DNA from: a virus | Lineage: Duplodnaviria > Heunggongvirae > Uroviricota > Caudoviricetes | Reading direction: 5' to 3' (one strand) | Virus record (IMG/VR): IMGVR_UViG_647533160_000003 | Length of the DNA stretch: 64,000 nt | In this document: piece after piece, positions 1 through 64,000 of the stretch | How positions within the stretch are numbered: the stretch's first letter is position 1 | Layout of the letters: each line of letters begins with the position of its first letter | Notes under the pieces: generated by a model | Seen by the model: only the letters and a program-made list of their open reading frames with translations | What the model was told of the DNA's origin: nothing | The model's database searches: none | Made by a program: the position numbers and the translations under genes

Positions 1-361
1 CATCATGAGTTGCACAATAAGTGGTTGCGTGATTAAGCCTCAATCCTCTGGTGTGCTTTTCTGCGATGCGGCTACACCGCTATACATCAGCCGTGATGAT
101 CTCATGACCGAAGAGACTGAAAGGGAAGTACTTTTTCACAATATGATAGGGGAGCGATTGTGTGGATGGGGCAGAAAAGTGCCATAATAAAAGCGGAATT
201 TTCTAACATAAAATTTGCATATTATTAGAGCACAAGGTAGATTTGAAGCATGGATGTCAAGTAAATCATACCTTGTTTTAATAAATCGACGCATACTCGT
301 AGCCTCTAAACCGACAAGGTCGCCGCTATGACATAAAGTTATTACCGGCTAAGGTGGAAAC

Positions 362-760
362 ATGCATACTGCACTTAACGCATCTCGTTCTATTCAGACG
401 ATAAGAGACTGTACCAAGATGATCGCATCGGTTCCGTTGCGGCATTGGAATGACTCGCTCCAAATTCGTGAAATGAACAAACCGGGTATGCTTAAGGATC
501 AGCGTTTCATCGTTAACCTTAAAAGTGACGTTGAAGAAGGCAAGTTTACCATCAAATTGTTTGCAGAAATGATGGTGCTCAACAATCGGTTACGTTTTCT
601 TGTTAAGCCAGAAAAACAGTTTCCCGATGTTGTGCGTTGTGAACAGGATGCTTTCTATGAGATTGAAAGCAAAATAGCTAAATTTATCAAAGATAAATAC
701 CGCGTAGATGTTAAAATAGCGAAACTGGATTCATCTACGGATATGCGGCTTGCGAACTAA
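362..760 (+). CDS. hypothetical protein
   Basis: 132-aa ORF; stop abuts ATG of next ORF (758-763); no recognisable motif. Confidence 0.45.
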   Translation: MHTALNASRSIQTIRDCTKMIASVPLRHWNDSLQIREMNKPGMLKDQRFIVNLKSDVEEGKFTIKLFAEMMVLNNRLRFLVKPEKQFPDVVRCEQDAFYEIESKIAKFIKDKYRVDVKIAKLDSSTDMRLAN

Positions 761-1537
761 ATGTCACCATCATTCATAGCAGAGTATTCAAAAGTTCTGT
801 CTGATTTCCCTGAATGTGAAGCAAGAGAGAAAATCAGAGTTGGCTACATGGTTAACTCTGATTTTTCTGTTTTACGGCTCACAGAATGGTCCTTGACGGG
901 ATCTAATTATGATTACTGTTTGACAGTATCATTTGTAGGCGACCCTGATGCAGATTGGCTTCAAGAACATGCAATGGATCTTGACGAGCAGGGGTATTCA
1001 GAAGCAGAGATAGTTCATAGTGTTCGTGAGTTAGTTGGTGATGAACAAGAAGATGATGACGGCATTCAGATTGCCAGGTTCGTCTACAAACGTTTCCAGT
1101 TTCGCTCACAAAAAGGCTCTCACCTTGGTGTCCAGATCAAAGGGGCATTTGTAACCCCTTCAAAGGAACAAAAGGGACTTGCTAGAAGAGTTTACAATTT
1201 CCTTCTCAATTGGCATGACCATGTGGTATGTGATGACCATCAGACGGTTTACGGTGCCAGAATTTGGGCGGTCGGTATGCTTCTGGTCGGGCGTGTCCAA
1301 ATCTATGACAATTTAAATAAAGAATTTATAGATGTCCTTGTTGAAGGTGGTATTGGGCAGAATGGCGTCAAACCGTGGGATGCGCTGCTATTGAACAGCG
1401 AGGCTCAGTTACGTCACTGGAACCCTATGGCTGTCAGCATAGACCCATCTAGTCAGATTCTCACCATCATCTCCAAAGAAGACCGCCACATTGAAGTGGG
1501 CGTTACAACATTTGATGCCAGGTCTACCAACCACTAA
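761..1537 (+). CDS. hypothetical protein
   Basis: 258-aa ORF with acidic stretch; followed by intrinsic terminator. Confidence 0.5.
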   Translation: MSPSFIAEYSKVLSDFPECEAREKIRVGYMVNSDFSVLRLTEWSLTGSNYDYCLTVSFVGDPDADWLQEHAMDLDEQGYSEAEIVHSVRELVGDEQEDDDGIQIARFVYKRFQFRSQKGSHLGVQIKGAFVTPSKEQKGLARRVYNFLLNWHDHVVCDDHQTVYGARIWAVGMLLVGRVQIYDNLNKEFIDVLVEGGIGQNGVKPWDALLLNSEAQLRHWNPMAVSIDPSSQILTIISKEDRHIEVGVTTFDARSTNH

Positions 1538-1544
1538 TTCCTAA

Positions 1545-1567
1545 ACCCGCTACGGCGGGTTTTTTGT
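1545..1567 (+). terminator. rho-independent terminator
   Basis: CCCGC-TACG-GCGGG hairpin followed by TTTTTTGTT. Confidence 0.6.
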
Positions 1568-1699
1568 TATTAAGTCCTTACCAAATCTATGTACCTATCA
1601 TTAAACCTTTACACCACAGCCGTAGGCATTTAGGCTATATCACATATAAGAAAACAAGTTGTTTCAGACGATAATTATATACGCAAAGGGAACTCTCCA

Positions 1700-2368
1700 A
1701 TGACCAAGATCTTTGTGGTTGGCGGCACAAAGGGCGGGCCTGGCAAATCCACCGTTGCCCAGCAAATTGCCGTTTGCCTGAAAGTCAAAAAGAAGAAGAA
1801 GGTTTATATCACCGATATAGATATTCAGCGCACGACAACGAGCTGGTGTGAAGACCGTCGACAGAACGAAGACCTTGAGCTGATTCCTTTTGCATACGTT
1901 CAGGATGACATCATTAAGCACCTAAAATCGCTTCAGGGTAGAGCTGAGTATGTAGTGGTAGATGCTGGTGGCTTCGACTCCGAAATTCAGCGACAAGCGA
2001 TGCTGATGGCTGACGTTATCATTATCCCGCTGCGTCCTAAGCGTCGTGATTTGAAATCTTTACGTGACATCGATCCTATTATCGACAATGTTCGCAATGT
2101 AAACGATAAAGTGAAGGTCCGCGCGGTCATGAACCAGTGCCCGGCTTTGCCATCACAAGTGTCTCGCATTCTGGCGGCTAAAGAGATTGTCGAGACGTTT
2201 GGCATCGAGTCTGCGCCTGTCAATCTATATAACCGCAACGTCTACGATGATGCGGAAGAGTCTGGTCGTTCTATCTTTGAAATGACCGGTAGCGAGCGCG
2301 ACAAAAAGGCGGAAGCCGAGTTTGAAGAATTTGTAGATTATCTGTTGAGTCTGGAGGAAGAAGAATAA
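1700..2368 (+). CDS. parA: ParA-family partition ATPase
   Basis: N-terminal deviant Walker A KIFVVGGTKGGPGKST; about 220 aa as in small type-Ib ParA; AAAACAAGTTGTTT box upstream. Confidence 0.85.
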   Translation: MTKIFVVGGTKGGPGKSTVAQQIAVCLKVKKKKKVYITDIDIQRTTTSWCEDRRQNEDLELIPFAYVQDDIIKHLKSLQGRAEYVVVDAGGFDSEIQRQAMLMADVIIIPLRPKRRDLKSLRDIDPIIDNVRNVNDKVKVRAVMNQCPALPSQVSRILAAKEIVETFGIESAPVNLYNRNVYDDAEESGRSIFEMTGSERDKKAEAEFEEFVDYLLSLEEEE

Positions 2369-2727
2369 TGTCCATGAAAATGGGTGACCTAGCAAAGCGC
2401 AAAGAGCCTGATGCACCGGCTAAGAACACAACTCCTTTGCGCCAACCAGTCAGACCACAGGGACGCCCGACTCGTGGCAAAGAGAAAATTAAAAGCCGCA
2501 CAATGTCACTGGAAGACGAATACTTCGAACTGCTGGAGATGATGAAGTTCATCCCTCGCTTCGAGAAATTCACCCGCTCTGATGTGATTCGTGCTGCTAT
2601 TTTCCATCTGGCAGAGAAGTCGCCGCAGGAAATCGAGGATATCGTGAAACTTAACGAGGCGATCACTGCTGCCGACGTCACGATGCGTACCGATGAAATC
2701 AAACGCGAGTTGATGAAGAAAGGTTAA
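2368..2727 (+). CDS. small partition partner protein (ParB/ParG-like), putative
   Basis: 119-aa ORF translationally coupled to parA by TAATG overlap; basic N-terminus; size fits type-Ib centromere-binding partners. Confidence 0.5.
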   Translation: MSMKMGDLAKRKEPDAPAKNTTPLRQPVRPQGRPTRGKEKIKSRTMSLEDEYFELLEMMKFIPRFEKFTRSDVIRAAIFHLAEKSPQEIEDIVKLNEAITAADVTMRTDEIKRELMKKG

Positions 2728-2732
2728 TTTTA

Positions 2733-3323
2733 TTGAGGTGCTGCTTGGCACCTCTTTCTATAGGTTCCCTAATGCTCTACAAATATATTGGAAGTGAAGA
2801 TTCGCAAAAAGTGTTACGTAACCTCAAACGGTTTGTAGAGGACGGCACTATCTCTGCTAGCGCACCTTCTTCATTCAACGACCCATCAGAGTTCAAAGTT
2901 TCGATAACGATGGGAGGTACAGAAGTGGAGCGCCGGAAACACTTTGAAGACAATGGATGTAAGGATTTTTCCTTTGAAGACTGGGATGCTGTAGCTCCTG
3001 AAGCTGCAAAATCGTTGGCTGTGGATTTGCGGAAAGAATCATTAGGGGCTTTTGGTGTGGTGTGCTTGTCACCAAACGAAGATAACATCTTGATGTGGTC
3101 ACATTACTCAGTGTCGCATAAAGGTTTCTGCATAGGCTTTGATGATGATTTTGTTACCTCTATTGAGGGGTATCACAGCTTTGATAATGTGAAATATATA
3201 CCTTCTGTTCCCGTGTTCGATGAAGTTACAGATGAGTTTAAGGTACTTTTTGATAAGCTCTTTTTCTACAAGCACGAATGCTGGAAATATGAGGAAGAAC
3301 AAAGGGTTATTACTAAAAAATAG
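2733..3323 (+). CDS. DUF2971-like protein (tentative), probably frameshifted
   Basis: N-terminal LYKYIGSED...FNDPSEF pattern; coding signal continues in another frame from the A6 run at 3317 to a stop at about 3490. Confidence 0.45.
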   Translation: MRCCLAPLSIGSLMLYKYIGSEDSQKVLRNLKRFVEDGTISASAPSSFNDPSEFKVSITMGGTEVERRKHFEDNGCKDFSFEDWDAVAPEAAKSLAVDLRKESLGAFGVVCLSPNEDNILMWSHYSVSHKGFCIGFDDDFVTSIEGYHSFDNVKYIPSVPVFDEVTDEFKVLFDKLFFYKHECWKYEEEQRVITKK

Positions 3324-3532
3324 GCGCTCAGGCATTTGATAAGAAATATATTAGAGAGATCATTCTTGGGTATAACGTTTCTCCTGAAGTAGAAGAATAT
3401 GCCCGGACACAGCTAGACACGAGCATCGAGGTTTACAAAATGAGTACACCTGATGATGGTTATCTTCTTGTCAAAGAAAAGCTGAAGTAGCTCCAGACTT
3501 TCCTCAAATGATTATGTTGGGCGCTTTTCTTA

Positions 3533-4729
3533 TTGAACTGGTTAGTGAGGCTAATAATGGATTTGTTCTCAACCAAAATAGCAAAAAACAAGCTGCACGA
3601 ATCTTTTAAACAGATTTATCAAGATAATACATATGCTCCAGTAAGAGAAGTGATACAGTCGTGGGGGCGTGGGTTACTGGAGCGTAGCGGTGAGCAGACT
3701 AAATTCGTTAAAGAGTTTCAGACAACCTTCAATTCCGCCTTATGGGAATTGTATCTGAACGAAATGTTTATTCGTCTCGATTATTCTGTCGACTACACAA
3801 AAGACAGTCCCGATTTCTGTGTTACTACACCGTCAGGCTACCAGTTTAACGTCGAAGCTGTGATATCAGATCGGCCACATAATCCACCTGCAGGTGCTCT
3901 TTTTAGCGAATCAAAATTCAAACATCAATCAACGCTAAAATTAATCGGAAAAATCAAAGACAAACATGATCTTTTTACAGGAGTTAATGGCAAAAAATTC
4001 CCGTACTCTACGATGTCTCATGTAGTTAATAAGCCGTTTGTTCTGGCGCTTGCACCCTTTGACTCCGATTTATCATTGTCTCAAAATAACACAATCATCA
4101 ATCGAGTGTTGTTTGGCATTGAGGAACCTACCACCAGAAATTTGGTGACTGGCAGCCAAACTAAAGTTACCTCAATCAAAAAGAATGAAGACGTTGAAAT
4201 TCCATTAGGTATATTTACTAACGACTCATATAAAGAAATAAGTGCGGTTATTTTCTCCACCACCGGCACTTTTGGAAAAGCCGTGGTTCAAAGCGGTATC
4301 GGTAGATATGTAAGGTCAACACGATATCGAGCCATTGATGTGAATGATTTCATCGCCAATGAAGGGATGAAAAACGAGGGAAAGCACACACAAAGGATAG
4401 GACCTGATCATTTCATCACTACATATCGGCATTTTTTAAATAACGAAGTCACTGGTGCGGATATTGTAGTTTGCCATTCCACTGCTCATGAAGAGACGCA
4501 CTTTGACGGCCTTCATATTTACTACAATCCTTTTGCGACAGTGCCACTGGACAGAAATATTTTCTTCCCCCCAGAGATAACTCATAATTTTTACGATATG
4601 GAAAAAGAACAGTCTGTTCAGAATCATCCTGATGGAGCGCTGGTATCTAGACAGGTTTTTGAACCAACTAGAGCACATTTTAGGTATATCATGAAACATT
4701 GGTTTCCAGGCTTTCTAAAAGATGTTTAA
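3533..4729 (+). CDS. hypothetical protein (accessory, lower GC)
   Basis: 398-aa ORF; no confident motif; likely start at Met 3557. Confidence 0.5.
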   Translation: MNWLVRLIMDLFSTKIAKNKLHESFKQIYQDNTYAPVREVIQSWGRGLLERSGEQTKFVKEFQTTFNSALWELYLNEMFIRLDYSVDYTKDSPDFCVTTPSGYQFNVEAVISDRPHNPPAGALFSESKFKHQSTLKLIGKIKDKHDLFTGVNGKKFPYSTMSHVVNKPFVLALAPFDSDLSLSQNNTIINRVLFGIEEPTTRNLVTGSQTKVTSIKKNEDVEIPLGIFTNDSYKEISAVIFSTTGTFGKAVVQSGIGRYVRSTRYRAIDVNDFIANEGMKNEGKHTQRIGPDHFITTYRHFLNNEVTGADIVVCHSTAHEETHFDGLHIYYNPFATVPLDRNIFFPPEITHNFYDMEKEQSVQNHPDGALVSRQVFEPTRAHFRYIMKHWFPGFLKDV

Positions 4730-4917
4730 GCATCCTGCTGGTTGAATTTGGAACCTGCTTCTGTATATAAATACTAAGTTACTTATTATTATTTATACGG
4801 AAGCAGGTCTTTTTCTATGCCAACTTCCCAGACACATTCCCTTCCGTTTCCACTTCCAAAAACTGCCACCAGTCGCTATCATCCGCTCATTGCAATAAGT
4901 AAGTAACTACCTATCAG

Positions 4918-5667
4918 GTGAGCCACATGAGCCAAATCTTTTTTGATACCATTGACAACGACCAGTACGACTTCATGACAGAGTGGAATACCGCTGTTAT
5001 GGACAAGTGGGTCGCTGAAAACATTGGTTTGTCGCGCTGCAAAGACGAGGCTGAACTCTTCGAGACGAAGTGGTTTGATTACCGCGATATGCATCCTCTC
5101 ATGGCCACCTGTCTGTTTACGGAGGCGTACAAACGTCAGTACTCAAATATCATGCTGACGCACGGTCGCGAACACTTTGAAACAGCTCCGTTCACCACCG
5201 GGTTAAAACGCCTGCCTTATCAGGAGTTGTCGACTGCCAATAAAACGTCGCTATGGAAAGCACGCCAGTTTGCTGATCGCTATTGCTGTTCATACGACTA
5301 CTTTATCTCCACGGTTCTTTCCGCAGCTGCACGGCGTCTGTGGGACAAGTTGCCGCGCCCACAGCATTTATGGCAGCCAGAACTGATTGAGATATTCGAA
5401 GAGAAATTATCCAGACGCGCAACAACCCGTCTGGATGACTCTCTGGTTAGCTTTAAGCATATGGGAGACATGCAGTTCAACCCGATTCAGGAAAGCTATT
5501 TTGAGTGGATTCTGGAGCGTTTGCGCATCATCCCCCGCAGCAAGCGCATACGCGCAATTTTCTCTGCTATCTGGCTAATGGAAATCGTTCCAGAGCGCCT
5601 TATTTCCGCCCACTTTCCAGAAGAACTGGAAGAAGCACGGCGGTTTATTGATCCCCTATCTAATTAA
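4918..5667 (+). CDS. hypothetical protein
   Basis: 249-aa ORF immediately upstream of helicase gene. Confidence 0.5.
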   Translation: MSHMSQIFFDTIDNDQYDFMTEWNTAVMDKWVAENIGLSRCKDEAELFETKWFDYRDMHPLMATCLFTEAYKRQYSNIMLTHGREHFETAPFTTGLKRLPYQELSTANKTSLWKARQFADRYCCSYDYFISTVLSAAARRLWDKLPRPQHLWQPELIEIFEEKLSRRATTRLDDSLVSFKHMGDMQFNPIQESYFEWILERLRIIPRSKRIRAIFSAIWLMEIVPERLISAHFPEELEEARRFIDPLSN

Positions 5668-5710
5668 CTAATACTAGAAAACAATTTGTTTAAAAAACAA
5701 AGGAAAGCAC

Positions 5711-7051
5711 ATGACCGAACTTTGCCATACAGGACGCGGGCTGTCCGAAGAGTTTGATGAAGATTTCCAGAACAGACTGACGGCATATTTTTGTCGTGAT
5801 CACGAGTTTCTTACTCGTGCGGGAGATCTGGTTGTGCCTAGCCAATTTGCCAATGCGGCCAATGCCATATTGGTTAATATGGTTTCGGGCTATTACCGTA
5901 TGTACAAGAGCGCGCCTTCTTCATCTGCGATTCTGGATATGCTTAAGCGCGCGAAACGCGATAAGACCATCCGTGAGGAACTCTTCCCGGATGTTGTTGC
6001 TGCGTTTAAGCGCATCCTTGCAGAAAAATTGTCTGATACCTCGTACATGGTTGACCAGGTATCCACATTCGCAAAAAGTGTAGCGTTTGATGATGCTCTG
6101 ATTAAAGCTGCTGAACTGAAAGAGAAGGGCGACTTTCAGGGGGCGATGGCAATCATGGCCAAGGTTCAGCAGATAGGCTCGAACGAAGCGACCGGAATCT
6201 ATGACTACTACACCTCCGCAAGTGAGCGATTGAAAGCGCGTGAATATGAGGCTTCAGAGGAGTATGTGCCAAACAGCATTACAACTGGACTCCCTCTGCT
6301 CGATAGGTTGCTGTACCAAAAAGGCTGGGCGAAGCGTGAAATGGTGCTCTTCATGGGGTTCGCTAAATCCGGCAAATCGACCGCAATGGGTGAGTTTTCC
6401 ATAAACGCAACGCTTGCTGGCTACAATGTTCTGTATCTCTCGCTGGAGGTTCACACCACCATTTTATCCGACCGTTTTGATGCAAGATTGTCGGAGACAG
6501 AAATGTCCAAGCTGGTGGAACGGCGCGATGAGGTTCATCGTAAGTTGGCAGAGTTGGGAGCCACGAAGGGGATTGGTAGTTTGTGGGTGGTTGAGCGTCC
6601 GTCAGGAAGTATGTCACCGGCAGATCTGGACCGTATGCTTAACAGCATGAAAGCCAACGGCATGGTGCCTGACATGGTTGTTGTCGACTACGCAGATTTG
6701 ATGCGTGCCAGTTATGACCTTCGTGATGATCGCGCCAACATTCGTAGTATCTACACCGATTTACGTGCTCTTTATGACAAGCATAACGTTGCTGGGATCA
6801 CGGCATCGCAGACAAACCGTGAAGGTGGCGCGTCAGAAGTTGCCACAATGATGCACGCTGCCGACAACATCGAAAAAGTACGTATTGCTGACCTGGTAAT
6901 AACGATCAACAAAACCGAAGAAGAAGAAGCGAAAGGAGAGGCTCGTCTCTACTTTGCTGGTTCACGTAACCAGCAGGGAGGGATCAGCATTCGCGTTAAA
7001 CAAAACCTCGAACAAATGCGCTTCATTGAGCGAATCTTAGACGTTACCTAA
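5711..7051 (+). CDS. DnaB-like replicative DNA helicase
   Basis: Walker A GFAKSGKST and Walker B-like VVVDYADLM in C-terminal RecA-like domain; AAAACAATTTGTTT box upstream. Confidence 0.75.
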   Translation: MTELCHTGRGLSEEFDEDFQNRLTAYFCRDHEFLTRAGDLVVPSQFANAANAILVNMVSGYYRMYKSAPSSSAILDMLKRAKRDKTIREELFPDVVAAFKRILAEKLSDTSYMVDQVSTFAKSVAFDDALIKAAELKEKGDFQGAMAIMAKVQQIGSNEATGIYDYYTSASERLKAREYEASEEYVPNSITTGLPLLDRLLYQKGWAKREMVLFMGFAKSGKSTAMGEFSINATLAGYNVLYLSLEVHTTILSDRFDARLSETEMSKLVERRDEVHRKLAELGATKGIGSLWVVERPSGSMSPADLDRMLNSMKANGMVPDMVVVDYADLMRASYDLRDDRANIRSIYTDLRALYDKHNVAGITASQTNREGGASEVATMMHAADNIEKVRIADLVITINKTEEEEAKGEARLYFAGSRNQQGGISIRVKQNLEQMRFIERILDVT

Positions 7052-7060
7052 AAAATAAGC

Positions 7061-8314
7061 GTGGAGAACGCCTCCACGCTTGATTCATTGGTGAAACAAC
7101 TTTTCTTTTGCCAAACCACAAAAGAAAAACACATGAGCCTTTATGTTATATCAACATTTAGGTTGGTCACAATATTGCCTGTTAAAAGTGGAATTATCGT
7201 GAGCGAGCTGAAAGAGCTAATTACCGAATTAGATTTTGAACAATGGTTGGACACTGAAGGTATCATTTATCGGCGCGGAGGCGTGAGTGCTCGCGGTCGT
7301 GAAGTGAATATCAAGGAGTGTCCGGTATGCGGCAGCTCCAACTGGAAGGTATATTTCAATCTGACCAGTGGTGTGGGTAAATGTTTCGCTGGCGACCATC
7401 CTGAAGAAATACAATTTAATAAGCTGGTGTTCCTCAAGCACTACAGCGGTAAATCACGGCGACAGTTCGAAGAATATGTGCAGAACGCCCTTCTTTCTCA
7501 GGGATGGACACCAAAGAAAGAAGAGATAGTGCTTGCAAGCACAGTCGAGTTAGAGGGACCAGTTGCCCTCCCTCGTCATTACGAACTGCCTATAGATGGC
7601 CGTCTTCCAGACTATCTGGTTGAACGAAACATATCGCCTGAAATGGCAAAGTATTTTGACCTACGATACTGCGTCGAAGGCAAACACGCCTATGTAGATC
7701 CGTATACAGATCAGGTAAAAGGACAGATATTCGATATGCGAATACTCATACCGGTTTACGATCTGGATGGGGTAATGAAGACATTTCAGGGACGAGACAT
7801 TACCGGTACAGCAGAACGTCGCTACCTCTTTCCTATGCAGCTTCCAGCTTCAGGTAAGTTTCTCTACAACGGCCATAATGCAGTCGGCAAACAGACGGTA
7901 GTTGTCTGTGAGGGGGCGTTCGATGTTATGGGGGTCAAACGAGCTATTTTTGACGAAGAAACATTACGTGATTACGTGGAACCAATAGGAACGTTCGGGA
8001 TGCATCTATCTGGCAACACCACTCAGGATGCAGAAGATCAGCTGGGCGCGTTCCTGACGCTCAAGGCGCGTGGATTACGTAATGTGATCATGATGTGGGA
8101 TAGTGAAAAGCAAGCTATACGCAACACTATGGCCGCAGCTAGGCGACTCACAAGTATTGGTCTTAATGTCAAAGTTGCGTGTTTGGGCGAGGAAGGACTC
8201 GACCCCGGCGATGCGACACCGGGGCAGATTATCAAAGCCTACTATTGCGCAAAACCTTATTCACGACAGCTTGAACTCTTAAGCAAGGTGAAAGGCATTG
8301 CAGCACTAGTTTGA
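7061..8314 (+). CDS. DNA primase (zinc-finger plus TOPRIM)
   Basis: CPVCGSS...KCFAGDH zinc ribbon and TOPRIM-like VVVCEGAFDVMG; true start may be internal (7133 or 7200). Confidence 0.75.
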   Translation: MENASTLDSLVKQLFFCQTTKEKHMSLYVISTFRLVTILPVKSGIIVSELKELITELDFEQWLDTEGIIYRRGGVSARGREVNIKECPVCGSSNWKVYFNLTSGVGKCFAGDHPEEIQFNKLVFLKHYSGKSRRQFEEYVQNALLSQGWTPKKEEIVLASTVELEGPVALPRHYELPIDGRLPDYLVERNISPEMAKYFDLRYCVEGKHAYVDPYTDQVKGQIFDMRILIPVYDLDGVMKTFQGRDITGTAERRYLFPMQLPASGKFLYNGHNAVGKQTVVVCEGAFDVMGVKRAIFDEETLRDYVEPIGTFGMHLSGNTTQDAEDQLGAFLTLKARGLRNVIMMWDSEKQAIRNTMAAARRLTSIGLNVKVACLGEEGLDPGDATPGQIIKAYYCAKPYSRQLELLSKVKGIAALV

Positions 8315-9451
8315 ACCAGTATTAGTCACATACACATTGACCGAAAATGATTTAACTTCTGTATTGAAGTTGTCAGTCATTACTGCGAGGTAGGCATTCT
8401 TGGTATCTCTGAATTGCTTCAGGATGATTTGAACGTTGTCGGTGCAAACAAACGAGGTAGCCAGATTGCCTCCTTTCTCTGAAAAATCCTTCAGGAAGGT
8501 GCAGTCAACTTTGCCATCATTAGCGGTGAAGGTAGCATCATCACCCTGCCAGGTAAATGTAGCGTTAACGCCCTTATCAATGGATTTAGCAATAAGTCGC
8601 TGGGTGGCGGATTTTGTTTTGGCTTTGGAAGCCGGCGCTCGATATTTGCCGCTTTCTTTCAGTTCTGCAATGTAATCGCAGCCTCTTTTTTCTCCTTTAT
8701 CGCAAGCAGTCTGATAAAGGTCGGCTGCTTTTTTATAGTCCTTTTTTACACCTTCCCCATTCTCATACATAATGCCAAGATTGGTTATGGCGTCGGCGTT
8801 TCCAAGTTCCGCTGCCTTTTTATACCACTTAACTGCTTCTGCATCATTGCGTTTAACGCCTAACCCATCATCGTATAGTATTCCTAATCCTATCATAGCT
8901 TCTGAACTGCCTTGGTCTGCCGCCTTTTTGTAATAAGTAAAAGCCTTTTTATAATTCTTTTTAACGCCTTTACCATATTGGTAATACGCCCCAAGAACTG
9001 AAGTTGCTTTAACATACCCGGCATCAGAGGCTAGTTTGAAGTATTTAATGGCGAGTGCATGATCTACTTTACCAAGCATCCCCTTTTGATAAATAGCACC
9101 AAGATTGTTGTAGGCTCTACCTTCACGAGCATCCCCCGCAAGTTTGTAGTACTCAACAGCTTTATTTAGGTCTTTATCTACACCCTCGCCAAATGTGTAC
9201 ATAACTCCAAGTGCATAATATGCTACTTTATCTCCCTTTTCTGCAGCTAGATCAATCCACTTCTTGGCCTCAACTACATCCTTATCAAAACCATTGACAC
9301 CATCAAAATAATTTGTACCTAACTCACTTTGTGCTGCGGTATCCCCTGCGGTAGCGGCTTCTATCAGCGTTTGTTTATTGTCTGCGTTAACGAATCCAGA
9401 GTTAAAAAGCAAAGTTAATGCCAGCAACGATGAAGATTTTATGTATTTCAT
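8306..9451 (-). CDS. secreted Sel1-repeat (TPR-like) protein
   Basis: Signal peptide MKYIKSSSLLALTLLFNSGFVNA; tandem Sel1-like repeats (A..Y.LG.MY..G.GV.KD...A..WYKKAA); opposite strand to backbone. Confidence 0.75.
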   Translation of the reverse strand: MKYIKSSSLLALTLLFNSGFVNADNKQTLIEAATAGDTAAQSELGTNYFDGVNGFDKDVVEAKKWIDLAAEKGDKVAYYALGVMYTFGEGVDKDLNKAVEYYKLAGDAREGRAYNNLGAIYQKGMLGKVDHALAIKYFKLASDAGYVKATSVLGAYYQYGKGVKKNYKKAFTYYKKAADQGSSEAMIGLGILYDDGLGVKRNDAEAVKWYKKAAELGNADAITNLGIMYENGEGVKKDYKKAADLYQTACDKGEKRGCDYIAELKESGKYRAPASKAKTKSATQRLIAKSIDKGVNATFTWQGDDATFTANDGKVDCTFLKDFSEKGGNLATSFVCTDNVQIILKQFRDTKNAYLAVMTDNFNTEVKSFSVNVYVTNTGSN

Positions 9452-9684
9452 GTTTTTTTGTTCTGTTGATATAGGATGAACAGTTTAGACGCGGCAAGCG
9501 TCCAGTGTGCGAAAAGGGTACTTAAATTTAGTTAATCTGTCAGCTTTGATAATTTAATTTATGAACTGTAAAGTTGATGTGATATTAATCACCGATGGAA
9601 ATAATGAGCTATGGAATTATTGTGGCACGGCTCGTGTTTTGGTTAACTAATACCTACGATAAATATAAATAAAGGGAAGTCAAA

Positions 9685-10098
9685 ATGAGCAAAAAGAAGT
9701 TGATTTTAACAGGTGCTTTATTGTCTTTGTTTGCATTAGTTGGGTGTAAGCCTACAGACGAGAAGGCTATTACTCTGGGCCAACAGGCAATTGCGGATGA
9801 TATGAAAGATCCCACGTCGGTGATGTTTAGGAAAGATAAGTTTGTCAGGACTGATCATGATGATGGGAGTGTGACAGGCTTTGTGTGTGGTGAATTAAAC
9901 GCCAAAAATGGCTTTGGTGCATACGTGGGCTATCACTCATATGTTGTTGAACTCGAAATGAAGCCAAAGGGCATGTTTTCAAAAGGGGTGGTATACAAAA
10001 TCCTATCGAAGTCGTTGGCACCTAATGATCCTCATGATTTACAGCGTTATAAGCAGGTCTACAGAAAGATGTGCAACAGTGAGGCTGTAGCTCATTAA
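9685..10098 (+). CDS. lipoprotein, function unknown
   Basis: Signal peptide with lipobox LFALVGC; 137 aa. Confidence 0.55.
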   Translation: MSKKKLILTGALLSLFALVGCKPTDEKAITLGQQAIADDMKDPTSVMFRKDKFVRTDHDDGSVTGFVCGELNAKNGFGAYVGYHSYVVELEMKPKGMFSKGVVYKILSKSLAPNDPHDLQRYKQVYRKMCNSEAVAH

Positions 10099-10223
10099 AG
10101 GTGAATGCTGGGCTGCGGATACGCCCGGCATCTTAGTATAAAGAACTATTGCACCTAAAATGATAAGTAGATACATACTTAAGTTTTTGTAAGAATACTT
10201 TCATCCGTTAGCTAGGAGTTGGT

Positions 10224-11006
10224 ATGAAAGAAGAAATTAAGAGATTAGCCTGCAACATCATTGATAAAACTGGTTTAGAAATCAGCGAGAGCAATCGGCT
10301 AGACATCATTGGAAAAGCCGTCAATACGGCAATGGATCATATCGCCACTCGTTTGGTCGAGATCCCGCTACCGGGGCTACCTTATCTGAAGGTTAAGTTG
10401 TGCGTATGGGGCGAACCTGCACATGCACGACGTTCTGCATTAGTTGTTTTTGTACGCAAAGAAAACTTACGAACTCTAAAAGTGCAGGTTGGGACGTGGT
10501 TTGATGGCAGAGTCATCTATACAGATACCATTATCTGTCCTCCAGGTGACGAACATATTGAAGCCGTTATTCGAGAATCAATTCGAGCTATGCGTAGTTT
10601 AGCTTTGCTGGAAGACAAGCAAAACTTTGAAGATTACTTGCTGTCGGTAAAAGCTGAACCAACATTGTCTCTGAAAGCCGATTTCGTCACCCCGACAAAT
10701 CTGTTGGAGGTTTTGATTAATAAAGGGGCTAATGATGCTGTAAATCTAATCAGGGAGAGCGAATATTCGACTCTTTGGGACATGTGCAAAAGCCAGTTGG
10801 ATCTTGTGCATATCATTGTTGATGCGGGTAAGGCGTGTGATGGCGTAATGGCGGAATTTGCTGGGAAGATGGTCAGGATTGCTAACGAATTACCGATGAT
10901 AGAGCAAGAGGCCAAATCATACGCCACCAATCATGTCACAGAGCTTCTTGCCCCCTATCGCTTAGAAAGCGATCAGCGCAAGATGATTAGCTGGGGAAGT
11001 TGGTAA
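10224..11006 (+). CDS. hypothetical protein
   Basis: 260-aa ORF, no motif recognised. Confidence 0.45.
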   Translation: MKEEIKRLACNIIDKTGLEISESNRLDIIGKAVNTAMDHIATRLVEIPLPGLPYLKVKLCVWGEPAHARRSALVVFVRKENLRTLKVQVGTWFDGRVIYTDTIICPPGDEHIEAVIRESIRAMRSLALLEDKQNFEDYLLSVKAEPTLSLKADFVTPTNLLEVLINKGANDAVNLIRESEYSTLWDMCKSQLDLVHIIVDAGKACDGVMAEFAGKMVRIANELPMIEQEAKSYATNHVTELLAPYRLESDQRKMISWGSW

Positions 11007-11073
11007 GCTCTCTGTGTGTCGTTTTTTACGCAAATAATGATAGGTAAGCACAAGATTATTTCTGGCGGTAATT

Positions 11074-11544
11074 GTGAAAGCTGATTTGTCAAAAATCCCT
11101 TCTATTTCAGGAAATAACGGTTATTCACTTCGTTGTGAGGAAGTAAAGATAAACGGTGAGTCGGCATATTGCAGCTACTCCGTTTGCCAGCACACCATTC
11201 TTGCCTTCAAAGAAAACCGTCTTCCTCGAACGTCTTTCCAGTCGTGCGCAACCGCTATTAAAGCAGGCAAATGCAAGGCGTTAAAAATGATGGTTGAAGA
11301 GATTCGTAAAGGAGAATCTCTGTATTACGAAGATATGACCGCACTCATTAAGGAGGTTGAAGAACGGAATAAACAAGCCAGAACTATAAAACGAAAACGT
11401 GACAGTGTAACGATTAATAGCATGGTTAAGAAGAGCGCCACATCACAAACAGCGATCACTGACGTGTATGCGGCGTTGATTGAAGAAACAACAAAAGAAA
11501 CACATGAGCAAATCGATCAACATATGGAGGCAAAACAACAATGA
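11074..11544 (+). CDS. hypothetical protein
   Basis: 156-aa ORF, Cys-rich N-terminus; ATGA overlap with ligase start. Confidence 0.45.
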   Translation: MKADLSKIPSISGNNGYSLRCEEVKINGESAYCSYSVCQHTILAFKENRLPRTSFQSCATAIKAGKCKALKMMVEEIRKGESLYYEDMTALIKEVEERNKQARTIKRKRDSVTINSMVKKSATSQTAITDVYAALIEETTKETHEQIDQHMEAKQQ

Positions 11545-12863
11545 AAAAGTTGATCGCACTTAAGCATAAGCTGGACGAAATGAAAGCTATGGGAACCAAT
11601 GCAAAAAAAGAGGCATTGGCCAACATGGATGACTTTGAACAAAGCATGGTTTCATTGATGCTCAACCCTTTCATCCGTTTTGGGGTAAAGAAATACAAAG
11701 TGGCAGAGCCGCTTAGTGAGTCCGTCCCAAGTGACGAAAAAGCCATTGATGTACTGAATAAGCTGGCCTCTCGCGAGCTGACGGGGAACGCAGCAATAGC
11801 TGCTGTTGAGTCTATCGTGGCGTCAATGTGCGCCGATGGGCAGGACGTCTTCCGTCGTTTCCTCTTAAAAGATCCGAAAGCTGGCGTTGGGATTAGCCTA
11901 TGCAACAAGGTTTTTGAAAATCCCATTCCGAAATTCGAGGTGCAGCTGGCGTCACCGTATAAAGAAAAAGGCGACAAATACCCCTTCAAGCCAAACCCTA
12001 AAGCAAAATGGCCGATGATTGGCAGCCTTAAGCTCGATGGTTTGCGAGTAATTTGCGAGGTTATTGTTGACGAAGAAGAGGTTAACTTCCTTTCTCGTAC
12101 TGGTAATCCAATCACGTCTCTCGATCACCTAAAGCCAGCCATGCTCGAATTAGGCAAACTTTCAGGCCACAAACACATCTTCTTCGATGGTGAAGGCACA
12201 GCCGGTTCATTTAACCAGTCCGTATCTGCATTGCGCAAAAAGAACGTGCAGGCAATTGGCGCTATTTATCATGTTTTCGACTTCTTCCTACCGGAATGGC
12301 GAGCACAGGCTAAATCCAAAGAGTATGCAAAGACAGGTATGAAGCTGAAAGAGCGCCTGGCTATGCTCGTGGCGTTGTTCAAAAACGATCGCAGTGAAGG
12401 CTACGCACAAGACATTCACCTGCATCCGTTCTACATCATCCATAGCCACGAAGACTTCATCGAACGCTTCATGAAACGCCTGGACGATAACGAAGAAGGG
12501 GAGATGGGCAAAGATCCGAACTCTGTTTACGAGTTTAAACGTACCCGCAGCTGGTGGAAGTTAAAAGACGAAGATTCAGAAGATGGTGAAATTATCGATT
12601 TTGAGCCGGGCGACCCGGACTCTGGTTTTGCCAACACGCTTGGGAAAATTGTTATTCGTCTTGAAAACGGCGTCATCGTTCGTGCGAGCGGCATTAAGCA
12701 TAAATATCTGGACGAGATCTGGAACAACAAAGAGAAGTACCGTGGTCGTATTGTCGAGGTTCATTGTCACGAGAAAACACCTGATGGCAGCTTACGCCAC
12801 CCACGACTGAAATGGCCGCGTTGCTTACGCGATACCGAAGATCGAATCGGAGATAAAGAATGA
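11541..12863 (+). CDS. ATP-dependent DNA ligase
   Basis: Adenylation motif I KLDGLR (IGSLKLDGLRVICEV); 440 aa. Confidence 0.8.
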   Translation: MKKLIALKHKLDEMKAMGTNAKKEALANMDDFEQSMVSLMLNPFIRFGVKKYKVAEPLSESVPSDEKAIDVLNKLASRELTGNAAIAAVESIVASMCADGQDVFRRFLLKDPKAGVGISLCNKVFENPIPKFEVQLASPYKEKGDKYPFKPNPKAKWPMIGSLKLDGLRVICEVIVDEEEVNFLSRTGNPITSLDHLKPAMLELGKLSGHKHIFFDGEGTAGSFNQSVSALRKKNVQAIGAIYHVFDFFLPEWRAQAKSKEYAKTGMKLKERLAMLVALFKNDRSEGYAQDIHLHPFYIIHSHEDFIERFMKRLDDNEEGEMGKDPNSVYEFKRTRSWWKLKDEDSEDGEIIDFEPGDPDSGFANTLGKIVIRLENGVIVRASGIKHKYLDEIWNNKEKYRGRIVEVHCHEKTPDGSLRHPRLKWPRCLRDTEDRIGDKE

Positions 12864-13075
12864 TCGTATTAAGTAAACGGGAGAAAGAAACGCTTCATGA
12901 AATAAGTAAGTGGCCGGAGTTCCCTGAGTACTGGAAGCCTAAAACGCGAGCTAAGTTAGAGCGTTTAGGGTTGGTTGCAAACGTTTCTGAAACGTGGCGC
13001 TCGGCCAACTACCAGTTAACTGATAAAGGGAAATTATTGCTACAGCAATTAGTAGAATCAGGAGCCTTTAAATGA
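12860..13075 (+). CDS. hypothetical protein
   Basis: 71-aa ORF overlapping ligase stop. Confidence 0.4.
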   Translation: MIVLSKREKETLHEISKWPEFPEYWKPKTRAKLERLGLVANVSETWRSANYQLTDKGKLLLQQLVESGAFK

Positions 13076-13220
13076 TTCCATACATCCCATTGGCTTTTAT
13101 GGCTGGCTTCCTTATCGGCTTCGGCATCTGTCATGATTTGATTAAGCAGGAACTTAAAACCAAAACACTGTGCATCGGAAAGCGCGTGTATCGAGTAGTT
13201 CATGAAACAAAGGTGAAAAA

Positions 13221-13511
13221 ATGAGCATGTTAACTTCTTGGGAATGGTGGTTGGTCACCTATTTCTTAGCGGCCGGAGTCGCATTCGCCTTTTACGTAGG
13301 TCAGTTAGTCGTAAAACTGTTGCTGATTAAATTTGCTAGTCATAAACGTATCGATGATGGTCTGTGGCGTCTTGGCACCCTGGTGGAAACTCGCTACGGG
13401 CAACTTAAGGAGAACGAAACCATTACTATCCAAGCGAAACAATTCACTGCCACCATCACAAGAACACCTAGTCGTAGAGTGGCCTTGATCAAAAAAGTCA
13501 CAACCGAATAA
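13221..13511 (+). CDS. hypothetical membrane protein
   Basis: N-terminal hydrophobic helix WWLVTYFLAAGVAFAFYVGQLVV. Confidence 0.45.
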   Translation: MSMLTSWEWWLVTYFLAAGVAFAFYVGQLVVKLLLIKFASHKRIDDGLWRLGTLVETRYGQLKENETITIQAKQFTATITRTPSRRVALIKKVTTE

Positions 13512-14288
13512 AAATACAATAATAAGTATTTACTTACCTATCTTTTATGTATAAGATGACTTTGTTTTCGTTGAGACGCGACTGTTTGAACTTAAATACA
13601 AGTGCAAACGAAGAAGTCTATCTGGCAGTAGCCTAATAAGCCAAACACCAGCGAGGTCAGTTTCCAGCCTCGTTACCGAAATGGGACACACTGAGCGAGT
13701 GTGATTGCAGAACGCAGGAGGGAACATGAGAGTTCCCTCCGATGAAGTAACAGAATGGGCGGTCAGTATATTTTCAACTCATATACGACTCCCGGATTCT
13801 TAGCCAATGACCGCCCATCCTGTTACGTCATTTTGTTCAATTATGTCGTTTATACTGGGTTAAAAAGCGGCGACGTAGCCCGGCTGGTATGGTTAGCCAG
13901 CACACAACGTTGAGGCCATTATATTTTTATCAATTCTAAGGTTCTATTCACAGAGATACCGGCGAGCGTTGATATGTAACATGTTGGGCAAACATTCAAT
14001 CGGAGTAGTGGCCTCAACGTTGTGAAGACAGGATTGTTGTATAGGTTTAACCACTGTTGCCATTAGTGCCTGTTTTCACAACAAATGATTCCATACATCA
14101 CATTGTATAAATTACAAAGTAGGTGCTGTCCTCAGAAACATCATCTACTTAAAGATTTTGCCTTCTATTGAGCGAAGTCGAAAACGTCTGGCACTAACGG
14201 AAAGTGCCAGTAGCGGTGTGTTTCCTGGCAGAAACTAACACCGCCGCGATTGGCACTGTTGAGTAATAAATACTGGCAGTGCTGAATT

Positions 14289-14363
14289 GATGGTGTAGCT
14301 CAGCGGTAGAGCAGTTGGCTGTTAACCAACTGGTCGGTGGTTCGAATCCACCCACCATCGCCA
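14289..14363 (+). tRNA. tRNA-Asn (anticodon GTT)
   Basis: Cloverleaf by eye: acceptor GATGGTG/CACCATC, T-arm GGTGG-TTCGAAT-CCACC, anticodon loop CTGTTAA, 3' CCA. Confidence 0.8.
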
Positions 14364-14368
14364 ATTTA

Positions 14369-14455
14369 GGGGAGTTAGTCCGTAGAGGTAGCGGGACAGA
14401 CTGTAAATCTACTGTCATTGCGACTCGGGTGGTTCGACTCCATCACTCCCCACCA
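14369..14455 (+). tRNA. tRNA-Tyr-like (anticodon GTA), class II, atypical anticodon stem
   Basis: Acceptor GGGGAGT/ACTCCCC, loop CTGTAAA, long variable arm, CCA; outer two anticodon-stem pairs are A-C mismatches. Confidence 0.55.
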
Positions 14456-14459
14456 AATT

Positions 14460-14535
14460 GCCGGTTTAGCTCAGTTGGTAGAGCGCCTGCCTTGTAAGCA
14501 GGATGTCAGCGGTTCGAGTCCGTTAACCGGCACCA
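14460..14535 (+). tRNA. tRNA-Thr (anticodon TGT)
   Basis: Acceptor GCCGGTT/AACCGGC, D-arm GCTC-AGTTGGTAG-AGC, anticodon stem CCTGC/GCAGG with loop CTTGTAA, CCA. Confidence 0.85.
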
Positions 14536-14759
14536 ATACAACGATAAGATCATTACGGTTAATCGTCGTTCATGTGCACAATGACTGGTCGAAAGGTAGT
14601 GATCTTACCGTTGTGGTGGATTCGCAGACTGATGCGATAGCTTTCTTGGATGTTAGGGAAATGCGGCCGCAAATCTTCCCTTTCGCGAGCGGTGATCGTC
14701 CGTAGTCCTAATTGGCTGCACCGTATGCCGGAGATTCAGTACCGGCCACCACAACGGCC

Positions 14760-14846
14760 GGAGAGTAGGGAGCATGGTGCTCAAGCGGTCTTGAAAATCG
14801 TCCCATTGTGCAAACGATGATGGTTCGATTCCATTACTCTCCGCCA
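14760..14846 (+). tRNA. tRNA-Ser (anticodon TGA), class II
   Basis: Acceptor GGAGAGT/ACTCTCC, anticodon loop CTTGAAA with G-U-containing stem, long variable arm, T-loop TTCGATT, CCA. Confidence 0.65.
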
Positions 14847-15001
14847 GACACAGCGTTGAGCGGTTTGGCCTTTTAATCAACTCGATTAAGACTCCGCTAA
14901 CATAAACCAGACCGCTCAACGCTGTGATTGACAATTACGGCAGACGTTCTTAACCATAGCTTGCTAACATCCTAGCAACACTTTTTTTCAGCGCAATATT
15001 C

Positions 15002-15024
15002 AAAGGGGCTTCGGCCCCTTTTCT
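15002..15024. terminator. bidirectional intrinsic terminator
   Basis: GGGGC-TTCG-GCCCC hairpin flanked by A-run and T-run, between tRNA cluster and convergent minus-strand operon. Confidence 0.6.
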
Positions 15025-16236
15025 TCAAAAAAGTTTTATAAATTCATAATTCTGGTCAATTAAGGATTCAATACACACCATGCAAAAATCTACATCGTTA
15101 AAATCAGGTGTGTAATATTCATCCTCATAACATTCATTTAGACCTTCAATCAATTTTTCTTTAAAAACTCCCCACGTTTCAATATGAACCATTTCCATAT
15201 AAGGCGCATGTGTATGTACTTGCAATACATCCCAGGTGTCTATAACCTCGATCCGCGGCTTGCAATTAATTTTTTCTAAATATGCCCTCCCAGAATTGTA
15301 AATTTTCGACATTGATGCCCCAAAACCTGATGGTTGGTAATGAGTGTAAATGTCATAAATTTTTTGTCCTATTCTAGGGAGTTGAGAAGCATTGGATATT
15401 TGTGGCGAATGAAAGTATCGCTCTATGGAAGAAAACGCAGAAACATTAACTAGAGTAATCGTATATGGTGCTAAAGTTCTCTCGTTCAAATTTCTACATA
15501 AAATAGCAAACCCATGGCTATTAGTCTTTTCACCGTCTGAGGACATTTTTGCCATGCTGGCTTTAATAACATTCAATTTCGAATGTAAACGAGAAGTGGA
15601 AGTCGGTTGATTATACATTTCATCATCATACAAACATATATGAAACCCGCCAAGATGACGAAATGAGAACTTGAGTGCTTCTTCCGCAATAACTAATTTA
15701 TTAATATCTAAAGGAGTAAGTGATACGTTACCTTGTAAATCATAGCAAGGTTCTAAACATAGAAAGTTTTTCTTCTGCCACACGATCATATTAAAAATAA
15801 AGTGTCTAACCAAAGGTGGCCAGTCAGGTGATATAAGTACATTGGTAATATCTCCATCAGACAAGTATGACAAGTAACTTTTTAGTTCCGCAGCATATGC
15901 CACTAGCTCAGTTCCAGCTTCCCTTGTTGGTGTTGAAAAATTTTTTAACTCAATAAGAACTAAGGATTCATTCTCTGTTGAATAAGCAACGACATCAGGT
16001 CTTAATATCTCAGATTTTGTTGCTGAGATATTCTCATCATCTGTCATTAAATGTAACAATGTTATGTTCTTTAAACAAAACTGATAACTCTCCTTAATTT
16101 TTTTCTCTTCGGGTCTTTTCGGATTAAATTCATTTAATTTATCAATATTGATGATTGAATTATATAATCCATCTTGATCAGATAATTTGTCAATTATCCA
16201 ATTTTGCATTTCCTTTTCGCTTAAAAATATTGACAC
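15025..16236 (-). CDS. PD-(D/E)xK nuclease-like protein, second gene of candidate two-gene defense operon
   Basis: 403 aa; RPDVVAYSTENESLVLIELK is a PD-x14-ExK match; GTG start preceded by GGGAG RBS; very AT-rich. Confidence 0.6.
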   Translation of the reverse strand: MSIFLSEKEMQNWIIDKLSDQDGLYNSIINIDKLNEFNPKRPEEKKIKESYQFCLKNITLLHLMTDDENISATKSEILRPDVVAYSTENESLVLIELKNFSTPTREAGTELVAYAAELKSYLSYLSDGDITNVLISPDWPPLVRHFIFNMIVWQKKNFLCLEPCYDLQGNVSLTPLDINKLVIAEEALKFSFRHLGGFHICLYDDEMYNQPTSTSRLHSKLNVIKASMAKMSSDGEKTNSHGFAILCRNLNERTLAPYTITLVNVSAFSSIERYFHSPQISNASQLPRIGQKIYDIYTHYQPSGFGASMSKIYNSGRAYLEKINCKPRIEVIDTWDVLQVHTHAPYMEMVHIETWGVFKEKLIEGLNECYEDEYYTPDFNDVDFCMVCIESLIDQNYEFIKLF

Positions 16237-16262
16237 TAATTAGGCTCCCGTTAAACCAAAAA

Positions 16263-17084
16263 TTAAAAATCTTGCTTTACTTTATCCATGGTCAGAATTT
16301 TGCTAATAATTGAAGATTCAAATCCATCTAAACCTGAGAGAAAGTTAATTAGCTTTTGGATATGTTGTTCTTTAGGTATAAGTATATATTTTATATCATT
16401 GAACTCAAAATCAATGCCAAACTTTGAAAATTTTGAGCTAATTTTTGCTTTGTCATCAGAAGTGATAACACGCTCCAAACTCAGACTAGGCCATAAATCA
16501 CCAATAAAAGGAGCTGGCACATAACGCCACTCTTTCTCGTCTGCATATATATAATTCTCTATTGTTTTATTATCTTTTCGCTCTAGCTTGCCTCTGTAAT
16601 TTTTCATATAACGCAGTAAATTATATAGATCAGAATATTCTGCTTTCAATTTCTCAAACTCTATTCTGTTTTTGGTATCTAAATTTCCTCTAGCCTTCCA
16701 AAGCGGCACCAACTTATTTTTAATAAGTCGAATTCTGGCATTGTATTTAGAAAATATTTCACTACTCTTATTCATATATAGAACTGGGTGTAGACCTTTC
16801 TTTTCCGCCCAAGACTTAGTTAGCCCAAGACCGAATTCTCCATATTTTCCGCTATGATCTCTGATTTGTGATAGTTTTATGTCACAAAACGATACCATTG
16901 GTACTGCAAACCTCCTGCGTCCCCCGACTCCTCTTATTTCCTCGCGAGCAAGAAATGGTTTAAAATATTTCTCAGCCAATATGCTATAGAAAGCATCTTC
17001 GTTTTTTGTAAAATGAAACAACGTGGTTGGATGAAGACTATAAACAGATTCAACATTCGCATCAGGATTTTCAAGGATAGTCAT
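16263..17084 (-). CDS. hypothetical protein (LFHFT N-terminal motif), first gene of candidate two-gene defense operon
   Basis: About 273 aa from Met 17084 (AGGTG RBS 5 nt upstream; ORF open to 17129); 26-nt gap to downstream gene; AT-rich. Confidence 0.55.
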   Translation of the reverse strand: MTILENPDANVESVYSLHPTTLFHFTKNEDAFYSILAEKYFKPFLAREEIRGVGGRRRFAVPMVSFCDIKLSQIRDHSGKYGEFGLGLTKSWAEKKGLHPVLYMNKSSEIFSKYNARIRLIKNKLVPLWKARGNLDTKNRIEFEKLKAEYSDLYNLLRYMKNYRGKLERKDNKTIENYIYADEKEWRYVPAPFIGDLWPSLSLERVITSDDKAKISSKFSKFGIDFEFNDIKYILIPKEQHIQKLINFLSGLDGFESSIISKILTMDKVKQDF

Positions 17085-17373
17085 TTTACACCTTGTGGAA
17101 AGCCAGTTTAGTTCTGTAAATAGTATCACACGACAGGCGGCTATTCTTCTATCAATAAATGATAGGTAAGCACTTACTTTTTACGCACGTTAACTGTATA
17201 GTTCTTTCGGATACTCACTTGAAAGGACTCAATATGGGAAATAAATGTAAACATGCGCGTCGCGCATCTCGTCAGGTGCAGAAGTCAAATCCATACATTC
17301 ACGAGCACTACCACCTCAGCTCTTTCACTAACCGCTACACGTTCCCCAGCGAAGCGCATAACGAGGCAAAGCA

Positions 17374-17619
17374 ATGACGATCACTATCTATGGACGAGAT
17401 AACTGCTCATACTGCAAACGTGCGGTCGAGCTGGCGAAGCAGCTTCACGGTCACGGTTTTGGCGATTACGAATACATCGATATTGTGTCTGCTGGGATAG
17501 ACAAAGAGAAATTGAGCGCCCTGGTTGGCAAGCCGGTGGAGACCATACCGCAGGTGTTCGTAAATGGCGAATCTATCGGTGGCTATACGGAATTCGCCGC
17601 TCTGGTGAGTACATTATAA
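17374..17619 (+). CDS. glutaredoxin (NrdH/NrdC-like)
   Basis: 81 aa with CSYC redox motif near N-terminus and TIPQVFVNG motif. Confidence 0.75.
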   Translation: MTITIYGRDNCSYCKRAVELAKQLHGHGFGDYEYIDIVSAGIDKEKLSALVGKPVETIPQVFVNGESIGGYTEFAALVSTL

Positions 17620-17624
17620 TTAAG

Positions 17625-17645
17625 AGCCGCTTAGGCGGCTTTTTA
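17625..17645 (+). terminator. rho-independent terminator
   Basis: AGCCGC-TTAG-GCGGCT hairpin followed by TTTTT. Confidence 0.6.
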
Positions 17646-17786
17646 CATGAAAGTGTGCGCTCAAATCAACTATATCTATGAAAAGGACAGTTATAAATAT
17701 TAAAAATATCTAAAATCCCTTCCGATATATGAATTATCAGATTAAAATTTCACACAATGTGCTTTTAATGAGTTATTATTTCACCT

Positions 17787-18411
17787 NNNNNNNNNNNNNN
17801 NNNNNNNNNNNNNNNNNNNNNNNNNNNNNNNNNNNNNNNNNNNNNNNNNNNNNNNNNNNNNNNNNNNNNNNNNNNNNNNNNNNNNNNNNNNNNNNNNNNN
17901 NNNNNNNNNNNNNNNNNNNNNNNNNNNNNNNNNNNNNNNNNNNNNNNNNNNNNNNNNNNNNNNNNNNNNNNNNNNNNNNNNNNNNNNNNNNNNNNNNNNN
18001 NNNNNNNNNNNNNNNNNNNNNNNNNNNNNNNNNNNNNNNNNNNNNNNNNNNNNNNNNNNNNNNNNNNNNNNNNNNNNNNNNNNNNNNNNNNNNNNNNNNN
18101 NNNNNNNNNNNNNNNNNNNNNNNNNNNNNNNNNNNNNNNNNNNNNNNNNNNNNNNNNNNNNNNNNNNNNNNNNNNNNNNNNNNNNNNNNNNNNNNNNNNN
18201 NNNNNNNNNNNNNNNNNNNNNNNNNNNNNNNNNNNNNNNNNNNNNNNNNNNNNNNNNNNNNNNNNNNNNNNNNNNNNNNNNNNNNNNNNNNNNNNNNNNN
18301 NNNNNNNNNNNNNNNNNNNNNNNNNNNNNNNNNNNNNNNNNNNNNNNNNNNNNNNNNNNNNNNNNNNNNNNNNNNNNNNNNNNNNNNNNNNNNNNNNNNN
18401 NNNNNNNNNNN
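17787..18411. other. assembly gap (625 N)
   Basis: Uninterrupted run of n. Confidence 0.99.
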
Positions 18412-19241
18412 GAAATGTTTCTACCACGGTGATAATCCATTCCATAAACCGAATCAATTCCTGAGTTCACTATCTTCATCTGAATTTCAAAAAAATCATT
18501 ATTTAAATCAAAGTAAACAATAGGGACCTCATATCTTCTGCTAGAAAAATCCATTGGTGATAGATAGTTAAGACCATTTGCACTGACCTTCACTTGAATT
18601 CCAGCCTGTATACCTGAATTCGACGTTGGAGCAGAAATAAGTAATTGAGAAAGTGGGTCTCGTTTGTCTATCCACACAATGTCCCGTTGAGTATCATTAG
18701 GTTGATATTTAGTAGGATAGTTAATTTTCGTATAGTTGAGTCCAGTCCCAACAGCTTTATAATTAGACAAACTATCTGTGAAAGGGGTATATCTCTTTGC
18801 TAATAATGCCCAGTTTTCATTTTGTTTCGCGTTTTTTTCACATTCTTCAACAATGAGTGCTTCCGCAATTTTACCTAATATTCTCATAGTTGTTTTATGG
18901 GGATCTAGTTCGATAATGATGTTTGACTTGATCACTCCTTCTTCATTAATACCAACAAGACCTAACTCTTTATCCATGAGTTCAAATAAATTTTCCCCAT
19001 GCTCAATTGCTAACAAAGCTGAAGGTCGTGATAATAATGAAGAGTTATTCCAATCTCCGAGGGAGATATCCAGACCTAAATCAATACCTTTAGTCGTCAC
19101 TACTAGCTGAGGTTTGGGAGGCGTAGCCCCTAATAACTCAGATAGCGTGTTGACTTCCGGTGTCTCTTTTATCATTTTTCTTATCCTGTTGCAGCGATCG
19201 CATGACAATACTATAAAACCAGCCATTTTCAAGTAAATCAA
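18412..19241 (-). CDS. hypothetical protein, N-terminal 276 codons only (interrupted by gap)
   Basis: Minus-strand ORF starting at 19241 and running into the N-run; AT-rich; no motif recognised. Confidence 0.5.
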
Positions 19242-19449
19242 TTACCTTTTAGGTGATGAAGATAAAAGTGAAGCCAACCCCTCCGTTCGAAAAGATAGAT
19301 TCAAAAAAATCGCCCCCCAATGATTCCATACCTACTATGTATGGAATCATTACTGAAAATGAGTTACTTTTACTCTTGATCCTATAAGAATCTATGCCTA
19401 ATATACTGTTTACTTATACAGTGCATCGGCGTAACTCGGTGATTGTCAT

Positions 19450-20553
19450 ATGAAAAATAGCTTTGACAGAGCACGCGCTGCGGAGAACACCTCAAAAGAG
19501 GCGATTGAGTATCTCGAAAGAGCATCTCAAATGCAGGCCGTTATGATCTCCCAGGTCAGCAATGACATGAGATTCTCGGACGCATTCATGTTATTCACTC
19601 GCTTATCTCTGCTGATAACAAGACGTCGGCCAGAGATCGCTGTTCATTGTATTTTGATACATGTTTTGCCGCACATTGCCGATGTAAAAGTAAGTGATAT
19701 TAATAGGTTCATGGTGAACCAACTGGTCAACCCACTAATACTGGATGGCAAAATTGTTATGGGTCGCCGCGTTTTCTCTCTGATGAAGCAGTTCCTCAGC
19801 TGGTGCGCCTTCCAGGGGATGATCGACGTGTCACCGTTAAACGATATGTCACTTAACAAAGTTGCCGGTGGCGCAAAGCCCACACCTCGCGAGCGGAAGC
19901 TGACCGACGCAGAGGTATGGGTGTTCTGGAATATATGGGACTACTTCAATGTGTGTGCTGGTACAAAATGGGCGGCCAGGCTATGTCTTGTATCCGCAAG
20001 ACGACCTGACGAAGTACTGCGGGCTAAAAAAAGTGAGTTCAATCTTAAGCGTGGGGTTTGGAATCAAGGCAAGAGGAACAAATCTGCCCGTGAGCATTCT
20101 CTGCCTTTAAGCTCATTAATGCGCACATGTATTGAAGAGTTGTTCGAATATGGTAAAGACAGCCAGTGGCTCGTGCCTTCGAATAAAAAAATCGGGAAAG
20201 ACCTTCCTATGTCTAAAGTGGCAATAGCCCAGGCATTACGTCGTATTCTGGAACGACCAGAACTGATGGAGCTTGAGCCATTTACACCCCGAGATTTGCG
20301 CCGTACTGCGCGTAGTTACTTCCCAGCATTAGGCATAAGCCAGGAGGTATCACGTAAAATCATGAACCACAGTCTTGAGGGGATAGATCGGGTCTACGAC
20401 CGGCACGATTATATGGACGAGATGCGAGACGCCTTAGAAAGTTTCTCGACGTACATCGCATCAATCGTAGAGCAACCGGATTTAGACGAAATTGACCACA
20501 AATTTAAGGGAGATCGTCTATCAACAGAGCTTATTCGTGTAAATTTTTCATAG
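19450..20553 (+). CDS. tyrosine recombinase/integrase, apparently lacking N-terminal arm-binding domain
   Basis: Catalytic-domain residues in order: R (FNVCAGTKWAARLCLVSARRPDE), H-x-x-R (RDLRRTARSY), NHS, C-terminal DRVYDRHDY; 367 aa. Confidence 0.7.
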   Translation: MKNSFDRARAAENTSKEAIEYLERASQMQAVMISQVSNDMRFSDAFMLFTRLSLLITRRRPEIAVHCILIHVLPHIADVKVSDINRFMVNQLVNPLILDGKIVMGRRVFSLMKQFLSWCAFQGMIDVSPLNDMSLNKVAGGAKPTPRERKLTDAEVWVFWNIWDYFNVCAGTKWAARLCLVSARRPDEVLRAKKSEFNLKRGVWNQGKRNKSAREHSLPLSSLMRTCIEELFEYGKDSQWLVPSNKKIGKDLPMSKVAIAQALRRILERPELMELEPFTPRDLRRTARSYFPALGISQEVSRKIMNHSLEGIDRVYDRHDYMDEMRDALESFSTYIASIVEQPDLDEIDHKFKGDRLSTELIRVNFS

Positions 20554-20940
20554 AGACTTTATGGCCTCAACAACCTTTTGTGATGCGCCTTTCTCTTTAC
20601 CGAATCGCTCGTTATATGCAGCAAGAACCTGTTTTTCGTCCTCGTTAAGAGGAGCAGTGCCTTCTTTGTATAAAAATGCTGCGAGTTCGGGTTGGCGTTC
20701 TTCCAGCACCATCATCATAAGACGACTTGGCTCAATACCCAGTGCCAGCGCCAGCGGACGAACCTTATCGATAGGCAAAGGAATTTTGCCGCTTTTAATT
20801 AAAGAAAGGTTGTTGGCGTTTTTATACCCAATTGTTTTGGCTATCTGGGCCTGGCTCATAGGTGAGGATTCAATCAACCCTGCGATAAAAGCAGCGTAGC
20901 GACTTTCTATAAATTCAATCTTGTTATCAGACATGGTCAC
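20548..20940 (-). CDS. HTH (XRE/Cro-CI-like) DNA-binding regulator
   Basis: Helix-turn-helix MSQAQIAKTIGYKNANNLSLIKSGK; convergent with integrase; palindrome motif copies in the next 170 bp. Confidence 0.6.
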   Translation of the reverse strand: MTMSDNKIEFIESRYAAFIAGLIESSPMSQAQIAKTIGYKNANNLSLIKSGKIPLPIDKVRPLALALGIEPSRLMMMVLEERQPELAAFLYKEGTAPLNEDEKQVLAAYNERFGKEKGASQKVVEAIKSL

Positions 20941-21185
20941 AACCTTTGCGCGTTCAATTCTCTCTGGTAAGTGCTTACCGATATTACATCAAAGGTTAGG
21001 GTTGTAAAGCTATTATCATTTTTTTCGATAGGCACTTAAAAGACCGGTTAAAGGCCATTGCACGGAGAAAAATTAGCCCAAAATAGGTAAGAAAAGTAAC
21101 TTGCATATGATATGAATGTATTCAGTATTGATACAAATTTTAGTAGTATTCCTTACCATAGTATAAGTTAGAATGGATTGATTGA

Positions 21186-21398
21186 ATGAACACCACTATT
21201 TCCAGCCTAATCGCTCTTGAGATCGGACACGTACAAAAATTAGCTGTTGAGTGTGTAACAGACATCCTTACCGATCTACCGAATGAGCAGATTCAGGTTG
21301 GTGTGAATGACACCACTGGCTTTATATTCGAACTTAACAACAAACGCTTCACGCTTCTCAATACCGGCTCCGGGTCTTTAGCCGTCAGAATCTGTTAA
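21186..21398 (+). CDS. hypothetical protein
   Basis: 70-aa ORF. Confidence 0.35.
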   Translation: MNTTISSLIALEIGHVQKLAVECVTDILTDLPNEQIQVGVNDTTGFIFELNNKRFTLLNTGSGSLAVRIC

Positions 21399-21496
21399 CC
21401 CCTCTTCTCCCTGCGCGAATGGCTTAGTTCCCTGTTCGCGCAGTGCTACATTAAACACACTAGTAAATAATTTGTTTTCATAACAAAGGATTAGCC

Positions 21497-23605
21497 ATGT
21501 CTAAAAAACGTTCCATCAAAGAGGTTCAGGACTTCCGTGACAGTGTAAAACGAGTAGTCGCTCTCCTTTCAGGTAAAAACATCCCTGTTGCAGAACGAGG
21601 GGACGACGCTTATGTACGCTATAACGATGATGGAGAGCCAATTCTCGTAAACATCCCATCAATCCCGGATAACGCAACACCGGCATTGATGAATGCTGTG
21701 CGCGGATTTCTCGATCATGAGGTTGCTCACATTTTGTTTACCGATATTCGTGTGTCCAACAAAATGAGAGAAAAAGGACGCGTTCCTTCCTGGTCGCTAT
21801 GGAATGCCTTAGAAGACGTGTTCATCGAGCGAAAAATGGGTCAGGTCTTTAACGGAACAAGACGTAATCTGATGGCAACTCAGCGCCTTATAATCGAAAA
21901 AGTCTTTAAACCAAAGGCTTCAGAGGCTATTGCTTATTGTGGCAAAGATCAGCGCGCGCTTTTTCTAAACTTCTTTCTCTGTCCGGTTGTAAGAGCCTGG
22001 GATGGCCAAGCACCGTTCGTAGATTTCATGGATGAATACTGGCCTGTCATTGAGAAACCAATTTCATTATTAAAAGAACATGGTATCGATGTGGCCGTGC
22101 GTAACATGTCCTGCACCGAGGATTGTGTAAAGGTGGCTGCGACCATAGCTAAGATCCTCAAAGACACTGAAAGTGAAAGCAAAGGTAAGGAGTCAGCTCC
22201 GGGAAAAACTCCCGATCCTTCAGACGCTGACCAAGCGGATTCCTCTGGAGAAAGTAATGAAGACAATGAAGATCACAAGACACATGAGATGCTAGATAAC
22301 CACATATCTATAGATGATGACTCACAAGGTAAGTACATACATGATAATAACGATAGTGATGATTCAGATAATTCTGAATCATCAGAAACAATATTCGATG
22401 ATACAAAAAATGATAAAGAGGTATTAGATTCTGATACTTCCAATAGCGCGACGACAGAAGCAACTACCTCGGATCACGAAAAAAGAAAAACGGCAGAAGA
22501 CGGCTCTTCAGACATTCCCACTCCGTCCAAAATGAGTCTGGAAGAGGCTTTAGAGGAGCTTGATAGCATGGAAGATGAAGTCGGAGGCATGACAGAAGAT
22601 GCACTATCCGAAACGATTAAAAGCGAGTTAACAGAAAGCTCGAAAAGCGAATACAGGCCATACAATCGCTCATACGACTTCATCGGTTCGATTGATCAGG
22701 CAGAAGCCCATATCAAACGGCTTATTAAAACATTCTCCGATATTGATTTAGGTGGATATCCAATCAGCCGTTATCGCATCGTTCCTGAAGGCAACCAACT
22801 CTTCGACAAATATATTGAAAAGCATCTTTCGTCAGGTGTTTCGTCGACGCTGGCAAAAGACCTGGAGCGTGCAATTGCAAGCAGAAACAGAGTTCAGTTT
22901 ATACCGGGCCAGCGTCGGGGGCGCATTCATGGTTCTAGTATCTACAGATTAGCAATGAATGATGATCGCGTGTTTCGTAAAAAAGAAGAATCTAAGGCCG
23001 TTAACGCCTGTGTTCAACAAGTGATTGATTTATCAGGTTCAATGAGCGGCGAAACGATTAAACTGGCTCTTGCAAGTGCATATACCATCGCCGATGCGCT
23101 TGATCGAATAAATGTTCCCAACATTATCACCGGCTTCACAACATTTGGTAGTCATATGGCAGCAGGAGAGCTTAAGGCAATCAAGTATGAGTTCTCTCGC
23201 TTTGAATCTTTAATGCTACCTATCATCAAAAATTGGAATGAAAAGGCCAATTCTCGCGAAGTTCGCTCACGTATGGGGTGCGTAGGCTACACATTCCCAC
23301 TTCTTAATAACGTGGATGGTGAAAGCATAGCCAGCCTTGCATCGTTATTTTCTGGTCGCATGGAGGACAAGAAGATCATGCTTGTTCTAAGCGATGGCGC
23401 GCCGTGGGCTGTTGGGAGAGGTTTTGACGCTCATTTGCGTTCGGTTGCGAAGCAAATTGAAACGCAGACTGACATTGATTTGATGGCAATTGGCATCATG
23501 ACTGACGCACCGGAGAGATTTTACGCAAACCATGCCCTGGTAACGAGCGTTGATAGTCTTGGTTCATCTGTAGTTACTGAACTATCTCGTATCATTTTGA
23601 AGTGA
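21497..23605 (+). CDS. vWA-domain protein (CobT-like), with long acidic linker
   Basis: MIDAS motif VIDLSGSMSG in C-terminal third; central D/E/S-rich low-complexity region. Confidence 0.65.
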   Translation: MSKKRSIKEVQDFRDSVKRVVALLSGKNIPVAERGDDAYVRYNDDGEPILVNIPSIPDNATPALMNAVRGFLDHEVAHILFTDIRVSNKMREKGRVPSWSLWNALEDVFIERKMGQVFNGTRRNLMATQRLIIEKVFKPKASEAIAYCGKDQRALFLNFFLCPVVRAWDGQAPFVDFMDEYWPVIEKPISLLKEHGIDVAVRNMSCTEDCVKVAATIAKILKDTESESKGKESAPGKTPDPSDADQADSSGESNEDNEDHKTHEMLDNHISIDDDSQGKYIHDNNDSDDSDNSESSETIFDDTKNDKEVLDSDTSNSATTEATTSDHEKRKTAEDGSSDIPTPSKMSLEEALEELDSMEDEVGGMTEDALSETIKSELTESSKSEYRPYNRSYDFIGSIDQAEAHIKRLIKTFSDIDLGGYPISRYRIVPEGNQLFDKYIEKHLSSGVSSTLAKDLERAIASRNRVQFIPGQRRGRIHGSSIYRLAMNDDRVFRKKEESKAVNACVQQVIDLSGSMSGETIKLALASAYTIADALDRINVPNIITGFTTFGSHMAAGELKAIKYEFSRFESLMLPIIKNWNEKANSREVRSRMGCVGYTFPLLNNVDGESIASLASLFSGRMEDKKIMLVLSDGAPWAVGRGFDAHLRSVAKQIETQTDIDLMAIGIMTDAPERFYANHALVTSVDSLGSSVVTELSRIILK

Positions 23606-23700
23606 TTAGAATAGCCTTAATGATAAGTAATCACTTACGATATTTGATGGTATATTTATATAAGAAGTTGAAAGCTCATTAGAAAACAAAGGAAAAACGC

Positions 23701-24936
23701 ATGACTACTACTGCACTGCAAAATGAAAAAAATCCTTCTGATTACCTTGTTTGCAAGTGGTGCGGAAAATCATTTCACTATTTTAAGTCCCATGTAGCCA
23801 ATGGTAATTGCGAGGGCATTCCTGAGTCAGTAAAAGATGCCGATCCTGACACCGTACTGAAAATGTACACAACGCAGTTTCCAGATGAGCCAACGCTATC
23901 GAAAAAGGCACTTGATGCAATTCAAGCTAAACGTGCCGAGCAAAAAAGCGAAATGGCCAAATCATCTGGCGTGACCAATAGCCCAGGCTATACAGGCACA
24001 GTTGAGTACAAGACAGATCTGGTCGCAGCTCACGAACTGCTAAATGTAACGGTGAAAGAACTCGGAACAAAACGTGGGACGCCGCTCATGGTTAGCGTCA
24101 ACGTCAATACGCCGTTTCCAGAGTTCGTTCCAGAAGTGAAGAAGGGATACGTATATGGCGACTTCGAACTAATCAAAGACATTTTCATGATGCTTGAACT
24201 TGGCATACCAGGCTATTTGTGGGGTCATGCAGGAACAGGCAAATCTTCATTGCCTACACAACTATGTGCTTTGCTCAATCGTCCGTTAATCCGTGCCCAA
24301 CATACAGCATCAATGGAAGAGGCTCATGTTACGGGACAAATTCTGGCGCGTGATGGCTCTACGTATTTCGAGCCTGGCTTGCTTGCGCTCGCAATGAAGC
24401 ATGGCTGGGTTTACCTCGCGGATGAATACGACTTTGCGTTTCCACAGATTCTTGGCGTGTATCAGCCAGTGCTGGAAGGTGAAGCGTTGGTCATCAAAGA
24501 GGCGACTCAAGAATGGCGTCGCATTACTCCGCATGAACGGTTTGCTTTCATTGGCACTGGCAACACGAACGGATCTGGTGATGAAACCGGCTTGTACCAG
24601 GGTACAAACATCCAGAACGCCGCTAACTTTTCGCGTTTTGGCATCGTTTCGAATGTGAAATACATGAGCAAAGAGGCAGAGATCAACATGTTGATAAATG
24701 CTGGCATCGTGGATGAATACGCTGAAAAGATGGTTAAGTTTGCCGGTATCGTTCGCGATGGATACGAAGAACACCTGATCAGTCAGCCGATTGGCCCTCG
24801 TGAACTTTTGTTGTCGGCCAAGATTGGAATGATGCGAGGCGACTTTGTGACAGGTATTGAGCGTTCTTTCATTAACAAACTCCCTTCAGCTTCTGCGCAA
24901 GCGGCACGTGAAGTTGTTCAAAAAATATTTGGTTAA
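23701..24936 (+). CDS. AAA+ ATPase (CobS/MoxR-like)
   Basis: Walker A GHAGTGKSS, Walker B VYLADEYD; paired with upstream vWA protein. Confidence 0.7.
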   Translation: MTTTALQNEKNPSDYLVCKWCGKSFHYFKSHVANGNCEGIPESVKDADPDTVLKMYTTQFPDEPTLSKKALDAIQAKRAEQKSEMAKSSGVTNSPGYTGTVEYKTDLVAAHELLNVTVKELGTKRGTPLMVSVNVNTPFPEFVPEVKKGYVYGDFELIKDIFMMLELGIPGYLWGHAGTGKSSLPTQLCALLNRPLIRAQHTASMEEAHVTGQILARDGSTYFEPGLLALAMKHGWVYLADEYDFAFPQILGVYQPVLEGEALVIKEATQEWRRITPHERFAFIGTGNTNGSGDETGLYQGTNIQNAANFSRFGIVSNVKYMSKEAEINMLINAGIVDEYAEKMVKFAGIVRDGYEEHLISQPIGPRELLLSAKIGMMRGDFVTGIERSFINKLPSASAQAAREVVQKIFG

Positions 24937-24938
24937 TC

Positions 24939-25142
24939 GTGCGTAAAGGATGTTTCGGCTCTCTTATCGCTGCTTCTGAAACTGGCAAGGCTTGTCTGGT
25001 GTGTCCAGACAAGCCCGATTGTCACCAATCAGCAAAAGAAGTTGCGATTTCGATGTATGGGAAGTTCGTAGGCTTCCCCAATGACAAAATCAAAAAAACC
25101 AGAAAGGTAAAAACACATGAAGGCTCTGATGGTTCGAACTGA
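24939..25142 (+). CDS. small Cys-rich hypothetical protein
   Basis: 67-aa ORF between AAA+ gene and polymerase, overlaps polymerase start. Confidence 0.3.
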   Translation: MRKGCFGSLIAASETGKACLVCPDKPDCHQSAKEVAISMYGKFVGFPNDKIKKTRKVKTHEGSDGSN

Positions 25143-28100
25143 CTTCTCTCTTGGGGAGTCGGCTCTAAAAGCAGAAAACGCGGTGAAGATTGCCAGAGAA
25201 GCTGGCTACACCGCTGTAATTTCGGCAGATAGCATGAATATTGCGAGTGTTATTCCACTACAACGTGCCGCTGGTGACGACATGGCGGTTATTTGTGGTG
25301 TGAAACTAAACATTGTTGATGATCCCACATACGAGCACCGGGCTAAACTTGCTAAAGAGTCTATGGGATGTATGGAATCATTAGAGCGTGGGCGGAACTA
25401 CTCCTTTACCGCTCTAATTAAAAATGAGCAGGGATATCGAGACATCTGCGAACTAATGACGGCGGCCAACACACGAGAACAGTTCTACTTTGTACCGCGT
25501 CTCTCGCTCGAACAGTTGGTTTCTACATATGCCAAAGGCAACATCATCCTGCTCACTGCCGACATCGGTAGCGTGTACCAACGCAACGATTTTGCAAAAA
25601 TCATAAGCTCACTGATTACAGCGGGTGGAAAAAACAACTTCTATAGTGTGGTTTATCCGCACCCTACCCCATTCTACGACCAGATTAACGTCCGGGCGAT
25701 GAAAGTCGCCAGCGCACTGAAAATAGAGCCAGTAGCGTTCTATCCCGCTTATTACGAATCGATCGACGATGCAGACATTAAAGACATTGCGCACATGGTT
25801 ACGAACAACATCAAAATCGACCAGCCGCATCGTCTGCGTATCCCCCACCAGCGAGATAACGCCGTCAATGGTCGCCGCCATCTCCTTGAGGCGCTGAAAG
25901 CCTTCTCCGTTCGCATGGATGTGCCGGTAACAGCCGCAATGGCCTCAACAACGCAGGATACCATTATCGATGCCTGCACATGGCGCTGGCATGAATTGCC
26001 ACCAGCACTGCCAAAGATGGCAGACGACGAGCCTGCAACGCTGATGAAACTGGCCGTTGCTGGGCTGCGTAAACGTCTTACCACAAAAGAGTTTGGCTAC
26101 ACACCACCGGCTTCTGAGAACAGGGTTTATGTTGAGCGACTTAAGTACGAAATGGACACGCTTACTCGCCTGGGATTTTGTGGTTACTTCCTGATGGTAC
26201 GCGATCTGATGAATCACAGCCGTGAAACTGGCATTCCTGTCGGGCCTGGTCGTGGTTCCTCCGCTGGCTCTTTGGTGGCATGGTGCATAGGCATAACCAA
26301 CGTCGACCCTATCCGTCACGGTCTTCTGTTTGAACGTTTCATCAACCCTGAGCGTCTCGACTTGCCAGATGCGGACTTGGACTTCAGCCAGGCACGTCGC
26401 CATGAGGTGATCGAGTATCTGAATGAACGCTACGGCGAAGATTACGTTGCAGGCATTCCGAACTTCACCTACCTGGGCGCGGCCTCTGCACTACGTGACA
26501 CCGCTCGTATTTATGGTGTGGAGTCCGCAGATATGGCGGTATCAAAAGAACTGAAGAACGTCGAGGATGATAGCCTTCCATTGGAAGAGCTGCGCGAACA
26601 ACTGGCAAGCCTCGACAAATACGCGACAAAATATCCTGATGCATTCAATGCAGCCTGCAAGTTACAAAGCCTTATGCGTGGCTATGGTAGACATGCGGCA
26701 GGGATGATCGTAGCAGGTGTTCCTCTGACAGAACGAACACCGGTTGAACGACGTGGTGACGCGCGTTGTATCGCATTTGACAAGCGTTACTGCGAGGCTA
26801 TGGGCCTAATTAAGCTGGACGTACTTGGCCTGGCGACTCTCGATTTGCTCGATAGTGCAAAACGCTACATTAAAGAGAACACAGGTGAGGATATCAATCT
26901 TGATGCCATTTCTCTTGAAGATCGCAAGGTGCTGGATGGTTTTGCTGCTGGGTACACTCAAGGTGTTTTCCAGCTTGAATCAGGCCCAATGCGCAAGCTG
27001 CTTAAAGATTTAGGTGGTGGAATTGAGCCAATGAGCTTTAAAACGGTCGTTGCTACGACTGCGCTCTTCCGGCCGGGGCCAATTCAGTCAGGCATGTTGG
27101 ATGATTATGTTTCTGTCGCCAAAGGCTTTATGACGCCGGAATCATTACACCCCGTTCTTGATGAACTTACCGCAGAAACAAATGGCGTGATTCTCTATCA
27201 GGAACAGACGATGAACGCGACTCGATTGCTTGCCGGCTTCACAATGGCTGAAGCTGACGGCGTTCGTAAAGCGATCGGCAAAAAAGACATGGAGAAAATG
27301 AAGAGCATGGGTGAGAAGTTCATCGTTCAGGCTCAAGCTGGCTGGATCGACGTTGAGCTGGAAGATGGCACTACACAGCGCATTCACCGTGCGGAACATT
27401 TTAAATGCGAAGACGGAACTCTGAAAACTGTCGAAGAGGCACTTGAGTTCGGTGCAAAACTACCTATAAACGCAGTACGCGTTACAGCGTCACATCCAGG
27501 GCTATCAGAGATGAAAGCGAAGGAGATCTGGACCGCATTCGAAAAGAATGGTGCCTACCAGTTCAACAAATCACACTCTGTTGCTTACTCCTTAATCAGT
27601 TATCAATCTATGTGGTTGAAAACTCATTATCCCGCAGAGTTTTTCGCTGCTGCTCTCACTATTCTTGGCGAAGATAAACACCAGGGGCTGGTTAAAGATG
27701 CGCTGACCTATGGTATTCGCGTATTGCCACCAGACGTTAACGTGTCATCTAACCGAATCGAGATCCGCACGCTTGAAGATGGCAGCCAGGTGCTGTATGC
27801 GCCCTTCTCTGCTGTGAAGGGGTGTTCTGAGAATGGCTGCCAGGCCATCATGAGAGCGCGAGAAAAGGTTGGCGGCAAATTCGAGTCACTTGCGCAATTC
27901 GAAGAAGCTGTCGAGAAACGTGCCTGTAATAGTCGAGTGCGCGAATCGCTGCAAAAAGTAGGGGCGTTTGCATCCATCGAGCCAGGTAGTCTGCCAGCAA
28001 CTGATCCAGAGCGCCTCCGCGACCAGGCTGAATTGATGGGAAACCTTGTCATAGATGCAGTTAAAGCCTCACGTCCGTTTGAGATGAACCCCAAACGTTC

Positions 28101-28635
28101 GGCTGAGATTAACGTGCTCATGACACGGATGGCGGCTGAAATGGGCTTAGGTGATGAACTAATCCGCCCCAGCATTGGTATTAAGCCGAAAATCATGATC
28201 ATTCTGGACAATGCGAACGGCAATGATGCTCGAACCGGTTACTTTATGGAGAACGGATACGACGATTTTAAGGCCAAGCTATTGACGGCTGGAGATTTAC
28301 GCATGGGCGATCTCTATGTCACAGGCGTTTGCAAGAAGGTTAAAGACAAAGAAAAAGACTACACCAAAGACGAGATCGGCCAGTTCACCGACTTTATGCG
28401 TGAAGAGATCAATCTGGTGCGTCCGACCTATGTGCTGACGTGTGGCAGCCGGGCAACGTCGCTCTTCAACAACAAGATCAAACCATCCGACCTGGTTGGA
28501 CGCAAAGAGTATCTGCCGGAGCTGGATGTGACTGTTTTCTACGGATTTAACCCGAATATTTTGTACTTTCGCCCAGAGGAAGGCGAAAAGCTGGAAGCAA
28601 TTCTGGCAGAGGTAGCGGAGACTATTAGCAAATGA
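25117..28635 (+). CDS. dnaE: DNA polymerase III alpha subunit (DnaE-like, PHP domain)
   Basis: 1172 aa; N-terminal PHP region; core motifs GLIKLDVLGLATLD and FNKSHSVAYS. Confidence 0.85.
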   Translation: MKALMVRTDFSLGESALKAENAVKIAREAGYTAVISADSMNIASVIPLQRAAGDDMAVICGVKLNIVDDPTYEHRAKLAKESMGCMESLERGRNYSFTALIKNEQGYRDICELMTAANTREQFYFVPRLSLEQLVSTYAKGNIILLTADIGSVYQRNDFAKIISSLITAGGKNNFYSVVYPHPTPFYDQINVRAMKVASALKIEPVAFYPAYYESIDDADIKDIAHMVTNNIKIDQPHRLRIPHQRDNAVNGRRHLLEALKAFSVRMDVPVTAAMASTTQDTIIDACTWRWHELPPALPKMADDEPATLMKLAVAGLRKRLTTKEFGYTPPASENRVYVERLKYEMDTLTRLGFCGYFLMVRDLMNHSRETGIPVGPGRGSSAGSLVAWCIGITNVDPIRHGLLFERFINPERLDLPDADLDFSQARRHEVIEYLNERYGEDYVAGIPNFTYLGAASALRDTARIYGVESADMAVSKELKNVEDDSLPLEELREQLASLDKYATKYPDAFNAACKLQSLMRGYGRHAAGMIVAGVPLTERTPVERRGDARCIAFDKRYCEAMGLIKLDVLGLATLDLLDSAKRYIKENTGEDINLDAISLEDRKVLDGFAAGYTQGVFQLESGPMRKLLKDLGGGIEPMSFKTVVATTALFRPGPIQSGMLDDYVSVAKGFMTPESLHPVLDELTAETNGVILYQEQTMNATRLLAGFTMAEADGVRKAIGKKDMEKMKSMGEKFIVQAQAGWIDVELEDGTTQRIHRAEHFKCEDGTLKTVEEALEFGAKLPINAVRVTASHPGLSEMKAKEIWTAFEKNGAYQFNKSHSVAYSLISYQSMWLKTHYPAEFFAAALTILGEDKHQGLVKDALTYGIRVLPPDVNVSSNRIEIRTLEDGSQVLYAPFSAVKGCSENGCQAIMRAREKVGGKFESLAQFEEAVEKRACNSRVRESLQKVGAFASIEPGSLPATDPERLRDQAELMGNLVIDAVKASRPFEMNPKRSAEINVLMTRMAAEMGLGDELIRPSIGIKPKIMIILDNANGNDARTGYFMENGYDDFKAKLLTAGDLRMGDLYVTGVCKKVKDKEKDYTKDEIGQFTDFMREEINLVRPTYVLTCGSRATSLFNNKIKPSDLVGRKEYLPELDVTVFYGFNPNILYFRPEEGEKLEAILAEVAETISK

Positions 28636-28773
28636 ATAAAGAAAACACCATAAAGGAGGCCAAAGAGTTTATGAAAGTAAACAAGATTGGCGATGTGAGA
28701 TAGTACAGGCTGAAACGCCAGACCAGAGTCACTCTATCCAACATCTTGGGTAAGAAAGTCGCATAAATAAAAA

Positions 28774-28797
28774 ACCCGCCAATCGCGGGTTTCATTT
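28774..28797. terminator. bidirectional intrinsic terminator
   Basis: ACCCGC-CAATC-GCGGGT hairpin flanked by A-run and T-rich tract. Confidence 0.6.
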
Positions 28798-28853
28798 ATT
28801 AATTGCAGATTCCGTGTAGTGATAGTTATTAATTATCTTCCGCCAATAAGACA

Positions 28854-29444
28854 TCAACTTAACTCTTTTATCTGCTTCCAAGTTTCAATACCTATTTCAG
28901 TTAAAGCATTAAAGTAATCGTTTTTTATTTCCGCATACTTGGAATCATCAAAGTTCAGATTACCATTATTTTTTTCTTCGACGCATTCCATGAAAAATTT
29001 AAGTGCATCATTACATTTATTAAAAATAGTTTGCTGATGAGTTTTTTTAGGATTAAGCAATACAATTATCTGATTGCATTGAATCATTACAATTTTCGCC
29101 AGTTCGTCCCCAGCTTGTTGATATGTCGGGATTGCCTGCGGATTTATCGGTCGTTTTAATAAGTTGTAATTCATATCGAGATTCGCATAAAACTCACTAC
29201 TTCTTGACCTTAGCTCTTGAAGCCAACGAAGTCTTTCTGCGGTAATTATAGTTGCTTTTAATTTTTTATCTTCAATAGCAGCAGCAGAATTAATTTGTTC
29301 GTTTGTGCCTCGATATAACAAATATGCACCAATAGCAGCGCCTGCAATAGCTGATATTGAAGATATTACAGCAATCCAAATAGCAGAATGGTCAGGTTTC
29401 GTGTTCTCTGCTATTTGCTTTAATAAATTATAAATATCAAACAT
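28854..29444 (-). CDS. single-pass membrane protein, function unknown (AT-rich moron)
   Basis: 196 aa; one TM helix IWIAVISSISAIAGAAIGAYLLY; minus strand, very AT-rich. Confidence 0.55.
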   Translation of the reverse strand: MFDIYNLLKQIAENTKPDHSAIWIAVISSISAIAGAAIGAYLLYRGTNEQINSAAAIEDKKLKATIITAERLRWLQELRSRSSEFYANLDMNYNLLKRPINPQAIPTYQQAGDELAKIVMIQCNQIIVLLNPKKTHQQTIFNKCNDALKFFMECVEEKNNGNLNFDDSKYAEIKNDYFNALTEIGIETWKQIKELS

Positions 29445-29688
29445 GAGGATAATATTTCCTTTTAATTTGAATAATTAATGATAAATGCTGTGCGGAAACA
29501 TGAAGATTCTATCCTTTTCAAAACCCATATTTCTTTCGATTAAATCCACGAACACAATAGGAGAAACTCCTGCAATTAACAAGCCCTAAGAAATGGTTGT
29601 TCGAGCAGATAGCATAACGGTCTATCTTGGATTAGCGTTAATTTAAGCTCTATAATCAATACATCATGATAAGTGAGAATCTATCAAA

Positions 29689-30120
29689 ATGAGCACCAAT
29701 ATATACGAAAAAATCATGTCCGATCTCGAGTTTGACCGAGACAATCTGGAAGAAGTCTGGCGTAGACAACCCCGCCTGTTGATGGAATATGGCTCAAAAC
29801 TCGCCCATGCAGAAAGAAGTGTCGCAGAAGCAAAACTTAACCTTGAAGCTGTTGAAGCAAAGCTATACGACACAGAGCGTAAGAACTTGAGTATGAATGG
29901 CATTAAGTTCAACGAATCTGTACTGGACGCTAAGGTTAAAACAAACCCACAGTATCTGTCTAAACGGCAGAAGTTGGATGAAGCACGGCACATCGCAGAC
30001 ATATACAAACATGCTGTCGCCGCCTTTTCGCATCGCCGAGACATGATCGTTCAGGCGTCAAAGATGGCCATCGTTGAATTAGAGCGATTAGGCTCTGAAC
30101 GCTTTATTACTCCCCGTTGA
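29689..30120 (+). CDS. hypothetical protein
   Basis: 143-aa charged ORF. Confidence 0.5.
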   Translation: MSTNIYEKIMSDLEFDRDNLEEVWRRQPRLLMEYGSKLAHAERSVAEAKLNLEAVEAKLYDTERKNLSMNGIKFNESVLDAKVKTNPQYLSKRQKLDEARHIADIYKHAVAAFSHRRDMIVQASKMAIVELERLGSERFITPR

Positions 30121-30237
30121 TTTTTGATAGATAATAAGTAAGTACTGATCTATCATTTAACAGCTCGAAAGAGCCACGAATGAACGAAAGCCCAACGCGC
30201 ATAGCGCCATCGGCCAAATCACAACAAGGAGAAACAC

Positions 30238-31266
30238 ATGTCTAAGACATTACTTGATTTGCTTAACAAAACTCGTGAAGACATTGCCGCCAAACGTGGT
30301 AACAACGTTGATCTGACTCGCTTAAAAGACGGCGTCAACTATATCCGCATCTTCCCGAATAAAGACGACCCAAACGGTAAGTTCTTCCAGACTTTCGGTA
30401 TGCACTACGTTAAGTATCAGAACGAGGAAGGTAAAGAAGCAACCAACGCTTATATTTGTGAGCAACATACTCACGGTCGCGCTTGTCAGCTATGCGAAAT
30501 GGTGATGGAAGGTCGCGCTCGTCACAAGGGTAACAAAGCAATGGAAGAACGCATCGGTCAAATGCGTGCCACGCCTCGCTACCTGGTCAACGGCATTCTT
30601 TCAGCTCGTGAGGATTTCGCCGATGCAGAGAAATGCCAGTTAATCGAACTGCCTTCCACTGTATTCGATGATATCTGCAAAGCAATCACCGAAGACATCG
30701 CTGATGATATCGGTAATCCACTGAGCAAAGAGGAAGGCTACGCATTCCTGATTAAACGTACTGGTTCTGGTCGCGATACCAAATATGACGTCTCGCCTAA
30801 GCGTAAAGTCTACAAAGGCGATATCGAAGATAAATTCTGGAATACCCAGCATGACCTGATCGCATACGCAAATCAGGCTGATGAAACTCGTCTTCTCTCG
30901 ACAGTTCGCACTATGGGTCGTCTGATTGGCATCGCAGCACCAACTGCCTCTGCATCTGCACCAGCAATTTCCTCTACCGCGAAAACATCGACCGCGGCAC
31001 TGCCTGGATTTGGCTCTGTCACTGGTCATACGGAGGGTGCGACTGCTGTAGCAACCGCTCACACCCCAGCTTCTGAACCAACCAGTCTGGTTGATGAAGA
31101 AATCCTCCGAGCCGTTGAAACTGAATTTAAACCAGAGGCAAGTTCCGCTGCCGTTGCCGTATCAGTCAAAGAGTCTGAAGCAGTCGCAGCGACATCTGTA
31201 GCAGCCGCATCTGCGACGGAAGATGAAGGTCTGGATGATCTACTGAGAGAGCTTGACTCTCTGTAA
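30238..31266 (+). CDS. putative ssDNA-binding protein
   Basis: Cys/His cluster (CEQHTHGRACQLC), Ala/Ser-rich linker, acidic C-terminal tail EDEGLDDLLRELDSL. Confidence 0.4.
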   Translation: MSKTLLDLLNKTREDIAAKRGNNVDLTRLKDGVNYIRIFPNKDDPNGKFFQTFGMHYVKYQNEEGKEATNAYICEQHTHGRACQLCEMVMEGRARHKGNKAMEERIGQMRATPRYLVNGILSAREDFADAEKCQLIELPSTVFDDICKAITEDIADDIGNPLSKEEGYAFLIKRTGSGRDTKYDVSPKRKVYKGDIEDKFWNTQHDLIAYANQADETRLLSTVRTMGRLIGIAAPTASASAPAISSTAKTSTAALPGFGSVTGHTEGATAVATAHTPASEPTSLVDEEILRAVETEFKPEASSAAVAVSVKESEAVAATSVAAASATEDEGLDDLLRELDSL

Positions 31267-31283
31267 TCCCATTACGTGACCAG

Positions 31284-31313
31284 TAAGGCGTCTACGGACG
31301 CCTTACTTTTTTG
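31284..31313 (+). terminator. rho-independent terminator
   Basis: GTAAGGCGTC-TACG-GACGCCTTAC hairpin plus TTTTTT. Confidence 0.7.
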
Positions 31314-31327
31314 GAAGGAATGCACCG

Positions 31328-32272
31328 GTGAATTATCTCTTCGTAGATGGCAATAGCCTAGGTTATTACCACCAACAATCTGACAAATTGCACAACGGCG
31401 AAATGGAAGTTCAGGCTGCTTTCGGCTTTGTTAAGAACGTCCGTCGTTATGCCTCCATCCTCCATGCCCGACCTATGATTCTTTGGGATGGATTTAGTGA
31501 CAAGCGTCGCGACTTTTACCCGGACTACAAAGCAAATCGCGACGACGATCCTGATATGAAAAAGATGAAGGAAGGCTTTGCTGTCCAGAAGCCATACATC
31601 CTCAAAATGATGACCGCGCTTGGTGTTAACCAAATCATTGCAAAAGATGCAGAAGCGGATGATCTGGCCGGGCTGCTGGTATCCCGCATGGCACCGCAGC
31701 CAACCGTTGAACACATCTATCTGTTAACAGGCGATAGCGACTGGCTTCAGTTAGTTCGTGAAAACGTAAGCTGGGTAAGCCTGCGTGAAGACGCCAAAAA
31801 CAAGCAGGTTAATTTTGAGCAATTTGCGGAGCTGACAGGATTCGCCACGCCTCGCGCATTTTTGGAAGCAAAAGCATTACAAGGCGATAACTCGGACAAC
31901 ATTAGCGGTGTTGGTGGCATTGGCGCTGGCGGTGCGAAAGAGCTGCTGCATGAATGGGGAAGCGTCGCAACGATGGTGCGCGGCATTAACGACGGCTCAA
32001 TAGTGGTTGACAAAGGACGCCATAAAACCGCCTTCAACAAACTAGCGAAGAATGCCTTCAACGAGAAAACAGGCTGTCGAATGCTCGAAGCGTTCAAGAG
32101 AAACATCACGCTAATGAACCTGATTGAGACGAAGTTTCCGCCTACCGAAATCGAAACAATCAAAGGCAATCGTGACGTGAAAGCATTCGAGCAACTGTGC
32201 TACGAGCTGAATTTCCGTTCGTTCCTTGAAGACCTTGAAGTGTTTGTTCTTCCATTCGAAAGGTATTGCTAA
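31328..32272 (+). CDS. 5'-3' exonuclease / flap endonuclease
   Basis: FVDGNSLGYY N-terminal motif, LLTGDSDWLQL, H3TH-like GDNSDNISGVGGIGAGGAKELL; GTG start. Confidence 0.75.
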   Translation: MNYLFVDGNSLGYYHQQSDKLHNGEMEVQAAFGFVKNVRRYASILHARPMILWDGFSDKRRDFYPDYKANRDDDPDMKKMKEGFAVQKPYILKMMTALGVNQIIAKDAEADDLAGLLVSRMAPQPTVEHIYLLTGDSDWLQLVRENVSWVSLREDAKNKQVNFEQFAELTGFATPRAFLEAKALQGDNSDNISGVGGIGAGGAKELLHEWGSVATMVRGINDGSIVVDKGRHKTAFNKLAKNAFNEKTGCRMLEAFKRNITLMNLIETKFPPTEIETIKGNRDVKAFEQLCYELNFRSFLEDLEVFVLPFERYC

Positions 32273-32538
32273 TGCTTAAATCAATTATTAATGGCGCTAC
32301 AACCACCCCTGCCCAACTGGCAAAGGAGATTGTCTTTTATCACGGTGAGTACGCTGTCATCGCGCTGCCGTCAATTCTAGGCGCTGCCGGAATGAAAGCG
32401 ACAGATCGCGAGTTTGGATTAGTCAGCGAGCAGGTCGTAAAAATCCTCGCTCGTGTATCCAGACTCCTTAACCACGATGCGATTGTATTCGACGAATCCG
32501 CCGCTTTAAAACGAATCAACGAAACAAAAGGAGCCTGA
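32266..32538 (+). CDS. hypothetical protein
   Basis: 90-aa ORF between exonuclease and RecA genes. Confidence 0.4.
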   Translation: MLMLKSIINGATTTPAQLAKEIVFYHGEYAVIALPSILGAAGMKATDREFGLVSEQVVKILARVSRLLNHDAIVFDESAALKRINETKGA

Positions 32539-32540
32539 TC

Positions 32541-33614
32541 ATGGCAAAAGGAAAATCCGCACTGGCACTTGCTCTGAAAAAGAAAATCGGTAGCAACGAC
32601 GAAATACAGAAAGTAACTCATTGGATTGACACAGGCTTTCCTCCGTTAAACAAAGCGATTTCCGGTCGTTACGATGGCGGTTTCCCATGTGGTCGTATCG
32701 TAGAAGTATTCGGGCCGCCAAGCGCGGGGAAAACCTTTTTGGCAACGGCAGCAATGATCTCCGCTCAGAAACAAGATGGTCTGGCGGTATTCCTCGATCA
32801 TGAGAACAGTTTTGACGTTGGCCTGGCTGTCGCCAATGGTCTGAACGCAGATGAAGATGACGGCCAGTGGGTATACAAGCAGCCAGATACCTTCGAAGAC
32901 TCTGTGGAGTTGATCGGCACAATACTTAAATTGGTACGTGATGAAGAGCTTATCCCTGAATCAGCACCTATCTGTATCGTGGCGGACTCACTTGCGTCTA
33001 TGGTTCCGAACTCCAAAGCCGAGAAGTTCGAAAAGATGGCTGAAGGCACTGCCAAAGACAAAGATCAGCTAAACATGAATGACAATACGGCGCTGGCTCG
33101 TGCGACGAGTGCGAACTTCCCCACTCTGGCTTTGTGGGCACGCAAATACAACGCCTGCATCATCTTCTTGAATCAGGTTCGCACAAAAATCGGTGTAATG
33201 TTTGGCGACCCTACGACGTCACCAGGTGGCGATTCGCCGAAGTTTTACGCTTCTGTGCGCATCCGTCTCGGTGCATCGGTGATGAAGGATGGTAAAGAGA
33301 AGATCGGTCAGGACGTAGGCGCAGAGTGCATCAAAAACAAAGTTGCACCACCTTATGGCAAGTGCACCTGGAAATTCTACTTCGATCCTACTCGTGGCCT
33401 CGACGTTATCGAATCGCTCGTCGAGTACATGCTGGATGAAGGATACCTGCCAAAGAACGCAAGCGGTCGAGTAGAAATTGGCGACAAGAAATACACCAAA
33501 TCACAGATCGTCGAGATGTATCGGGAGAAGCCACTAGCTGAAATAATTGCGGCTTTGCAGGCAATCGACGACCGGAGAGCAAAAGACACCCCCACCGAGT
33601 CAGTAGAAGAGTAA
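32541..33614 (+). CDS. recA: RecA-family recombinase
   Basis: Walker A GPPSAGKT in RecA-like core; 357 aa. Confidence 0.8.
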   Translation: MAKGKSALALALKKKIGSNDEIQKVTHWIDTGFPPLNKAISGRYDGGFPCGRIVEVFGPPSAGKTFLATAAMISAQKQDGLAVFLDHENSFDVGLAVANGLNADEDDGQWVYKQPDTFEDSVELIGTILKLVRDEELIPESAPICIVADSLASMVPNSKAEKFEKMAEGTAKDKDQLNMNDNTALARATSANFPTLALWARKYNACIIFLNQVRTKIGVMFGDPTTSPGGDSPKFYASVRIRLGASVMKDGKEKIGQDVGAECIKNKVAPPYGKCTWKFYFDPTRGLDVIESLVEYMLDEGYLPKNASGRVEIGDKKYTKSQIVEMYREKPLAEIIAALQAIDDRRAKDTPTESVEE

Positions 33615-33618
33615 ACAC

Positions 33619-33644
33619 AAGGCGTCCACAGGACGCCTTTTTTA
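33619..33644 (+). terminator. rho-independent terminator
   Basis: AAGGCGTCC-ACA-GGACGCCTT hairpin plus TTTTTTA. Confidence 0.7.
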
Positions 33645-33706
33645 TCTCTTGAAAATATATAAGTACTTACTTATTATTTTCGCATAACAACCACATAGGA
33701 AAACAC

Positions 33707-33907
33707 ATGATCAAAATCTATCTATTGGCAGTAACCACAGGCCTTTCAGTGGCTCTCATCTACGGTTTACTGGTTCCGTCGCTGATTTCTACCAAGAGTG
33801 ATTTAGCCGTCATGTTTGGAATTATCGTTGGTTTTGGTGCTCCTGTAATCGGTCTTATTGCTGGTCGTAAATTTATTAACTCATTAATCAAAGCAAAGGG
33901 GAAATAA
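33707..33907 (+). CDS. small membrane protein
   Basis: 66 aa, two hydrophobic helices. Confidence 0.45.
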   Translation: MIKIYLLAVTTGLSVALIYGLLVPSLISTKSDLAVMFGIIVGFGAPVIGLIAGRKFINSLIKAKGK

Positions 33908-33910
33908 GTA

Positions 33911-34741
33911 ATGAAGAAAGGTTTACTTGCAGTTGCTCTGGCGGCTATTTGCACAATGGGTCTTACTGGCTGTGATCGCGTGGAGCCTGGATACGTTGGC
34001 ATCAAAGTAAACAAATTAGGTGAAGACAAAGGGATTGGTGAAGTAGTTGGCGTTGGTCGCCAATGGACAGGTCTTAACACCGAACTTTACGTATTTCCGA
34101 CCTTCAAACAAATGAAGACCTACGACGAGCCGTTCACATTCCAGATGAGTGACGGTACTGCTATTGGTCACAAAATTGGCGTTGCGTATCTGGTTAATCG
34201 TGACAAGGTAACGACGGTGTTCCAGACCTATCGCAAAGGCGTAGACGATATCACCGAATCAGATCTGCGTCAGAAAATTGCCGACTCTCTAAACCGTTTG
34301 GCCAGCCGTATGACCACTGACTCATTTATCGACGGTGGTAAGGCACAATTGCTGGACAACGCACTGAAAGATATTCAGAAAGAGATGTCTCCGGTTGGTA
34401 TTGAGGTACTGAGCCTGTCATGGGTTGGAAAGCCTGATTACCCAAAAACCGTCATTGAATCGATCAACGCCAAAGTAACGGCTAACCAGCGTACTCTGCA
34501 ACGTCAGCAGGAAGTTGAACAACGTAAAGCTGAGGCGAATATGCTACGTGAACAGGCTAATGGTGAAGCTGATGCTATCCGTGCTCGTGCGCAAGCAGAA
34601 GCAGACGCCATTCGTCTGCGCGGTGAAGCTCTGCGTCAAAACCCGAACGTTATGGAACTGGAAGCCATCAATAAATGGAATGGCCAGTTACCGCAGTACA
34701 TGACTCAAGGGGCTAACACTCCTTTCATTACAGTGAAATAA
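33911..34741 (+). CDS. SPFH/band-7 (prohibitin-like) lipoprotein
   Basis: Lipobox LTGC; SPFH-like core; Ala/Glu/Arg-rich coiled-coil C-terminus. Confidence 0.65.
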   Translation: MKKGLLAVALAAICTMGLTGCDRVEPGYVGIKVNKLGEDKGIGEVVGVGRQWTGLNTELYVFPTFKQMKTYDEPFTFQMSDGTAIGHKIGVAYLVNRDKVTTVFQTYRKGVDDITESDLRQKIADSLNRLASRMTTDSFIDGGKAQLLDNALKDIQKEMSPVGIEVLSLSWVGKPDYPKTVIESINAKVTANQRTLQRQQEVEQRKAEANMLREQANGEADAIRARAQAEADAIRLRGEALRQNPNVMELEAINKWNGQLPQYMTQGANTPFITVK

Positions 34742-34757
34742 CTCCCCTAAAAAGTTC

Positions 34758-34783
34758 AGGCGTCCAGTTGGACGCCTTTTTTA
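34758..34783 (+). terminator. rho-independent terminator
   Basis: AGGCGTCC-AGTT-GGACGCCT hairpin plus TTTTTTA. Confidence 0.7.
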
Positions 34784-34832
34784 TCGCAATTATCTTATTA
34801 AGAAAACAATTTGTTTGAAAGGATAAGAAAAC

Positions 34833-35258
34833 ATGACAGCTATTAAGAAACTCTACGATGCTGCAAACGTGGCTCTGGATGTTATTGATGATGAAGTAGC
34901 AAAAGGCTTTCCTGAACCTGATTGGGCGCATCAGCTACGAAACGCTATCGCAGAAATGACCCCACCAGATCCAACCCCCGACGAGACAGACTGGCAGCGA
35001 TTCATCCGTATGTACGCTCAGGAAATAGGTCCAACGCCAACGGCAGAGCAGGCAATGCTGCTGAAATACTTCAAAGAGGCGGGAGAGGATTTACCAATTG
35101 ATGACTCAGCATATTGGTTCCACTGCGCATGGCGTAAGTATGACGTGATATTCACACAAGGCATGGGAAGCAAAGATATGGTTGTGTGGCATCTACTCCA
35201 TATAGACACAGCCGTTGACAGAGTTATTGAACAGTTTTTCCCTAAACAAGAAGATTGA
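34833..35258 (+). CDS. hypothetical protein
   Basis: 141-aa ORF preceded by AAAACAATTTGTTT box. Confidence 0.5.
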   Translation: MTAIKKLYDAANVALDVIDDEVAKGFPEPDWAHQLRNAIAEMTPPDPTPDETDWQRFIRMYAQEIGPTPTAEQAMLLKYFKEAGEDLPIDDSAYWFHCAWRKYDVIFTQGMGSKDMVVWHLLHIDTAVDRVIEQFFPKQED

Positions 35259-35313
35259 TCGCCTATTCATAACTAACAAAATAAGTAAACACTAACCACA
35301 AAAGGAAAAACAC

Positions 35314-35589
35314 ATGAGAGTTTTAGTTCGAATCGTTACCAGCACTGTCTATGACGTGTTTCCGCTTTTTATGGTCAAAGCCGATGGCCTTAACGACGAA
35401 GAAACTGACGCGCTGATCCAGCGTATTCTCGTTGAATATACAGGTCATGACGCTGATTCAGTGATGATTGATGATGATGGTGTTTGTTGGCATAACGGCA
35501 ACTGTTGGTACGTAGAAGAGACTCAACAAATCAGTGATGAAGATGCCGCACATCTTGAGCGTATTTTAAGCATCAGCACTTTTGAGTGA
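35314..35589 (+). CDS. hypothetical protein
   Basis: 91-aa ORF with conserved AAAGGAAAAACACATG start context. Confidence 0.45.
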   Translation: MRVLVRIVTSTVYDVFPLFMVKADGLNDEETDALIQRILVEYTGHDADSVMIDDDGVCWHNGNCWYVEETQQISDEDAAHLERILSISTFE

Positions 35590-35804
35590 GTTTACAGTAA
35601 AATTTATATAAGTTAGTATCTACCTATCATGAAGATTTTTATTGAATACTTGTTACTCATCGTGTCAATAGCTTTTGTCATCGACTGCATTTTCACTGGT
35701 GTCATTCGTAAAGTCTTTTCCCCGGTGAACGACGTAGTCATAAACGCTTTGGCTATCGTGCTCGTATTTAATTCAGCATTTGATGTAATCAAAGAGGTGG
35801 CAGC

Positions 35805-36140
35805 ATGAAGGCCATCCCATTCGCGCTGTTGTTCCTTTCTTCGATCGTTGTGGCCGACACCACTGTTTATCAGTGTGAAATGTCTGTAGCCGACGTTAAG
35901 AATGGCGCTCTTACCGACGTCATAAAAGCACCATATGGCGCGATGGTCGTAGACAGCGGCGACCAGTTCTATGTTGTGCGAGACGATCGAGTATTGTCAT
36001 CCCCATATCTCACAAACCGTAATGGCAAATTAACCGGCGTCGGAGAAGACCACTTCGTATACAACAAATACAAGGGCTTCTATGGCGTTCACGCTTCTCA
36101 GCAAAGCTACCTTTTCGATGACTGCAAGGAGGTTGGATAA
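35805..36140 (+). CDS. secreted hypothetical protein
   Basis: Signal peptide MKAIPFALLFLSSIVVA; 111 aa. Confidence 0.5.
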   Translation: MKAIPFALLFLSSIVVADTTVYQCEMSVADVKNGALTDVIKAPYGAMVVDSGDQFYVVRDDRVLSSPYLTNRNGKLTGVGEDHFVYNKYKGFYGVHASQQSYLFDDCKEVG

Positions 36141-36352
36141 TGGCATTAACACTGGCAGGTCTGGAAATCGAGAAAACAAGCGGATACTGGCGTGCTAAGG
36201 GTTTCAAGCAGCCTGGCATTCTTGAGCGTCTGGAACGTGAAGATGGGTATATCGTCCACCAGCGGCGTGAATGGCGTATGTACGATCCAGAAACAGGAAA
36301 ACTGACTACAAAAGCCGGAACACTTTGGGGTCTGTTGAAGAAAATACACTAA
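36140..36352 (+). CDS. hypothetical protein
   Basis: 70-aa ORF, ATGG overlap with upstream stop. Confidence 0.4.
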   Translation: MALTLAGLEIEKTSGYWRAKGFKQPGILERLEREDGYIVHQRREWRMYDPETGKLTTKAGTLWGLLKKIH

Positions 36353-36399
36353 ATGCAAACTGACTGCGGCACGTGCCGCAGTCATATTTCATAGTCGTC

Positions 36400-36933
36400 A
36401 CCGCTGACAGCATACACAATCAACTGCCGCTGATAGCATATCGAGAGTCTATCTCACCGCTCACAGCATACTTTACTCGATTTTTTACCGCTGACAGCAT
36501 ACTTAAGACATTGCATGAATAATATGTCCCGGTATGGGTATAACCAGAACAAAATTACCGCTGGCAGCATACGAAGGTCTGACATATACCATTAATTACC
36601 GCTGATAGCATATCCAAACAAAAATTCCTCAATAAAACACCGCTGACAGCATACGTTCTATCAGAGAGCAGCAGGCAATAAATGCCTTTCACTACAAGCA
36701 ATCAGCGCAATGGCAATAGAATGTTAGTGAGCGCAAACCTTTATGGAATGCACTCTTCGAGGTTAGTAACCACTGGGGAGGTATGACAGAGCATTGAGTG
36801 GTGATAGATGATTAACCGCTCACAGCATACGTTTATCTCACTATACCGCTGGTAGCATATCTTTTAACCGTTCACAGCATACTTTTCAGGAAAATAGCCG
36901 CTGATAGCATACATTTCACCGCTGACAGCATAT
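36400..36933. repeat. iteron array downstream of rep (incA-like): 12 copies of CCGCTGACAGCATAC
   Basis: 15-bp direct repeats starting at 36401, 36427, 36457, 36488, 36558, 36599, 36640, 36816, 36846, 36868, 36898, 36919. Confidence 0.8.
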
Positions 36934-38027
36934 CAAAGCAGTTTGAGACTATTGGAAAGGATCTCAATCATCTTGATATTTTCAGGCGTCAAATTCTGCG
37001 AAAGTTCAGTTATCTTGTTGATAATGTTCTGTTTAGCATCAATTTCCCCGGCTTTCTCATCTGGTTTTTTGGGTTCGATGTCTTCAGGTTTTGGCGGTGC
37101 GACTTTGAGTTTTGGATTGCGGCTGTGAATCTGGATATAGATCGACCGCCCCCGCTTAATCTCGCTATATTCGAGATAGCCCAAATCTTGGAGAGCTTTT
37201 AAGCCGTTACGTATAGTCTGATTCTGCGAGCTGACATTCCTGCTACTCAAATTGAGTCGCGCACGCAATCGAGCAAGCGATACCGGCGCAGGCTTGGTTG
37301 GAAGACTTTCGATGAAGGTGTACAGAGCCTGTGCTGTTTCTTTGCGTGGTAGCTTATTGATAACCTTTAACTGCAAAAGAACCTTATGGTCAAAGCGATA
37401 TAGTTCGGCCAGCTTCGGTTCTGCATAGAACACCACCGTATCTTTCTGCTCGTTGTAGTCCACGCTATTGATGAGGTGCACCATCAGAAGCGAGATCTTG
37501 TTAGAGCCGTCGACGTTCTTTTCTTCATACGTTCTCTGGAAAGACAGAGTTGTACGCATGATCTTCAAAAGACTGTTTGTAAGCCGGTCGCGGAGTGTTT
37601 TGCGGATCTGTGACGATGGATAGCCACAAAACTTCGCAAATTTCGTGATGCTTAACTCGACACGACCGTTAGGTTCGCCGTATTCTGCCAGCGAACGCAC
37701 AACGCCCACCCACGTTTTGAAATCATGATCCATGTCGAGACGAGGACCGGTTATCTTGATATCGGAATAGCCTTCAGAACGGGCTACTTCGAGCTGAACA
37801 AGCTCCTTTGAAGCATCGATCTCATTTGGCTTGTTACGCTTGCTGTATTTTGTCCCCTTGAGCGTGGGCACGAACAACCCCAGCCGCATCAACGCAATTG
37901 GTTGGACTGTATTGTTGCTATTAGGGACAAGTTCCCCTGTGTACAATTCAAGGGAACCTTCTTCAAAGTTGTCGAGATTATCTTCTACTTCTTTGTTATT
38001 TTTACCTTTTTTATTTTTTGTGGACAT
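36933..38027 (-). CDS. plasmid replication initiator (Rep), iteron-flanked
   Basis: 364 aa from Met 38027 (MSTKNKKGK); ORF open to 38147 but that extension runs through iterons; Rep call is positional only. Confidence 0.65.
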   Translation of the reverse strand: MSTKNKKGKNNKEVEDNLDNFEEGSLELYTGELVPNSNNTVQPIALMRLGLFVPTLKGTKYSKRNKPNEIDASKELVQLEVARSEGYSDIKITGPRLDMDHDFKTWVGVVRSLAEYGEPNGRVELSITKFAKFCGYPSSQIRKTLRDRLTNSLLKIMRTTLSFQRTYEEKNVDGSNKISLLMVHLINSVDYNEQKDTVVFYAEPKLAELYRFDHKVLLQLKVINKLPRKETAQALYTFIESLPTKPAPVSLARLRARLNLSSRNVSSQNQTIRNGLKALQDLGYLEYSEIKRGRSIYIQIHSRNPKLKVAPPKPEDIEPKKPDEKAGEIDAKQNIINKITELSQNLTPENIKMIEILSNSLKLL

Positions 38028-38048
38028 GTGGACACCTTTGTCATTCAA

Positions 38049-38149
38049 CCGCTGACAGCATACTTGATTTGCCGCTGGCAGCATACCAAAAACAGTTGGC
38101 AGCATACGGCGAACCGTTGACAGACTATCAATTACCGCTGGCAGCATAC
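38049..38149. repeat. iteron array upstream of rep (incC-like): about 5 copies
   Basis: Same CCGCTGRCAGCATAC family starting at 38049, 38072, 38093, 38114, 38135. Confidence 0.75.
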
Positions 38150-38189
38150 ATGAACATGGCTTCAGACCAGTCGTGGCGCGGCTTACAGC

Positions 38190-38265
38190 GATCGGGGATC
38201 TTATTTGATCTATACAAGGATCTATCTATGGATCTCTTTATTAGGATCTATCCTGTGGATATGTG
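38190..38265. promoter_or_regulatory. origin-like region: five clustered GATC sites plus DnaA-box-like TGTGGATAT
   Basis: GATC at 38197, 38207, 38219, 38231, 38245 within GGATCTAT-type repeats; TGTGGATAT at 38254-38262. Confidence 0.55.
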
Positions 38266-38348
38266 AATAATTAAAACAGGCATTTACTACCTTCGGCGCA
38301 CCTGGTGAGTTATCGTTGCCTCGGCTAACAATCACAGAAAAATGACAT

Positions 38349-38993
38349 ATGGATCTAAAACGCACGCGCTGGGTTCGTCGTCTTGAAAACGGCTCCTACA
38401 CTATCGAATCAAATTCCAACCTGAATAAGCAGAAGTTGCTTTGTGACATCTGCGGTATAGCGGCGAAGTGCCCGATCTACGAAACCAGAATTAAACTTGA
38501 TAAGGCTGGTGTGAACTTTCATTTAAACAGTTGCATCAGGTACGTTCCATTGCTCGCATTTCGTAAACCGATCATCGGATTGGATGCACCCTACTTCAAC
38601 ACACTCCGTTCAGGTGTGACGTGGCGAGATCGTTTATCACCAGACAAGCTGATTTGCCTTGTATCCGCAGACACAGGGAAAATCATCCGTTTTGGGAAAG
38701 TAGACAAGATTTACTCAGGCCCAGTAGACGAAATGTTGCGGAAACACAGCCGGTTTAATCATCTCTGTATGGGGGGTGAGAAAATCGAGAAGGTAGAAGA
38801 AGTGATCCGCAAATCCTACGGACACTTCCTGACCAAAGATAGCCTGCTCACCGCAATCTACATCAGACATGTAAAACGTGAGTTCGACCTCGAATACCAC
38901 AGTGAAGAAGAGCTTAACCTTGTTGATCCACGTCCAAAAGCTGGCGTCATAAGCATAAACGCAGCGCGTAAAAAGCCCACTGACGCGCTGTAA
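38349..38993 (+). CDS. hypothetical protein
   Basis: 214-aa ORF. Confidence 0.5.
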   Translation: MDLKRTRWVRRLENGSYTIESNSNLNKQKLLCDICGIAAKCPIYETRIKLDKAGVNFHLNSCIRYVPLLAFRKPIIGLDAPYFNTLRSGVTWRDRLSPDKLICLVSADTGKIIRFGKVDKIYSGPVDEMLRKHSRFNHLCMGGEKIEKVEEVIRKSYGHFLTKDSLLTAIYIRHVKREFDLEYHSEEELNLVDPRPKAGVISINAARKKPTDAL

Positions 38994-39247
38994 CCCTCCA
39001 GATCGTATATTGGCGTAGATAGAATCTACGCCTCCTCAAAATAGCTCTCATAGCGTTCTACAGTGATTCTGTCTTATTTTTAGTCATACAGACAAGCAAA
39101 CTTGCGCCACAATAAATAGGTATATACTTACTTATAAATTTTGTATATTAAGGTGCTAGTTTCATTCCTAACATACCGTTATGCATAGTTGTTTACCTTC
39201 TCATTGCTCTTAGAATTTGTATCAAAATAACCACAAAGGAAAAACAC

Positions 39248-40333
39248 ATGACTTTGCCATACGGCGTCATTTCTGACTGCCACTACCACAAATGGGATGC
39301 GTTCTCCACGACGAACGCTGAGGGGCTTAACTCCAGACTTGAAATACAGTTGGAGGCAACGAAAGAAGCAGCCATCGCCATGAAGAAGGCCGGTTGTAAG
39401 TACATGTTGGTTGCCGGTGATACATTTCACGTCCGAGGAACTGTGTCCCCTTCTGTTTTGCATTACGTAACTGAAACGTACAAGTGGATTATCAACGAGC
39501 TTGATCTGACAGTAGTAATGCTGGCCGGTAATCACGATCTTGAAACCAACGATTCAGTATATAGCGCCAACGCAGCAGCATCGCTGAGTTCTATCGGCGT
39601 GGTAATCGTATGTGGCAAACGCCCACACTCAATAAAAATTGGTGATGTGACTGTCCACCTGATTAGCTGGCGTAACAATCATGCGGAGCTTATCAGCGAT
39701 CTGAAAGCATTACGTAAGAGCGTAGAAGGTGATAATCATGACGTTGTTATCCATACATCCATTAACAAAGCCATACCAACAATGCCTGACGTCGGTATCG
39801 ATGCGCAGGAGTTAAAGGATATCGGCTTTCGTCTCGTGCTTAGTGGGCATTACCACAACCACAAAGAGGTCATTCCTGGAGTTATCAGTGTCGGTGCACT
39901 GACTCACCAAAATTGGGGAGATGTTGGATCTCTGGCTGGCTACATGATCGTAAACCCGGACGGCAGTTTCAGTCACTACGAAACCAGTGCGCCTAAATTC
40001 ATTAACCTGGAAGATGATGTTGCTGATGACCAAATTCGCGGCAACTACGTGCGTTTCCGCGCCGTAATTGAGAACGATGAAGAAGGCATTAAGTACCAGA
40101 ACATCCTCAAAACAATGGGTGCAAAAGGTGTCGTGTGCAACTTCATCCGTAAGTCATCAATGATGGAAGGGACAGCCAGCACAACTGAAACCAGCAAAAT
40201 CGATAGCCTGGGAGAGTCGGTATCTGCTTATTGCAAGATTGTCCACGATACTGACGGCGGATTTGATTTGAGCAAGTTGGATATTTTGTGTCAGGAAATC
40301 CTCACCGAAGCGGAGAGTTCGGAGGCTGTGTGA
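39248..40333 (+). CDS. SbcD/Mre11-like nuclease (calcineurin-like phosphoesterase)
   Basis: Metallophosphatase motifs GDTFH and AGNHD; 361 aa. Confidence 0.75.
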   Translation: MTLPYGVISDCHYHKWDAFSTTNAEGLNSRLEIQLEATKEAAIAMKKAGCKYMLVAGDTFHVRGTVSPSVLHYVTETYKWIINELDLTVVMLAGNHDLETNDSVYSANAAASLSSIGVVIVCGKRPHSIKIGDVTVHLISWRNNHAELISDLKALRKSVEGDNHDVVIHTSINKAIPTMPDVGIDAQELKDIGFRLVLSGHYHNHKEVIPGVISVGALTHQNWGDVGSLAGYMIVNPDGSFSHYETSAPKFINLEDDVADDQIRGNYVRFRAVIENDEEGIKYQNILKTMGAKGVVCNFIRKSSMMEGTASTTETSKIDSLGESVSAYCKIVHDTDGGFDLSKLDILCQEILTEAESSEAV

Positions 40334-40562
40334 AGCAAAGTCGTTATGGGAGCTTTCGAGACTTTGCCATCACGATGAAAAGACTTGAACGAGGCCAGAC
40401 GGTGATGTTTCACAAGCCCTACCCGCCACAAGGAAATCCCGTAGCGTTTTATCTTGGAAGGTTAACAAGAAAAGGCGTATTGAGGCGCAGATCCTTCCCG
40501 GCGCATACGGAGTTCAGATTGAAAGAAGGCCAAAAGCTAACACACGGTATCAGAGGTGTTAT

Positions 40563-42479
40563 ATGAAGTTTTTAAAGCTCCAGGTTGAGAATTTTATGGC
40601 TATCGCCAGCGCGGAGGTCGAGTTAGATCAGCGTGGTTTAGTGCTCATTCAGGGTGTTAATAGTGATGATAGTTCCGCATCAAGTAATGGCTCTGGAAAG
40701 TCAACTCTAATGAATAGCCTGATGTGGTGTCTTTATGGCGAAACAGCTCATGGTGTGAAGGGTGACGATGTGTTGTCTACCGACCATGAAAAGAACTGTC
40801 GTGTTGCAGTAACCATCGAGGATGAAGGCAAGAGATACGCAATCATTCGTCACCGTAAACACAAAGAGTTCAAAAATCGTCTTATCGTTCGTGGTGAAGA
40901 TGGCGATATGACGAAAGGCAAAGATGCGCTGACGCAGGAGTTCGTCGAGCGTCTGATCGGTGCATCTAAAGAGGTTTTCATGGCTTCCATCTATGCGAGC
41001 CAAGAAGCTATGCCAGATTTACCTGGAATGTCCGACAAAAACCTCAAAACCATCGTAGAAGAAGCCGCTGGCGTTGACAGACTGACACGCGCCTATGCTA
41101 TTGCTCGTGAGCGAGCTAATGCAGCTGCCGCACGTATGGATGTGGTTAAAACCAAATTGGAGTCGACAATCTCGACCATTGAGGCAACACAGTCAGAAAT
41201 TGAGTCCGCGAAAGCCTCCTCTGAATCATGGGAACAAGAGCGTTCTAAACGTTATGACGATGCCCTAGCTGGGCTGGCAAGTGCCGAAGTTGAGTTAACG
41301 GAAGTTGAACTTGAGATCCGCACTCTTCCCGAACAGATCCGTGATACCGAGAAGGCAATCGAAAGTGAGCGCAAAAAGTTAGCCTCAAAAGAAGAACATG
41401 ACGCTAAGTTGCTCAAAGTGCGTGGTGCGATAACTGATATTCGGGCAAGCATCAAAGCTACAGAAAATAGTCAGGCTGATGCAATGAGCCGCGCGCGCAA
41501 TTTTAAGACCAAAGCAGAAGAGGTTGGTACTAAAGTAGGATCACCATGCCCTACTTGTGGCAAAGCCTACTGCGAAGAAGATCTATCAACGGTGAAGGAG
41601 AATTTCATTGAACAAGCACGTCAGGAAATTGGTCAGGCGAAGACACTTGCAGAGGCAATGGCTAAACACAAAACGAATCTTGAGAAAGCGTTAAGCATTG
41701 AGTCTGCCCTTGTTAAAACGACACCTGATGTAACGGCTATCATCGCTCGGATTGAAGAGCTTACGAAACAACTCTCATCTTTGCGTCATCGTGAGAAGGA
41801 GGTTGTTGCTATTGAGTCTCTTGTTACTCGTGCTCGTACTGAGGTCGATCGTATATCAAAAGAGATTAATCCGTTTATTGCTCTTATCGCCAGACACGAA
41901 GATAACCTGGCATCCAGTAAGTCTACCTTCAAGTCCTTAAAAGACGAGTTAAAGGCTATTCAGGAACAAACGTTGCTATTGGAAAAAGCTCGTCAGGTCT
42001 ACTCTCCTGCAGGGGTGCGTTCTCATATTTTGACGTCTGTTACGCCTTTCCTGAATACACGCACAGCCGAGTATCTCAATACGTTGTCTGACGGGAATAT
42101 TACTGCTGAGTGGTCGACGATGGATGTCACTAAAAAAGGTGAGTATCGCGACAAATTCAACATTAGTGTGCAGAAGAAAGGTTCAAGTAAGTCGTTCCAG
42201 ACCCTCTCTGGTGGTGAGAAGCGGAAGGTTCGCATTGCGTGTTCTTTGGCATTGCAAGATCTGGTCAGTAACCGGGCGAGTAAAAACATCGATTTGTTTA
42301 TCGGCGACGAAATTGACGATGCACTCGATACAGCCGGTCTTGAACGCCTCATGGGTATTCTGGAGTCCAAAGCTCGCGAACGGGGCACTGTGCTGATTAT
42401 CTCCCATAAAGAGATGAAGTCATGGTTCCGCGAAACTATTACTCTGGAAGTTAAAGAGGGGCGCAGCTATGTCGTTTAA
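40563..42479 (+). CDS. SbcC/Rad50-like ATPase
   Basis: Walker A NGSGKST, coiled-coil, CPTCG zinc-hook-like motif, signature LSGGEKRKV, Walker B LFIGDEIDDALD. Confidence 0.85.
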   Translation: MKFLKLQVENFMAIASAEVELDQRGLVLIQGVNSDDSSASSNGSGKSTLMNSLMWCLYGETAHGVKGDDVLSTDHEKNCRVAVTIEDEGKRYAIIRHRKHKEFKNRLIVRGEDGDMTKGKDALTQEFVERLIGASKEVFMASIYASQEAMPDLPGMSDKNLKTIVEEAAGVDRLTRAYAIARERANAAAARMDVVKTKLESTISTIEATQSEIESAKASSESWEQERSKRYDDALAGLASAEVELTEVELEIRTLPEQIRDTEKAIESERKKLASKEEHDAKLLKVRGAITDIRASIKATENSQADAMSRARNFKTKAEEVGTKVGSPCPTCGKAYCEEDLSTVKENFIEQARQEIGQAKTLAEAMAKHKTNLEKALSIESALVKTTPDVTAIIARIEELTKQLSSLRHREKEVVAIESLVTRARTEVDRISKEINPFIALIARHEDNLASSKSTFKSLKDELKAIQEQTLLLEKARQVYSPAGVRSHILTSVTPFLNTRTAEYLNTLSDGNITAEWSTMDVTKKGEYRDKFNISVQKKGSSKSFQTLSGGEKRKVRIACSLALQDLVSNRASKNIDLFIGDEIDDALDTAGLERLMGILESKARERGTVLIISHKEMKSWFRETITLEVKEGRSYVV

Positions 42480-43212
42480 ATTAAGCCGCTCGCAGTTTTT
42501 GCAGGTGTTTGCGGTGATGCAGTCGATAAAACTGATCAATGGGCATACTTCCAATGGTGCGGCTCCACGTATTCTGTGGGGCAGCAATAATATTGACAAA
42601 GCACAATTCGCCCCGTTGCTTGGTCTAATATCCGAGACACCATTGATGCAAAGTTTGGAATCACTGCCGTCTGGATGTATTGCGCCGATCTTGATTAATC
42701 CTTTTGTTGAGGGAGGATATCTTCCCAACGTCGGACCTGGGTTTATCGCAACCCATGAAACTGAAGATCTTAACATTGATAGCGAAGGGTTCTTTGGGGC
42801 AATGGATGCGCATCTCTGTATGGCTTTCACGAACCTTATTCGACTTGCCAATAAGCGAGCGGATAGTTTGGCATCGCCAGGTGATGCTTTTACTGGTTTC
42901 CTTATCCAAAGGAGAGATAAAAAGTACAGTGCGGATAAACTACAGTTTATTGGTAAGTATGGGGAAATGGTAGAAATCGAACTTCAGCTCCCTCATGTTT
43001 TAGCAAACGATAGTGCAGACAGTCGGAGGCTGTTGGGCATCATGCGTCATTTCATAGCAAGTGGCGTTAAACATGCCGTAGATAAACGTGTCACGCAGGA
43101 AAATGAGTGTTCAGACTTTGCAAACTATCCCCAACCAACGTTGCAAACGGCAATAGTAGCCAATTCGTTGGAGGCGAGATTATTGGAAAACCCTATATGG
43201 GGAACATGGTAA
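42469..43212 (+). CDS. hypothetical protein
   Basis: 247-aa ORF overlapping sbcC-like stop. Confidence 0.5.
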   Translation: MSFKLSRSQFLQVFAVMQSIKLINGHTSNGAAPRILWGSNNIDKAQFAPLLGLISETPLMQSLESLPSGCIAPILINPFVEGGYLPNVGPGFIATHETEDLNIDSEGFFGAMDAHLCMAFTNLIRLANKRADSLASPGDAFTGFLIQRRDKKYSADKLQFIGKYGEMVEIELQLPHVLANDSADSRRLLGIMRHFIASGVKHAVDKRVTQENECSDFANYPQPTLQTAIVANSLEARLLENPIWGTW

Positions 43213-43221
43213 GGAGACTAT

Positions 43222-43791
43222 ATGAGTAAAAAAATCAGCGTAGTTGGTGTTGATCCCTCAATGAGCAACTTTGGGCTTGCTGTGGGCACTTTAGACCTTG
43301 AAACGGACGAACTTGAGATTCACGGCCTTACTCTTGTTGAGACTAAAGCGGGGAGTAACAAAAAGACAGTTCGTGTGAACAGCGACGATCTGCGCCGTGC
43401 CAGTGAAATATGGCGTGTTGCGAAGCCAATCATTGATAAGGCAAATATGGTTTTTTGTGAGCTACCGGTTGGGAGCCAAAACTCTCGTTCGCAGACGTCT
43501 TACGGTATTTGTATCGGTGTACTTGCGTGTGTGGATAAGCCATTGATCCAGGTTACTCCAAACGAAATTAAGCATTTTGTCGGCAATAAACTTACTACAT
43601 CGAAAGAAGAGATTATCCAGTGGGCTACGAAAAAACACCCTAAAGCACCGTGGCTGCGTCGTAAGCAATCTGGACAGGATGTTCTCGTGAACAAAAACGA
43701 ACATTTGGCTGATGCGGTGGCTGCCATCCATACCGGTATGCAAACGGATCAGTTCCGCCAGGTGCGCGATGTTCTTAAGTCTCTCATTTGA
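43222..43791 (+). CDS. RuvC-like Holliday junction resolvase
   Basis: VVGVDPSMSNFGLAV (RuvC motif I-like) and C-terminal HLADAVAAIHTG. Confidence 0.6.
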   Translation: MSKKISVVGVDPSMSNFGLAVGTLDLETDELEIHGLTLVETKAGSNKKTVRVNSDDLRRASEIWRVAKPIIDKANMVFCELPVGSQNSRSQTSYGICIGVLACVDKPLIQVTPNEIKHFVGNKLTTSKEEIIQWATKKHPKAPWLRRKQSGQDVLVNKNEHLADAVAAIHTGMQTDQFRQVRDVLKSLI

Positions 43792-43864
43792 TTTTATTGA
43801 TAGGTAAGTGCTTATCTATTAACATGGGCCACTATATTTAGTGGCCCTCTTTATTTGGTGATAC

Positions 43865-46180
43865 ATGATAAGCATCGTAAAACGTAACGGCCAAACAGAG
43901 CCGTTATCCGAAGAAAAATACAACCGCGTCGTAATGTATGGCGTAGAAGGCATTCGTGGCGTAAGCGCATCCGCTGTAGCAATGGGAGCTGCGGCCAGCA
44001 TTTTTGATGGGATGACCACCAGCCAGTTGCATGAGGCTTTGGTTAAATCTGCCGCTGATTTGATCTCACCAGAAGCACCAAATTACTCACAGGTGGCTGC
44101 CCGCCTGAACATTTTTAAAATCCGCAAAGATGCCTTCGGTCGTTACGACTATCCGAACTTCTACCAACACATTGTCAAGAACGTTAACAAGGGCGTTTAT
44201 GACAAGGATTTGCTGACACATTATTCGTTTGAAGAGATCGAAGAACTCGGCAATTACATTAAGCCGAAACGTGACGATCTTTTTGGCTATGCAGCTACGG
44301 TACAGTTGCAAAGCAAATACCTCGTTCAAAACCGTGTTACTGGAGAGATTCACGAAGGTCCGCAACATATCTATATGCTGGTTGGCATGTGTCTGTTCCA
44401 GAATTGGGAAGACGACTGCGCGGGCAAAACACGTATGGAGATGGTTAAAGGTTTCTATGACATTACAAGTACGTTCAAACTGTCTCTGCCCACACCAATC
44501 ATGGCCGGCGTCCGTACTCCAACCCGTCAGTTCTCCAGTTGTGTGCTGATTGAGTCTGGCGATAGTCTGAAAGGTATTAGTGCAGCTTCAGCCGCAATTA
44601 TCGACTACGTTTCACGTCGTGCTGGAATTGGTATTGGTTTTGGCCGTATCCGTGCGCTGGGCAGCGAGATCCGCAATGGTGAAGCCACCCATACCGGAGT
44701 TATTCCATTCCTGAAGCATTTCCAGACGGCTGTTAAATCTTGCTCGCAAGGTGGTGTTCGTGGTGGCGCAGCAACAGCGTTTTACCCGATCTGGCATCTT
44801 GAAGTTGAAAGTCTGCTGGTGGTGAAAAATAACCGTGGTATTGATGAAAACCGCGTTCGCCATCTTGATTACGGCGTCATGAGTAACCGTCTAATGTACC
44901 GTCGACTCGTCAGAAGCGAGAACATCACTCTGTTCAGCCCGCATGATGTGCCTGATATGTACGAAGCCTTCTTCACAGACCAGGAGCTGTTTGAAAAGCT
45001 GTACCATAAATACGAAGCCGATGATTCAATTCGCAAGAAGTCAGTACCTGCCATTGAGCTGTTCTCATCTCTGATGCAGGAACGAGCGTCCACGGGCCGA
45101 ATTTATATTGCGAACGTCGATCATATTAATGAGCATGGCGCTTTCATTCCTGCTCTTGCACCTGTCCGCCAGTCAAACCTGTGCATGGAGATCACTCTAC
45201 CCACTCGTCCACTGGCATTTACCGACGACCCGAACGGTGAGATCGCGCTATGCACTTTATCCGCTTTTAACCTCGGAGCCATCCGTTCACTGGAGTCTCT
45301 TAAAGAGGTGGCGTTCTATGCCGTTGCTGCACTGGATTCGTTACTGGATTATCAAGACTATCCGATGGAGGCAGCCGAAGTGCCTGCCAAAGCTCGTCGT
45401 AGCTTGGGAATTGGTGTAACCAACTTTGCTTATTACCTGGCAAAGAATGGCGTTCGTTATTCTGATACCGCTGGCAATAAACTGGTGCATGAAACGTTCG
45501 AAGCTATCCAGTATTACCTTCTTGATGCCAGCTGCCGACTTGCTGAAGCAAAAGGTGAGTGTGACTGGTTTGAGCAGACCAAGTACGCAATTGGTCAGTT
45601 GCCGATCGACCATTACCGTTCTTCATTAGACGAAAGTGGCGAAACCAACTTTGAGTTAAAGATGCCGTGGGAAGAACTGCGTGAACGTATTGCAAAATAC
45701 GGCCTTCGCAACTCCACACTGACGGCACAAATGCCATGCGAGACTTCCAGCCAGATCACTAATTCCACCAACGGCATCGAACCGCCTCGTGGCCCGGTGT
45801 CGGTGAAATCTTCTAAGGACGGCATCGTTAAGATGGTCGTGCCTGAGTTTGAAAAACTGAAGGAACAGTATGAATACCTGTGGGATATGCCGGACAACCG
45901 CGGCTATCTGACAAAGGTGGCGATCATCCAGAAGTTCTTTGACCAGGCTATTTCAGCCAATACCAACTATGACCCTTCTCGCTTTGAAGGCGATAAAGTC
46001 CCAATGATGACGCTACTGTCAGATTTGCTTCTCGCCTACAAGATGGGAGTTAAAACGCTTTACTACCACAACACCAGAGATGGGGCAGGAAAGCGTGATG
46101 ACGACGAACCGCAGAATCCACTGACGCAAGCTGTAGCCGTCGAGCCAGAAGATGAGTGCGACGGAGCCTGCAAAATCTGA
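43865..46180 (+). CDS. nrdA: ribonucleotide reductase large subunit (class Ia)
   Basis: N-terminal ATP-cone, active-site NLCMEI, C-terminal Cys pair; 771 aa. Confidence 0.9.
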   Translation: MISIVKRNGQTEPLSEEKYNRVVMYGVEGIRGVSASAVAMGAAASIFDGMTTSQLHEALVKSAADLISPEAPNYSQVAARLNIFKIRKDAFGRYDYPNFYQHIVKNVNKGVYDKDLLTHYSFEEIEELGNYIKPKRDDLFGYAATVQLQSKYLVQNRVTGEIHEGPQHIYMLVGMCLFQNWEDDCAGKTRMEMVKGFYDITSTFKLSLPTPIMAGVRTPTRQFSSCVLIESGDSLKGISAASAAIIDYVSRRAGIGIGFGRIRALGSEIRNGEATHTGVIPFLKHFQTAVKSCSQGGVRGGAATAFYPIWHLEVESLLVVKNNRGIDENRVRHLDYGVMSNRLMYRRLVRSENITLFSPHDVPDMYEAFFTDQELFEKLYHKYEADDSIRKKSVPAIELFSSLMQERASTGRIYIANVDHINEHGAFIPALAPVRQSNLCMEITLPTRPLAFTDDPNGEIALCTLSAFNLGAIRSLESLKEVAFYAVAALDSLLDYQDYPMEAAEVPAKARRSLGIGVTNFAYYLAKNGVRYSDTAGNKLVHETFEAIQYYLLDASCRLAEAKGECDWFEQTKYAIGQLPIDHYRSSLDESGETNFELKMPWEELRERIAKYGLRNSTLTAQMPCETSSQITNSTNGIEPPRGPVSVKSSKDGIVKMVVPEFEKLKEQYEYLWDMPDNRGYLTKVAIIQKFFDQAISANTNYDPSRFEGDKVPMMTLLSDLLLAYKMGVKTLYYHNTRDGAGKRDDDEPQNPLTQAVAVEPEDECDGACKI

Positions 46181-46285
46181 CATATGGTGGGGTATAACCC
46201 CACCTTCTCTTTGATTTGTAAGCCTTGTTTAAACAAATAAGATAACAACTTGTTTAAACACATCAAAAAGCAAAAGGAAAAACAC

Positions 46286-47428
46286 ATGTCATATTCAACG
46301 TTCCGTTTGGGTGCTAATGATGCAACCAAAGAGCCTATGTTCCTCGGACAATCTGTCAACGTGGCACGTTACGATCAGCAAAAATACCGTGATTTTGAAA
46401 AGTTGATTGAACGTCAATTGTCTTTCTTCTGGCGGCCGGAAGAAGTTGATATTTCGAGCGATCGTATCGACTTCAACACGAAGCTGCGGGACCACGAACG
46501 TCACATTTTTCTGAGCAATCTCCGTTATCAAACGTTACTCGACTCAGTTCAGGGACGTAGCCCAAATGCAACGCTGCTGCCGCTTATCTCTATTCCTGAA
46601 CTGGAAACGTGGGTTGAAACATGGTCTTTCTCTGAGACTATCCATAGCCGCAGCTACACCCACATTATTCGTGGCATGGTGGACGATCCGAGCATTGTTT
46701 TTGACGGTATTGTTACGGATGAAGAAATCATCAACCGAGCGATCAGTATCTCTGCTGAATATGACAGGCTTTATGGGATGACCTGCGAGCGCCAGTCGTT
46801 AGGTGAGAAAGAGTTTGAACGTCTGTACGTAAATGAATATGGCTGGGAGCCATACCCTTTGCATCGTCAGCTTTTCCGCACGTTGGTGTCCATTAATGCG
46901 CTTGAGGCGATCCGTTTCTATGTAAGTTTTGCATGTACGTTTGCCTTTGGCGAACGGAAGTTGCTTGAGGGTAACACCAAAATTATGCGCTTTATTGCCC
47001 GTGATGAAGCTCTGCATTGCGAAGGAACTGAACGCATGATCCGCTTCATGCGTACCGGTCGCGAAGGTTTATTGTGGAAAGAGATTGCTGCTGATGAAGA
47101 AAACGTCATTTACGACACCATGAAATCAGTCGCCGAACAAGAAATGAACTGGGCAGACTATCTCTTCAAAGACGGTTCGATGATTGGTTTAAACGCGGAT
47201 ATTCTGAAGACCTATGTAAAATACCGAACCAATCTGGCTATGAATCGTCTTGGCCTGAAGGCTTTATTTCCAGAAGTTACCACTGATCCGCTGGTCTGGA
47301 TGAACAAGTGGTTGTTAACCGACACACTGCAAATTGCACCACAAGAGGCAGAGCAAAGCACATATCTGGTAGGTCAGATCGATTCTACCGTGGATAAGGC
47401 TTCTCTAAGCCAGTTTGCAGACCTGTAA
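46286..47428 (+). CDS. nrdB: ribonucleotide reductase small subunit (class Ia)
   Basis: Close to E. coli NrdB over most of its length ([43 protein letters not shown]); start at Met 46286, ORF-track start 46250 is an upstream extension. Confidence 0.9.
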
Positions 47429-47505
47429 ACCGATACAAAGCATTATGTGGCCTGGCAACGCTGGGCCACAATGGATCACAAGAATTAAGAAGGAACAAAA
47501 CTAGC

Positions 47506-48375
47506 ATGAACTTTACCAAACTGACTGACCACCTGAAACTTGCCACCGATCGACTCATTGGATTTAAGCCAGAACCATATGAGTTGCATGAAGGCCATGG
47601 TGTAGCCACTGAAAGTATTTACAAGATGGTCGATCAGTTTCATGAACTCTTCCAGCATCCGAGACGCGTTATGCCGACACCAGAGCTGCTTCGTCTCCGT
47701 GCAAGCCTGATTCATGAAGAAGCTGTAGTGGAAGGTATTCCAGCCGCAATGAATGGGGATATTGAGCAACTGCTGGATGCCATGGCCGACTTTTTATACG
47801 TTGGTGTTGGTACGATGGTCGCCATCAAAGGTGGTATTTCTACCGGCATGACCTATTACACGCAGGAACAGAGCATTGATCGCTTTATGCAGACAATTTT
47901 TGTGCCTGGTAACACTGTTTTCGATGATATGGCAATGCCATTTCAGGAAGCTCGTGAGGCGTCATGTATGCTCGAAGAGCTGGCAGATAAACTTGAGAAC
48001 AAGACTGTTAAGGATTCTGAGCTGATTCAGGAACTGCGCCGTGTCATGAACAAAATCTATGTGGCGTGCATGATGACCTATCGACTGGCTGATTTCCTCG
48101 GCATCAATGTAGTCGAGCTGGTTGGCGAAATTCATCGGTCTAACATGACAAAATTATGGCCTGCTGATGTCGAGGAACGTCGCCAGGCTGTGGCCAACTG
48201 CAAATACGACTCTTCAGACCTGGGATTTCGCCATGCTGATGGTACCGATAAGATGATCGGTTTTCGAATTTCCGATGGAAAGATTCTGAAGTCTCCAACC
48301 TATAGTGATGTCGATTTATCCTCCTTTGTTGAGCAAGCTAAAGCCTCAGCAATGTACGGAATGATCAAAAAATAA
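47506..48375 (+). CDS. hypothetical protein; possible MazG-like NTP pyrophosphohydrolase
   Basis: EEAVVE and D-x-x-D acidic motifs in predicted helical region; weak. Confidence 0.4.
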   Translation: MNFTKLTDHLKLATDRLIGFKPEPYELHEGHGVATESIYKMVDQFHELFQHPRRVMPTPELLRLRASLIHEEAVVEGIPAAMNGDIEQLLDAMADFLYVGVGTMVAIKGGISTGMTYYTQEQSIDRFMQTIFVPGNTVFDDMAMPFQEAREASCMLEELADKLENKTVKDSELIQELRRVMNKIYVACMMTYRLADFLGINVVELVGEIHRSNMTKLWPADVEERRQAVANCKYDSSDLGFRHADGTDKMIGFRISDGKILKSPTYSDVDLSSFVEQAKASAMYGMIKK

Positions 48376-48444
48376 TTGTAGGTAGTTATCTATCTATGTA
48401 TATTATGTTGGCGCGTTAAATTCCTGAAGCAACTATTCGTTTTT

Positions 48445-48470
48445 GGTGGCCATAGGCCACCATTTTTTTA
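48445..48470 (+). terminator. rho-independent terminator
   Basis: TGGTGGCC-ATA-GGCCACCA hairpin plus TTTTTTT. Confidence 0.7.
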
Positions 48471-48546
48471 TCTATCTGGCCTTGTTCCCACAATAAATGT
48501 AAACTCACTTAATGAATAAGTGATTACTTATCTTTGTGAGGTTTTT

Positions 48547-49650
48547 GTGTCACTCCTTTTGAATCGTGAGCATACGAACGGTCAGGTAACAAACGCATCG
48601 TATGCAAAAGTTATTGAGACGGTGCTTAAAAGCGGCGTGCAGGCTGATGATCGCACAGGCACTGGTACTTTAAGCACCTGCTACGTTCCCTCTTACTACA
48701 TGCTTACTGGTGGGACTGTGCCGCTTATTTCTGGAAAGGCGGTAAATCTTAAGCCACTGCTTGTCGAACTTGAGTGGTATCTGAAAGGCACGGGCAACAT
48801 CCAATTTCTCAAGGATAACGGCGTTAAGATTTGGGATGCATGGGCCGATGAGAATGGCGATTTGGGGCCGGTTTACGGTAAGCAGTGGCGTCGATGGGAA
48901 GATACCCGCATCGTGAGCCATAGTGAATATCTGAGCAAGATCGCTACTTTCCGTGAACGCGGGTACAAAGTCGAGGGATACCTGGGTATCAGTGAAGATC
49001 GCGTAGTGCTGTCCCGTGAAATCGATCAGCTACAGCGTATTGTCGATACACTGCGCACGAACCCTACCGATCGTCGCATCATGCTTAACGCATGGAACGT
49101 AGGCGAGCTTGAGGATATGAAACTGCCACCTTGCCACTTTGTCTTCTCTTTGTGGAGTCGTGAGCTGGATTTTGAAACCCGTTTAACGATGGCAACTGAC
49201 ATTGGTCTTCAACACAGTCGCCTCGGTTACGAGTCTATCTACACCAAGATGCTATACGATCTGGAGATGGACGGCAGTGTTACTGAAGCTGAACTGGATG
49301 AACTTGGAATCCCCAAACGCATCCTCAACTCCTGCCTCGTACAGCGTAGCGTAGACACTTTTGTTGGTATGCCATTCAATATTGCTGGCTATGGCATTCT
49401 CACTCATTTTCTCGCGAAGATTACGGGTCACATGGCCGGTGCATTTGTGCATTTTGGCTTTGACGTGCATTTGTACAACAACCACATGGAAGGTGTGTGT
49501 GAGCTAATGAAACGACAGGCTCCAGAGCATTCAGATCCGGTCGTTATTTTCCCTCATGAATGGTCAGAGTTGGATGATTTCAAATGGGACGAAGTTTTAA
49601 TTCTTGGCTATGACCCTCTACCGTGGATCAAGGTTCCAGTGGCGGTGTGA
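48547..49650 (+). CDS. thyA: thymidylate synthase (ThyA) with two insertions
   Basis: DRTGTGTLS, WADENGDLGPVYGKQWR, RRIMLNAWNVGELEDMKLPPCH, GMPFNIAGY match E. coli ThyA; start set at GTG 48547 after GAGG RBS (ORF open from 48520). Confidence 0.8.
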   Translation: MSLLLNREHTNGQVTNASYAKVIETVLKSGVQADDRTGTGTLSTCYVPSYYMLTGGTVPLISGKAVNLKPLLVELEWYLKGTGNIQFLKDNGVKIWDAWADENGDLGPVYGKQWRRWEDTRIVSHSEYLSKIATFRERGYKVEGYLGISEDRVVLSREIDQLQRIVDTLRTNPTDRRIMLNAWNVGELEDMKLPPCHFVFSLWSRELDFETRLTMATDIGLQHSRLGYESIYTKMLYDLEMDGSVTEAELDELGIPKRILNSCLVQRSVDTFVGMPFNIAGYGILTHFLAKITGHMAGAFVHFGFDVHLYNNHMEGVCELMKRQAPEHSDPVVIFPHEWSELDDFKWDEVLILGYDPLPWIKVPVAV

Positions 49651-50065
49651 TATGGCAAGAGGTATGTATGTCTTATGCGAAATTGAAGGTGTGCTGGCAA
49701 ATGCCAGCCATCGTAAATCAGTATCTGACGCGGATGCAGGCCAGCTCATTGCCGGTGATGAACTCATTTTCCCCACCAGCCGTATGTTGCGTGGTTTTGC
49801 TCGCTCAGGGGCTGAAGTGGTGCTTATCAGTAGCCGCTCTGAAACTCTTGAAGCGCCAACTAAACGATGGCTGAAAGATTTTGGCGTTGATTATGACTGG
49901 CTTCATCTCGTACCGAATGGCACCAGTTATGAGAAGCATATTAAGCGCACATTAGCGGAGCATAAAGGCGATCTGCTTATCGCTGCGCTGGTGCACGATC
50001 CTCGACTCCGTGCCGCTTTAGCCGACTCTCACCATCGACCGGTCATCTATGAGGTGAGCAAATGA
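49651..50065 (+). CDS. hypothetical protein
   Basis: 138 aa from ATG 49651, immediately after thyA stop. Confidence 0.4.
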
Positions 50066-50538
50066 AGATGATCGCTGCTGTTGGCCGTAACTATGAGATC
50101 GGCATAGCGAATGAACTCCCCTGGCGTTGTTCTACCGATCTGAAGCTATTTAAGAGACTCACCAAAAACGCCACTGTCGTTATGGGGCGTAAAACGATGG
50201 AAAGTCTCAAACGCCCTCTTCCAGAGCGTCATAACCTCGTTTTGACGCGCTCTCATGGCTTTGTACCAAATGGATTCTACCCTGCTGGTATGGATGATGT
50301 GTTGCGATTACCAGAGCCTGTGTGGGTGATTGGCGGGGAACAAATTTACTCGCTATTCATGCCGCATGTTGAAGAGATTTGGCTCTCCCACATCGGCGTT
50401 GATGTACCAAACGCCGATGCATTCTTCCCGGCAAGCATGATGCGTAACTTAGGCTTTGTGCCTGTTGAAACAGCTTATACCCAACGAGCCAGCGAGGAAG
50501 AGCCTGGCTTTTCGCAGATCGTATACAGAAGGTCGTAA
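50062..50538 (+). CDS. folA: dihydrofolate reductase
   Basis: MIAAVGRNYEIGIANELPW, VVMGRKTMESL, VWVIGGEQIY match DHFR. Confidence 0.8.
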   Translation: MKMIAAVGRNYEIGIANELPWRCSTDLKLFKRLTKNATVVMGRKTMESLKRPLPERHNLVLTRSHGFVPNGFYPAGMDDVLRLPEPVWVIGGEQIYSLFMPHVEEIWLSHIGVDVPNADAFFPASMMRNLGFVPVETAYTQRASEEEPGFSQIVYRRS

Positions 50539-51182
50539 TGGATTACCGGATTGGGATCACTGGTGCTCAGGGCAGTGGGAAAACAACCCTGGCTAAATAT
50601 ATCGACAAACATTACGGAATCCCTTACGTGGATGCTGGTGTCGGAAGTTTGATGAGCCGCCTCGGTGTTCGAGTAGGTGATTCTATGCCTCTATATGAGC
50701 GGCTTCAGATTCAAATGGAAATAGCAAAGCATATAGAGCTACTTACGCGTGGTGTTGAAGGCTTTGTTATCGATCGCACACCTGCTGATGTTATGGCCTA
50801 CACGTTGGATTTGGTCGGCCATACAAATGAAGATCGGTGTATTGAGTTAGCCCTCGATATCGAAAAGTTTTGCCACAAAACTGCTATTTCAAACTTTAAC
50901 GCCATTGCTGGCTTACGCCCGGGAGTCGCTCTCTCAGAGCGAGATTACTTGCGATCACAACGAGCATCATTAGACCGTCTGTATGTCGCTCGTATTGATG
51001 CGTTGATGTGCGGGGAACTGACAAAAATTCACCTGCATCCGCAAAGGGGAGATCTGCAAACCTTCGTCGTTTCCAACCGGTATCGCACGGTTGAAGCAAG
51101 AGCCAGATCAGTGATGAGAATGCTAGATAACGCTGTAGAAAAGATAGAAAACCGGTTCTGTGGCCGAGTGACCGTTCATTAG
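50538..51182 (+). CDS. P-loop NTPase, putative nucleotide kinase
   Basis: N-terminal Walker A GITGAQGSGKTT; 214 aa; sits in dNTP-metabolism module. Confidence 0.5.
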   Translation: MDYRIGITGAQGSGKTTLAKYIDKHYGIPYVDAGVGSLMSRLGVRVGDSMPLYERLQIQMEIAKHIELLTRGVEGFVIDRTPADVMAYTLDLVGHTNEDRCIELALDIEKFCHKTAISNFNAIAGLRPGVALSERDYLRSQRASLDRLYVARIDALMCGELTKIHLHPQRGDLQTFVVSNRYRTVEARARSVMRMLDNAVEKIENRFCGRVTVH

Positions 51183-51243
51183 AAATTGTTCGCCTCTTCG
51201 ACATTGCGACAATAAAACTCTCAAAATGGGTTAAGGATAAAAA

Positions 51244-51663
51244 ATGTTTAGTGAAATGTTGCTTGAAGATGAACTGGATCGGAAAACAACAGAGGCTTTG
51301 ATTCGTGTAGCGGACGAACATTCCCGGTCGCTTATGAGCGATCGAGAGGCTCGTCTGGCTATTCGTGCCATATTCGAAACTGCGCAGGGGCTTGTTGGCG
51401 CACAAGTAGGTGAAGCCATTAGCATCGCCATGTCTCAGTTCAGTGAAGGCAGTAAAAAGCCTCTGTTTCCTATGCATTTGATGCTGGCTGGTGGCACGGT
51501 GCTTTATATCTCTGTTTGTCTGGATAGCAACCAAATCAATATTCTCAACACTGCGTCAGGTAAGTGGAAAGATCCGATTTTCTGTGAAACCAGTGAAGAA
51601 ACTTTGAAAAAAGCGGCTCAATTTGTACGTAGCGCACTACTTAAGGGCGCTAAGAAGTTGTAA
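51244..51663 (+). CDS. hypothetical protein
   Basis: 139-aa ORF. Confidence 0.45.
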   Translation: MFSEMLLEDELDRKTTEALIRVADEHSRSLMSDREARLAIRAIFETAQGLVGAQVGEAISIAMSQFSEGSKKPLFPMHLMLAGGTVLYISVCLDSNQINILNTASGKWKDPIFCETSEETLKKAAQFVRSALLKGAKKL

Positions 51664-51672
51664 GGAGTTCTG

Positions 51673-52230
51673 ATGACAACGATTGTTGCAGGCATCGATA
51701 TCGAGTCTACGGGACTGGATTTCCTTGCTGGTCATAAAATTATTGAAATCGCAATTACCCGCTATGAACTGGAGACACAGAGACATATTGATAGTCTGGA
51801 GATGCGTTTTAACCCTCGCAGAAACATAGATCCGAAAGCTCAAGCCGTTCATGGCATTTCATTGGAACAGCTCGCAGCTGAACCTTTGTTGTCAAATCAT
51901 GCCAGCGAAATTGGCGCTTATATGGGGGCATGTAGTGCGTGGATTGCTCATAACGGCGAAGCGTTTGATATACCATTTATTCGACACGAGTTTTCAGGGT
52001 ATGGAGTAAGACTGCCAGAAGTTCCTGTTATAGATACTATGTTATCGGGATTGTGGGCCACAGAAGACGGTAAACGTCCCCGCCTTGAAGAGTTGGCCTT
52101 CTCTCTTGGCTTTATATACGATCATGCCAAAGCACATAGTGCCTTATATGACACAAACTTAATGATGCAATGCTTCTTTAAGGCACGTAATAAGTACGGA
52201 TTTTTTAAATTACCCTCTGAAATTGTGTAA
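51673..52230 (+). CDS. DnaQ-like 3'-5' exonuclease (DEDDh)
   Basis: Exo I GIDIESTG, Exo II AHNGEAFDIPF, Exo III HSALYD. Confidence 0.75.
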   Translation: MTTIVAGIDIESTGLDFLAGHKIIEIAITRYELETQRHIDSLEMRFNPRRNIDPKAQAVHGISLEQLAAEPLLSNHASEIGAYMGACSAWIAHNGEAFDIPFIRHEFSGYGVRLPEVPVIDTMLSGLWATEDGKRPRLEELAFSLGFIYDHAKAHSALYDTNLMMQCFFKARNKYGFFKLPSEIV

Positions 52231-52235
52231 AACAA

Positions 52236-52273
52236 AAGCCTACTTTAAAAAGTTTAAAGTAGGCTTTCTTTTA
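52236..52273 (+). terminator. rho-independent terminator
   Basis: AGCCTACTTT...AAAGTAGGCT hairpin followed by TTCTTTT. Confidence 0.55.
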
Positions 52274-52388
52274 AACAACAGTCGCCTTTCAATCATTTCC
52301 TGCCTGTATTTAATACTTTTCCGCCTGATAGGTTTAGTCAAAATGTAGCCATCGAAACGCAAATGTAACCAAACAGAAGGAGACTTAC

Positions 52389-53198
52389 ATGAGTTCGGTT
52401 GAAAATGTAATGACAAATGATGATCTGGACGAGCTGACAGCCATGTTGCAATCACTTGATGAACCAGTAAAAAAAGCTGCACAGGTTGAAAATACTGATG
52501 ATATTGACGATCTGCTGCTCGGCCTCGATGCTGGCGTAGCCATGAGTTCTGATGATGTTGCCGAAGAACTGTTCAATGAAGAAAAAGCAGGTGATTTCAG
52601 CTCTGCTTTAAATGAGTTGGAGTTAGCGCATGAGCCTATAAACGTAATTAACGCTGAAAGTGTTGAAGCTGCCGAAAACGAGCCAGAACAATTGGGATTT
52701 ATTGAGGTTGAAGAGTGTGTTGAGGTTAATGATGAATTAAAAGTTCAACAGTCAAATGATAGCAATACAAATAAAAAAGCTCGTGCTGCAAGAGGTCCTC
52801 GTTTTACTTTAAGTGATAAAGATGATTCGTTTTTCAATAAAGCAGGCTTAGAAAAAGATATTTTCTTAGACGCTTACGAAAACGCGCCTGTCAAAGCGAA
52901 GGATAAGATATTAAACCTTCTTAATTGGTTTAGCGGAGGTCCAGATATTAGTGTTTACACGGTAATTTCCATGAGACACCTTCTCACAGAAAAGAAGGCT
53001 ACAAGTAATAGTATTAAGATTGCTTTAATGAGCAATCCAGAAAAACCGTATCCGCTTAACACTGCGTCAACTCAGGCTGGGCAAATGATGGCTGTATTTC
53101 CAGCTACAGGAATTGCCGTTAGAGACGGTGGAAATCTAACATTGAACGAAGAATCACCGATCGTTAAGAAGTTTGTCGCGGAGTACACTATTGGATGA
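52389..53198 (+). CDS. acidic hypothetical protein
   Basis: 269 aa; D/E-rich N-terminal half. Confidence 0.45.
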   Translation: MSSVENVMTNDDLDELTAMLQSLDEPVKKAAQVENTDDIDDLLLGLDAGVAMSSDDVAEELFNEEKAGDFSSALNELELAHEPINVINAESVEAAENEPEQLGFIEVEECVEVNDELKVQQSNDSNTNKKARAARGPRFTLSDKDDSFFNKAGLEKDIFLDAYENAPVKAKDKILNLLNWFSGGPDISVYTVISMRHLLTEKKATSNSIKIALMSNPEKPYPLNTASTQAGQMMAVFPATGIAVRDGGNLTLNEESPIVKKFVAEYTIG

Positions 53199-53380
53199 CG
53201 TTCCCCTACTGAAAATAAAGCCCATAGAGAGCTTTATAGTGCTGGGTAAGCTAACCCATACCCAGCACCACAAAAACGCGCCAGAGAGCTTCTTGTTCGC
53301 ATTTCTGGCGCGTTTTATTTGATTGCCATACATGAAATCAAATGCAAAAATAGGTAATCACTTACCTATCGAGAAAGAAG

Positions 53381-53974
53381 ATGATTGCAGCCGAAAAAAT
53401 CAAACAGCGAAAGCGCGACAACTCTCTTCGTGACCTCTGGAGAACACCTGATTGGCTGTTTTCTGCCATTCAACGTTATCTTGGAGTGACATTTGATGTT
53501 GACGTTGCCTGCAACAAGGACAATGCAAAGCTGCCTAATTTCATAGGCGTTGAGCGCGATGCTTTGAAATCTGAATGGGGGCAGCCAGGTACAATTGCCT
53601 TCCTCAATCCACCCTACTCCAAAATCTCCCCCTGGATTGATGCGGCTATACGTGAGCAGGCTCGCGGAGTTACAACAGTGATGCTAATTCCTCAATCCCT
53701 CGATACAAAGTGGTATGAGCGTGCAACAGAGTATGCGAATGAGACGATTATTCTATCTGGTGGCCGCGTAGCGTTTGTCGAGCCTGACGTCAATTTGGGT
53801 CAGGTAGAAGTAAACATCAACCCCGGTGGCAGTATGCTCGTTGTTTTTCGAGGATTCTGTCAGGACGCCGGGCACTCTATAAGTAAGATCCCTTTGGACG
53901 TGATGAAAAGTCTGGGAGGGTATGATCCTGCGAATGTGATCAGGAAAAAAAGACCATCAAAGAAGGCTGCTTAG
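53381..53974 (+). CDS. DNA N6-adenine methyltransferase (phage Dam-like), orphan
   Basis: Catalytic NPPY motif (AFLNPPYSKISPW); 197 aa; no adjacent endonuclease ORF. Confidence 0.65.
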   Translation: MIAAEKIKQRKRDNSLRDLWRTPDWLFSAIQRYLGVTFDVDVACNKDNAKLPNFIGVERDALKSEWGQPGTIAFLNPPYSKISPWIDAAIREQARGVTTVMLIPQSLDTKWYERATEYANETIILSGGRVAFVEPDVNLGQVEVNINPGGSMLVVFRGFCQDAGHSISKIPLDVMKSLGGYDPANVIRKKRPSKKAA

Positions 53975-54135
53975 TTTGTTCTGGCGTCTGTAATTAGCCT
54001 GCTTCTGTATATATAAATAACTACATATTAATTATTAATATACGGAAGCAGGCTGTTTTGTATCAGAGACTCTAGACCTGAACATCACTACAGAATCCAC
54101 TAGACCCCCTTCCCAGACGCTTTAAAATCGATTTT

Positions 54136-54390
54136 ATGAACCACTTTAAGGAAACTAACATGTCATACCCGACTAATGTCGTTGCGCTCGTAGAGAGCGA
54201 TTTTCTGGCCCAGGCTCGTGAAATGATGAAAGATCGCGAGCAGGCTTTCAACTTGTACGAATGGGCAATTAAGTGCTTGCATCTTGGGGAGCATCGCGAA
54301 CTTGTTGAACAGCTTTTAGGTGAGTTGATCAACGAGGTGTTTGCCTTGAATGTTCAACTACATGGTCGAGAAAATAATCAATCGCAATGA
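54136..54390 (+). CDS. hypothetical protein
   Basis: 84-aa ORF. Confidence 0.4.
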   Translation: MNHFKETNMSYPTNVVALVESDFLAQAREMMKDREQAFNLYEWAIKCLHLGEHRELVEQLLGELINEVFALNVQLHGRENNQSQ

Positions 54391-54973
54391 TAGATAAGTA
54401 CAAACTATTCATAAGATGAATTGTAAGTGCTAAGATCTGATAGTTTCCAGTCGTAGACTGGAGACTCGACCTGATGGGTGGGGGTAAGCGTCACTGGCGT
54501 CAGGTTTAAAAAAGCTCACTACCAGCGTAGAACTGGTGCCGTTTAGGTGTCGGGGAAGGGGGAACCAAAGTGAGCAGAGACAAGGGTCACTTTATGATTG
54601 TCGAGTCTGGGGTGTTTCGAGAGGTTGAATCCAGTACTCCCCTTCATAAAGTGTGGGAAGATCTCGGTTCTGGGGTGCTGTCATCCATAACTTCCCAAGT
54701 CTAAGCTGGCAGTAGACTTAGACCATAGCTTTTCAGGTTATGAAACGACCAGGTTGGTGAGGAATTTTATACTCACCTCCCTGGGAGAGTATTACCTGAA
54801 AAGACAACCTCTCACTTCGTTCGAGGTGAACTTCACTCACTTCGTTCGTTCAGTTCAGGTTTATAAAAACCTGTTCTGGGAAGTAATTTGTTTATTTTAA
54901 TAATTATTAACACGCACGCGTGTGCGCACGCGCGAGGAAAAAAATCGGCGCGGCGCTTGATTCAGGAGTTTAT

Positions 54974-55567
54974 ATGACGACGAAGACACCAGCCCGATCG
55001 CAAGCAAAAACTCGCAAAAAAGACAAAAACAAAAATTCTCCCCGCACCAATCCCACAACGCCTGTCGTAGAGTTCAATCCCCAGCTTAAAACCGTGAAAA
55101 TCTTCAGTGATGGCTCTTGCCTTAAAAATCCGGGTGGCCCGGGCGGTTACGGTATAGTTCTCCAGTATCGTGGTGAGGAACGCGAGTTCTCAGATGGTTT
55201 TCATAGCACCACCAATAACCGCATGGAGATGATGGGGGCACTTATCGGGCTGGAGCGTTTGAAATATCCATGCAACGTTATTTTGCACTCTGATAGCCAG
55301 TATCTGAAAAACGGCATGACACAGTGGATGAAATGGTGGAAACGCAATGGATGGATGACTTCTGACAAAAAACCGGTAAAGAATGTTGATTTGTGGAAGC
55401 GTCTGGATGAGGCCGCAAGTCGACATAATGTTCGCTGGAAGTGGGTTAAAGGTCACGCCGGGCATCGTGAAAATGAAATATGTGATCGACTCGCGAAGAT
55501 CGCAGCTTTTTCCGCAGCAGATATGCCTCACAAGAAAGATATTGGTTTTATTTATAACAAGCAGTAA
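54974..55567 (+). CDS. rnhA: ribonuclease HI
   Basis: [56 protein letters not shown] match E. coli RnhA; start at ATG 54974 after AGGAG. Confidence 0.85.
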
Positions 55568-55712
55568 GTAAGTATTTACCTATTATATTAAATCATGTAT
55601 CTTATCGGCGTCAGGATGACAATGTGTCGGTAAGACACAGTTCCAGGATGGAACGAGAAAGGCGGCTGGCAATCGCCAGCCGCAACTCTTTCTGACACTG
55701 GATGGAGTCCAC

Positions 55713-56207
55713 ATGGCACGTCAAACCTATTTCACTTCTGCAACTAAACGTCCTCGTTCACTACTTCAAATTTTGGCCGAATTATTTAGCGGTCGTGTTC
55801 TGTCACGTCTTGATGAACTGGAGACTACCGTTCGGTTGCTGAATGAACGTTTAGATAAGCAAGCGTCAGTTGTTGCGAACGTGGGGGCGATTGTTACCTC
55901 TGGTTCTTCACACCAAGCGAAAAATGCACGGCCTTTAGTGAAGGAGAAAAACAACAAGGACAGTTCGAATGGAAAATTTTCAAAGAAAGAGGCTGAAACC
56001 AATGGCCTACGTTCTCATTATAGTTTCACTGGCGACGGTAGCCGTTCCAGCCGGCCAGAGCCTTTTGATGCCGGATTCATCCATCACCACACCTCCGTCG
56101 ACGACAATTACCACCACTCCAGTAGAGCGACCTGTCACTCTGGATGGGATGACGGTGGATGCGATACCTCAAGTTCATCCAGTTACTCAGGATCATGCTG
56201 TGACTAA
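55713..56207 (+). CDS. hypothetical protein (frame ambiguous at 3' end)
   Basis: 164-aa ORF; an overlapping alternative frame (about 56002-56220) encodes a TM helix and ends in an ATGA overlap with the next gene. Confidence 0.3.
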   Translation: MARQTYFTSATKRPRSLLQILAELFSGRVLSRLDELETTVRLLNERLDKQASVVANVGAIVTSGSSHQAKNARPLVKEKNNKDSSNGKFSKKEAETNGLRSHYSFTGDGSRSSRPEPFDAGFIHHHTSVDDNYHHSSRATCHSGWDDGGCDTSSSSSYSGSCCD

Positions 56208-56216
56208 GGCGGTTGT

Positions 56217-56405
56217 ATGAACTGGTTTTCAAATCATTTGGGAAAAATATGGTTGGCAACTCTGGCTCTCATGGCCGCCGGTTGGGTATCGAACATTATA
56301 AAACTTGTTTGCTCTGGCGATCTCCAGTTTCAGGCTGGTATGACCTTGGCTCGTGTAGTTGGGATTTTTATTTTTCCAGTCGGTTCGGTACTTGGTTATT
56401 TCTGA
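56217..56405 (+). CDS. small membrane protein
   Basis: 62 aa, two hydrophobic helices. Confidence 0.4.
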   Translation: MNWFSNHLGKIWLATLALMAAGWVSNIIKLVCSGDLQFQAGMTLARVVGIFIFPVGSVLGYF

Positions 56406-56498
56406 CGGTTGTTAGTGCATATGCATTGACCGTCTTTGCGTAAGCAATTTATGTAACCAGAAAACAATTTGTTTTGACAAATAGCAAAAGGAAAACAC

Positions 56499-56924
56499 AT
56501 GTTAGGTTTCTTCAAAAAGAAAACTCGTAAAGCTGTTATCGAAGTCAAAAAAATGGAGAACCGTGATGCGGTTGAAGCCACCGTGTGGGGCGGGTACATG
56601 ATCTCCTATGCCAACGGTACATGCGATGCAAAAGAAATTTCCATTCTTGAGAAAACAATTGCAGCTCTGCCTGCATTTTCTCCTTTTGCTGGTGAGATTG
56701 CCCAGATGAGCGCCAATATCCGCGCTCAATATGAAGCCTCACCGCGCCGTGCTAATGCCCAGGCTTTACGTGAGCTGGCGGATGTGGCCGGGACTGATGA
56801 TGCAGTAGATGTACTGTGTCTGTGCCTTGATATTGCCGACCAAGACGGCATTGATGAACCAGAAGAGCAGGCGCTGAAAAAGATCGCCCAGGCGCTTCAG
56901 TTGTCACTGGATGCTTATCTCTAA
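56499..56924 (+). CDS. hypothetical protein, possibly TerB-like
   Basis: 141 aa; conserved start context and AAAACAATTTGTTT box upstream; TerB guess is weak. Confidence 0.45.
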   Translation: MLGFFKKKTRKAVIEVKKMENRDAVEATVWGGYMISYANGTCDAKEISILEKTIAALPAFSPFAGEIAQMSANIRAQYEASPRRANAQALRELADVAGTDDAVDVLCLCLDIADQDGIDEPEEQALKKIAQALQLSLDAYL

Positions 56925-57082
56925 TGCTTGAGAGATTCCGGCTTGTGACCGTCATTGCTCTTCTGGTGATGGCGGTGTTGGTGGATTTTACGGGAAAGAT
57001 GATGTCCATCATTTCTGATGGCGTCCTCATTGGTCTGGCGATCTACTTCGCTTATCCGCTAGTCCGTAAAGCAACGTGTTAA
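56924..57082 (+). CDS. small membrane protein
   Basis: 52-aa hydrophobic ORF coupled by TAATG overlap; followed by terminator. Confidence 0.3.
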   Translation: MLERFRLVTVIALLVMAVLVDFTGKMMSIISDGVLIGLAIYFAYPLVRKATC

Positions 57083-57084
57083 TG

Positions 57085-57112
57085 ACAAGGGCCATTTGGC
57101 CCTTGTGTTTCG
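57085..57112 (+). terminator. rho-independent terminator
   Basis: ACAAGGGCC-ATTT-GGCCCTTGT hairpin plus T-rich tail. Confidence 0.65.
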
Positions 57113-57221
57113 TTGACCGAAATAGAGAGTTTGCACCTTTACGTTTAGCTTTCTCCCCTTTTATGCCACATCACAATAAAGCCAATAAGAAAACAACTTG
57201 TTTAAGCATTAGGAAAAACAC

Positions 57222-57785
57222 ATGTGCAAGAAATGCAAAGCGATAGCTGATGAACAAAACGCCTTATTCGAAGAAATGGATGCTAATGAATTGGTCAAAA
57301 TGTTAGCCATTCTTCGGGGAATAGAAGACGTTTCCATATTTGAGAGAGTGGTTACAGCACTTAATTTTGAGTCCACCTTTGAAGAGCCAACTCAGGTTGT
57401 AGCTTTAGCACATCATTTCGGTGTTCATTACCTTGCTGAAAAAGAGAGAGCTGATAAGTTGCAAGCGACTTTGGATATGGTGAGCGAGACTCAACGAACT
57501 CATGACGGTAACAATAGTGAGACGATTATTGCCAGCAAAGATCGTGAAATTGCCGGACTTAAGTCTTCTCTAACGATGTTGATGTCTGCAATCAATCTTA
57601 TGTCTTCTAAAGCGGGATATAAAATGCCATCACTAAACAGTGACGATCCAATGGCCGTTCGCCAGCTTTTAGGTGCAATGGCCGACCAGCTCGACGACAC
57701 AAAGAGTCGCCTTGAAGACATGATGCGGGAGCTCACGCATCGCCATGACTTGAATAAGCAGCCGCACAAAACGCAATACGCATAA
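57222..57785 (+). CDS. hypothetical coiled-coil protein
   Basis: 187-aa ORF with AAAACAACTTGTTT box upstream. Confidence 0.5.
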   Translation: MCKKCKAIADEQNALFEEMDANELVKMLAILRGIEDVSIFERVVTALNFESTFEEPTQVVALAHHFGVHYLAEKERADKLQATLDMVSETQRTHDGNNSETIIASKDREIAGLKSSLTMLMSAINLMSSKAGYKMPSLNSDDPMAVRQLLGAMADQLDDTKSRLEDMMRELTHRHDLNKQPHKTQYA

Positions 57786-57808
57786 TTCTAATACCGCACA
57801 AGTCGACA

Positions 57809-57831
57809 GGGGGCGAAAGCCCCCATTTTTA
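57809..57831 (+). terminator. rho-independent terminator
   Basis: GGGGGC-GAAA-GCCCCC hairpin plus ATTTTT. Confidence 0.7.
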
Positions 57832-57932
57832 CACCTTAAATCTGCTGTAACGCCTATGAATGCAGCTTTTATGCCTTTTCAAGTTTGTAATAATTACACC
57901 AATAAGAAAACAATTTGTTTAATGGTGTGATT

Positions 57933-59618
57933 ATGAATACAGCCCTTTCCATCATCCACGATGCCAGCTCAAACACGGCTATCGACTATCGTCAGGAAAT
58001 GAATGTCATCAACGAAATCGTGGCTGAGTGCGAGAAAGAGATCGCCTTCATGTATCAGGTACACGACTTCGTTTATGGCGACGAACGCCACAACATGATT
58101 AATCGCCTGCTGAGACTAAACCATCGACCAGATGAAGATCGCTCCCGTTTGAATCGAATCTGGCTGGATAAAGTCGATCTGGAATGGGTGAAACAGAATA
58201 TTTGGGCCGAGTACTGGAGGAAGGTCACGGACATGACTAACGTTTTGCTGATCATGCCAGCTTCCCGTCGAGATGAGTGGCGCGAGCAGTTTATAGAGGG
58301 CAAACAGGAAGTCATCAAAACTGACAGAACCGGCTACCAGATGAGGGTTAAAGAGTTCGTTGGTGTACCGGAGTTCAAAGCAGAAACGGTCATACCCACG
58401 ATGCTTAATTTGCTGAATGACAGGCACAAATATCTCTCTGAGCGCGTGTATGGCTTGTTTAAGGCGCTGAGTCCTGCGCACAAGACAAATAAGACAAACG
58501 GTTTCAGCGAGCGGCTGATAATCGCTGACTGCATTTCTGATTTCTGGCGGGACAGCGTTAGCGTGAACTATCGCAAAGAGGACTACATCGACGATCTGCG
58601 TGTCTTGCTTCATTTCTTCGCGCACAAAGAATTTATTACCATCAACCGCACTGCTGAGGTGCTATCAGCTGCGTATCGGGCAAACGACTGCCAGACTGGT
58701 GACTGGATGAACGTCGATGGAAATCTGATGCGCGTGAAGATGTTCAAGAACGGCAACGTTCACTTTGAAATACATCCTGACGTGGCCTGGAAGTTGAATG
58801 AGGTGCTGGCTTACAGTATGCCTGCTGCAATCCCCGCGCCATGCCGAACTGCGCCAAAAACACGGGCACCAAAGCAGTTCGGTTTAATCCAGAAGACGAT
58901 CTCCGTGCCGGTTCGCACTGCGCTTCGTGACGGGCGATTGAGCAAAGACAAAGGCGTATGGTACTTCTCTGATTCAGCTCTCCAGAAGTCGCAGGTGGAA
59001 GAGCTTGAGCGCACACTGAGCTTCATTGGCGGCGTGCAGGAGAAAAAGCACTGGCAGTTCCCGTATGACATCGGCCATACGCTAAATACGATTGTGGCTA
59101 CCGGTTTAATACCGGATACAAAATCACACCAGTTCTACCCTACCCCACGCTTGATTGCTGAGTACGTTGCCAGAGCCACTGAATTGAAGCCTGGTGAGAA
59201 GCTGCTGGAGCCTCAAGCCGGACGTGGGGATCTTCTGGCCTATATTAACGCCGATCTGGAAGATGTTACCTGCATAGAAATCGCACCTCTCTTCGCTGAT
59301 ATCCTGCGTGGAAAAGGGTATACGAACACGATTTGCTGTGACTTCATAAAGTGGTCTGAGGACAACGCAGGTTATCAGTTCGACAAAATCGTTATGAACC
59401 CGCCGTACTCGCTTGGTCGTCATAGAGAGCACACGCTGGCTGCGCTGGGGCATCTGAAAGTCGGCGGGCGTCTTGTAGCAGTATTGCCGGGCACTGCGCC
59501 AATACTGGACTGGATGACGATGGATAATTACGTTTATGCCAGAGGGAAGTCGTTTACCAACGAGTTTGAAGACACAGGGATCACAGTCAGCGTATACGTT
59601 TTCAAACGCGTTAAATGA
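57933..59618 (+). CDS. two-domain protein: unknown N-terminal domain fused to C-terminal DNA methyltransferase domain
   Basis: C-terminal SAM motif LEPQAGRGDL and catalytic NPPYS; about 400-aa N-terminal region without recognisable motif; start at ATG 57933. Confidence 0.6.
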   Translation: MNTALSIIHDASSNTAIDYRQEMNVINEIVAECEKEIAFMYQVHDFVYGDERHNMINRLLRLNHRPDEDRSRLNRIWLDKVDLEWVKQNIWAEYWRKVTDMTNVLLIMPASRRDEWREQFIEGKQEVIKTDRTGYQMRVKEFVGVPEFKAETVIPTMLNLLNDRHKYLSERVYGLFKALSPAHKTNKTNGFSERLIIADCISDFWRDSVSVNYRKEDYIDDLRVLLHFFAHKEFITINRTAEVLSAAYRANDCQTGDWMNVDGNLMRVKMFKNGNVHFEIHPDVAWKLNEVLAYSMPAAIPAPCRTAPKTRAPKQFGLIQKTISVPVRTALRDGRLSKDKGVWYFSDSALQKSQVEELERTLSFIGGVQEKKHWQFPYDIGHTLNTIVATGLIPDTKSHQFYPTPRLIAEYVARATELKPGEKLLEPQAGRGDLLAYINADLEDVTCIEIAPLFADILRGKGYTNTICCDFIKWSEDNAGYQFDKIVMNPPYSLGRHREHTLAALGHLKVGGRLVAVLPGTAPILDWMTMDNYVYARGKSFTNEFEDTGITVSVYVFKRVK

Positions 59619-59679
59619 TAGGTAAGCACTTACTTGATTTGTGTAAGAATGTAGTAACTAAACGATAAGAGAAAAACAC

Positions 59680-60036
59680 ATGAGCAACCTCCAGTTAGAG
59701 CATTTTAATGTCACAGGCCATTCCGATTTTCCTTTCAAGTTTACATTGAAAGGTTATGCGGAGGATGCGGTAGGCCAGATCATTATTGATAAAGACATCG
59801 TTAAGTTTGAGGGGAATTTTGATGAATCCGCGAAAACATTCATAGACTTTGTTGCCAAACGTTGGAGCGAGCAATGGAAAGACCTTGAAAAGCGCGCCAA
59901 TGAGTTTGACCGGTTCATGGGCGCAATGGATACAGCAAAAGAGGCATTGGCTATGGCGCTCCCTGAACAAAATGACGAAGGCAGGTATGCCAGAAAGCGT
60001 GCGAGTTGCCTGAAAGTCCAGAAAGGCTCACCCTAA
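59680..60036 (+). CDS. hypothetical protein
   Basis: 118-aa ORF with conserved start context; last gene carrying element-type signals. Confidence 0.45.
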   Translation: MSNLQLEHFNVTGHSDFPFKFTLKGYAEDAVGQIIIDKDIVKFEGNFDESAKTFIDFVAKRWSEQWKDLEKRANEFDRFMGAMDTAKEALAMALPEQNDEGRYARKRASCLKVQKGSP

Positions 60037-60890
60037 ATCTGATTTATACAACAAAGCCTCAAAGTGGTCTGGGATGCTTCTTTCGCCACGCCATCCACAT
60101 TCTGTATTCTGTCCTTATGTTTCCTTCAGAGGTTACTTTATTATACTTTGTGGTCGGTGGAGAGGCTAAAACGCTTTCGAGCGTTTCACCAGCATCGAAT
60201 CGCGCGTACAGCTTGTAATCGGCGGCATTCGGGTTTGTCGGCTCACTTTTACCATGACTCATTTTTATCATCCTTTGCGATAAGGTCTTAACCCTGCCAG
60301 ACACCGGCTGCTGACGTCATAAACGAATTTTACGTCAAGTGGTAAAGCACCTTAGGGAATCGACACTTCAGAGATTTCAAATCTTAATACATAGTGAAGA
60401 TCTTACTCAATACTCGCCTGAACGGAATTATTCTTCATCACCGACAGGGGCTGCTGTGCAGTCGAAGATATTGCGCAAAAAGGACTATGGCGCTGGACTG
60501 CTGTTCGTTAACAGGAAGTGTTGATAGATTGTCGGCAGGAAGGGCTGGTAGATTAGCGGATATCTGATAGAGAACAAATACGCCGCACTATGAAGCTGGT
60601 AGCGTCAAAAAACATTGAAACTAAGGAGTCGAGCACTTCGAAAGCATTGTGTAAAGCCACGATACGAATAGATAAAAAAAGGGGAACACACTGAGACCTA
60701 AAACAGCGCACGGAGAACTATATCTTAATAGGGAAAAATAAAATTTATGAAGGGTATGCGTTGAAAACTCTTGCTATTATGTGTGTCGCATTGTTTTTTA
60801 TATTAAATGCATAAAATTTCATGTGGCATTAGAAACCTTGTACTGTTATACTTAACTATTAACAACTATTTTATTGCTATTTATTCAATA

Positions 60891-61400
60891 ATGGATACAG
60901 CGATGAACAATGTGTCTCTTTTGGAAAAGATACTTAGCTATCAAAAAAATAAAGATCAGACTTATCCTGTTCAGGAACATTTGCTAATGCTGTTATGTGT
61001 CCGGGTTAGCAATAAAATTCAAGATGTTATATCAGATGGATTTGGCAAGTACAGAATAAACAACACTATGTTTATGGTATTGTCTTTATTATATATGACA
61101 GATGATTATTGCTTATCTCCTTCTGAAATTAGTAAGGTGTTGCAGGTTACTAAACCAAACATAACGCGAATCACAGATATCTTAGAAAAGAAAGGGGTTA
61201 TTAAACGCGTTGATAATAAACACGATCGACGAGGCAAAAACTTATGCTTAACTCCGGATGGTGTTTTGTTTACGCAAAAAATGATACGTGTGAAAAATAT
61301 AATTATGAAGAAAATTTGGGAAGAGCTATCTGATGATGAACTGAAGATATTCGAGAGTGTAAGCAAAAAAATACTGAATAGTATCGATTATAAATCATGA
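60891..61400 (+). CDS. MarR-family transcriptional regulator
   Basis: Winged-helix region LSPSEISKVLQVTKPNITRITDILEKKGVIKRVDNKHDRRGKNLCLT; start at Met 60891 (ORF open from 60807); AT-rich upstream region. Confidence 0.6.
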   Translation: MDTAMNNVSLLEKILSYQKNKDQTYPVQEHLLMLLCVRVSNKIQDVISDGFGKYRINNTMFMVLSLLYMTDDYCLSPSEISKVLQVTKPNITRITDILEKKGVIKRVDNKHDRRGKNLCLTPDGVLFTQKMIRVKNIIMKKIWEELSDDELKIFESVSKKILNSIDYKS

Positions 61401-61930
61401 ACTCCGTCAAATGATTATTTGAAAACACTTGCACACCATAATGTTATTAATACGATGTACTATCAATTTCAAAGTTATCTAAGGTGAAGTCGCTTATTAA
61501 GCGATGAGTACATGCAATATATGTACTGATAGAGCATCCATTATCTAAAAGTTGCTATATAGATATGAGGTGGGCGTTATTTCTCTAAGTTATGATTCAT
61601 GAATCAGATTATTTTTTTTCGTCAATCAATGAACCATAGGAAATGAAAGAAATTTCATTCTCCATGGTTTATCTCATGTGTTGAAATGCCCCTCTCTTAT
61701 TATATGAAAAAACATTATCAACAACATTGTATTTAATTCGAGATAACGATTTAACAACATTTATTTGACAGGTATTGAATCTCGATTAATTCATGTGTTG
61801 TTACACTTTTTTGTTTGTGATAGCATCCGCGCCCCTGTTGGGGGCATAGACACTCCAATCCAAATATTTCTGGAAGCAAATGCTTTTACTCGCAGTTGCA
61901 AATGTTCGTTAACTCGTTCATCAAGAAATT

Positions 61931-64000
61931 ATGTCAATGTTACGTTTAAATAAAACCTATAAACAACAACGTTTCCGCTATTCTGCCTTGGCTAGATGTA
62001 TGGCATGGGCAAACATCTCTGTTCAGGTTCTTTTCCCATTAGCTGTCACTTTTACACCGACAATGACAGCGCGGGCGCATAATGCGGCTCTGCCTCGTCT
62101 AAGTGCGGAAAATACTGCTGTTGCTACTGACAATAATGCAGAAAAAAATATCGCGTCGGTTGCCGCGAATGCCGGTAAATTTTTAAGCAGTCAGCCGGAT
62201 AGCGATGCGACTCGCAACTTTGTTACCGGAATGGCTACTGCTAAGGCCACCCAGGAAATCCAGGAGTGGCTCGGGAAATATGGCACCGCGCGCGTCAAAC
62301 TGAATGCCGATAAAGATTTCTCGCTGAAGGATTCTTCGCTGGAAATGCTTTATCCGATATATGACACGCCGACAAATATGCTGTTCACTCAGGGGGCAAT
62401 ACATCGCACTGACGATCGCACTCAGTCAAATATTGGTTTCGGCTGGCGCCATTTCTCAGGTAATGACTGGATGGCGGGGGTGAATACCTTCATTGACCAT
62501 GATTTATCCCGTAGTCATACCCGCATTGGTATTGGTACGGAATACTGGCGTGATTATCTTAAACTGAGCGCCAATGGTTATATCCGGGCTTCTGGCTGGA
62601 AAAAATCGCCGGATGTTGAGGATTATCAGGAACGTCCGGCGAATGGCTGGGATATCCGTGCTGAGGGCTATTTACCGGCCTGGCCACAGCTTGGCGCAAG
62701 CCTGATGTATGAACAGTATTACGGCGATGAGGTAGGACTGTTTGGTAAAGATAAACGCCAGAAAAACCCACATGCTATTTCAGCTGGGGTGAACTACACG
62801 CCTGTACCTCTTCTGACCCTGAGCGCAGAGCATAAGCAGGGCAAGAGCGGTCAGAATGACACCCGTTTGGGCCTGGAAATTAACTACCGGATTGGCGAAC
62901 CTCTGGAAAAACAACTCGATACAGACAGCATTCGCGAGCGCCGTGTGCTGACAGGCAGCCGCTATGACCTGGTTGAGCGTAATAACAACATCGTTCTTGA
63001 ATACCGCAAATCTGAAGTGATCCGTATTGCTCTGCCTGAGCGTATTGAAGGTAAGAGCGGGCAGACGGTATCCCTGGGGCTTGTGGTCAGTAAAGCAACC
63101 CACGGTCTAAAAAATGTGCAGTGGGAGGCGTCGTCTTTGCTGGCTGCGGGCGGTAAAATTACCGGGCAGGGCAACCAGTGGCAAGTGACGCTCCCGGCTT
63201 ATCAGGCAGGCAAAGACAATTATTACGCGATCTCTGCGGTAGCATATGATAACAAAGGCAATGCCTCGAAGCGTGTACAGACACAGGTGGTCATTACCGG
63301 TGCGAGTATGAGTGCCGATCGTTCTGCGCTAACGCTTGACGGACAGGACAGTATCCAGATGCTTGCTAATGGTAGCTCGCAAAAAACGCTGGCGCTGTCT
63401 CTGCGCGATGCCGAGGGACAACCTATCACGGGTATGAAAGATCAGATCAAGACTGAGCTGACGTTTAAACCTGCCGGAAACATCGTAACGCGGGCTCTTA
63501 GGTCTGCTAAATCACAGACACAGCCAACATTGGGTGAGTTCACCGAAACTGAAGCAGGGGTGTATCAGTCAGTCTTCACTACTGGTACGCAATCAGGTGA
63601 AGCAACCATTACTGTGAGCATTGATGGTATGAGCAAAACCGTTACTGCCGATTTGCGTGCCACAATGATGGATGTGACAAAGTCCACTCTGAGTGTGAGT
63701 GAGCTTTCAGATGATGTGGCTGCTGATGGTCAGCAATCCTACACGCTGACGCTTACAGCGGTAGATACCGATGGCAACCCGGTGGAGGGAGAAGCCAGCC
63801 GTTTGCGCTTTGTTCCACAGGACAACAGCGGTGTTACCATTGGCACTATTTCGGAGATAAAGCCGGGGGTCTATAGCGCCACGGTTTCTTCGACCCGTGC
63901 CGGAAACGTTGTTGTGCGTGCCTTCAGCGAGCAGTATCAGCTGGGCACGTTACAACAAACGCTGAAGTTTGTTGCCGGGCCGCTTGATGCAGCACATTCG
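61931..64000 (+). CDS. fdeC: inverse-autotransporter adhesin FdeC/EaeH (intimin/invasin family), 5' partial
   Basis: Translation from 61931 (MSMLRLNKTYKQQRFRYSALARCMAWANISVQVLFPLAVTF...) matches E. coli FdeC as recalled; beta-barrel then Big-like repeats; runs off window end. Confidence 0.8.
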   Translation, partial: MSMLRLNKTYKQQRFRYSALARCMAWANISVQVLFPLAVTFTPTMTARAHNAALPRLSAENTAVATDNNAEKNIASVAANAGKFLSSQPDSDATRNFVTGMATAKATQEIQEWLGKYGTARVKLNADKDFSLKDSSLEMLYPIYDTPTNMLFTQGAIHRTDDRTQSNIGFGWRHFSGNDWMAGVNTFIDHDLSRSHTRIGIGTEYWRDYLKLSANGYIRASGWKKSPDVEDYQERPANGWDIRAEGYLPAWPQLGASLMYEQYYGDEVGLFGKDKRQKNPHAISAGVNYTPVPLLTLSAEHKQGKSGQNDTRLGLEINYRIGEPLEKQLDTDSIRERRVLTGSRYDLVERNNNIVLEYRKSEVIRIALPERIEGKSGQTVSLGLVVSKATHGLKNVQWEASSLLAAGGKITGQGNQWQVTLPAYQAGKDNYYAISAVAYDNKGNASKRVQTQVVITGASMSADRSALTLDGQDSIQMLANGSSQKTLALSLRDAEGQPITGMKDQIKTELTFKPAGNIVTRALRSAKSQTQPTLGEFTETEAGVYQSVFTTGTQSGEATITVSIDGMSKTVTADLRATMMDVTKSTLSVSELSDDVAADGQQSYTLTLTAVDTDGNPVEGEASRLRFVPQDNSGVTIGTISEIKPGVYSATVSSTRAGNVVVRAFSEQYQLGTLQQTLKFVAGPLDAAHS

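What the first reader, a model, noticed from the sequence alone, without database searches (positions are those of the whole stretch)
2733..4729. Lower-GC cassette after the par locus: apparently frameshifted DUF2971-like gene plus a 398-aa unknown
The ORF at 2733-3323 opens with LYKYIGSED...FNDPSEF, which I recall as a DUF2971-like signature seen in defense islands. It stops just after an A6 run at 3317-3322, and coding-like sequence continues in another frame for about 56 codons to 3490. Joined, the product would be about 250 aa. The next gene (3533-4729) is also lower-GC with no housekeeping motif.
Basis: partly seen in the sequence, partly recalled or inferred. Interest (0 to 1): 0.5.

Follow-up and report, generated by a model that had tools for sequence, protein, structure and literature searches.

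The report
Broken DUF2971 gene beside PD-T7-5 defence gene
This is a 2-kb anti-phage cargo cassette on an E. coli phage-plasmid: a candidate defence gene (DUF2971, a DarT-like ADP-ribosyltransferase fold) broken by loss of one A from an A7 run, next to an intact copy of the published defence gene PD-T7-5, so both parts are known kinds and the finding is ordinary.

Summary
The DUF2971 ORF starts at ATG 2772 and stops at TAG 3321-3323, right after an A6 run at 3315-3320. Its 3' end continues in the -1 frame to 3490.

All other full-length copies examined have A7 and an intact 239-aa gene annotated as DUF2971, except one A6 and one A8 lineage. So this copy carries a 1-nt homopolymer contraction, or a base-calling error, and not a programmed frameshift. 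The same tract is A6 in a second, diverged plasmid and A8 in another lineage, so it is slippage-prone.

The protein passes the Pfam DUF2971 threshold and matches PADLOC candidate PDC-S31. It models as a DarT-like ADP-ribosyltransferase fold. The truncation removes four strands and a helix.

The "398-aa unknown" is a 390-aa protein (ATG 3557) and a full-length PD-T7-5 homologue (E 1e-139). PD-T7-5 is a single-gene anti-T7 system validated in E. coli, with a PD-(D/E)xK-like N-terminal domain.

The two genes are independent modules. They lie in a variable slot between the partition genes and the replication genes of SSU5-family phage-plasmids. That slot carries either gene alone, both together, or other cargo. 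PD-T7-5 on these plasmids has already been reported. Interest is low.

The parts
1700..2368 (+). ParA/MipZ-type partition ATPase gene (222 aa). Conserved left flank of the variable slot.
   Evidence: Pfam AAA_31, MipZ, CbiA and ParA hits. Conserved in all SSU5-like relatives.
2368..2727 (+). 119-aa ORF after parA (presumed partition partner; phrog_5111, function unknown). Similarity between plasmids with different cargo ends at its stop codon.
   Evidence: PHROGs hit at 4.5e-80. Left breakpoints of similarity fall at 2725-2735 in L101, L102, L104 and L095.
2735..2754 (+). Terminator-like hairpin plus T-run just after the partition genes.
   Evidence: Terminator scan: 8-bp stem with 5 GC pairs, then TTTCT. 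The scan found 2 sites against 1.9 expected by chance, so this is weak evidence on its own.
2728..4752 (+). The accessory cassette as a whole (2.0 kb, 40.1% GC), inserted in the par-rep variable slot.
   Evidence: Breakpoints of similarity to plasmids that carry other cargo. GC content.
2772..3323 (+). 5' part of the DUF2971 / PDC-S31 gene (183 codons plus a premature TAG). It retains the conserved LYKY, FNDP, MWSHY and WxYExExR motifs.
   Evidence: Pfam PF11185 at 31.1 bits. PADLOC PDC-S31 at 2.7e-32. Alignment A3. The exact 183-aa product is WP_024180335.1.
3315..3320 (+). A6 run. It is A7 in nearly all relatives, with one other A6 lineage and one A8 lineage. This is the site of the 1-nt contraction that causes the frameshift.
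   Evidence: Alignment A1. It is the only indel in 37.4 kb against pLH09-a-C. Tract census: A7 in 13 loci, A6 in 2, A8 in 1.
3317..3490 (+). 3' remnant of the DUF2971 gene in the -1 frame (57 codons plus TAG). It encodes the conserved KEIILG strand and the C-terminal strands.
   Evidence: Translation. Identical to residues 183-239 of WP_080852155.1. HMM hit at 4.5e-14.
3414..3441 (+). Promoter-like site (TAGACA-16-CAAAAT) inside the end of the DUF2971 gene. It lies at the 5' edge of the 143-bp upstream segment that drove PD-T7-5 expression in the published clone.
   Evidence: Promoter scan (consensus match only, no more sites than chance). Cloned region 26967-28402 against ORF 27110-28283 in Table S2 of PMC9519451. 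The mapping onto the window is my inference.
3557..4729 (+). Intact PD-T7-5 homologue (390 aa). N-terminal PD-(D/E)xK-like domain with E64, D86 and E100, then a beta-rich C-terminal domain.
4750..4818 (+). Long inverted repeat followed by a U-run. It is the terminator of the cassette, and the conserved right flank begins here.
   Evidence: RNA fold -28.5 kcal/mol, z -6.6. The right breakpoint of similarity falls at 4740-4753 and the element is self-complementary.
4918..5667 (+). Conserved 249-aa ORF (phrog_2500, unknown function), followed by the DnaB-like helicase (5711-7051) and the primase-like gene (7061-8314). Right flank of the slot.
   Evidence: PHROGs. RefSeq annotation of relatives. 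ORF list.

Best explanation
Window 2728-4752 is a two-gene anti-phage cargo cassette. It sits in a recombination-prone slot between the partition genes and the replication module of an SSU5/pHCM2-family phage-plasmid of E. coli. The window is identical to GCA_000163195.1 scaffold GG749333.1.

Gene 1 is a member of the DUF2971 family, which PADLOC lists as candidate system PDC-S31. It has a DarT-like ADP-ribosyltransferase fold. The inferred mechanism is that, once a phage is sensed, the intact protein uses NAD+ to ADP-ribosylate a nucleic-acid or protein target and aborts the infection. In this copy the gene is inactivated by contraction of an A7 run to A6. That contraction stops translation at residue 183 of 239 and removes four beta-strands and a helix.

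Gene 2 is an intact copy of PD-T7-5, a published single-gene defence against phage T7. It most likely acts as a PD-(D/E)xK-type nuclease, with E64, D86 and E100 as the metal-binding triad and a C-terminal beta-rich domain for sensing or regulation. It is expressed from its own promoter, which lies inside the end of gene 1.

The two genes are independent modules stacked in one hotspot, not a two-component system.

Shown here: the identities, the lesion, the folds, the independence of the two genes and the variability of the slot. Inferred: the enzymatic activities, the targets, and whether A6 is a real mutation (my estimate is about 65%) or a base-calling error.
For: Element identity: 716 PLSDB plasmids and SSU5-like phages share the flanks.

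The lesion:
- Alignment shows A7 in relatives and A6 here.
- All 12 RefSeq complete E. coli plasmids that match in one uninterrupted piece carry one more base and an intact CDS.
- It is the only indel in 37.4 kb against pLH09-a-C.
- A6 also occurs in L105, which differs by 49 substitutions and has different upstream genes.
- The A8 allele (...KKNRRSGI, 189 aa) is on 18 contigs.

DUF2971:
- Pfam score above the gathering threshold.
- PADLOC PDC-S31 at 2.6e-38.
- AF2 model with pLDDT 90.
- Invariant Y, ExE and R residues in alignment A3.
- The family was predicted to be an HYE-like ART (PMC12522546), and a DUF2971 protein is a validated Abi (PMC11381338).

PD-T7-5:
- HMM hit at 1.4e-139.
- The published system was cloned with only 143 bp of upstream DNA and was active (PMC9519451).
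- Nuclease-fold hits.
- E64, D86 and E100 are at least 97% conserved in 76 homologues.

Independence of the two genes:
- None of 80 PD-T7-5 loci from other species has a DUF2971 gene within 6 kb, and the positive controls worked.
- The same slot holds PD-T7-5 alone, DUF2971 alone, or both.
- A 51%-identical DUF2971 gene sits alone between the tail-fibre assembly gene and the tail-sheath gene of P2-like prophages.
Against: - No experiment shows that this enterobacterial DUF2971 subfamily defends against phage. PDC-S31 is only a candidate, and I found no paper that mentions it.
- PD-T7-5 lacks the canonical Lys of the (D/E)xK motif. Here it reads E-A-V.
- Whether PD-T7-5 acts by direct immunity or by abortive infection could not be read from the paper's text.
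- Identity of the window protein to the cloned RRM82777.1 was not verified residue by residue.
- The source assembly is an older draft, so a homopolymer base-calling error cannot be excluded.
- In E. coli plasmids the pair stays together across 76%/54% protein divergence. That would also fit functional coupling.
Confidence: 0.8

Rival explanations
1. The frameshift is a sequencing or assembly artefact. The real plasmid has A7 and an intact DUF2971 gene, so nothing in the cassette is broken.
For: - The lesion is a 1-nt change in a homopolymer, the commonest error type on some platforms.
- The window equals an older draft scaffold, GCA_000163195.1 GG749333.1.
- A7 is the overwhelming majority state: 13 of 16 loci, all 12 full-length RefSeq complete plasmids, and 3 of 3 IMG/VR matches.
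Against: - It is the only indel in 37.4 kb against the closest complete relative. The other A/T runs of 7 or more in that stretch show no length difference from it.
- The same A6 state occurs in an independent assembly on a diverged backbone (L105).
- An A8 state is seen on 18 contigs, so the tract does vary in nature.
Confidence: 0.3
2. The A-run is a contingency (phase-variation) tract. Slipped-strand mispairing switches the putative ADP-ribosyltransferase gene off (A6 or A8) and on (A7) reversibly, which tunes the cost of a toxic defence gene on the phage-plasmid.
For: - All three lengths occur in natural isolates: A6 in two diverged backbones and A8 in a lineage of 18 contigs.
- Both off-states arise exactly at the tract.
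- The neighbouring PD-T7-5 gene stays intact in every one of these copies.
Against: - Seven A's is short for an efficient contingency tract (established knowledge; usually 8 or more).
- Off-alleles are only a few percent of contigs (one search counts).
- The tract is not conserved in the family. The 73%-identical homologue reads ITKSVGV instead of ITKKIGA.
- No within-strain heterogeneity was shown.
Confidence: 0.1
3. DUF2971 and PD-T7-5 form one two-gene system (for example sensor/effector or toxin/antitoxin), so the frameshift disables or deregulates the whole system.
For: - Same order, same strand and a short spacer (66 bp).
- The pair is retained in E. coli phage-plasmids across 76%/54% protein divergence and in all 10 places shown for the exact PD-T7-5 protein.
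Against: - PD-T7-5 protected when cloned with only 143 bp of upstream DNA.
- None of 80 homologue loci has DUF2971 nearby.
- Each gene occurs alone in the same slot.
- DUF2971 occurs alone in a P2-like prophage locus.
- PD-T7-5 stays intact where DUF2971 is frameshifted.
Confidence: 0.05
4. Programmed -1 ribosomal frameshifting or transcriptional slippage on the A-run makes the full-length protein from the A6 template.
For: The 3' part lies in the -1 frame, and a run of A's can support low-level slippage by RNA polymerase or the ribosome (established knowledge).
Against: - Relatives encode the protein in one frame through A7, so the shift is not a conserved feature.
- There is no X XXY YYZ heptamer, because T precedes the run.
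- The -1 frame has TAA at 3314-3316, leaving only a one-codon slip window.
- Six A's is below the length at which transcriptional slippage is efficient.
Confidence: 0.03

Closest known systems
PD-T7-5 (Vassallo et al. 2022, Nat Microbiol; PMC9519451), a single-gene E. coli anti-T7 system labelled 'Nuclease'
   Same: - Full-length HMM match at E 1.4e-139.
- Same ORF length (1173 bp) and same species.
- Same weak PD-(D/E)xK signature.
- PD-T7-5 has already been reported on clade-J SSU5 phage-plasmids of E. coli and Shigella (bioRxiv 10.1101/2025.09.12.675607).
   Different: Nothing detectable. Residue-level identity to RRM82777.1 was not checked. The mechanism remains unpublished.
PADLOC candidate PDC-S31 / Pfam DUF2971 (PF11185)
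   Same: HMM matches over the whole protein. It is a stand-alone gene in mobile-element hotspots.
   Different: This copy is truncated at residue 183 of 239. PDC-S31 itself has no published validation that I could find.
Aristaios (lactococcal plasmid DUF2971 Abi system; PMC11381338, PMC13064643)
   Same: DUF2971 domain, predicted ADP-ribosyltransferase fold, single gene, plasmid-borne. It blocks phage transcription and protein production.
   Different: Aristaios is 316 aa and from a Gram-positive host. No direct sequence comparison was made here. Its relationship to this gene is at the level of the Pfam family only.
DarT of DarTG toxin-antitoxin systems (ssDNA thymidine ADP-ribosyltransferase)
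   Different: - No DarG macrodomain antitoxin gene is adjacent.
- There is no sequence-level similarity.
- The motif-I His is replaced (LYKY).
- The target is unknown.
Defence hotspots of temperate elements, such as the P2/P4 hotspots
   Same: Fixed flanks with interchangeable defence cargo. A 51%-identical DUF2971 gene lies between the tail-fibre assembly and tail-sheath genes of P2-like prophages.
   Different: Here the slot is between the par genes and the replication genes of a phage-plasmid. I found no paper that describes this particular slot.

Membership tests
Pfam DUF2971 (PF11185) | Score above the curated gathering threshold (22 bits) | tested here: met
   31.1 bits for the truncated window product and 30.2 bits for the intact relative.
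PADLOC PDC-S31 (candidate single-gene defence) | Full-length match to the PDC-S31 HMMs | tested here: met
   PDLC04990 at E 2.6e-38, covering residues 2-234 against profile positions 9-254 of 259.
PADLOC PDC-S31 (candidate single-gene defence) | Demonstrated protection against phage | not testable with these tools
   No literature found on PDC-S31. Only the distant DUF2971 protein Aristaios is validated (PMC11381338).
ADP-ribosyltransferase superfamily, DarT-like | ART fold | tested here: met
ADP-ribosyltransferase superfamily, DarT-like | Conserved catalytic motifs (motif II aromatic residue, motif III ExE) | tested here: met
   In 30 sequences at 22-73% identity, W-S-H-Y, Y-E and R of the W-x-Y-E-x-E-x-R motif are invariant and the second Glu is at least 90% conserved. 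Assigning them to motifs follows PMC12522546 and is an inference.
ADP-ribosyltransferase superfamily, DarT-like | NAD+-dependent ADP-ribosylation activity | not testable with these tools
   Needs biochemistry.
DarTG toxin-antitoxin | Adjacent DarG macrodomain antitoxin | tested here: not met
   The neighbours are the 119-aa partition-associated ORF and PD-T7-5. There is no macrodomain hit. In other plasmids DUF2971 stands alone.
PD-T7-5 | Full-length match to the PD-T7-5 HMM as a single gene | tested here: met
   PDLC04110 at E 1.4e-139, 463 bits, covering residues 1-371 against profile positions 1-342 of 346. Homologues occur without a conserved partner.
PD-T7-5 | Protection against T7 when expressed from its own promoter | not testable with these tools
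   Published for the UMB0934 gene, which was cloned with 143 bp upstream. Not tested for this copy.
PD-(D/E)xK nuclease superfamily | Restriction-endonuclease-like alpha-beta-beta-beta-alpha-beta core | tested here: inconclusive
PD-(D/E)xK nuclease superfamily | E...PD...(D/E)xK catalytic motif | tested here: inconclusive
   E64, P85-D86 and E100 are at least 97% conserved in 76 homologues, but the third motif reads E-A-V/M with no Lys. K241 is 100% conserved and could substitute.
Programmed ribosomal frameshift site | The shift is conserved among homologues, with a slippery heptamer | tested here: not met
   Homologues are in frame. T precedes the run, and TAA lies in the -1 frame at 3314-3316.
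Phase-variable contingency locus | Tract-length polymorphism among isolates that switches the reading frame | tested here: met
   A6, A7 and A8 alleles were all found.
Phase-variable contingency locus | Long, conserved repeat tract with a high switching rate | tested here: not met
   The tract is only 7 nt. It is absent from the 73%-identical homologue. Off-alleles are rare. The switching rate was not measurable here.

The most novel reading that the evidence does not exclude
The A7 run in this enterobacterial DUF2971 gene works as a reversible on/off switch for a costly DarT-like ADP-ribosyltransferase defence gene carried by a phage-plasmid. A6 and A8 would be the off-states that recur in nature. 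In that case the window captures an 'off' phase variant rather than a dead gene.
Probability: 0.1. Interest if true: 0.45.

Novelty: already known. Interest (0 to 1): 0.2.

Why it matters
It matters little beyond annotation. The cassette shows that this phage-plasmid carries one working, published anti-T7 defence gene and one disabled candidate defence gene.

Three points may be useful:
- The "hypothetical protein" WP_000362946.1 on these plasmids can be named PD-T7-5.
- The slot between the partition genes and the replication module of SSU5-family phage-plasmids behaves as a defence hotspot. Its cargo includes PD-T7-5, PDC-S31, PDC-S49 and unknown genes that are reasonable candidates for new systems.
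- The DUF2971 gene has a slippage-prone A7 run with natural A6 and A8 alleles. That gives ready-made loss-of-function controls for testing whether this predicted ADP-ribosyltransferase really defends E. coli.

Tried and rejected
Searches that found nothing:
- NCBIfam gave no family for either protein.
- PHROGs gave only unknown-function families, phrog_1762 and phrog_8571.
- Profile searches against PDB sequences found nothing meaningful for either family.
- A literature search for 'PDC-S31' returned no paper.
- IMG/VR scans for the A6 and A8 alleles found none. A7 was found three times.
- PADLOC and Pfam gave no hit for three other cargo proteins of the same slot: L102 225 aa, and L104 246 aa and 136 aa.
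- The promoter and terminator scans found no more sites than chance, so the promoter assignment rests on the published clone boundaries, not on the scan.

Checks with caveats:
- L107 looked like a third A6 case, but its contig simply ends inside the run, so I discarded it.
- I tried to find the published source contig RRWJ01000050 among the places that encode the exact protein. It was not among the 10 shown.

Readings considered and rejected: programmed frameshifting, DarTG membership, and a two-gene DUF2971 + PD-T7-5 system. The reasons are given under the rival explanations.
Full report
WHAT IS THERE

The window is part of an SSU5/pHCM2-family phage-plasmid of E. coli. A 2.7-kb query around the finding matches 716 PLSDB plasmids, nearly all non-mobilizable and about 110 kb long, from Klebsiella, Escherichia, Enterobacter and Salmonella. 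It also matches SSU5-like phages through its flanks. The first 6.3 kb of the window are 100% identical to scaffold GG749333.1 of assembly GCA_000163195.1.

The gene order is as follows:
- parA-like ATPase, 1700-2368
- a 119-aa ORF, 2368-2727
- the cassette
- a conserved 249-aa ORF, 4918-5667
- DnaB-like helicase, 5711-7051
- a primase-like gene, 7061-8314

CHECKING THE OBSERVATION

The ORF 2733-3323 exists. The start used in relatives is ATG 2772, which gives MLYKYIGSED.... TAG follows at 3321-3323. The -1 frame is open from 3317 to the TAG at 3488-3490 and encodes 57 codons.

Three complete plasmids have A7 at this position and one uninterrupted 720-bp CDS. RefSeq annotates it as a "DUF2971 domain-containing protein" of 239 aa. 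The plasmids are pLH09-a-C, pCAV1741-110 and pECAZ155_2. The window's two pieces are identical to that protein. All 12 RefSeq complete E. coli plasmids that match in one uninterrupted piece span 2074 bases for the 2073-base query, which means A7.

The cassette is 40.1% GC, the flanking genes are about 48% and the whole window is 44.4%. About 11% of equal-sized windows are as low or lower, so the GC dip is real but unremarkable.

IS THE FRAMESHIFT REAL, PROGRAMMED OR AN ARTEFACT?

It is not programmed. Relatives are in frame, no X XXY YYZ heptamer is present, and the -1 frame has a TAA at 3314-3316.

On the question of artefact versus mutation, four results bear on it:
- Against pLH09-a-C, window 1-38027 shows 15 substitutions and exactly one indel, and that indel is this one. 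The other A/T runs of 7 or more in that stretch show no length difference.
- The exact 183-aa truncated product is a RefSeq protein, WP_024180335.1.
- The A6 state also occurs in GCA_030193675.1 (L105). That plasmid differs from the window by 49 substitutions over 4.7 kb and has different upstream genes.
- A 189-aa variant ending ...KKNRRSGI is exactly what A8 predicts. DNA from L108 confirms A8, and this allele is on 18 contigs.

Among the loci I fetched, the tract is A7 in 13, A6 in 2 and A8 in 1. IMG/VR has A7 three times and neither of the others.

The tract is therefore a natural slippage hotspot. I favour a real contraction (about 65%) over a base-calling error in an older draft (about 30%). 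Only the reads can settle this.

GENE 1: DUF2971

The sequence evidence is as follows:
- Pfam PF11185 is passed at 31.1 bits against a threshold of 22.
- The intact protein matches PADLOC candidate PDC-S31 over its whole length at 2.6e-38.

The motifs Y-K-Y, F-N-D-P, W-S-H-Y and W-x-Y-E-x-E-x-R are invariant or nearly invariant across 22-73% identity. This agrees with the published prediction that DUF2971 is an HYE-like ART related to DarT and AbiGi (PMC12522546).

A lactococcal DUF2971 protein, Aristaios, is an experimentally validated single-gene Abi system. It blocks phage transcription and protein production (PMC11381338, PMC13064643, PMC12967558).

The frameshift falls three residues after the ExE strand. 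It deletes four beta-strands and one helix, including the conserved KEIILG strand. The truncated product keeps the catalytic motifs but probably cannot fold, which is an inference.

GENE 2: PD-T7-5

The 390-aa product (ATG 3557, preceded by GAGG) matches the PADLOC PD-T7-5 model end to end, at E 1.4e-139. It matches PD-T7-1 more weakly.

PD-T7-5 was isolated by functional selection from E. coli UMB0934. It is an ORF of the same length (listed span 27110-28283), labelled "Nuclease". It was validated after cloning with only 143 bp of upstream DNA (PMC9519451, Table S2). Mapped onto the window, that clone would begin at 3414. It would therefore exclude a functional DUF2971 gene and contain the promoter-like site at 3414-3441. 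This mapping is an inference.

In 76 homologues reaching down to 28% identity, E64, P85-D86, E100-A101 and K241 are at least 97% conserved. The canonical Lys of (D/E)xK is absent, because the motif reads E-A-V. A non-canonical PD-(D/E)xK nuclease is the best mechanistic guess, but it is unproven.

A strong hairpin followed by a U-run (4750-4818; -28.5 kcal/mol, z -6.6) ends the cassette.

ONE SYSTEM OR TWO?

Two. The evidence for independence:
- Eighty loci encoding PD-T7-5 homologues in other species have no DUF2971 gene within 6 kb, and the positive controls worked.
- Salmonella plasmids and Cronobacter pCS1 carry PD-T7-5 alone in the same par-rep slot.
- Klebsiella plasmids, Salmonella plasmids and phage Cyrano carry DUF2971 alone in that slot.
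- E. coli plasmids carry both, including a diverged pair at 76% and 54% identity.
- A 51%-identical DUF2971 gene sits alone between the tail-fibre assembly and tail-sheath genes of P2-like prophages.

THE SLOT

Similarity between plasmids with different cargo ends at 2725-2735 on the left and resumes at 4740-4753 on the right. Other cargo found in the slot includes a KAP-family NTPase that matches PDC-S49, and proteins with no known family.

I found no paper that describes this slot. PD-T7-5 on clade-J SSU5 phage-plasmids has already been reported.

VERDICT

The cassette consists of a known defence gene and a known candidate that is broken, or mis-called, at a homopolymer.

Novelty is "already known" and interest is low. 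The only mildly new points are the recurrent A6 and A8 alleles and the hotspot behaviour of the par-rep slot.

Noticed in passing
window 15025-17129, minus strand: A second probable defence locus: an AbiGi-family protein (PADLOC AbiGi, E 5.5e-47; window 16266-17084) followed by a 403-aa ORF (15025-16236) with no PADLOC hit. It lies next to the tRNA cluster. AbiGi is itself classed as ART-like in PMC12522546, so this plasmid carries two ART-like defence candidates.
   Followed up: partly
window 14289-14846, plus strand: A cluster of four tRNA genes (Asn-GTT, Tyr-GTA, Thr-TGT, Ser-TGA) on the phage-plasmid.
   Followed up: no
window 17786-18412: The only large structural difference from pLH09-a-C in the first 38 kb. 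About 626 bp in the window correspond to about 185 bp in the relative. Overlapping ORFs of 264, 230 and 486 aa there had no PADLOC hits.
   Followed up: partly
window 38028-59945: Identity to pLH09-a-C drops from 99.9% to 98.9%, with substitutions clustered around 51.4-56 kb and four small indels. This suggests a recombinant, mosaic segment in the phage structural and replication region.
   Followed up: no
L101, L102, L104 (the same par-rep slot in other E. coli plasmids): The slot elsewhere carries a 568-aa KAP-family NTPase that matches PDC-S49, a 225-aa ORF on the opposite strand, and a 246-aa plus 136-aa gene pair. The last three have no Pfam or PADLOC family. They are possible untested defence genes.
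   Followed up: partly
L097-L100 (P2-like prophages of E. coli): A 241-aa DUF2971 protein, 51% identical to the one here, sits alone between the tail-fibre assembly gene and the tail-sheath gene of P2-like prophages. From recollection, that position is a known cargo hotspot.
   Followed up: partly
window 8306-9451, minus strand: A 381-aa secreted Sel1/TPR-repeat protein is encoded opposite to the replication genes. RefSeq annotates it as a tetratricopeptide repeat protein in relatives.
   Followed up: no
NZ_OZ501614.1 (hit H49): One E. coli plasmid matches the cassette in two pieces that span 2044 bases instead of 2074. This implies a deletion of about 30 bp somewhere in the cassette. Its position was not determined.
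   Followed up: no

Follow-up and report, generated by a model that had tools for sequence, protein, structure and literature searches.

Ahead of its DnaB-like helicase gene, this virus genome (Caudoviricetes) carries a palindromic box, AAAACAA-n-TTGTTT, that recurs upstream of other genes of the same element. An earlier note on the sequence had listed seven such sites and read them, broadly, as a shared promoter element or as sites for an element-encoded regulator. What does the box do, and which protein, if any, recognizes it? We address these questions in the window, that is, the whole stretch of 64,000 nucleotides that was analyzed, and in related genomes. The answer that we favor, at a probability of roughly 50%, is that the box is a DNA operator for a repressor encoded by the element itself.

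The identity of the element gives the question some weight. Identity to the E. coli plasmid pLH09-a-C (NZ_CP100547.1) is 99.9%, to Cyrano, a phage-plasmid of E. coli LF82, ~96%, and to SSU5, a Salmonella phage, ~80%, so that the window is an SSU5/pHCM2-type phage-plasmid of E. coli. It covers the region of partition, replication, recombination, nucleotide-metabolism and small early genes, nearly all of them on the plus strand. Related plasmid records number more than 750 (in Escherichia, Klebsiella, Enterobacter, Salmonella, Citrobacter and others), and phage-plasmids of this type carry resistance genes according to the literature. Because they are so common, their control circuits matter, and we found no published account, in full-text literature, of how the choice between the plasmid and the lytic state is controlled in them. 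Nor did exact 13-mers of the box match any paper in full text. Dispersed palindromic operators are a well-known kind of control site; the present instance and its regulon are undescribed.

Results

Eight intergenic boxes in the window

All seven sites listed earlier are present, with 14-nt cores at 1651-1664, 5678-5691, 34803-34816, 46242-46255, 56461-56474, 57190-57203 and 57907-57920. The list was nevertheless incomplete, as it missed an eighth, degenerate site, TAAATAATTTGTTT on the plus strand at 21464-21477, ahead of a cobT-like gene. The exact sequence AAAACAANTTGTTT occurs at six loci (1651, 5678, 34803, 56461, 57190 and 57907), compared with 0.01 expected from dinucleotide shuffles, so that the recurrence exceeds what base composition would give. 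These six loci yield seven exact matches, since 56461 is a perfect palindrome and is counted on both strands. When one mismatch is allowed there are 14 matches, compared with 0.24 expected, and two loci are added, 46242 (nrdB, whose core ATAACAACTTGTTT has one mismatch) and 21464. A 22-nt weight matrix, built from the window sites and used for site calling, gives eight plus-strand sites scores of 23-34 and everything else in the window at most 16, the runners-up being background or reverse-strand echoes of the same eight sites.

The eight boxes, with the extended sequence of each, are as follows.

Box 1, 1645-1666, plus strand: TATAAG-AAAACAAGTTGTTT-CA, 35 nt from the box end to the parA ATG (1700)
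Box 2, 5672-5693, plus strand: TACTAG-AAAACAATTTGTTT-AA, 19 nt to the ATG of the DnaB-like helicase gene (5711)
Box 3, degenerate, 21458-21479, plus strand: CACTAG-TAAATAATTTGTTT-TC, score 23.2, 19 nt to the ATG of the cobT-like gene (21497)
Box 4, 34797-34818, plus strand: ATTAAG-AAAACAATTTGTTT-GA, 16 nt to the ATG (34833) of a hypothetical gene of 141 aa
Box 5, 46236-46257, plus strand: AATAAG-ATAACAACTTGTTT-AA, 30 nt to the nrdB ATG (46286)
Box 6, 56455-56476, plus strand: AACCAG-AAAACAATTTGTTT-TG, a perfect 7+7 palindrome, 24 nt to the ATG of a TerB/TciA-like gene (56499)
Box 7, 57184-57205, plus strand: AATAAG-AAAACAACTTGTTT-AA, 18 nt to the ATG (57222) of a hypothetical gene of 187 aa
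Box 8, 57901-57922, plus strand: AATAAG-AAAACAATTTGTTT-AA, 12 nt to the ATG of a DUF4942 gene (57933)

All eight are intergenic and oriented as the downstream gene. The distance to the ATG is 12-35 nt from the 3' end of the box and 26-49 nt from its start, close to the 15-45 nt that had been claimed, and annotation agrees with parA, the helicase gene and nrdB as downstream genes. The palindrome said to adjoin the nrdB box is also there (TTGTTTAAACAA, 46225-46236). The extended consensus reads (A/T)A(T/C)(A/T)AG-AAAACAA-n-TTGTTT-(A), and its left half, AGAAAACAA, occurs nine times on the plus strand of the window and never on the minus strand.

The box is confined to one branch of the family

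Exact copies of AAACAAnTTGTTT were counted in five genomes, in each of which shuffles predict at most 0.2.

E. coli pLH09-a-C: 9 copies
Cyrano: 9 copies
SSU5: 11 copies
Klebsiella pFF979_1 (67% nucleotide identity in the helicase region): 15 copies
Aeromonas caviae pNY4622-IMP (a distant relative with the same gene order): 0 copies

The weight matrix finds ~15-20 sites per enterobacterial genome, including, beyond the end of the window, a dense run ahead of small orphan genes and a pair ahead of the small-terminase gene. In a census of all 6+6 palindromes, AAACAA-n-TTGTTT ranks first in both the E. coli and the Klebsiella elements. In 2.9 million viral contigs, a scan for AAGAAAACAANTTGTTTA picked up 120 loci: blastn classes 103 of them as SSU5-like, and each of the remaining 17 has one copy. 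Together with the genome counts, this indicates that the box is specific to the enterobacterial branch of the SSU5-like family.

This distribution bears on whether the box might be read by a host factor, a DNA-binding protein conserved across Enterobacteriaceae. Such a protein would fit a box that stays invariant while most proteins of the element diverge to 34-78% identity, and that is absent from the Aeromonas relative. Viral contigs, however, have the motif almost nowhere but in SSU5-like DNA, and we know of no E. coli operator consensus that matches it: the sites of IHF, Fis, PhoP and ArcA do not fit, and that of KdgR, AAACA-n-TGTTT, has a spacing unlike that of the box. We regard a host factor as highly improbable, and return to an element-encoded binder.

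Starting from the E. coli boxes and locating orthologous genes by their coding sequence, we found that the 200 nt upstream of the ortholog contain a strong box for 9 of 11 mappable boxes in SSU5 and for 4 of 5 in Klebsiella, compared with ~1% of random 200-nt windows that reach a strong-box score. Within matched pairs, identity is 88-90% over the 16-nt core; over the flanks it falls to 54-63% for E. coli against SSU5 and to a near-random 31-41% for E. coli against Klebsiella, all of these being measures biased by the way in which sites were selected. The box upstream of parA was found in every relative checked, and likewise at all of six more loci from bacterial genome contigs. Boxes 2 and 8 have orthologs in both SSU5 and the Klebsiella relative, box 5 is conserved in SSU5, and the SSU5 ortholog of the degenerate box 3 is a full box, CATCAGAAAACAAATTGTTTAA. 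In 18 distinct orthologous upstream regions, no block is better conserved than box 6, a comparison that is only partly informative because these IMG/VR loci were collected by exact box match. Without the right half, AGAAAACAA occurs in one ribosome-site leader and at certain promoters in Klebsiella, and this lone survival hints that the left half may have a second role.

Boxes often follow terminators and weak promoter-like segments

An alignment of 44 sites from three genomes shows that AG-AAAACAA-n-TTGTTT is nearly invariant and that only the central base, sometimes the central three, vary. About 12-13 nt upstream of the box, 38 of the 44 sites have the T that would end a hexamer; -10-like hexamers (GATAAT, TATTAT, CACAAT or similar) are found at one fixed offset in 14 sites, or in 20 when a shift of 1 nt is tolerated. 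Box 7 has CACAAT (57172-57177) and box 8 AATAAT (57889-57894), and at several window sites the hexamers are weak (GGCTAT, CGCAAT, CTTGTT). Some 16 nt further upstream the sequence is T-rich (TTTTCT, TTTTAT, TTTGTA), followed by GCCTTT; this T-rich sequence occupies the -35 position, where no -35 consensus was found. A consensus scan of 1-10000 and 45000-64000 found no canonical sigma-70 promoter at any box site, and we rejected such a promoter as an account of the boxes in these regions.

Several boxes are closely preceded by the following hairpins.

1543-1562, plus strand: terminator-like hairpin with T-run, upstream of box 1
34759-34776: terminator hairpin with T-run, upstream of box 4, seen by inspection
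46186-46204: terminator hairpin, upstream of box 5
57085-57106: terminator hairpin, upstream of box 7
57809-57824: terminator hairpin, upstream of box 8

Those called by the scan lie 40-100 nt upstream of boxes 1, 5, 7 and 8. With terminators just upstream of at least five of the window boxes, transcription must restart within short spacers. If the hexamer is taken as a -10 element, transcription would start on the A of AAnAAG, and the center of the dyad would fall near +14, a placement that should be read as a model because the -10-like hexamers are weak at several window sites.

The order of hairpin, promoter-like segment, box and ribosome site, which precedes many small orphan genes, raises the idea that the repeat is simply the conserved end of a terminator-promoter-leader cassette, homogenized by recombination between copies and bound by nothing. 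There is a precedent in the PeSL cassettes of the T4-type phages RB49 and phi1, in which a terminator stem-loop, a promoter and a Shine-Dalgarno sequence stand before many small orphan genes (PMC2839356), and a hairpin, a promoter-like segment and a Shine-Dalgarno sequence are found at at least five of the eight window sites. PeSL cassettes, however, have consensus sigma-70 -35 and -10 elements and no dyad after the -10, whereas here the promoter is weak and the dyad is conserved. A cassette of this kind would also leave unexplained why conservation is concentrated in a 13-nt dyad while the remainder is near random between lineages, why the box stands at core genes as well (parA, helicase, nrdB, terS), and why there are dyad symmetry and exact pairing at 51 and 25 bp. 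We consider it extremely improbable.

In six cases across the genomes, a second, reversed copy (AAACAAnTTGTTTTCTGCCTTT) is centered exactly 51 bp upstream, at about -38, so that the two copies flank the -10-like hexamer; in four further cases, ahead of terS and of one Klebsiella gene, paired boxes are 25 bp apart. Fixed arms, a variable center, occurrence in both orientations and pairs at 51 or 25 bp form the pattern expected of a dyad-symmetric DNA binder that acts cooperatively. As far as the sequence can tell, three features favor a regulator site over a part of the promoter: a center near +14, second copies in reverse at -38, and the symmetry of the dyad.

Little sign of a structured leader RNA

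Since the end of the box is just 12-35 nt from the start codon, it could also act in the 5' leader at the RNA level, in translation or stability, either as the target of a translational repressor of the FljA kind or as an unstructured A/C-rich enhancer. The left half resembles a recurrent leader sequence, AACAAAGGAAAnCACATG, and the elements of E. coli and Klebsiella share with SSU5 a conserved FljA-like protein (Pfam Flag1_repress). Folding argues otherwise. The eight leaders fold no better than their shuffles (-0.7 to -5.2 kcal/mol, z from -1.1 to +1.0), a box hairpin is predicted in only one of them, at -0.7 kcal/mol, and natural variants of the arms (AAATAA, TTATTT, TTGGTT, AAACTA) are uncompensated. 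Rfam at the gathering threshold returns only tRNAs, from the tRNA cluster. Given shuffle-level folding energies and no Rfam family, we rejected an RNA hairpin or riboswitch-like leader. The copies at -38 and those followed by a terminator would lie outside this leader context, and Klebsiella, with its box unchanged, has a FljA-like protein of only 34% identity, a divergence that also led us to reject this protein as the binder. An RNA-level role is thus very unlikely in our view. A symmetric dyad with a free center, in both orientations and at fixed pair spacings, fits instead a DNA site for a symmetric oligomeric protein.

Most box-headed genes are silent in a lysogen

Expression was read from an RNA-seq table of the E. 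coli LF82 lysogen, in which Cyrano, 96% identical, is a plasmid prophage (normalized counts, median 9.8; PMC9928086, S1 Table). Counts there are, among box-headed genes, 7.1 for terS, 7.8 for the cobT-like gene, 12.9 for nrdB and 21.1 for the helicase gene; for the other box-headed genes of Cyrano they are 5.7 (CYRAN_58), 7.0 (CYRAN_85), 7.1 (CYRAN_87), 7.5 (CYRAN_101), 12.8 (CYRAN_105), 12.2 (CYRAN_106), 6.7 (CYRAN_110) and 25.5 (CYRAN_111). The only box-headed operon clearly on is that of parA, with 49.8 for parA, 89.1 for the gene that follows it and 54.6 for the third gene (PMC9928086). Genes strongly expressed in the lysogen have no box: toxin-antitoxin pairs, repA, the HTH repressor gene at 20548-20940 (95.8) and an S24 peptidase gene (148). 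Silent box-headed genes and boxless expressed genes suggest that box promoters are lytic-cycle promoters, the parA operon excepted, and the activity of that operon is what negative autoregulation would predict. The broad reading of the earlier note is borne out in several respects, as the boxes are intergenic and co-oriented with their genes, keep a fixed offset from -10-like hexamers, are specific to the family and retained at orthologous sites, and head genes that are transcriptionally silent in the lysogen.

Silence in the lysogen would be equally expected, however, if box promoters merely needed a phage activator. According to this alternative, which we judge unlikely, the box is a positive promoter element; together with the AAnAAG start region and the T-rich GCCTTT it would define promoters of a middle or delayed-early class, recognized by a phage activator or sigma-like factor. 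The absence of canonical sigma-70 promoters from the boxes scanned would then be natural, the fixed geometry of -10-like hexamer and box resembles that of a composite promoter, and box-headed genes are indeed off in the lysogen. One candidate for the missing factor has its gene beyond the window, directly ahead of the paired terS boxes; this protein of 88 aa is 75-100% conserved, its recognition helix does not vary, and its predicted structure is a minimal winged helix of the MarR type (pLDDT 82; Foldseek E ~2e-4 to 2pg4, MepR and MarR). Its gene is itself silent in the lysogen (7.8; PMC9928086), and it could therefore act only as an activator or a late regulator. Several observations sit poorly with such an element. 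A center near +14 is unusual for an activator, no single geometry readily accommodates both the reversed copy at -38 and the 25-bp pairs before terS, the boxed parA operon is active in lysogens, and in none of the relatives is a sigma factor or a MotA- or AsiA-like protein annotated.

Candidate binders

If the box is the operator of an element-encoded repressor, the element offers a short list of proteins that could bind it. The genes in the window are these.

1700-2368, plus strand: parA, small Walker-type partition ATPase of 222 aa, first gene of its operon
2368-2727, plus strand: RHH-like protein of 119 aa, directly after parA, leading candidate binder
12860-13075, plus strand: protein of 71 aa, a "putative transcriptional regulator" in phage Cyrano, minor rival candidate
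20548-20940, minus strand: HTH (Xre-like) "putative repressor" gene, adjoining the integrase gene

Our first preference, still tentative and short of probable, is the product of 2368-2727, labeled hypothetical, or a RelE/ParE toxin, in annotations elsewhere. The protein has an N-terminal MGDLAKR, a variable linker, a basic arm RPQGRPTRGK, the segment I(K/Q)SRTMS(L/I)EDE (IKSRTMSLEDE in the window), which may be a beta-strand, and FTRSDVIRAAI. Homologs are 49-94% identical overall, and the basic arm, the putative beta-strand and the second helix are invariant. In a profile search of 1.84 billion proteins, distant relatives keep I(K/R)SRTxSxEDE followed by (S/T)R(S/T)DVxRAA, together with a GGLGK-like N-terminus, and two of them have sub-threshold Pfam RHH_1 matches over that segment (E = 0.005 and 0.11). 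The window protein has no Pfam match and no PDB sequence match, and hhalign against ParG (1P94) gives a probability of 0.1. From these sequence features we read it as a putative ribbon-helix-helix, centromere-binding partner of a type Ib ParA. Every locus that encodes it has the box upstream of parA, and the Aeromonas relative, which has no box, has a different small protein after parA. Homologs of both the RHH-like and the winged-helix proteins were found in SSU5-like contigs only.

ParG and omega are autorepressors that bind short repeats, omega taking 7-bp units that may be inverted. Type Ib centromeres are normally arrays of repeats upstream of parA. No such array was found here; each relative has only one box ahead of parA, and the other copies are dispersed over the genome.

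Other candidates fared less well. Second in our order of preference is the 88-aa winged-helix protein, whose constant recognition helix also weighs against a firm choice of the RHH-like protein, and third is the HTH repressor. The CI-like HTH repressor (20548-20940) was downgraded, since its own control region has no AAACAA box and SSU5, which lacks the gene, keeps the boxes. That region has instead a GGTAAGTGCTTACC palindrome (20966-20979) and three GGTAAG/CTTACC elements, and GGTAAG-nn-CTTACC palindromes are better candidate sites for this repressor. SSU5 and the Klebsiella relative both keep the 71-aa protein; it has no Pfam match, and its single-sequence model is poor (pLDDT 64). CYRAN_117, an RHH-like protein encoded downstream of the UvsW helicase gene, was rejected because its predicted DNA-facing residues differ among E. 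coli, SSU5 and Klebsiella while the box is constant.

Discussion

A proposed dispersed operator for an element-encoded repressor

We suggest that each box would act as two inverted heptads, AAAACAA and nTTGTTT, lying at +8 to +20 of weak promoters that lack a -35 element. Some 15-20 such promoters per element would drive replication, nucleotide-metabolism, small early and packaging genes. A dimeric or tetrameric protein of the element would bind the box near +14, sometimes together with the second copy 51 bp away at -38, and thereby block the start of RNA polymerase, so that lytic-cycle units stay silent during the plasmid state. The RHH-like partner of ParA might autoregulate the parA operon through box 1 and silence the other promoters globally. 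We infer repression, as opposed to activation, as well as the transcription starts and the identity of the binder, from these combined lines of evidence.

Comparison with known systems helps to place this proposal. In the inc18 plasmid pSM19035, omega (ParB) is a small RHH protein and the partner of a Walker-type partition ATPase that autoregulates its operon and represses other promoters. Its 7-bp units may be inverted, and the present box can be read as two inverted heptads. However, omega binds arrays of 7-10 heptads (WATCACW) at three promoters, whereas here ~15-20 two-heptad sites of another sequence are dispersed over lytic promoters, and RHH binding is established for omega while the RHH-like fold is weakly supported here and the binder putative. 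KorB of the IncP plasmid RK2 is likewise a partition protein that acts as a global repressor, through an odd-centered 13-bp palindrome, OB (TTTAGCSGCTAAA), at about a dozen promoters. It differs in being a ParB-type HTH/CTPase, whereas the candidate here is RHH-like, and in the variable position of OB, compared with the fixed offsets of the present boxes. The element's own ParB-like genes are silent in the lysogen (5.0 and 9.5; PMC9928086). A regulon of the KorB/OB type proper is not what we see here: a dispersed 13-bp palindrome is present, but the ParB-family genes are silent and the candidate binder is not ParB-like. C1 of P1 offers another parallel, a plasmid prophage in which one repressor serves many scattered operators beside lytic genes, including a helicase gene; its operators are, however, asymmetric 17-mers (ATTGCTCTAATAAATTT) bound by a monomer, with an unrelated sequence and no detected homology.

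Two further systems are analogies of mechanism only. CopG of pMV158 binds a 13-bp pseudo-symmetric element as an RHH tetramer, and in lac O1 a dyad centered at +11 prevents initiation, with looping to an auxiliary operator as an aid. No relationship of sequence or protein to the CopG or lac systems was found. By analogy, the closest functional relatives of the box appear to be omega of pSM19035, KorB-OB of RK2 and the scattered C1 operators of P1, and the cassette layout resembles that of PeSL.

Implications

Whatever protein binds it, the box is a 13-bp site that can be mutated and that defines a regulon of ~15-20 transcription units. It can also serve as an easy sequence-level marker of the SSU5-like family's enterobacterial branch. 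The regulon leads to a short list of candidate binders and to a testable link between partition and the silencing of lytic genes.

It would be tempting to go further and suppose that the partition adaptor doubles as the master silencer, with the ParA-linked RHH protein on ~20 boxes that would serve as a distributed centromere and as operators at the same time. This idea is speculative, and we hold it to be rather doubtful. If it were true, segregation, copy number and the decision to lyse would be coupled through a single protein. Once induction set off runaway replication, for instance, the growing number of boxes would titrate the protein, and the replication, early and packaging genes would then be derepressed. 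Such a circuit of partition and silencing would run beside a separate CI-like repressor acting on GGTAAG-type palindromes.

A second palindrome family

A second family of palindromes, unrelated to the AAACAA-n-TTGTTT box and of the form (ATA)GGTAAG-nn-CTTACC(TAT), gives 10 matches in the window where 1.5 would be expected (up to two mismatches).

Copies of GGTAAG-nn-CTTACC in the window
1569-1582
17165-17178
20966-20979
43803-43816
53353-53366
55567-55580
59621-59634

These copies usually begin directly after the stop codon that ends the gene before them. The promoter leading into the HTH repressor gene (20548-20940, minus strand), TTTACA-16-TAATAT, is followed after 1 nt by a perfect copy. 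SSU5 has seven copies of the family, the Klebsiella relative carries the variant form TAAGTA-nn-TACTTA, and in the Aeromonas relative about 30 copies of CAGTAA-nnnn-TTACTG stand upstream of both early and late genes. The palindromes of this family probably serve as operators for the CI-like repressor.

Start contexts and the small-terminase upstream region

In many genes of the window the start codon stands in almost the same sequence context, A(A/C)AAAGGAAA(A/G)CACATG, the A/C-rich part of which is similar to the left half of the box.

Examples of the start context in the window
5697-5713
23681-23703
46270-46288
56483-56501
57206-57224

The region upstream of the small-terminase gene holds two boxes at a distance of 25 bp, then a GC hairpin with a T-run, and last the ribosome site, an order of promoter/operator and then terminator that is reminiscent of late-operon antitermination control.

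Small-terminase double-box region
pLH09-a-C 66600-66680
Cyrano 50-135
SSU5 49-134

Other features of the window and its relatives

The gene directly after parA (2368-2727, plus strand) is labelled 'hypothetical' in RefSeq and 'RelE/ParE putative toxin' in phage Cyrano; its predicted product resembles a centromere-binding protein of the ribbon-helix-helix type, with an N-terminal peptide that would stimulate ParA, rather than a RelE/ParE toxin. Aeromonas pNY4622-IMP contains at least five tandem copies of a 17-bp repeat, CCCCGCAAATGAGGATT, and three to four of a 22-bp repeat beginning GAGATCAGTTTGTCCAC; both arrays are iteron-like, and neither has a counterpart in the window.

Repeat arrays and further genes
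Aeromonas repeat arrays: L135 (the pNY4622-IMP stretch) 7755-7860 and 13400-13480 (pNY4622-IMP 107755-107860 and 113400-113480)
FljA homologue: L005 (SSU5) 46897-47343, SSU5_121; Cyrano 100780-101301; Pfam Flag1_repress
metG and apbC/mrp insertion, just past the window end: L002 (the pLH09-a-C stretch) 42630-45921 (pLH09-a-C 80630-83921); Cyrano 89738-93029

The SSU5-type family encodes a homologue of FljA (Pfam Flag1_repress, E = 3e-81), the phase-1 flagellin repressor, which acts post-transcriptionally in Salmonella. The window has a cluster of four tRNA genes (14289-14846; Asn-GTT, Tyr-GTA, Thr-TGT and Ser-TGA), with the Rfam score of Tyr-GTA barely above threshold. Its low-GC segment at 16-20 kb includes 625 N of masked sequence (17787-18411) and an AbiGi-like gene on the minus strand. 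In the E. coli phage-plasmids, metG and apbC/mrp genes of a seemingly chromosomal kind are inserted between small early genes, and apbC is expressed, with a normalised count of 91.7 in RNA-seq of the LF82/Cyrano lysogen (PMC9928086 S1 Table).

SSU5 without integrase and repressor

Relatives from E. coli, Klebsiella and Aeromonas have the integrase and the adjoining HTH repressor (window 19450-20940). Both genes are missing in SSU5 (L004-L006), which nevertheless retains both palindrome families, the box and the GGTAAG type. This pattern is consistent with a recent loss of the two genes, which would make SSU5 effectively lytic.

What the first reader, a model, noticed from the sequence alone, without database searches (positions are those of the whole stretch)
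13512..14288. 770-bp ORF-free region upstream of the tRNA cluster, rich in inverted repeats
No ORF of 60 aa or more in a gene-dense element. It contains a 9-bp-stem hairpin (13717-13740), an 18-bp inverted repeat with one mismatch (13747-13764 versus 13809-13826) and a second inverted repeat (13904-13918 versus 14008-14024). Candidate for a structured ncRNA, a lytic origin or packaging site, or a promoter/processing region for the tRNA cluster.
Basis: seen in the sequence. Interest (0 to 1): 0.45.

Follow-up and report, generated by a model that had tools for sequence, protein, structure and literature searches.

The report
Phage RNA carrying tmRNA-like tag template
The 'empty' 770 bases upstream of the tRNA genes encode a large folded RNA whose front end copies the message part of bacterial tmRNA (the tag that marks unfinished proteins for destruction) but has no tRNA-like part; this unannotated RNA family is shared by many unrelated gut-bacterial phages.

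Summary
The hairpins are real, and the + strand folds far better than shuffles (z = -11.5).

The region is a ~725-nt non-coding RNA gene at 13564-14288 (+), in an SSU5-type phage-plasmid. It has its own conserved promoter and abuts tRNA-Asn.

Its first ~145 nt resemble the mRNA-like domain of tmRNA:
- an A-rich leader and a GCA 'resume' codon;
- the 10-codon tag ANEEVYLAVA (E. coli SsrA: ANDENYALAA);
- UAA UAA inside a hairpin, then a pseudoknot and a hairpin.

The same module occurs in Felixounaviruses, HK620-type lambdoid phages and Klebsiella siphoviruses. It usually lies just upstream of a co-oriented tRNA or a tRNA-shaped domain.

Covariation supports the fold:
- core: 98.5% of cells paired, 7 compensatory pairs including a pseudoknot helix;
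- full SSU5-type RNA: 119 pairs, 99.2% paired, 14 compensatory pairs.

Rfam 15, ARAGORN and RefSeq annotation all miss it. No tRNA-like domain exists in the window or in the 111-kb twin plasmid, so it is not a canonical tmRNA.

The function is inferred. It most likely modulates or reprograms host trans-translation. Origin, packaging-site and small-ORF readings are not supported.

The parts
13529..13557 (+). Promoter-like site: -35 TTTACT (13529-13534), 17-nt spacer, -10 TAAGAT (13552-13557). The predicted start is G13564.
   Evidence: Both hexamers and the spacing are conserved in 12 SSU5-type lineages; the Klebsiella type has TATGAT. Felix-type has TTGACA-17-TATAGT and the L020 type TTTACC-17-TATAGT, each ending 7 nt before GTTTTCG. 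It is below the threshold of the consensus scan (8 of 12). Inferred, not shown.
13564..14288 (+). The whole structured non-coding RNA (~725 nt), from the predicted start to the base before tRNA-Asn.
   Evidence: MFE z = -11.5. 119 pairs in 15 helices, 99.2% paired, 14 compensatory pairs across 12 lineages. G.U pairs favour the + strand. No Rfam match.
13564..13588 (+). 5' arm, GUUUUCGUUGAGACGCGACUGUUUG. It holds the family-invariant blocks GUUUUCG (13564-13570) and GCGAC (13578-13582).
   Evidence: Invariant in the 5-way and 26-group alignments. UGUUUG (13583-13588) pairs with CAAACG (13605-13610) in the consensus fold. Complementary to E. coli tmRNA nt 81-105, but only weakly significant.
13595..13639 (+). 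mRNA-like domain. A-rich leader AAUACAAGU, then GCA AAC GAA GAA GUC UAU CUG GCA GUA GCC UAA UAA = ANEEVYLAVA**.
   Evidence: Aligns with E. coli ssrA nt 79-125. It is the best stop-followed 10-mer against ANDENYALAA in the window. All 132 instances found with the pattern encode AN[DE]x x[YF]LAVA* (one has K at position 2), always 10 codons. ARAGORN reads the homologous Mijalis site as a tmRNA tag. 77 of 102 unique sequences have no start codon in frame.
13622..13651 (+). H5-like hairpin, CUGG (13622-13625) with CCAG (13648-13651). It encloses the last tag codons and the stop codons.
   Evidence: 100% paired in the lambdoid/Felix set. The inner helix UAGC/GCUA is 93% paired there. It is also in the SSU5-type consensus.
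13652..13686 (+). Pseudoknot A. Stem 1 is CGAGG (13652-13656) with CCUCG (13668-13672). The loop bases UUCCA (13662-13666) pair with UGGGA (13682-13686).
   Evidence: Stem 1 has 3 compensatory pairs. The pseudoknot helix has 2 (AU:11 / GC:7) and is 100% paired. In the SSU5 type UUCCA/UGGGA varies only to UGGAA.
13687..13703 (+). Hairpin CACACU/AGUGUG, positional homologue of stem 1 of pseudoknot B in the other lineages.
   Evidence: 2 compensatory pairs, 100% paired. The second stem of pseudoknot B varies GCCCG/UGGGC, GCCCAC/GUGGGC, GCCCUGA/UCAGGGC, ACCCUGA/UCAGGGU in lambdoid/Felix types. In the SSU5 type that second stem is at most 3 bp.
13708..14190 (+). Long-range helix, CAGAACG (13708-13714) with CGUCUG (14185-14190). 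It closes the multi-hairpin domain.
   Evidence: 6 pairs, 100% paired. One compensatory G-C to A-U change in the Klebsiella-type lineages.
13717..13740 (+). It is the homologue of the GGUAAGAGCAUU...AGUGCUCUUUCC 'unit' of lambdoid types.
   Evidence: 5 compensatory pairs among SSU5-type lineages. Its position is equivalent in the 26-group alignment.
13742..13831 (+).
   Evidence: 25 pairs, 99.7% paired, 2 compensatory and 7 one-sided G.U/G-C changes. The apical loop is variable.
13841..13901 (+). Two hairpins: UUAUGUCGUU (13841-13850) with GGCGACGUAG (13869-13878), and GCUGGU (13883-13888) with GCCAGC (13896-13901).
   Evidence: helices 10 and 11. Helix 10 has four G.U/U.G pairs, which is possible only on the + strand RNA.
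13903..14082 (+).
   Evidence: helix 12 has 19 pairs, 3 of them compensatory. The second hairpin changes on both strands between lineages (GUGAAGACAGG/CCUGUUUUCAC against GUGGUCACGG/CCCCGUGGCCAC), seen in the alignment.
14084..14099 (+). Single-stranded motif AAUGAUUCCAUACAUC, nearly invariant. Partner unknown.
   Evidence: Conserved in all 12 SSU5-type lineages, with one or two single-base changes, and mostly unpaired in the consensus fold.
14190..14248 (+). Terminal hairpins: GGCAC/GUGCC (14190-14208) and GCGG (14213-14216) with CCGC (14241-14244). CGCG (14245-14248) may pair with CGCG at 13577-13580.
   Evidence: helices 14, 15 and 1. Helix 14 has 2 compensatory pairs. The 5'-3' closure has only one-sided changes and is weak.
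14289..14535 (+). tRNA-Asn, tRNA-Tyr and tRNA-Thr, directly downstream and co-oriented.
   Evidence: ARAGORN and Rfam. 81 of 132 family instances have a same-strand tRNA within 1 kb downstream.
14543..14755 (+). Second family-related piece, between tRNA-Thr and tRNA-Ser. It holds the hairpin unit GAUAAGAUCAUU...AGUGAUCUUACC (14543-14609). A domain follows, closed by GUUGUGGUGG (14610-14619) with CCACCACAAC (14746-14755). That domain contains the hairpin UCGCA-GACUGA-UGCGA (14622-14637).
   Evidence: Matches the region downstream of the tag module in HK620-type loci. The domain occurs in 38 of 132 instances. Its two hairpins covary. Some variants have canonical T-arms and ACCA or GCCA tails. 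The window copy encodes no CCA.
14760..14846 (+). tRNA-Ser, abutting the closed domain.
   Evidence: ARAGORN.

Best explanation
The region is the gene for a large, highly structured non-coding RNA (about 13564-14288, + strand) of an SSU5-type phage-plasmid.

Shown:
- It is retained, and its helices are kept by compensatory changes, across SSU5-type elements of E. coli, Salmonella, Klebsiella, Enterobacter, Citrobacter and Yersinia.
- Its 5' ~145 nt belong to a module shared with Felixounaviruses, HK620-type lambdoid phages and Klebsiella siphoviruses.
- That module has the anatomy of the message part of tmRNA. It has an A-rich leader, a GCA resume codon and a 10-codon SsrA-like tag (ANEEVYLAVA). 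Stop codons sit in an H5-like hairpin, followed by pseudoknot(s).
- There is no tRNA-like domain.

Inferred:
- It is transcribed from its own sigma-70-type promoter, starting at GUUUUCG.
- Its 3' end is made by RNase P cutting at tRNA-Asn. In other lineages a tRNA or a tRNA-shaped domain sits in the same place.
- It acts on host trans-translation. Most probably it offers a phage-specified tag template, or competes for SmpB and the ribosome, in cooperation with the host tmRNA-SmpB system.
For: Structure: MFE z = -11.5. 119 pairs are 99.2% paired, against 33-44% when the partners are slid. 14 pairs are compensatory, against 6.2 +/- 1.7 in shuffles (0 of 500). In the core, 98.5% are paired, with 7 compensatory pairs including a pseudoknot helix.

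Family: a covariance model built only from lambdoid/Felix sequences finds window 13590-13730 at 77.5 bits, E = 4e-16, as a single copy.

tmRNA likeness: the tag is ANEEVYLAVA**. It aligns to E. coli ssrA nt 79-125. ARAGORN calls the homologous Mijalis site a tmRNA tag. There are 23 tag variants, all 10 codons long. They show D/E and Y/F replacements and third-position changes. 77 of 102 unique sequences have no start codon in frame.

Context: co-oriented tRNAs or a tRNA-shaped domain lie downstream in 102 of 125 instances with enough flanking sequence. It lies in the tRNA cluster of Mijalis, between pR'/qut and tQ in HK620, and upstream of tRNA-Ser in Carvaje.

Promoters sit at the same distance from GUUUUCG in three lineages.
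Against: - No transcript data were found. The Y. pestis pMT1 small RNAs reported by RNA-seq lie elsewhere.
- No tRNA-like domain, T-arm or CCA exists beyond four ordinary tRNAs in the window or the 111-kb twin plasmid. No smpB is annotated there. It is therefore unclear how the tag could be translated.
- Similarity to ssrA is confined to 47 nt. The Rfam tmRNA models and ARAGORN do not call it in the window.
- The last four tag codons were fixed by my search pattern, so their invariance is partly ascertainment.
- Complementarity of the 5' arm to host tmRNA is weak (p about 0.03 for the window).
Confidence: 0.6

Rival explanations
1. It is a leader and processing scaffold of the tRNA operon with no independent function. 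The hairpins stabilise or time the precursor and give RNase entry sites. The tmRNA-like stretch is an evolutionary relic.
For: It sits directly upstream of co-oriented tRNAs. In lambdoid types, tRNA-like hairpin units flank the module as punctuation signals would. No trans-translation partner is encoded.
Against: 51 of 132 instances have no tRNA in the locus held. The module is conserved across phage families whose tRNAs differ. The tag length and its residue classes are conserved. 725 nt of covarying architecture is excessive for a leader.
Confidence: 0.17
2. It is a real but rearranged (multi-piece) tmRNA. The tRNA-like part would be supplied in cis by the tRNA-shaped domain at 14610-14755, or by a neighbouring tRNA. 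The two would be joined by co-transcription or base pairing.
For: In HK620-type loci the tag module is followed by a four-way-junction domain. It has a 7-bp acceptor-like stem UGUGGUG/CACCACA and a hairpin stacked on its 3' strand. In some variants it has a canonical T-loop and an ACCA or GCCA tail. A homologous domain lies in the window. Felix-type loci hold a circularly permuted tRNA-like gene 570 nt upstream.
Against: The window copy has no T-loop and no CCA. It is separated from the tag RNA by three tRNAs. The 3:70 pair is U-A, not G.U. The tail is not conserved. SSU5 itself and most SSU5-type loci lack the domain. A message attached to the 5' end of the acceptor stem does not match the topology of any known tmRNA. 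ARAGORN finds nothing down to 85% thresholds.
Confidence: 0.1
3. It encodes a small protein: the 29-aa + strand ORF (13547-13636) ending in the degradation-tag-like sequence, or the 60-aa minus-strand ORF (13545-13727).
For: Both ORFs exist in the window. The minus-strand frame is open in most SSU5-type lineages.
Against: The + strand ATGs lie inside or upstream of the predicted -10 element. In-frame starts are absent in 77 of 102 unique sequences. The minus-strand ORF is interrupted in L098 and L120 and is not conserved in lambdoid/Felix types. Compensatory pairs and structural indels point to selection on RNA.
Confidence: 0.04
4. It is a DNA-level element: a lytic replication origin or a packaging site next to the replication genes.
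For: It lies downstream of the helicase, primase and ligase genes and is rich in inverted repeats.
Against: There are no iterons, tandem repeats, AT-rich block or skew change. Helices are maintained through G.U pairs and compensatory changes, which matter only in RNA. The core module also occurs in a tRNA cluster and in a late-operon leader of unrelated phages.
Confidence: 0.02

Closest known systems
tmRNA (SsrA; Rfam RF00023), mRNA-like domain with flanking pseudoknots
   Same: An A-rich leader with AUA at -6 to -4. A GCA resume codon. A 10-codon tag of the gammaproteobacterial type (AN[DE]..[YF]). A double stop in the loop of an H5-like hairpin. Pseudoknots immediately downstream. A neighbourhood of tRNA-type processing.
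   Different: There is no tRNA-like domain: no acceptor stem with G3.U70, no T-arm and no CCA. There is no H2 helix closing the molecule. The tag ends in LAVA, not ALAA. The RNA is about twice as long, with lineage-specific hairpin domains. Neither the Rfam models nor ARAGORN detect it.
Two-piece (circularly permuted) tmRNAs of alpha-, beta-proteobacteria and cyanobacteria
   Same: They show that the tag template and part of the tRNA-like domain can lie on separate RNA pieces, made from one precursor and held together by base pairing.
   Different: In those, the coding piece still carries the 5' acceptor strand, and the gene encodes the T-arm and CCA. Here neither is present next to the tag module. 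The candidate tRNA-shaped domain (14610-14755) is closed on itself.
Phage-encoded tmRNAs (cluster C mycobacteriophages such as Bxz1, Bacillus phage G) and the TLD-only RNA of mycobacteriophage DS6A (PMC4131195)
   Same: They are phage genomes carrying tmRNA-derived genes. DS6A shows that a phage can keep only one half of tmRNA.
   Different: Those are complete tmRNAs or the tRNA-like half. This is the opposite half, the message plus pseudoknots. The 2014 census found no ssrA in enterobacterial phages or plasmids. A genome announcement for the FelixO1-like phage Moogle states in one sentence that ARAGORN found an ssrA gene, without analysis (PMC4319497).
Large structured RNAs near tRNA genes in phages (ROOL, GOLLD) and the stable RNAs C and D of the T4 tRNA cluster (from my own knowledge)
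   Same: They are long, ornate, covarying non-coding RNAs of unknown function, encoded next to or within phage tRNA clusters and probably matured with them.
   Different: There is no sequence or model match to ROOL or GOLLD (E up to 10). None of those carries a tmRNA-like tag frame. The T4 RNAs could not be compared here.

Membership tests
tmRNA (one-piece, RF00023) | tRNA-like domain: 5' and 3' ends form an acceptor stem with G3.U70, plus a T-arm and a 3' (A)CCA | tested here: not met
   The only canonical T-arms in the window and in the 111-kb twin plasmid are those of the four tRNAs. ARAGORN tmRNA mode finds nothing down to the 85% threshold. The 5'-3' closure is a 4-bp CGCG/CGCG at best.
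tmRNA (one-piece, RF00023) | Tag reading frame without a start codon, opened by a resume codon after an A-rich leader, ending in stop codon(s) within helix 5 | tested here: met
   13595-13651: AAUACAAGU GCA ... UAA UAA inside CUGG/CCAG. Aligns to ssrA nt 79-125. ARAGORN's resume consensus matches the Mijalis homologue. No in-frame start in 77 of 102 unique sequences.
tmRNA (one-piece, RF00023) | Pseudoknots around the message (PK1 upstream, PK2-PK4 downstream) | tested here: inconclusive
   Two downstream pseudoknots are supported by covariation in lambdoid/Felix types. In the window one is supported; the second is reduced to a hairpin. No convincing PK1 upstream.
tmRNA (one-piece, RF00023) | Match to curated covariance models (RF00023 and the alpha, beta, cyano and mitochondrial variants) | tested here: not met
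   No tmRNA-family match at gathering score or at E up to 10. None in 12 other loci at gathering score. The reverse test also fails: the family model R1 does not hit E. coli ssrA.
tmRNA (function) | Alanine charging, SmpB binding, and tagging of stalled nascent chains | not testable with these tools
   Needs biochemistry or proteomics. No smpB is annotated in the twin plasmid.
Two-piece tmRNA | Permuted gene: T-arm, acceptor 3' strand and CCA, then a spacer, then the acceptor 5' strand followed by PK1 and the tag | tested here: not met
   No such arrangement in the window. ARAGORN's permuted call in Mijalis uses part of tRNA-Lys as the 5' domain and spans three tRNA genes.
The phage tag-module RNA family defined here (lambdoid/Felix/SSU5 types) | Core of about 146 nt: leader, tag, H5-like hairpin, pseudoknot A, hairpin or pseudoknot B | tested here: met
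   Model R1 was built without any SSU5-type sequence. It finds window 13590-13730 end to end at 77.5 bits, E = 4e-16.
ROOL / GOLLD / other Rfam large RNAs | Match to the curated model | tested here: not met
   Nothing but tRNAs and chance-level hits at E up to 10 over 13300-15100.
Replication origin (iteron or DnaA type) | Direct repeats (iterons), an AT-rich unwinding element, a skew switch | tested here: not met
   Only two short 2-copy direct repeats. No tandem repeats. GC 0.39-0.49 and no skew inversion inside the region.

The most novel reading that the evidence does not exclude
The RNA is a template hijacker. Its 5'-terminal arm (GUUUUCG...GCGAC...) would base-pair with the single-stranded resume region and PK1 3' half of the host's own tmRNA (E. 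coli nt ~57-105). That would mask the host tag template and place the phage's own leader and resume codon where the host's emerges.

Stalled ribosomes rescued by host Ala-tmRNA-SmpB would then append a phage-specified tag (ANEEVYLAVA) instead of ANDENYALAA. This would explain four things:
- a conserved tag frame without any tRNA-like domain;
- the invariant GUUUUCG at the transcript's 5' end;
- why the arm matches host tmRNA better than the phage's own message;
- the divergence of the phage leader from the host's.
Probability: 0.1. Interest if true: 0.95.

Novelty: new variant of a known kind. Interest (0 to 1): 0.8.

Why it matters
tmRNA is defined by the union of a tRNA-like and an mRNA-like part. 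A conserved, widespread phage RNA that keeps only the message part, with its tag under apparent peptide-level constraint, has not been described in the literature I could search.

It is common. It occurs in about 5% of complete E. coli genomes (258 of 5,426, mostly on SSU5-type phage-plasmids). It is in 773 PLSDB plasmids, including Salmonella Typhi pHCM2-like and Yersinia pestis pMT1 plasmids. It is also in well-studied phages such as HK620 and relatives of Felix O1. In the E. coli RefSeq rows listed, no gene is annotated over it, apart from one overlapping CDS.

If it reprograms or blocks trans-translation, it would be a new way for phages and plasmids to control host protein quality control. 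It would also give a direct handle on two open questions: why phages depend on tmRNA, and what phage tRNA clusters carry besides tRNAs.

Even if its role is only structural, it is a new large covarying RNA family, suitable for structural study and for addition to Rfam.

Tried and rejected
1. Rfam at gathering score and at E up to 10 gave only tRNAs.
2. ARAGORN tmRNA mode at lowered thresholds found nothing in the window, SSU5 or HK620. The Carvaje and Mijalis calls rest on spurious distant 5' strands.
3. The long-range pairing of the 5' end GUUUUCG with CGAAAAC (14180-14186), present in the window's MFE fold, is not conserved in other SSU5-type lineages. Rejected.
4. Anti-tmRNA complementarity. 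RNAduplex energies looked striking (-26 to -38 kcal/mol). But 20% of random 36-mers from the window reach the window's value. An alignment-based test gives p = 0.007-0.19 per lineage. I kept it only as a low-probability hypothesis.
5. Transcript evidence was sought in Y. pestis RNA-seq studies. The pMT1 small RNAs sR082 and sR083 map elsewhere.
6. Neighbouring small ORFs have no Pfam domains and only PHROG families of unknown function. There is no SmpB-like gene.
7. Literature searches for phage tmRNA or tmRNA-like RNAs in Felix O1, SSU5 or HK620 found only a one-line ARAGORN mention.
8. The GTDB species-representative scan gave only 3 hits: Buttiauxella, Kluyvera and Pseudocitrobacter. The family appears confined to mobile elements of Enterobacteriaceae, at least with that strict pattern.
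9. The alternative +1 mini-ORF (G/A/CUG CAA ACG ... UAG, 9 codons) is open in the examples I read by eye. Its peptide is poorly conserved and it has no Shine-Dalgarno sequence. Not favoured.
Full report
**What the window is.** The DNA around the finding is 96-97% identical to Escherichia phages CMS-2020a and Cyrano and 78% identical to Salmonella phage SSU5. It is 99.9% identical to E. coli plasmid NZ_CP100547.1. It is therefore an SSU5-type phage-plasmid. The region lies downstream of the co-oriented helicase, primase and ligase genes and three small ORFs. It lies upstream of tRNA-Asn, Tyr, Thr and Ser, all on the + strand. An AbiGi-type defence pair follows on the other strand.

**Check of the observation.** The hairpin at 13717-13740 is visible in the sequence. 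The two inverted repeats are confirmed and are longer than stated: 24 nt at 92% and 19 nt at 95%. The only ORF reaching 60 aa is a minus-strand one of exactly 60 aa. As RNA, the + strand folds to -260.6 kcal/mol against -201.1 +/- 5.2 for shuffles (z = -11.5). The minus strand gives z = -7.5. There are no tandem repeats, iterons, AT-rich block or skew change.

**Retention in related elements.** A distant BLAST search finds the region in 773 plasmids. The hosts include Klebsiella, Escherichia, Enterobacter, Yersinia pestis pMT1, Salmonella, Citrobacter and Cronobacter. The gap between the 96-aa ORF and tRNA-Asn keeps its length, about 750-780 nt in SSU5 and Cyrano.

**Covariation in the full SSU5-type RNA.** I aligned twelve SSU5-type lineages that are less than 95% identical to each other. 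They share one architecture. I counted the RNAalifold structure plus one hand-added pseudoknot.
- It has 119 pairs in 15 helices, and 99.2% of 1,385 cells are paired. Only 33-44% are paired when the partners are slid.
- 14 pairs changed on both sides. Shuffles give 6.2 +/- 1.7 (0 of 500 reach 14), and slid controls give 0-3.
- Many one-sided changes switch between G.U and G-C or A-U. Helix 10 has four G.U pairs, so the + strand is the RNA.
- A long-range helix, 13708-13714 with 14185-14190, closes the hairpin-rich middle. It has one compensatory change.

**The unexpected core.** Query bases 41-195 also match about 100-110 nt of unannotated DNA in unrelated phages.
- In Citrobacter phage Mijalis, and presumably the other Felixounavirus hits, it lies inside the tRNA cluster.
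- In HK620 and HK633 it lies between pR'/qut and the late terminator.
- In Klebsiella phage Carvaje it lies upstream of tRNA-Ser.

ARAGORN, run on the Mijalis locus, reported a 'permuted tmRNA' with tag ANDNVFLAVA** at exactly this place.

**The tag.** The window reads GCA AAC GAA GAA GUC UAU CUG GCA GUA GCC UAA UAA at 13604-13639. That is ANEEVYLAVA**, against ANDENYALAA** for E. coli SsrA. It is preceded by an A-rich leader.
- The only significant similarity to E. coli ssrA is nt 79-125: the leader, the tag and the double stop.
- Among all 81,398 ten-residue peptides in the window's six frames, this one ranks second for similarity to the SsrA tag. It ranks first among the 3,309 that are followed by a stop.

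- All 132 instances held encode AN[DE]x x[YF]LAVA*, apart from one with K at position 2. There are 23 variants, and all have 10 codons. The pattern fixed the last four codons, so only the first six are unbiased. Those six vary as natural gammaproteobacterial tags do.
- 77 of 102 unique sequences have an upstream in-frame stop with no ATG, GTG or TTG before the GCA. It is therefore not an ordinary ORF. The ATGs that happen to be in frame in the window lie in or before the predicted -10 element.
- 258 of 5,426 complete E. coli genomes carry it: 256 places on plasmids and 14 on chromosomes. In all but one of the rows listed, RefSeq annotates nothing under the match.
- Only three GTDB species representatives have the strict pattern.

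**Structure of the core.** I counted pairs in 18 lambdoid and Felix-type sequences.
- The H5-like hairpin CUGG/CCAG, with the inner helix UAGC/GCUA, holds the stop codon in its loop.
- Pseudoknot A has stem GAGG/CCUC, and its loop CCAG pairs with a downstream CUGG.
- Stem 1 of pseudoknot B follows.
- Together these are 98.5% paired, against 35-38% when slid. Seven pairs are compensatory, two of them in the pseudoknot helix (AU:11, GC:7).
- The second stem of pseudoknot B varies in step: GCCCG/UGGGC, GCCCAC/GUGGGC, GCCCUGA/UCAGGGC and ACCCUGA/UCAGGGU.

A covariance model built from these 18 sequences alone finds the window's copy end to end at 13590-13730 (77.5 bits, E = 4e-16). It finds one copy per element and does not hit E. 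coli ssrA. The window therefore carries a member of a structurally defined family. The layout of that family (leader, tag, helix 5, pseudoknots) is that of the tmRNA message domain.

**What is missing.**
- Rfam's tmRNA models do not match, even at E up to 10.
- ARAGORN finds no tmRNA in the window, SSU5 or HK620 down to 85% thresholds.
- A scan for T-arms finds only the four tRNAs, both in the window and in the complete 111-kb twin plasmid. That plasmid has no annotated smpB.

It fails the defining test of a tmRNA, which is a tRNA-like domain. I therefore do not file it as one.

**Ends of the RNA (inferred).** In SSU5-type elements a conserved TTTACT-17-TAAGAT (TATGAT in Klebsiella types) ends 7 nt before GUUUUCG at 13564. 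Felix-type phages have a consensus TTGACA-17-TATAGT at the same distance, and the L020 type has TTTACC-17-TATAGT. In lambdoid types the same heptamer follows a conserved hairpin unit. The mature 5' end is therefore probably GUUUUCG in all lineages.

Downstream, 81 of 132 instances have a same-strand tRNA within 1 kb. Counting also a tRNA-shaped domain, the figure is 102 of 125 instances with enough flanking sequence. This fits 3'-end formation by RNase P, a step I infer from what is known of tRNA operon processing.

**A second related piece in the window.** Bases 14543-14755, between tRNA-Thr and tRNA-Ser, match the part that follows the tag module in HK620-type loci.
- It starts with a hairpin unit, GAUAAGAUCAUU...AGUGAUCUUACC.
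- A domain follows, closed by GUUGUGGUGG/CCACCACAAC.
- In 38 instances this domain is a four-way junction. It has a hairpin 3 nt after the 5' strand and another stacked on the 3' strand, and both covary.
- Some variants have canonical T-loops there and ACCA or GCCA tails.

It may be a degenerate tRNA-like partner or simply an RNase P signal. The window copy has neither a T-loop nor a CCA, and most SSU5-type elements lack it.

**How it may work.** The constancy of the frame length and the conservative D/E and Y/F replacements suggest that the tag is read. Reading needs a tRNA-like entry device. Three routes remain open.
- Cooperation with host tmRNA-SmpB.
- A rearranged multi-piece tmRNA using the tRNA-shaped domain.
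- No translation at all, with the RNA acting as a decoy or antisense inhibitor, or merely as a leader.

The 5' arm is complementary to the single-stranded resume region of E. coli tmRNA. In the window there are two 10-bp arms against nt 81-105. In HK620 there are four colinear helices against nt 55-108. This pairing is better than with the phage's own message.

The statistics are weak, however. 20% of random 36-mers from the window reach the window's energy. An alignment-based shuffle test gives p = 0.03 for the window and 0.007-0.19 across lineages. The lineages are also not independent. I therefore keep template hijacking only as the most novel reading not excluded (probability about 0.1).

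**Prior knowledge.** The 2014 tmRNA census found phage ssrA only in mycobacteriophages and Bacillus phage G, plus a TLD-only RNA in DS6A. It found none in the enterobacterial phages or plasmids of its dataset (PMC4131195). A genome announcement for the FelixO1-like phage Moogle states in one sentence that ARAGORN found an ssrA gene (PMC4319497). I found no description of the family, its structure, its lack of a tRNA-like domain or its presence in SSU5-type phage-plasmids or lambdoid phages.

**Verdict.** The element is a new, widespread, tmRNA-derived RNA that lacks the tRNA-like half. Its identity as a conserved structured RNA with a tmRNA-like message module is well supported. Its mechanism is inferred and uncertain.

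Noticed in passing
L003 (Citrobacter phage Mijalis) about 1978-2060: A circularly permuted tRNA-like gene. It reads: T-arm GAAGG-TTCGATT-CCTTC, acceptor 3' strand ACCCTTC, G, CCA, a 4-nt spacer AACA, then GAAGGGT and a D-arm-like GTGT-AATGGCA-GCAC. GAAGGGT is a perfect 7-bp partner of ACCCTTC. It lies 570 nt upstream of the tag module, in the gap between tRNA-Asp and tRNA-Lys. The 3:70 pair is A-U.
   Followed up: partly
Lambdoid-type loci (e.g. L004 2378-2455 and 2629-2721; L015, L021, L027, L046, L005): Hairpin 'units' GGTAAGAGCATT...AGTGCTCTTTCC flank the tag module. They carry variable inserts, and several inserts contain canonical T-arms (GGGTTCGAATCCC). They look like tRNA-type punctuation signals for cutting a small RNA out of the late transcript.
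   Followed up: partly
window 14084-14099: AAUGAUUCCAUACAUC is nearly invariant in all SSU5-type RNAs and mostly unpaired in the consensus fold. No partner was identified.
   Followed up: no
window 15025-17129 (- strand): An AbiGi antitoxin-like protein (PF10899, E = 5e-25) and a 403-aa partner of unknown function lie immediately after the tRNA cluster. This is a defence or cargo island at the edge of the replication module.
   Followed up: partly
L139 (NZ_CP100547.1 80630-83921), outside the window: The near-identical twin plasmid carries metG (methionyl-tRNA synthetase) and apbC. These look like captured host genes.
   Followed up: no
L017 1709-1862 (-): A Sib antitoxin RNA (RF00113, 98.6 bits) lies about 300 nt from the tag module in one lambdoid-type contig.
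   Followed up: no
L003 feature table: The annotated tRNA coordinates returned for KY654690.2 are offset by 58 nt from ARAGORN's coordinates on the same locus. The 'tRNA-Ile under the match' in the BLAST table is therefore an artefact.
   Followed up: yes
window 13221-13511: The upstream 96-aa ORF is annotated as 'C-type natriuretic protein' in SSU5 and many plasmids. It has no Pfam domain and only a PHROG of unknown function, so the name looks like a propagated mis-annotation.
   Followed up: partly
L006 (Y. pestis pMT1) and L008 (Citrobacter plasmid): In pMT1 the RNA gene is truncated after about 500 nt by the caf1R/caf1 (F1 capsule) locus. In pCF_324-3 it is truncated by a Tn3 transposase. 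The tag module is kept, but the 3' domain and the tRNAs are lost.
   Followed up: partly

Follow-up and report, generated by a model that had tools for sequence, protein, structure and literature searches.

The window analysed here, a 64,000-nucleotide stretch of DNA, comes from an E. coli SSU5-like phage-plasmid, and the region of interest is 100% identical to pEc2-51408. Two genes on the minus strand, gene 1 (16263–17084; 273 aa; RefSeq WP_000153728.1) and gene 2 (15025–16236; 403 aa; GTG start; WP_001308880.1, a 'hypothetical protein'), lie to the right of a plus-strand tRNA-Asn/Tyr/Thr/Ser cluster (14289–14846) and to the left of the plus-strand glutaredoxin gene grxA (17374–17619). The final gene of this backbone tRNA cluster, tRNA-Ser(tga) (14760–14846, plus strand; ARAGORN), forms the left border of a variable slot, and grxA forms its right border. 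As the original prediction held, both genes are AT-rich: GC content is 33.9% in gene 1 and 33.3% in gene 2, compared with 46.2% in the left backbone, 49.6% in grxA and 44.9% in the whole window.

The longest open reading frame (ORF) at gene 1 (16263–17129, minus strand) encodes 288 residues from a GTG at 17129; however, the true start is likely the ATG at 17084, which is preceded by AAGGTG, yields the 273-residue protein and is also the start given in RefSeq. The spacer between the two genes, TTTTTGGTTTAACGGGAGCCTAATTA (16237–16262, minus strand), is exactly 26 nt long and contains a GGGAG Shine-Dalgarno site (16245–16249) 8 nt ahead of the gene 2 GTG, in agreement with the gap and ribosome-binding site first described. 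The promoter of the cassette is presumably located in the divergent intergenic sequence (17085–17233) that separates gene 1 from the remnant of a phoH start described below. A scan for sigma-70-like promoters upstream of gene 1 returned no credible candidate and fewer total matches than the shuffled expectation, and the same kind of scan found no internal promoter above chance within the two-gene cassette. The two genes are probably co-transcribed.

Beginning 3 nt past the gene 2 stop codon, a bidirectional terminator-like hairpin, AAAGGGGC-TTCG-GCCCCTTT (15002–15021), folds at −13.6 and −13.2 kcal/mol on the two strands (RNAfold). The bidirectional terminator that had been proposed thus has a physical counterpart, although a consensus terminator scan made no call there and the hairpin is an element of the conserved backbone rather than of the cassette: it lies within backbone sequence common to relatives lacking the cassette, and backbone homology reaches window positions 15022–15033. 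It is mainly the terminator of the tRNA cluster, because the better T-tail is on the plus strand.

A variable slot between tRNA-Ser and grxA

The flanks of the slot are present in 217 E. coli genomes, on plasmids every time, and the cassette is found in 19 of the 217. Comparison of relatives reveals that tRNA-Ser(tga) is kept in Cyrano, CH4804 and Klebsiella p23-2 while the content of the slot changes, consisting of gp49 only in Cyrano, a hypothetical gene with phoH and gp49 in CH4804, and AbiGi with phoH and gp49 in p23-2. Neighbouring slots of relatives encode a YafO toxin. Both phoH and gp49, annotated in relatives, are absent from the lineage of the window. A 47-codon ORF (17234–17377, plus strand; a RefSeq feature) begins where relatives have their phoH start codon and ends where their gp49 ends. 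Two homology blocks, 17195–17289 and 17359 onward, match positions 6579–6673 and 7772 onward of relative L003, and the first of them covers sequence that in relatives lies upstream of phoH and at its 5' end. At the sequence level, the ORF looks like a remnant left by deletion of phoH-gp49.

Since content varies between relatives at a fixed backbone slot, the tRNA-Ser/grxA interval is a cargo hotspot of the SSU5-like phage-plasmid. The data support the view that genes 1 and 2, foreign in appearance, are accessory cargo occupying a variable slot on a mobile element, and they resemble hotspot cargo of P2/P4 and of SSU5/P1 phage-plasmids in variable content, fixed slot, AT-richness and orientation against the backbone. 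SSU5-type phage-plasmids have been reported as carriers of diverse defence systems. A literature search that included both protein accessions found no description of the tRNA-grxA slot or of either protein.

Protein families and predicted folds

Gene 1 is clearly an AbiGi family member by sequence, scoring 89.1 bits against Pfam PF10899 (cut-off 22.4) and 158 bits (E 5.3e-47) against the PADLOC AbiGi model, and RefSeq already annotates it as AbiGi. The expectation that neither protein could be assigned to a named family therefore fails for gene 1 and holds for gene 2, which matches no family in Pfam, PADLOC or NCBIfam. The N-terminal motif noticed from the sequence, TTLFHFTKNEDAFYSIL, is present at residues 20–36 of gene 1, inside a conserved motif of the family.

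The predicted gene 1 model has an ADP-ribosyltransferase (ART) fold similar to DarT, the ssDNA-modifying defence toxin of DarTG, and the protein retains S-x-C and E-x-E motifs. Set beside the ART catalytic pattern (R/H, S-x-S or Y, and E-x-E), the family alignment has S65, E183 and E185 in every sequence and C67 and H24 in at least 90% of them, whereas R47 is common, though not invariant. Unlike DarT and Aristaios, the model carries a long helical-hairpin insertion (residues 110–157) and a C-terminal extension, and unlike DarTG there is no adjacent DarG macrodomain gene; gene 1 is flanked instead by gene 2 and the phoH-gp49 remnant, neither with a macrodomain match. The gene 1 family profile had no match at E ≤ 10 among PDB chains, tblastn against deposited phage genomes returned no match for gene 1, and Pfam gave no DarT or DUF2971 match. 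The literature groups AbiGi, DarT and DUF2971 in the ART superfamily, with AbiGi placed there in PMC12522546. Direct comparison of the AbiGi and DUF2971 profiles gave a probability of 0.2% (hhalign), and single-sequence scans were likewise negative; the link between these two families therefore rests on the literature only. The fold and the conserved S-x-C and E-x-E motifs suggest that gene 1 encodes an ADP-ribosyltransferase-like enzyme that uses NAD+ and is related to DarT, rather than an antitoxin. The name 'AbiGi antitoxin' is a database prediction, and the data argue that this label is misleading.

Gene 2 consists of an N-terminal helical region, a PD-(D/E)xK domain with a predicted restriction-endonuclease-like fold of the NucS/EndoMS type, and a conserved C-terminal alpha/beta domain of roughly 230 aa that follows the nuclease half. 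Its PD...ExK match, first noticed from the sequence, withstands comparison: 33 homologues, with identities down to 32%, all retain P80, D81, E96 and K98 of the motif RPD(81)...E(96)LK(98). This conservation supports a genuine PD-(D/E)xK core and marks gene 2 as a putative nuclease. The large C-terminal domain of unknown fold was also borne out, as no solved structural relative was found for it and only generic ferredoxin-like similarities appeared. Residues conserved in this C-domain include D127, D129, D204, H241 and E330. The family profile matched nothing among PDB chains at E ≤ 10, and tblastn against deposited phage genomes gave no match for gene 2. Known nuclease families were considered and rejected: no Pfam or PADLOC match was obtained to Shedu (SduA, DUF4263), with Shedu models included, nor any to HamA or other PADLOC families, and long gene-2 relatives show only motif-level matches of 16–18 bits to HamA and PDC-M47B. 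The PD-(D/E)xK nucleases of NucS/EndoMS fold that serve in known defence systems include Shedu, McrC, Can2/Card1, Cap4 and the HSDR_N domains of type I restriction enzymes. Gene 2 matches none of them at the family level in sequence, places its nuclease N-terminally ahead of the conserved domain, and has no partner that is a helicase, an ATPase or a methylase. The family to which it belongs is undescribed; it has ~450 representatives at 50% clustering and extends from Enterobacterales to Bacteroidota and Alphaproteobacteria.

Genomic contexts of the two families

The neighbourhoods of gene 2 were compared across 70 non-redundant clusters, 58 of which extend 1 kb or more upstream. Only one of the 70 has an AbiGi neighbour, and that one is the window's own cassette; the other 69 have no AbiGi within about 5 kb. 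Clustering of neighbours over the 70 clusters identified no conserved partner, only 186/P2 backbone genes (integrase, CI). In 12–13 clusters the gene-2 relative stands alone directly after the integrase, with a gap of at most a few bases, at the end of a 186/P2-like prophage. Such relatives share the integrase-att position with P2-like hotspot cargo, and PMC13586616 counts the P2 int-att interval among minor defence hotspots. In 186-like prophages they are oriented in the direction of the cI-int operon. A further relative is carried by a conjugative element. Genes for type IIG restriction-modification (RM), Lamassu, AbiE, Mokosh, RosmerTA, Borvo and RiboL-PSP HEPN lie within 2 kb of gene-2 relatives, and chromosomal islands without phage place them among RM, Lamassu, Mokosh and AbiE genes.

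AbiGi genes, too, are frequently found alone. A Klebsiella AbiGi 65% identical to gene 1 occupies the same slot in the same orientation in the SSU5-like p23-2, is directly followed by the backbone terminator and tRNA-Ser, and has no gene 2 beside it. A 71% homologue stands solo next to Avs4 on an IncY plasmid, and homologues at 58–73% and 38% identity stand solo at prophage ends. Among viral loci with an AbiGi homologue, 15 of 18 have no close co-directional downstream gene. The AbiGi family has the look of a DarT-related enzyme, most often encoded solo in prophage and phage-plasmid cargo slots.

Each family therefore exists without the other, and the two genes are separable. Within E. coli, gene 1 and gene 2 are never apart, the same 18 plasmid records having both, and the metagenomic copies also carry them together.

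Two stacked modules or one system

The reading best supported by these comparisons, at a probability of roughly 55%, is that the slot is a hotspot in which two candidate defence modules, each a single autonomous gene, are stacked, and not one new two-gene system. The original proposal of a two-gene system is not supported, since the pair occurs in one cassette only, 69 of 70 gene-2 clusters have no AbiGi and close AbiGi homologues are solo. Its suggestion of a defence role fares better: from genomic context, an anti-phage role is plausible. The two accessory genes, probably co-transcribed, would function autonomously. In a cell carrying the phage-plasmid, gene 1 may modify some nucleic acid or protein on which an infecting phage depends; by analogy with what has been reported for lactococcal AbiG and Aristaios, the modification could prevent early transcription or replication. 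Aristaios, a single DUF2971 protein that acts in lactococcal defence (PMC11381338), provides a precedent for an ART-like protein able to protect on its own. In gene 2, the C-terminal domain may sense or gate, and the nuclease may cut invading DNA or, abortively, cellular DNA.

Several observations sit less comfortably with autonomy. The 26-nt gap, the ribosome-binding site, the shared terminator and the want of an internal promoter fit a functional pair equally well, and the two genes never separate within E. coli. ART-like DUF2971 genes abut gene-2 relatives in two places (2 of 137), separated from them by about 4 and 50 nt; one locus is confirmed (L113), and the other is probable on the basis of an FNDPFE motif and a weak N-terminal match (L099). 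In addition, one AbiGi homologue, P0090, is fused to an HNH nuclease.

These same observations favour a genuine two-component system, an AbiG variant with a PD-(D/E)xK nuclease in place of AbiGII. Either the ART-like protein would mark phage DNA or RNA or regulate the nuclease, which would be the effector, or the nuclease protein would be the sensor and the ART the effector. The layout recalls AbiG of Lactococcus lactis (abiGI and abiGII, pCI750 type), where AbiGI comes first in a tight bicistron and is followed 2 nt on by a partner of ~400 aa; here AbiGi is followed after 26 nt by a 403-aa protein with its own ribosome-binding site. Constant association in E. coli plasmids and metagenomic copies agrees with this, and a 57% homologue of the L113 DUF2971 protein with a Ser/Thr kinase gene 10 nt downstream hints at swappable second genes. 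However, AbiGII is not what the second gene encodes: Pfam, PADLOC and NCBIfam gave no AbiGii match to gene 2 at E ≤ 1, and hhalign against lactococcal AbiGII gave a probability of 0.04%. Gene 1 itself is only ~30% identical to lactococcal AbiGI, scores 52 bits against a cut-off of 300 for the NCBIfam equivalog NF042957, and has solo genes as its closest relatives. The pairing arose only once in evolution, and statistically its constancy therefore counts for nothing. AbiGi is missing beside nearly all gene-2 relatives, intact close AbiGi homologues persist without a partner, even in the same Klebsiella slot, and solo gene-2 relatives persist behind P2-type integrases. Around gene-2 relatives, DUF2971 genes are no commoner than those of other defence families, and Aristaios works alone. 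A two-component system is consequently a possible reading but a doubtful one.

A broader form of this idea would make AbiGi/DUF2971 ART-like proteins the constant half of modular two-gene systems with an interchangeable second component (AbiGII, an HNH fusion, a Ser/Thr kinase or a NucS-like nuclease), so that ADP-ribosylation and DNA cleavage would be coupled in this cassette, while the gene 2 family would separately form a new single-protein nuclease defence with a novel sensor domain. That combination is offered speculatively, and we rate it as rather improbable.

A third possibility, that the genes serve the phage-plasmid itself and not defence, is unlikely. Gene 1 would then act as an ART on components of the host or of rival elements, in counter-defence or take-over like T4 Alt/Mod, and gene 2 as a selfish or recombination-type nuclease that aids spread or persistence through addiction, homing or exclusion of related plasmids. 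Both genes do reside on mobile elements (phage-plasmids, prophages and a conjugative element), gene 2 relatives lie beside integrases and att sites, and phage ARTs that modify host machinery are known, namely the phage-encoded T4 Alt, ModA and ModB. However, the genes run opposite to the phage backbone at the usual site of lysogen-expressed cargo, relatives of gene 2 reside with defence genes in chromosomal islands containing no phage, and neither target duplication of the homing-endonuclease type nor intein or intron context was seen. It is highly improbable that the pair is a toxin-antitoxin addiction module stabilising the phage-plasmid, with gene 2 as nuclease toxin and gene 1 as antitoxin: the Pfam and RefSeq name, a bicistron with the supposed antitoxin first and the YafO toxin in neighbouring slots of relatives speak for it, but the name is a prediction, lactococcal AbiGi and AbiGii are both non-toxic in E. 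coli (PMC3985639), gene 1 has an enzyme-like predicted fold with conserved catalytic-type residues and is also found alone, and gene-2 relatives stand alone in many elements, which is impossible for a toxin without its antitoxin and departs, for both families, from the joint inheritance of type II/IV systems.

With AbiGi looking like a DarT-related enzyme, the mechanism of AbiG, long unexplained, becomes directly testable through NAD+ dependence and E-x-E mutants. The gene 2 family is missed by current annotation tools, and if gene 2 protects against phages, it would extend the known repertoire of defence by a new family of single-protein nucleases. For the SSU5-like elements, the tRNA-Ser/grxA interval is marked as a hotspot worth surveying for phage-plasmid biology.

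Cassette layout and host element

The flanks indicate that the element carrying the cassette is an SSU5-type phage-plasmid, because their gene order (DNA ligase, tRNA cluster, glutaredoxin, tyrosine integrase, HTH repressor, CobT-like gene) is shared with Escherichia phage Cyrano and Klebsiella SSU5-like plasmids. The 2.5 kb around the cassette match plasmid pEc2-51408 (E. coli USDA-ARS-USMARC-51408) at 100% identity, and the region is matched in 217 of the 5,426 complete genomes of E. coli, on plasmids of ~110 kb in every case. The tRNA cluster (14289–14846) contains Asn, Tyr, Thr and Ser tRNAs in the window; Cyrano lacks tRNA-Tyr, so close relatives differ.

The predicted layout is borne out in each structural detail. 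Two minus-strand ORFs, gene 1 (16263–17084) and gene 2 (15025–16236, 403 aa), break the plus-strand backbone between tRNA-Ser (14760–14846) and grxA (17374–17619). They are AT-rich, at 33.9% (gene 1) and 33.3% (gene 2) GC versus 46.2% in the left backbone and 44.9% in the whole window, and are separated by 26 nt, with GGGAG placed 8 nt ahead of the GTG start of gene 2. Judged from the alignment, this GTG is the right start because the homologues also begin MSIF; gene 1 most likely starts at the ATG at 17084, giving 273 aa in agreement with RefSeq. The stable hairpin downstream of gene 2 (15002–15021, about −13.5 kcal/mol) lies within sequence common to relatives without the cassette; it is therefore part of the backbone, and is probably primarily the tRNA-cluster terminator. 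A 47-codon plus-strand ORF (17234–17377) is an apparent deletion scar, running from the phoH start position of related phage-plasmids to the gp49 stop, which falls a few bases into grxA; the window's lineage has neither phoH nor gp49.

A second cargo hotspot seems to lie between grxA and the integrase. The content of this slot varies: relatives have either a hypothetical gene together with a YafO toxin there, or a small gene of another kind. In the window the slot contains a second AT-rich minus-strand gene (17781–19241, 36.6% GC), part of which is hidden by a 625-nt run of N (17787–18411). In the otherwise identical pEc2-51408 (L001, 8913–9902), where the masked stretch corresponds to only ~185 nt, this gene encodes a 307/329-aa hypothetical protein, WP_052322692.1, for which a Pfam search gave no match.

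Families of the two genes

Gene 1 was originally assigned to no named family, which does not hold. Its protein scores 89 bits with Pfam AbiGi (PF10899; cut-off 22.4) and matches PADLOC AbiGi over the full length (E = 5e-47), and its RefSeq name is already 'abortive infection system antitoxin AbiGi family protein'. With 52 bits where the cut-off is 300, it does not qualify as an equivalog of lactococcal AbiGI. AbiGi has been classed in the ART superfamily beside DarT and DUF2971, in an R-S-E clade with motifs R, SxS and ExE (PMC12522546), and the gene 1 data agree with this placement. S65 (PMVSFCD) and both E183 and E185 (ADEKEWR) are invariant in the gene 1 alignment, and C67 and H24 are kept in at least 90% of its sequences; H24 falls within the LFHFT stretch that the original prediction had picked out. 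The 'antitoxin' in the AbiGi name is a prediction. The sole experiment found reported no toxicity in E. coli for either of the lactococcal proteins, AbiGi or AbiGii (PMC3985639), and a 2026 review still gives the AbiG mechanism as unknown (PMC13064643). Gene 1 is better described as a solo AbiGi/DarT-like putative enzyme, of known family and unsolved mechanism.

Gene 2, as predicted, has no family in Pfam, PADLOC or NCBIfam. Its sole matches are sub-threshold, to the HSDR_N nuclease domain of type I restriction enzymes, and it falls in phrog_30092, of unknown function. A word-indexed search returned 54 clusters, none named, and an exhaustive profile search returned 451 representatives (E ≤ 1e-3), including a ~720-aa subfamily with an additional, likewise unannotated C-terminal half. 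In this large subfamily (P0220–P0318, ~700–750 aa) the entire gene-2-like module occupies the first ~370 residues; the extra ~350 aa have no match in Pfam or PADLOC. The predicted nuclease motif is real, with P80, D81, E96 and K98 invariant across 33 sequences at identities down to 32%. Many residues of the C-terminal half are also invariant in 33 sequences (e.g. D127, D129, Y203, D204, G242, F243, E330, W335, W355 and G356), and its only likeness is to generic ferredoxin-like alpha/beta sandwiches. AbiGII was ruled out as an identity for gene 2 (hhalign probability 0.04% against the lactococcal protein); the cassette therefore lacks a defining feature of AbiG, the AbiGII partner. Gene 2 is better described as a member of an undescribed family of NucS-like putative nucleases and, by its behaviour, a single-gene defence candidate.

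Occurrence of each gene apart from the other

Relatives of gene 2 were collected at 98 loci, drawn from reference genomes, viral contigs and metagenomes and from look-ups of identical proteins. Grouping at 90% identity gives 70 clusters, and at least 1 kb of upstream sequence is available for 58. The AbiGi profile matches a neighbour in one of the 70, the window's own cassette. Of the undescribed two-gene defence system originally proposed, the finding itself and the nuclease motif stand, but this count speaks against reading the two genes as one system. Neighbours that recur are limited to the integrase and CI-type repressor of 186/P2-like prophages. In 12–13 clusters the gene 2 relative directly follows the integrase, with a gap of at most a few bases, and is the final gene ahead of the host junction; a recent survey classes the stretch between integrase and att as a minor P2 defence hotspot (PMC13586616). 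Other copies stand alone in a conjugative element or chromosomal islands. Among 137 ORFs within 2 kb at 48 non-P2 loci, several match defence families, namely type IIG RM, Lamassu LmuA/B, AbiE, Mokosh, RosmerTA, Borvo, PADLOC candidate systems and RiboL-PSP HEPN. Two unrelated loci, L006 (4720–5811) and L089 (3736–4827), encode homologous 364-aa proteins, without Pfam match, ~175 nt upstream of gene 2 relatives on the same strand; in L089 the 364-aa gene is itself preceded by an ORF of 284 aa that weakly matches a RES domain (E = 0.002).

Conversely, AbiGi homologues of 58–73% identity occur singly, at the ends of prophages or beside Avs4, and the same holds for a 38%-identical homologue and for most of the 18 viral-contig AbiGi loci. 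A 65%-identical AbiGi occupies the cassette's slot in Klebsiella SSU5-like plasmids; as in the window, it is divergent from phoH, and the backbone terminator and tRNA-Ser come directly after it. On the P1-type (IncY) plasmid pKBN10P04869B (L036, 4001–8819), a 71%-identical solo AbiGi is convergent with an Avs4 (AVAST type 4) gene, a pairing repeated on metagenomic contigs L033 and L034. Each gene thus persists, intact, without its partner. The E. coli pairing derives from a single event: both genes are found on one set of 18 plasmid records.

One system or two cargo genes

The cassette is best read as a stack of two cargo genes that are separately mobile rather than an undescribed two-gene defence system, with a probability of roughly 0.55. 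A true coupled system is unlikely by comparison. In its favour, the cassette's layout is operon-like and has the geometry of canonical AbiG, in which a 397-aa abiGII lies 2 nt after abiGI, and one AbiGi homologue, P0090, is fused to a nuclease. Two distant gene 2 loci also have an abutting same-strand DUF2971 gene, ~4 nt upstream in L113 (PF11185 confirmed through the identical protein P0319) and ~50 nt downstream in L099 (identified by motif only). DUF2971 is a reported ART-like relative of AbiGi (PMC12522546), a relation undetected with our own profiles. However, the gene after a 57% homologue of the L113 DUF2971 protein encodes a Ser/Thr kinase rather than a gene 2 relative, DUF2971 is no commoner among gene 2 neighbours than several other defence families, and Aristaios, a DUF2971 protein that acts alone and has an ART fold, has been validated as a single-gene defence (PMC11381338). 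Element-serving or toxin–antitoxin roles of the two genes make up the rest and are the least favoured.

P0090 itself is a 411-aa AbiGi-domain protein with an HNH nuclease domain (PF01844/PF14279); no other of the 120 listed homologues is a fusion. In L133 (4001–6415) and L134 (2086–4500), the gene 10 nt after a DUF2971 gene encodes a Ser/Thr protein kinase of 535 aa, and the pair may represent a further two-gene module around an ART-like protein.

For the two cargo genes, neither result would astonish a specialist; the re-reading of the 'AbiGi antitoxin' as a probable enzyme is worth a bench test, and the gene 2 family deserves one as well.
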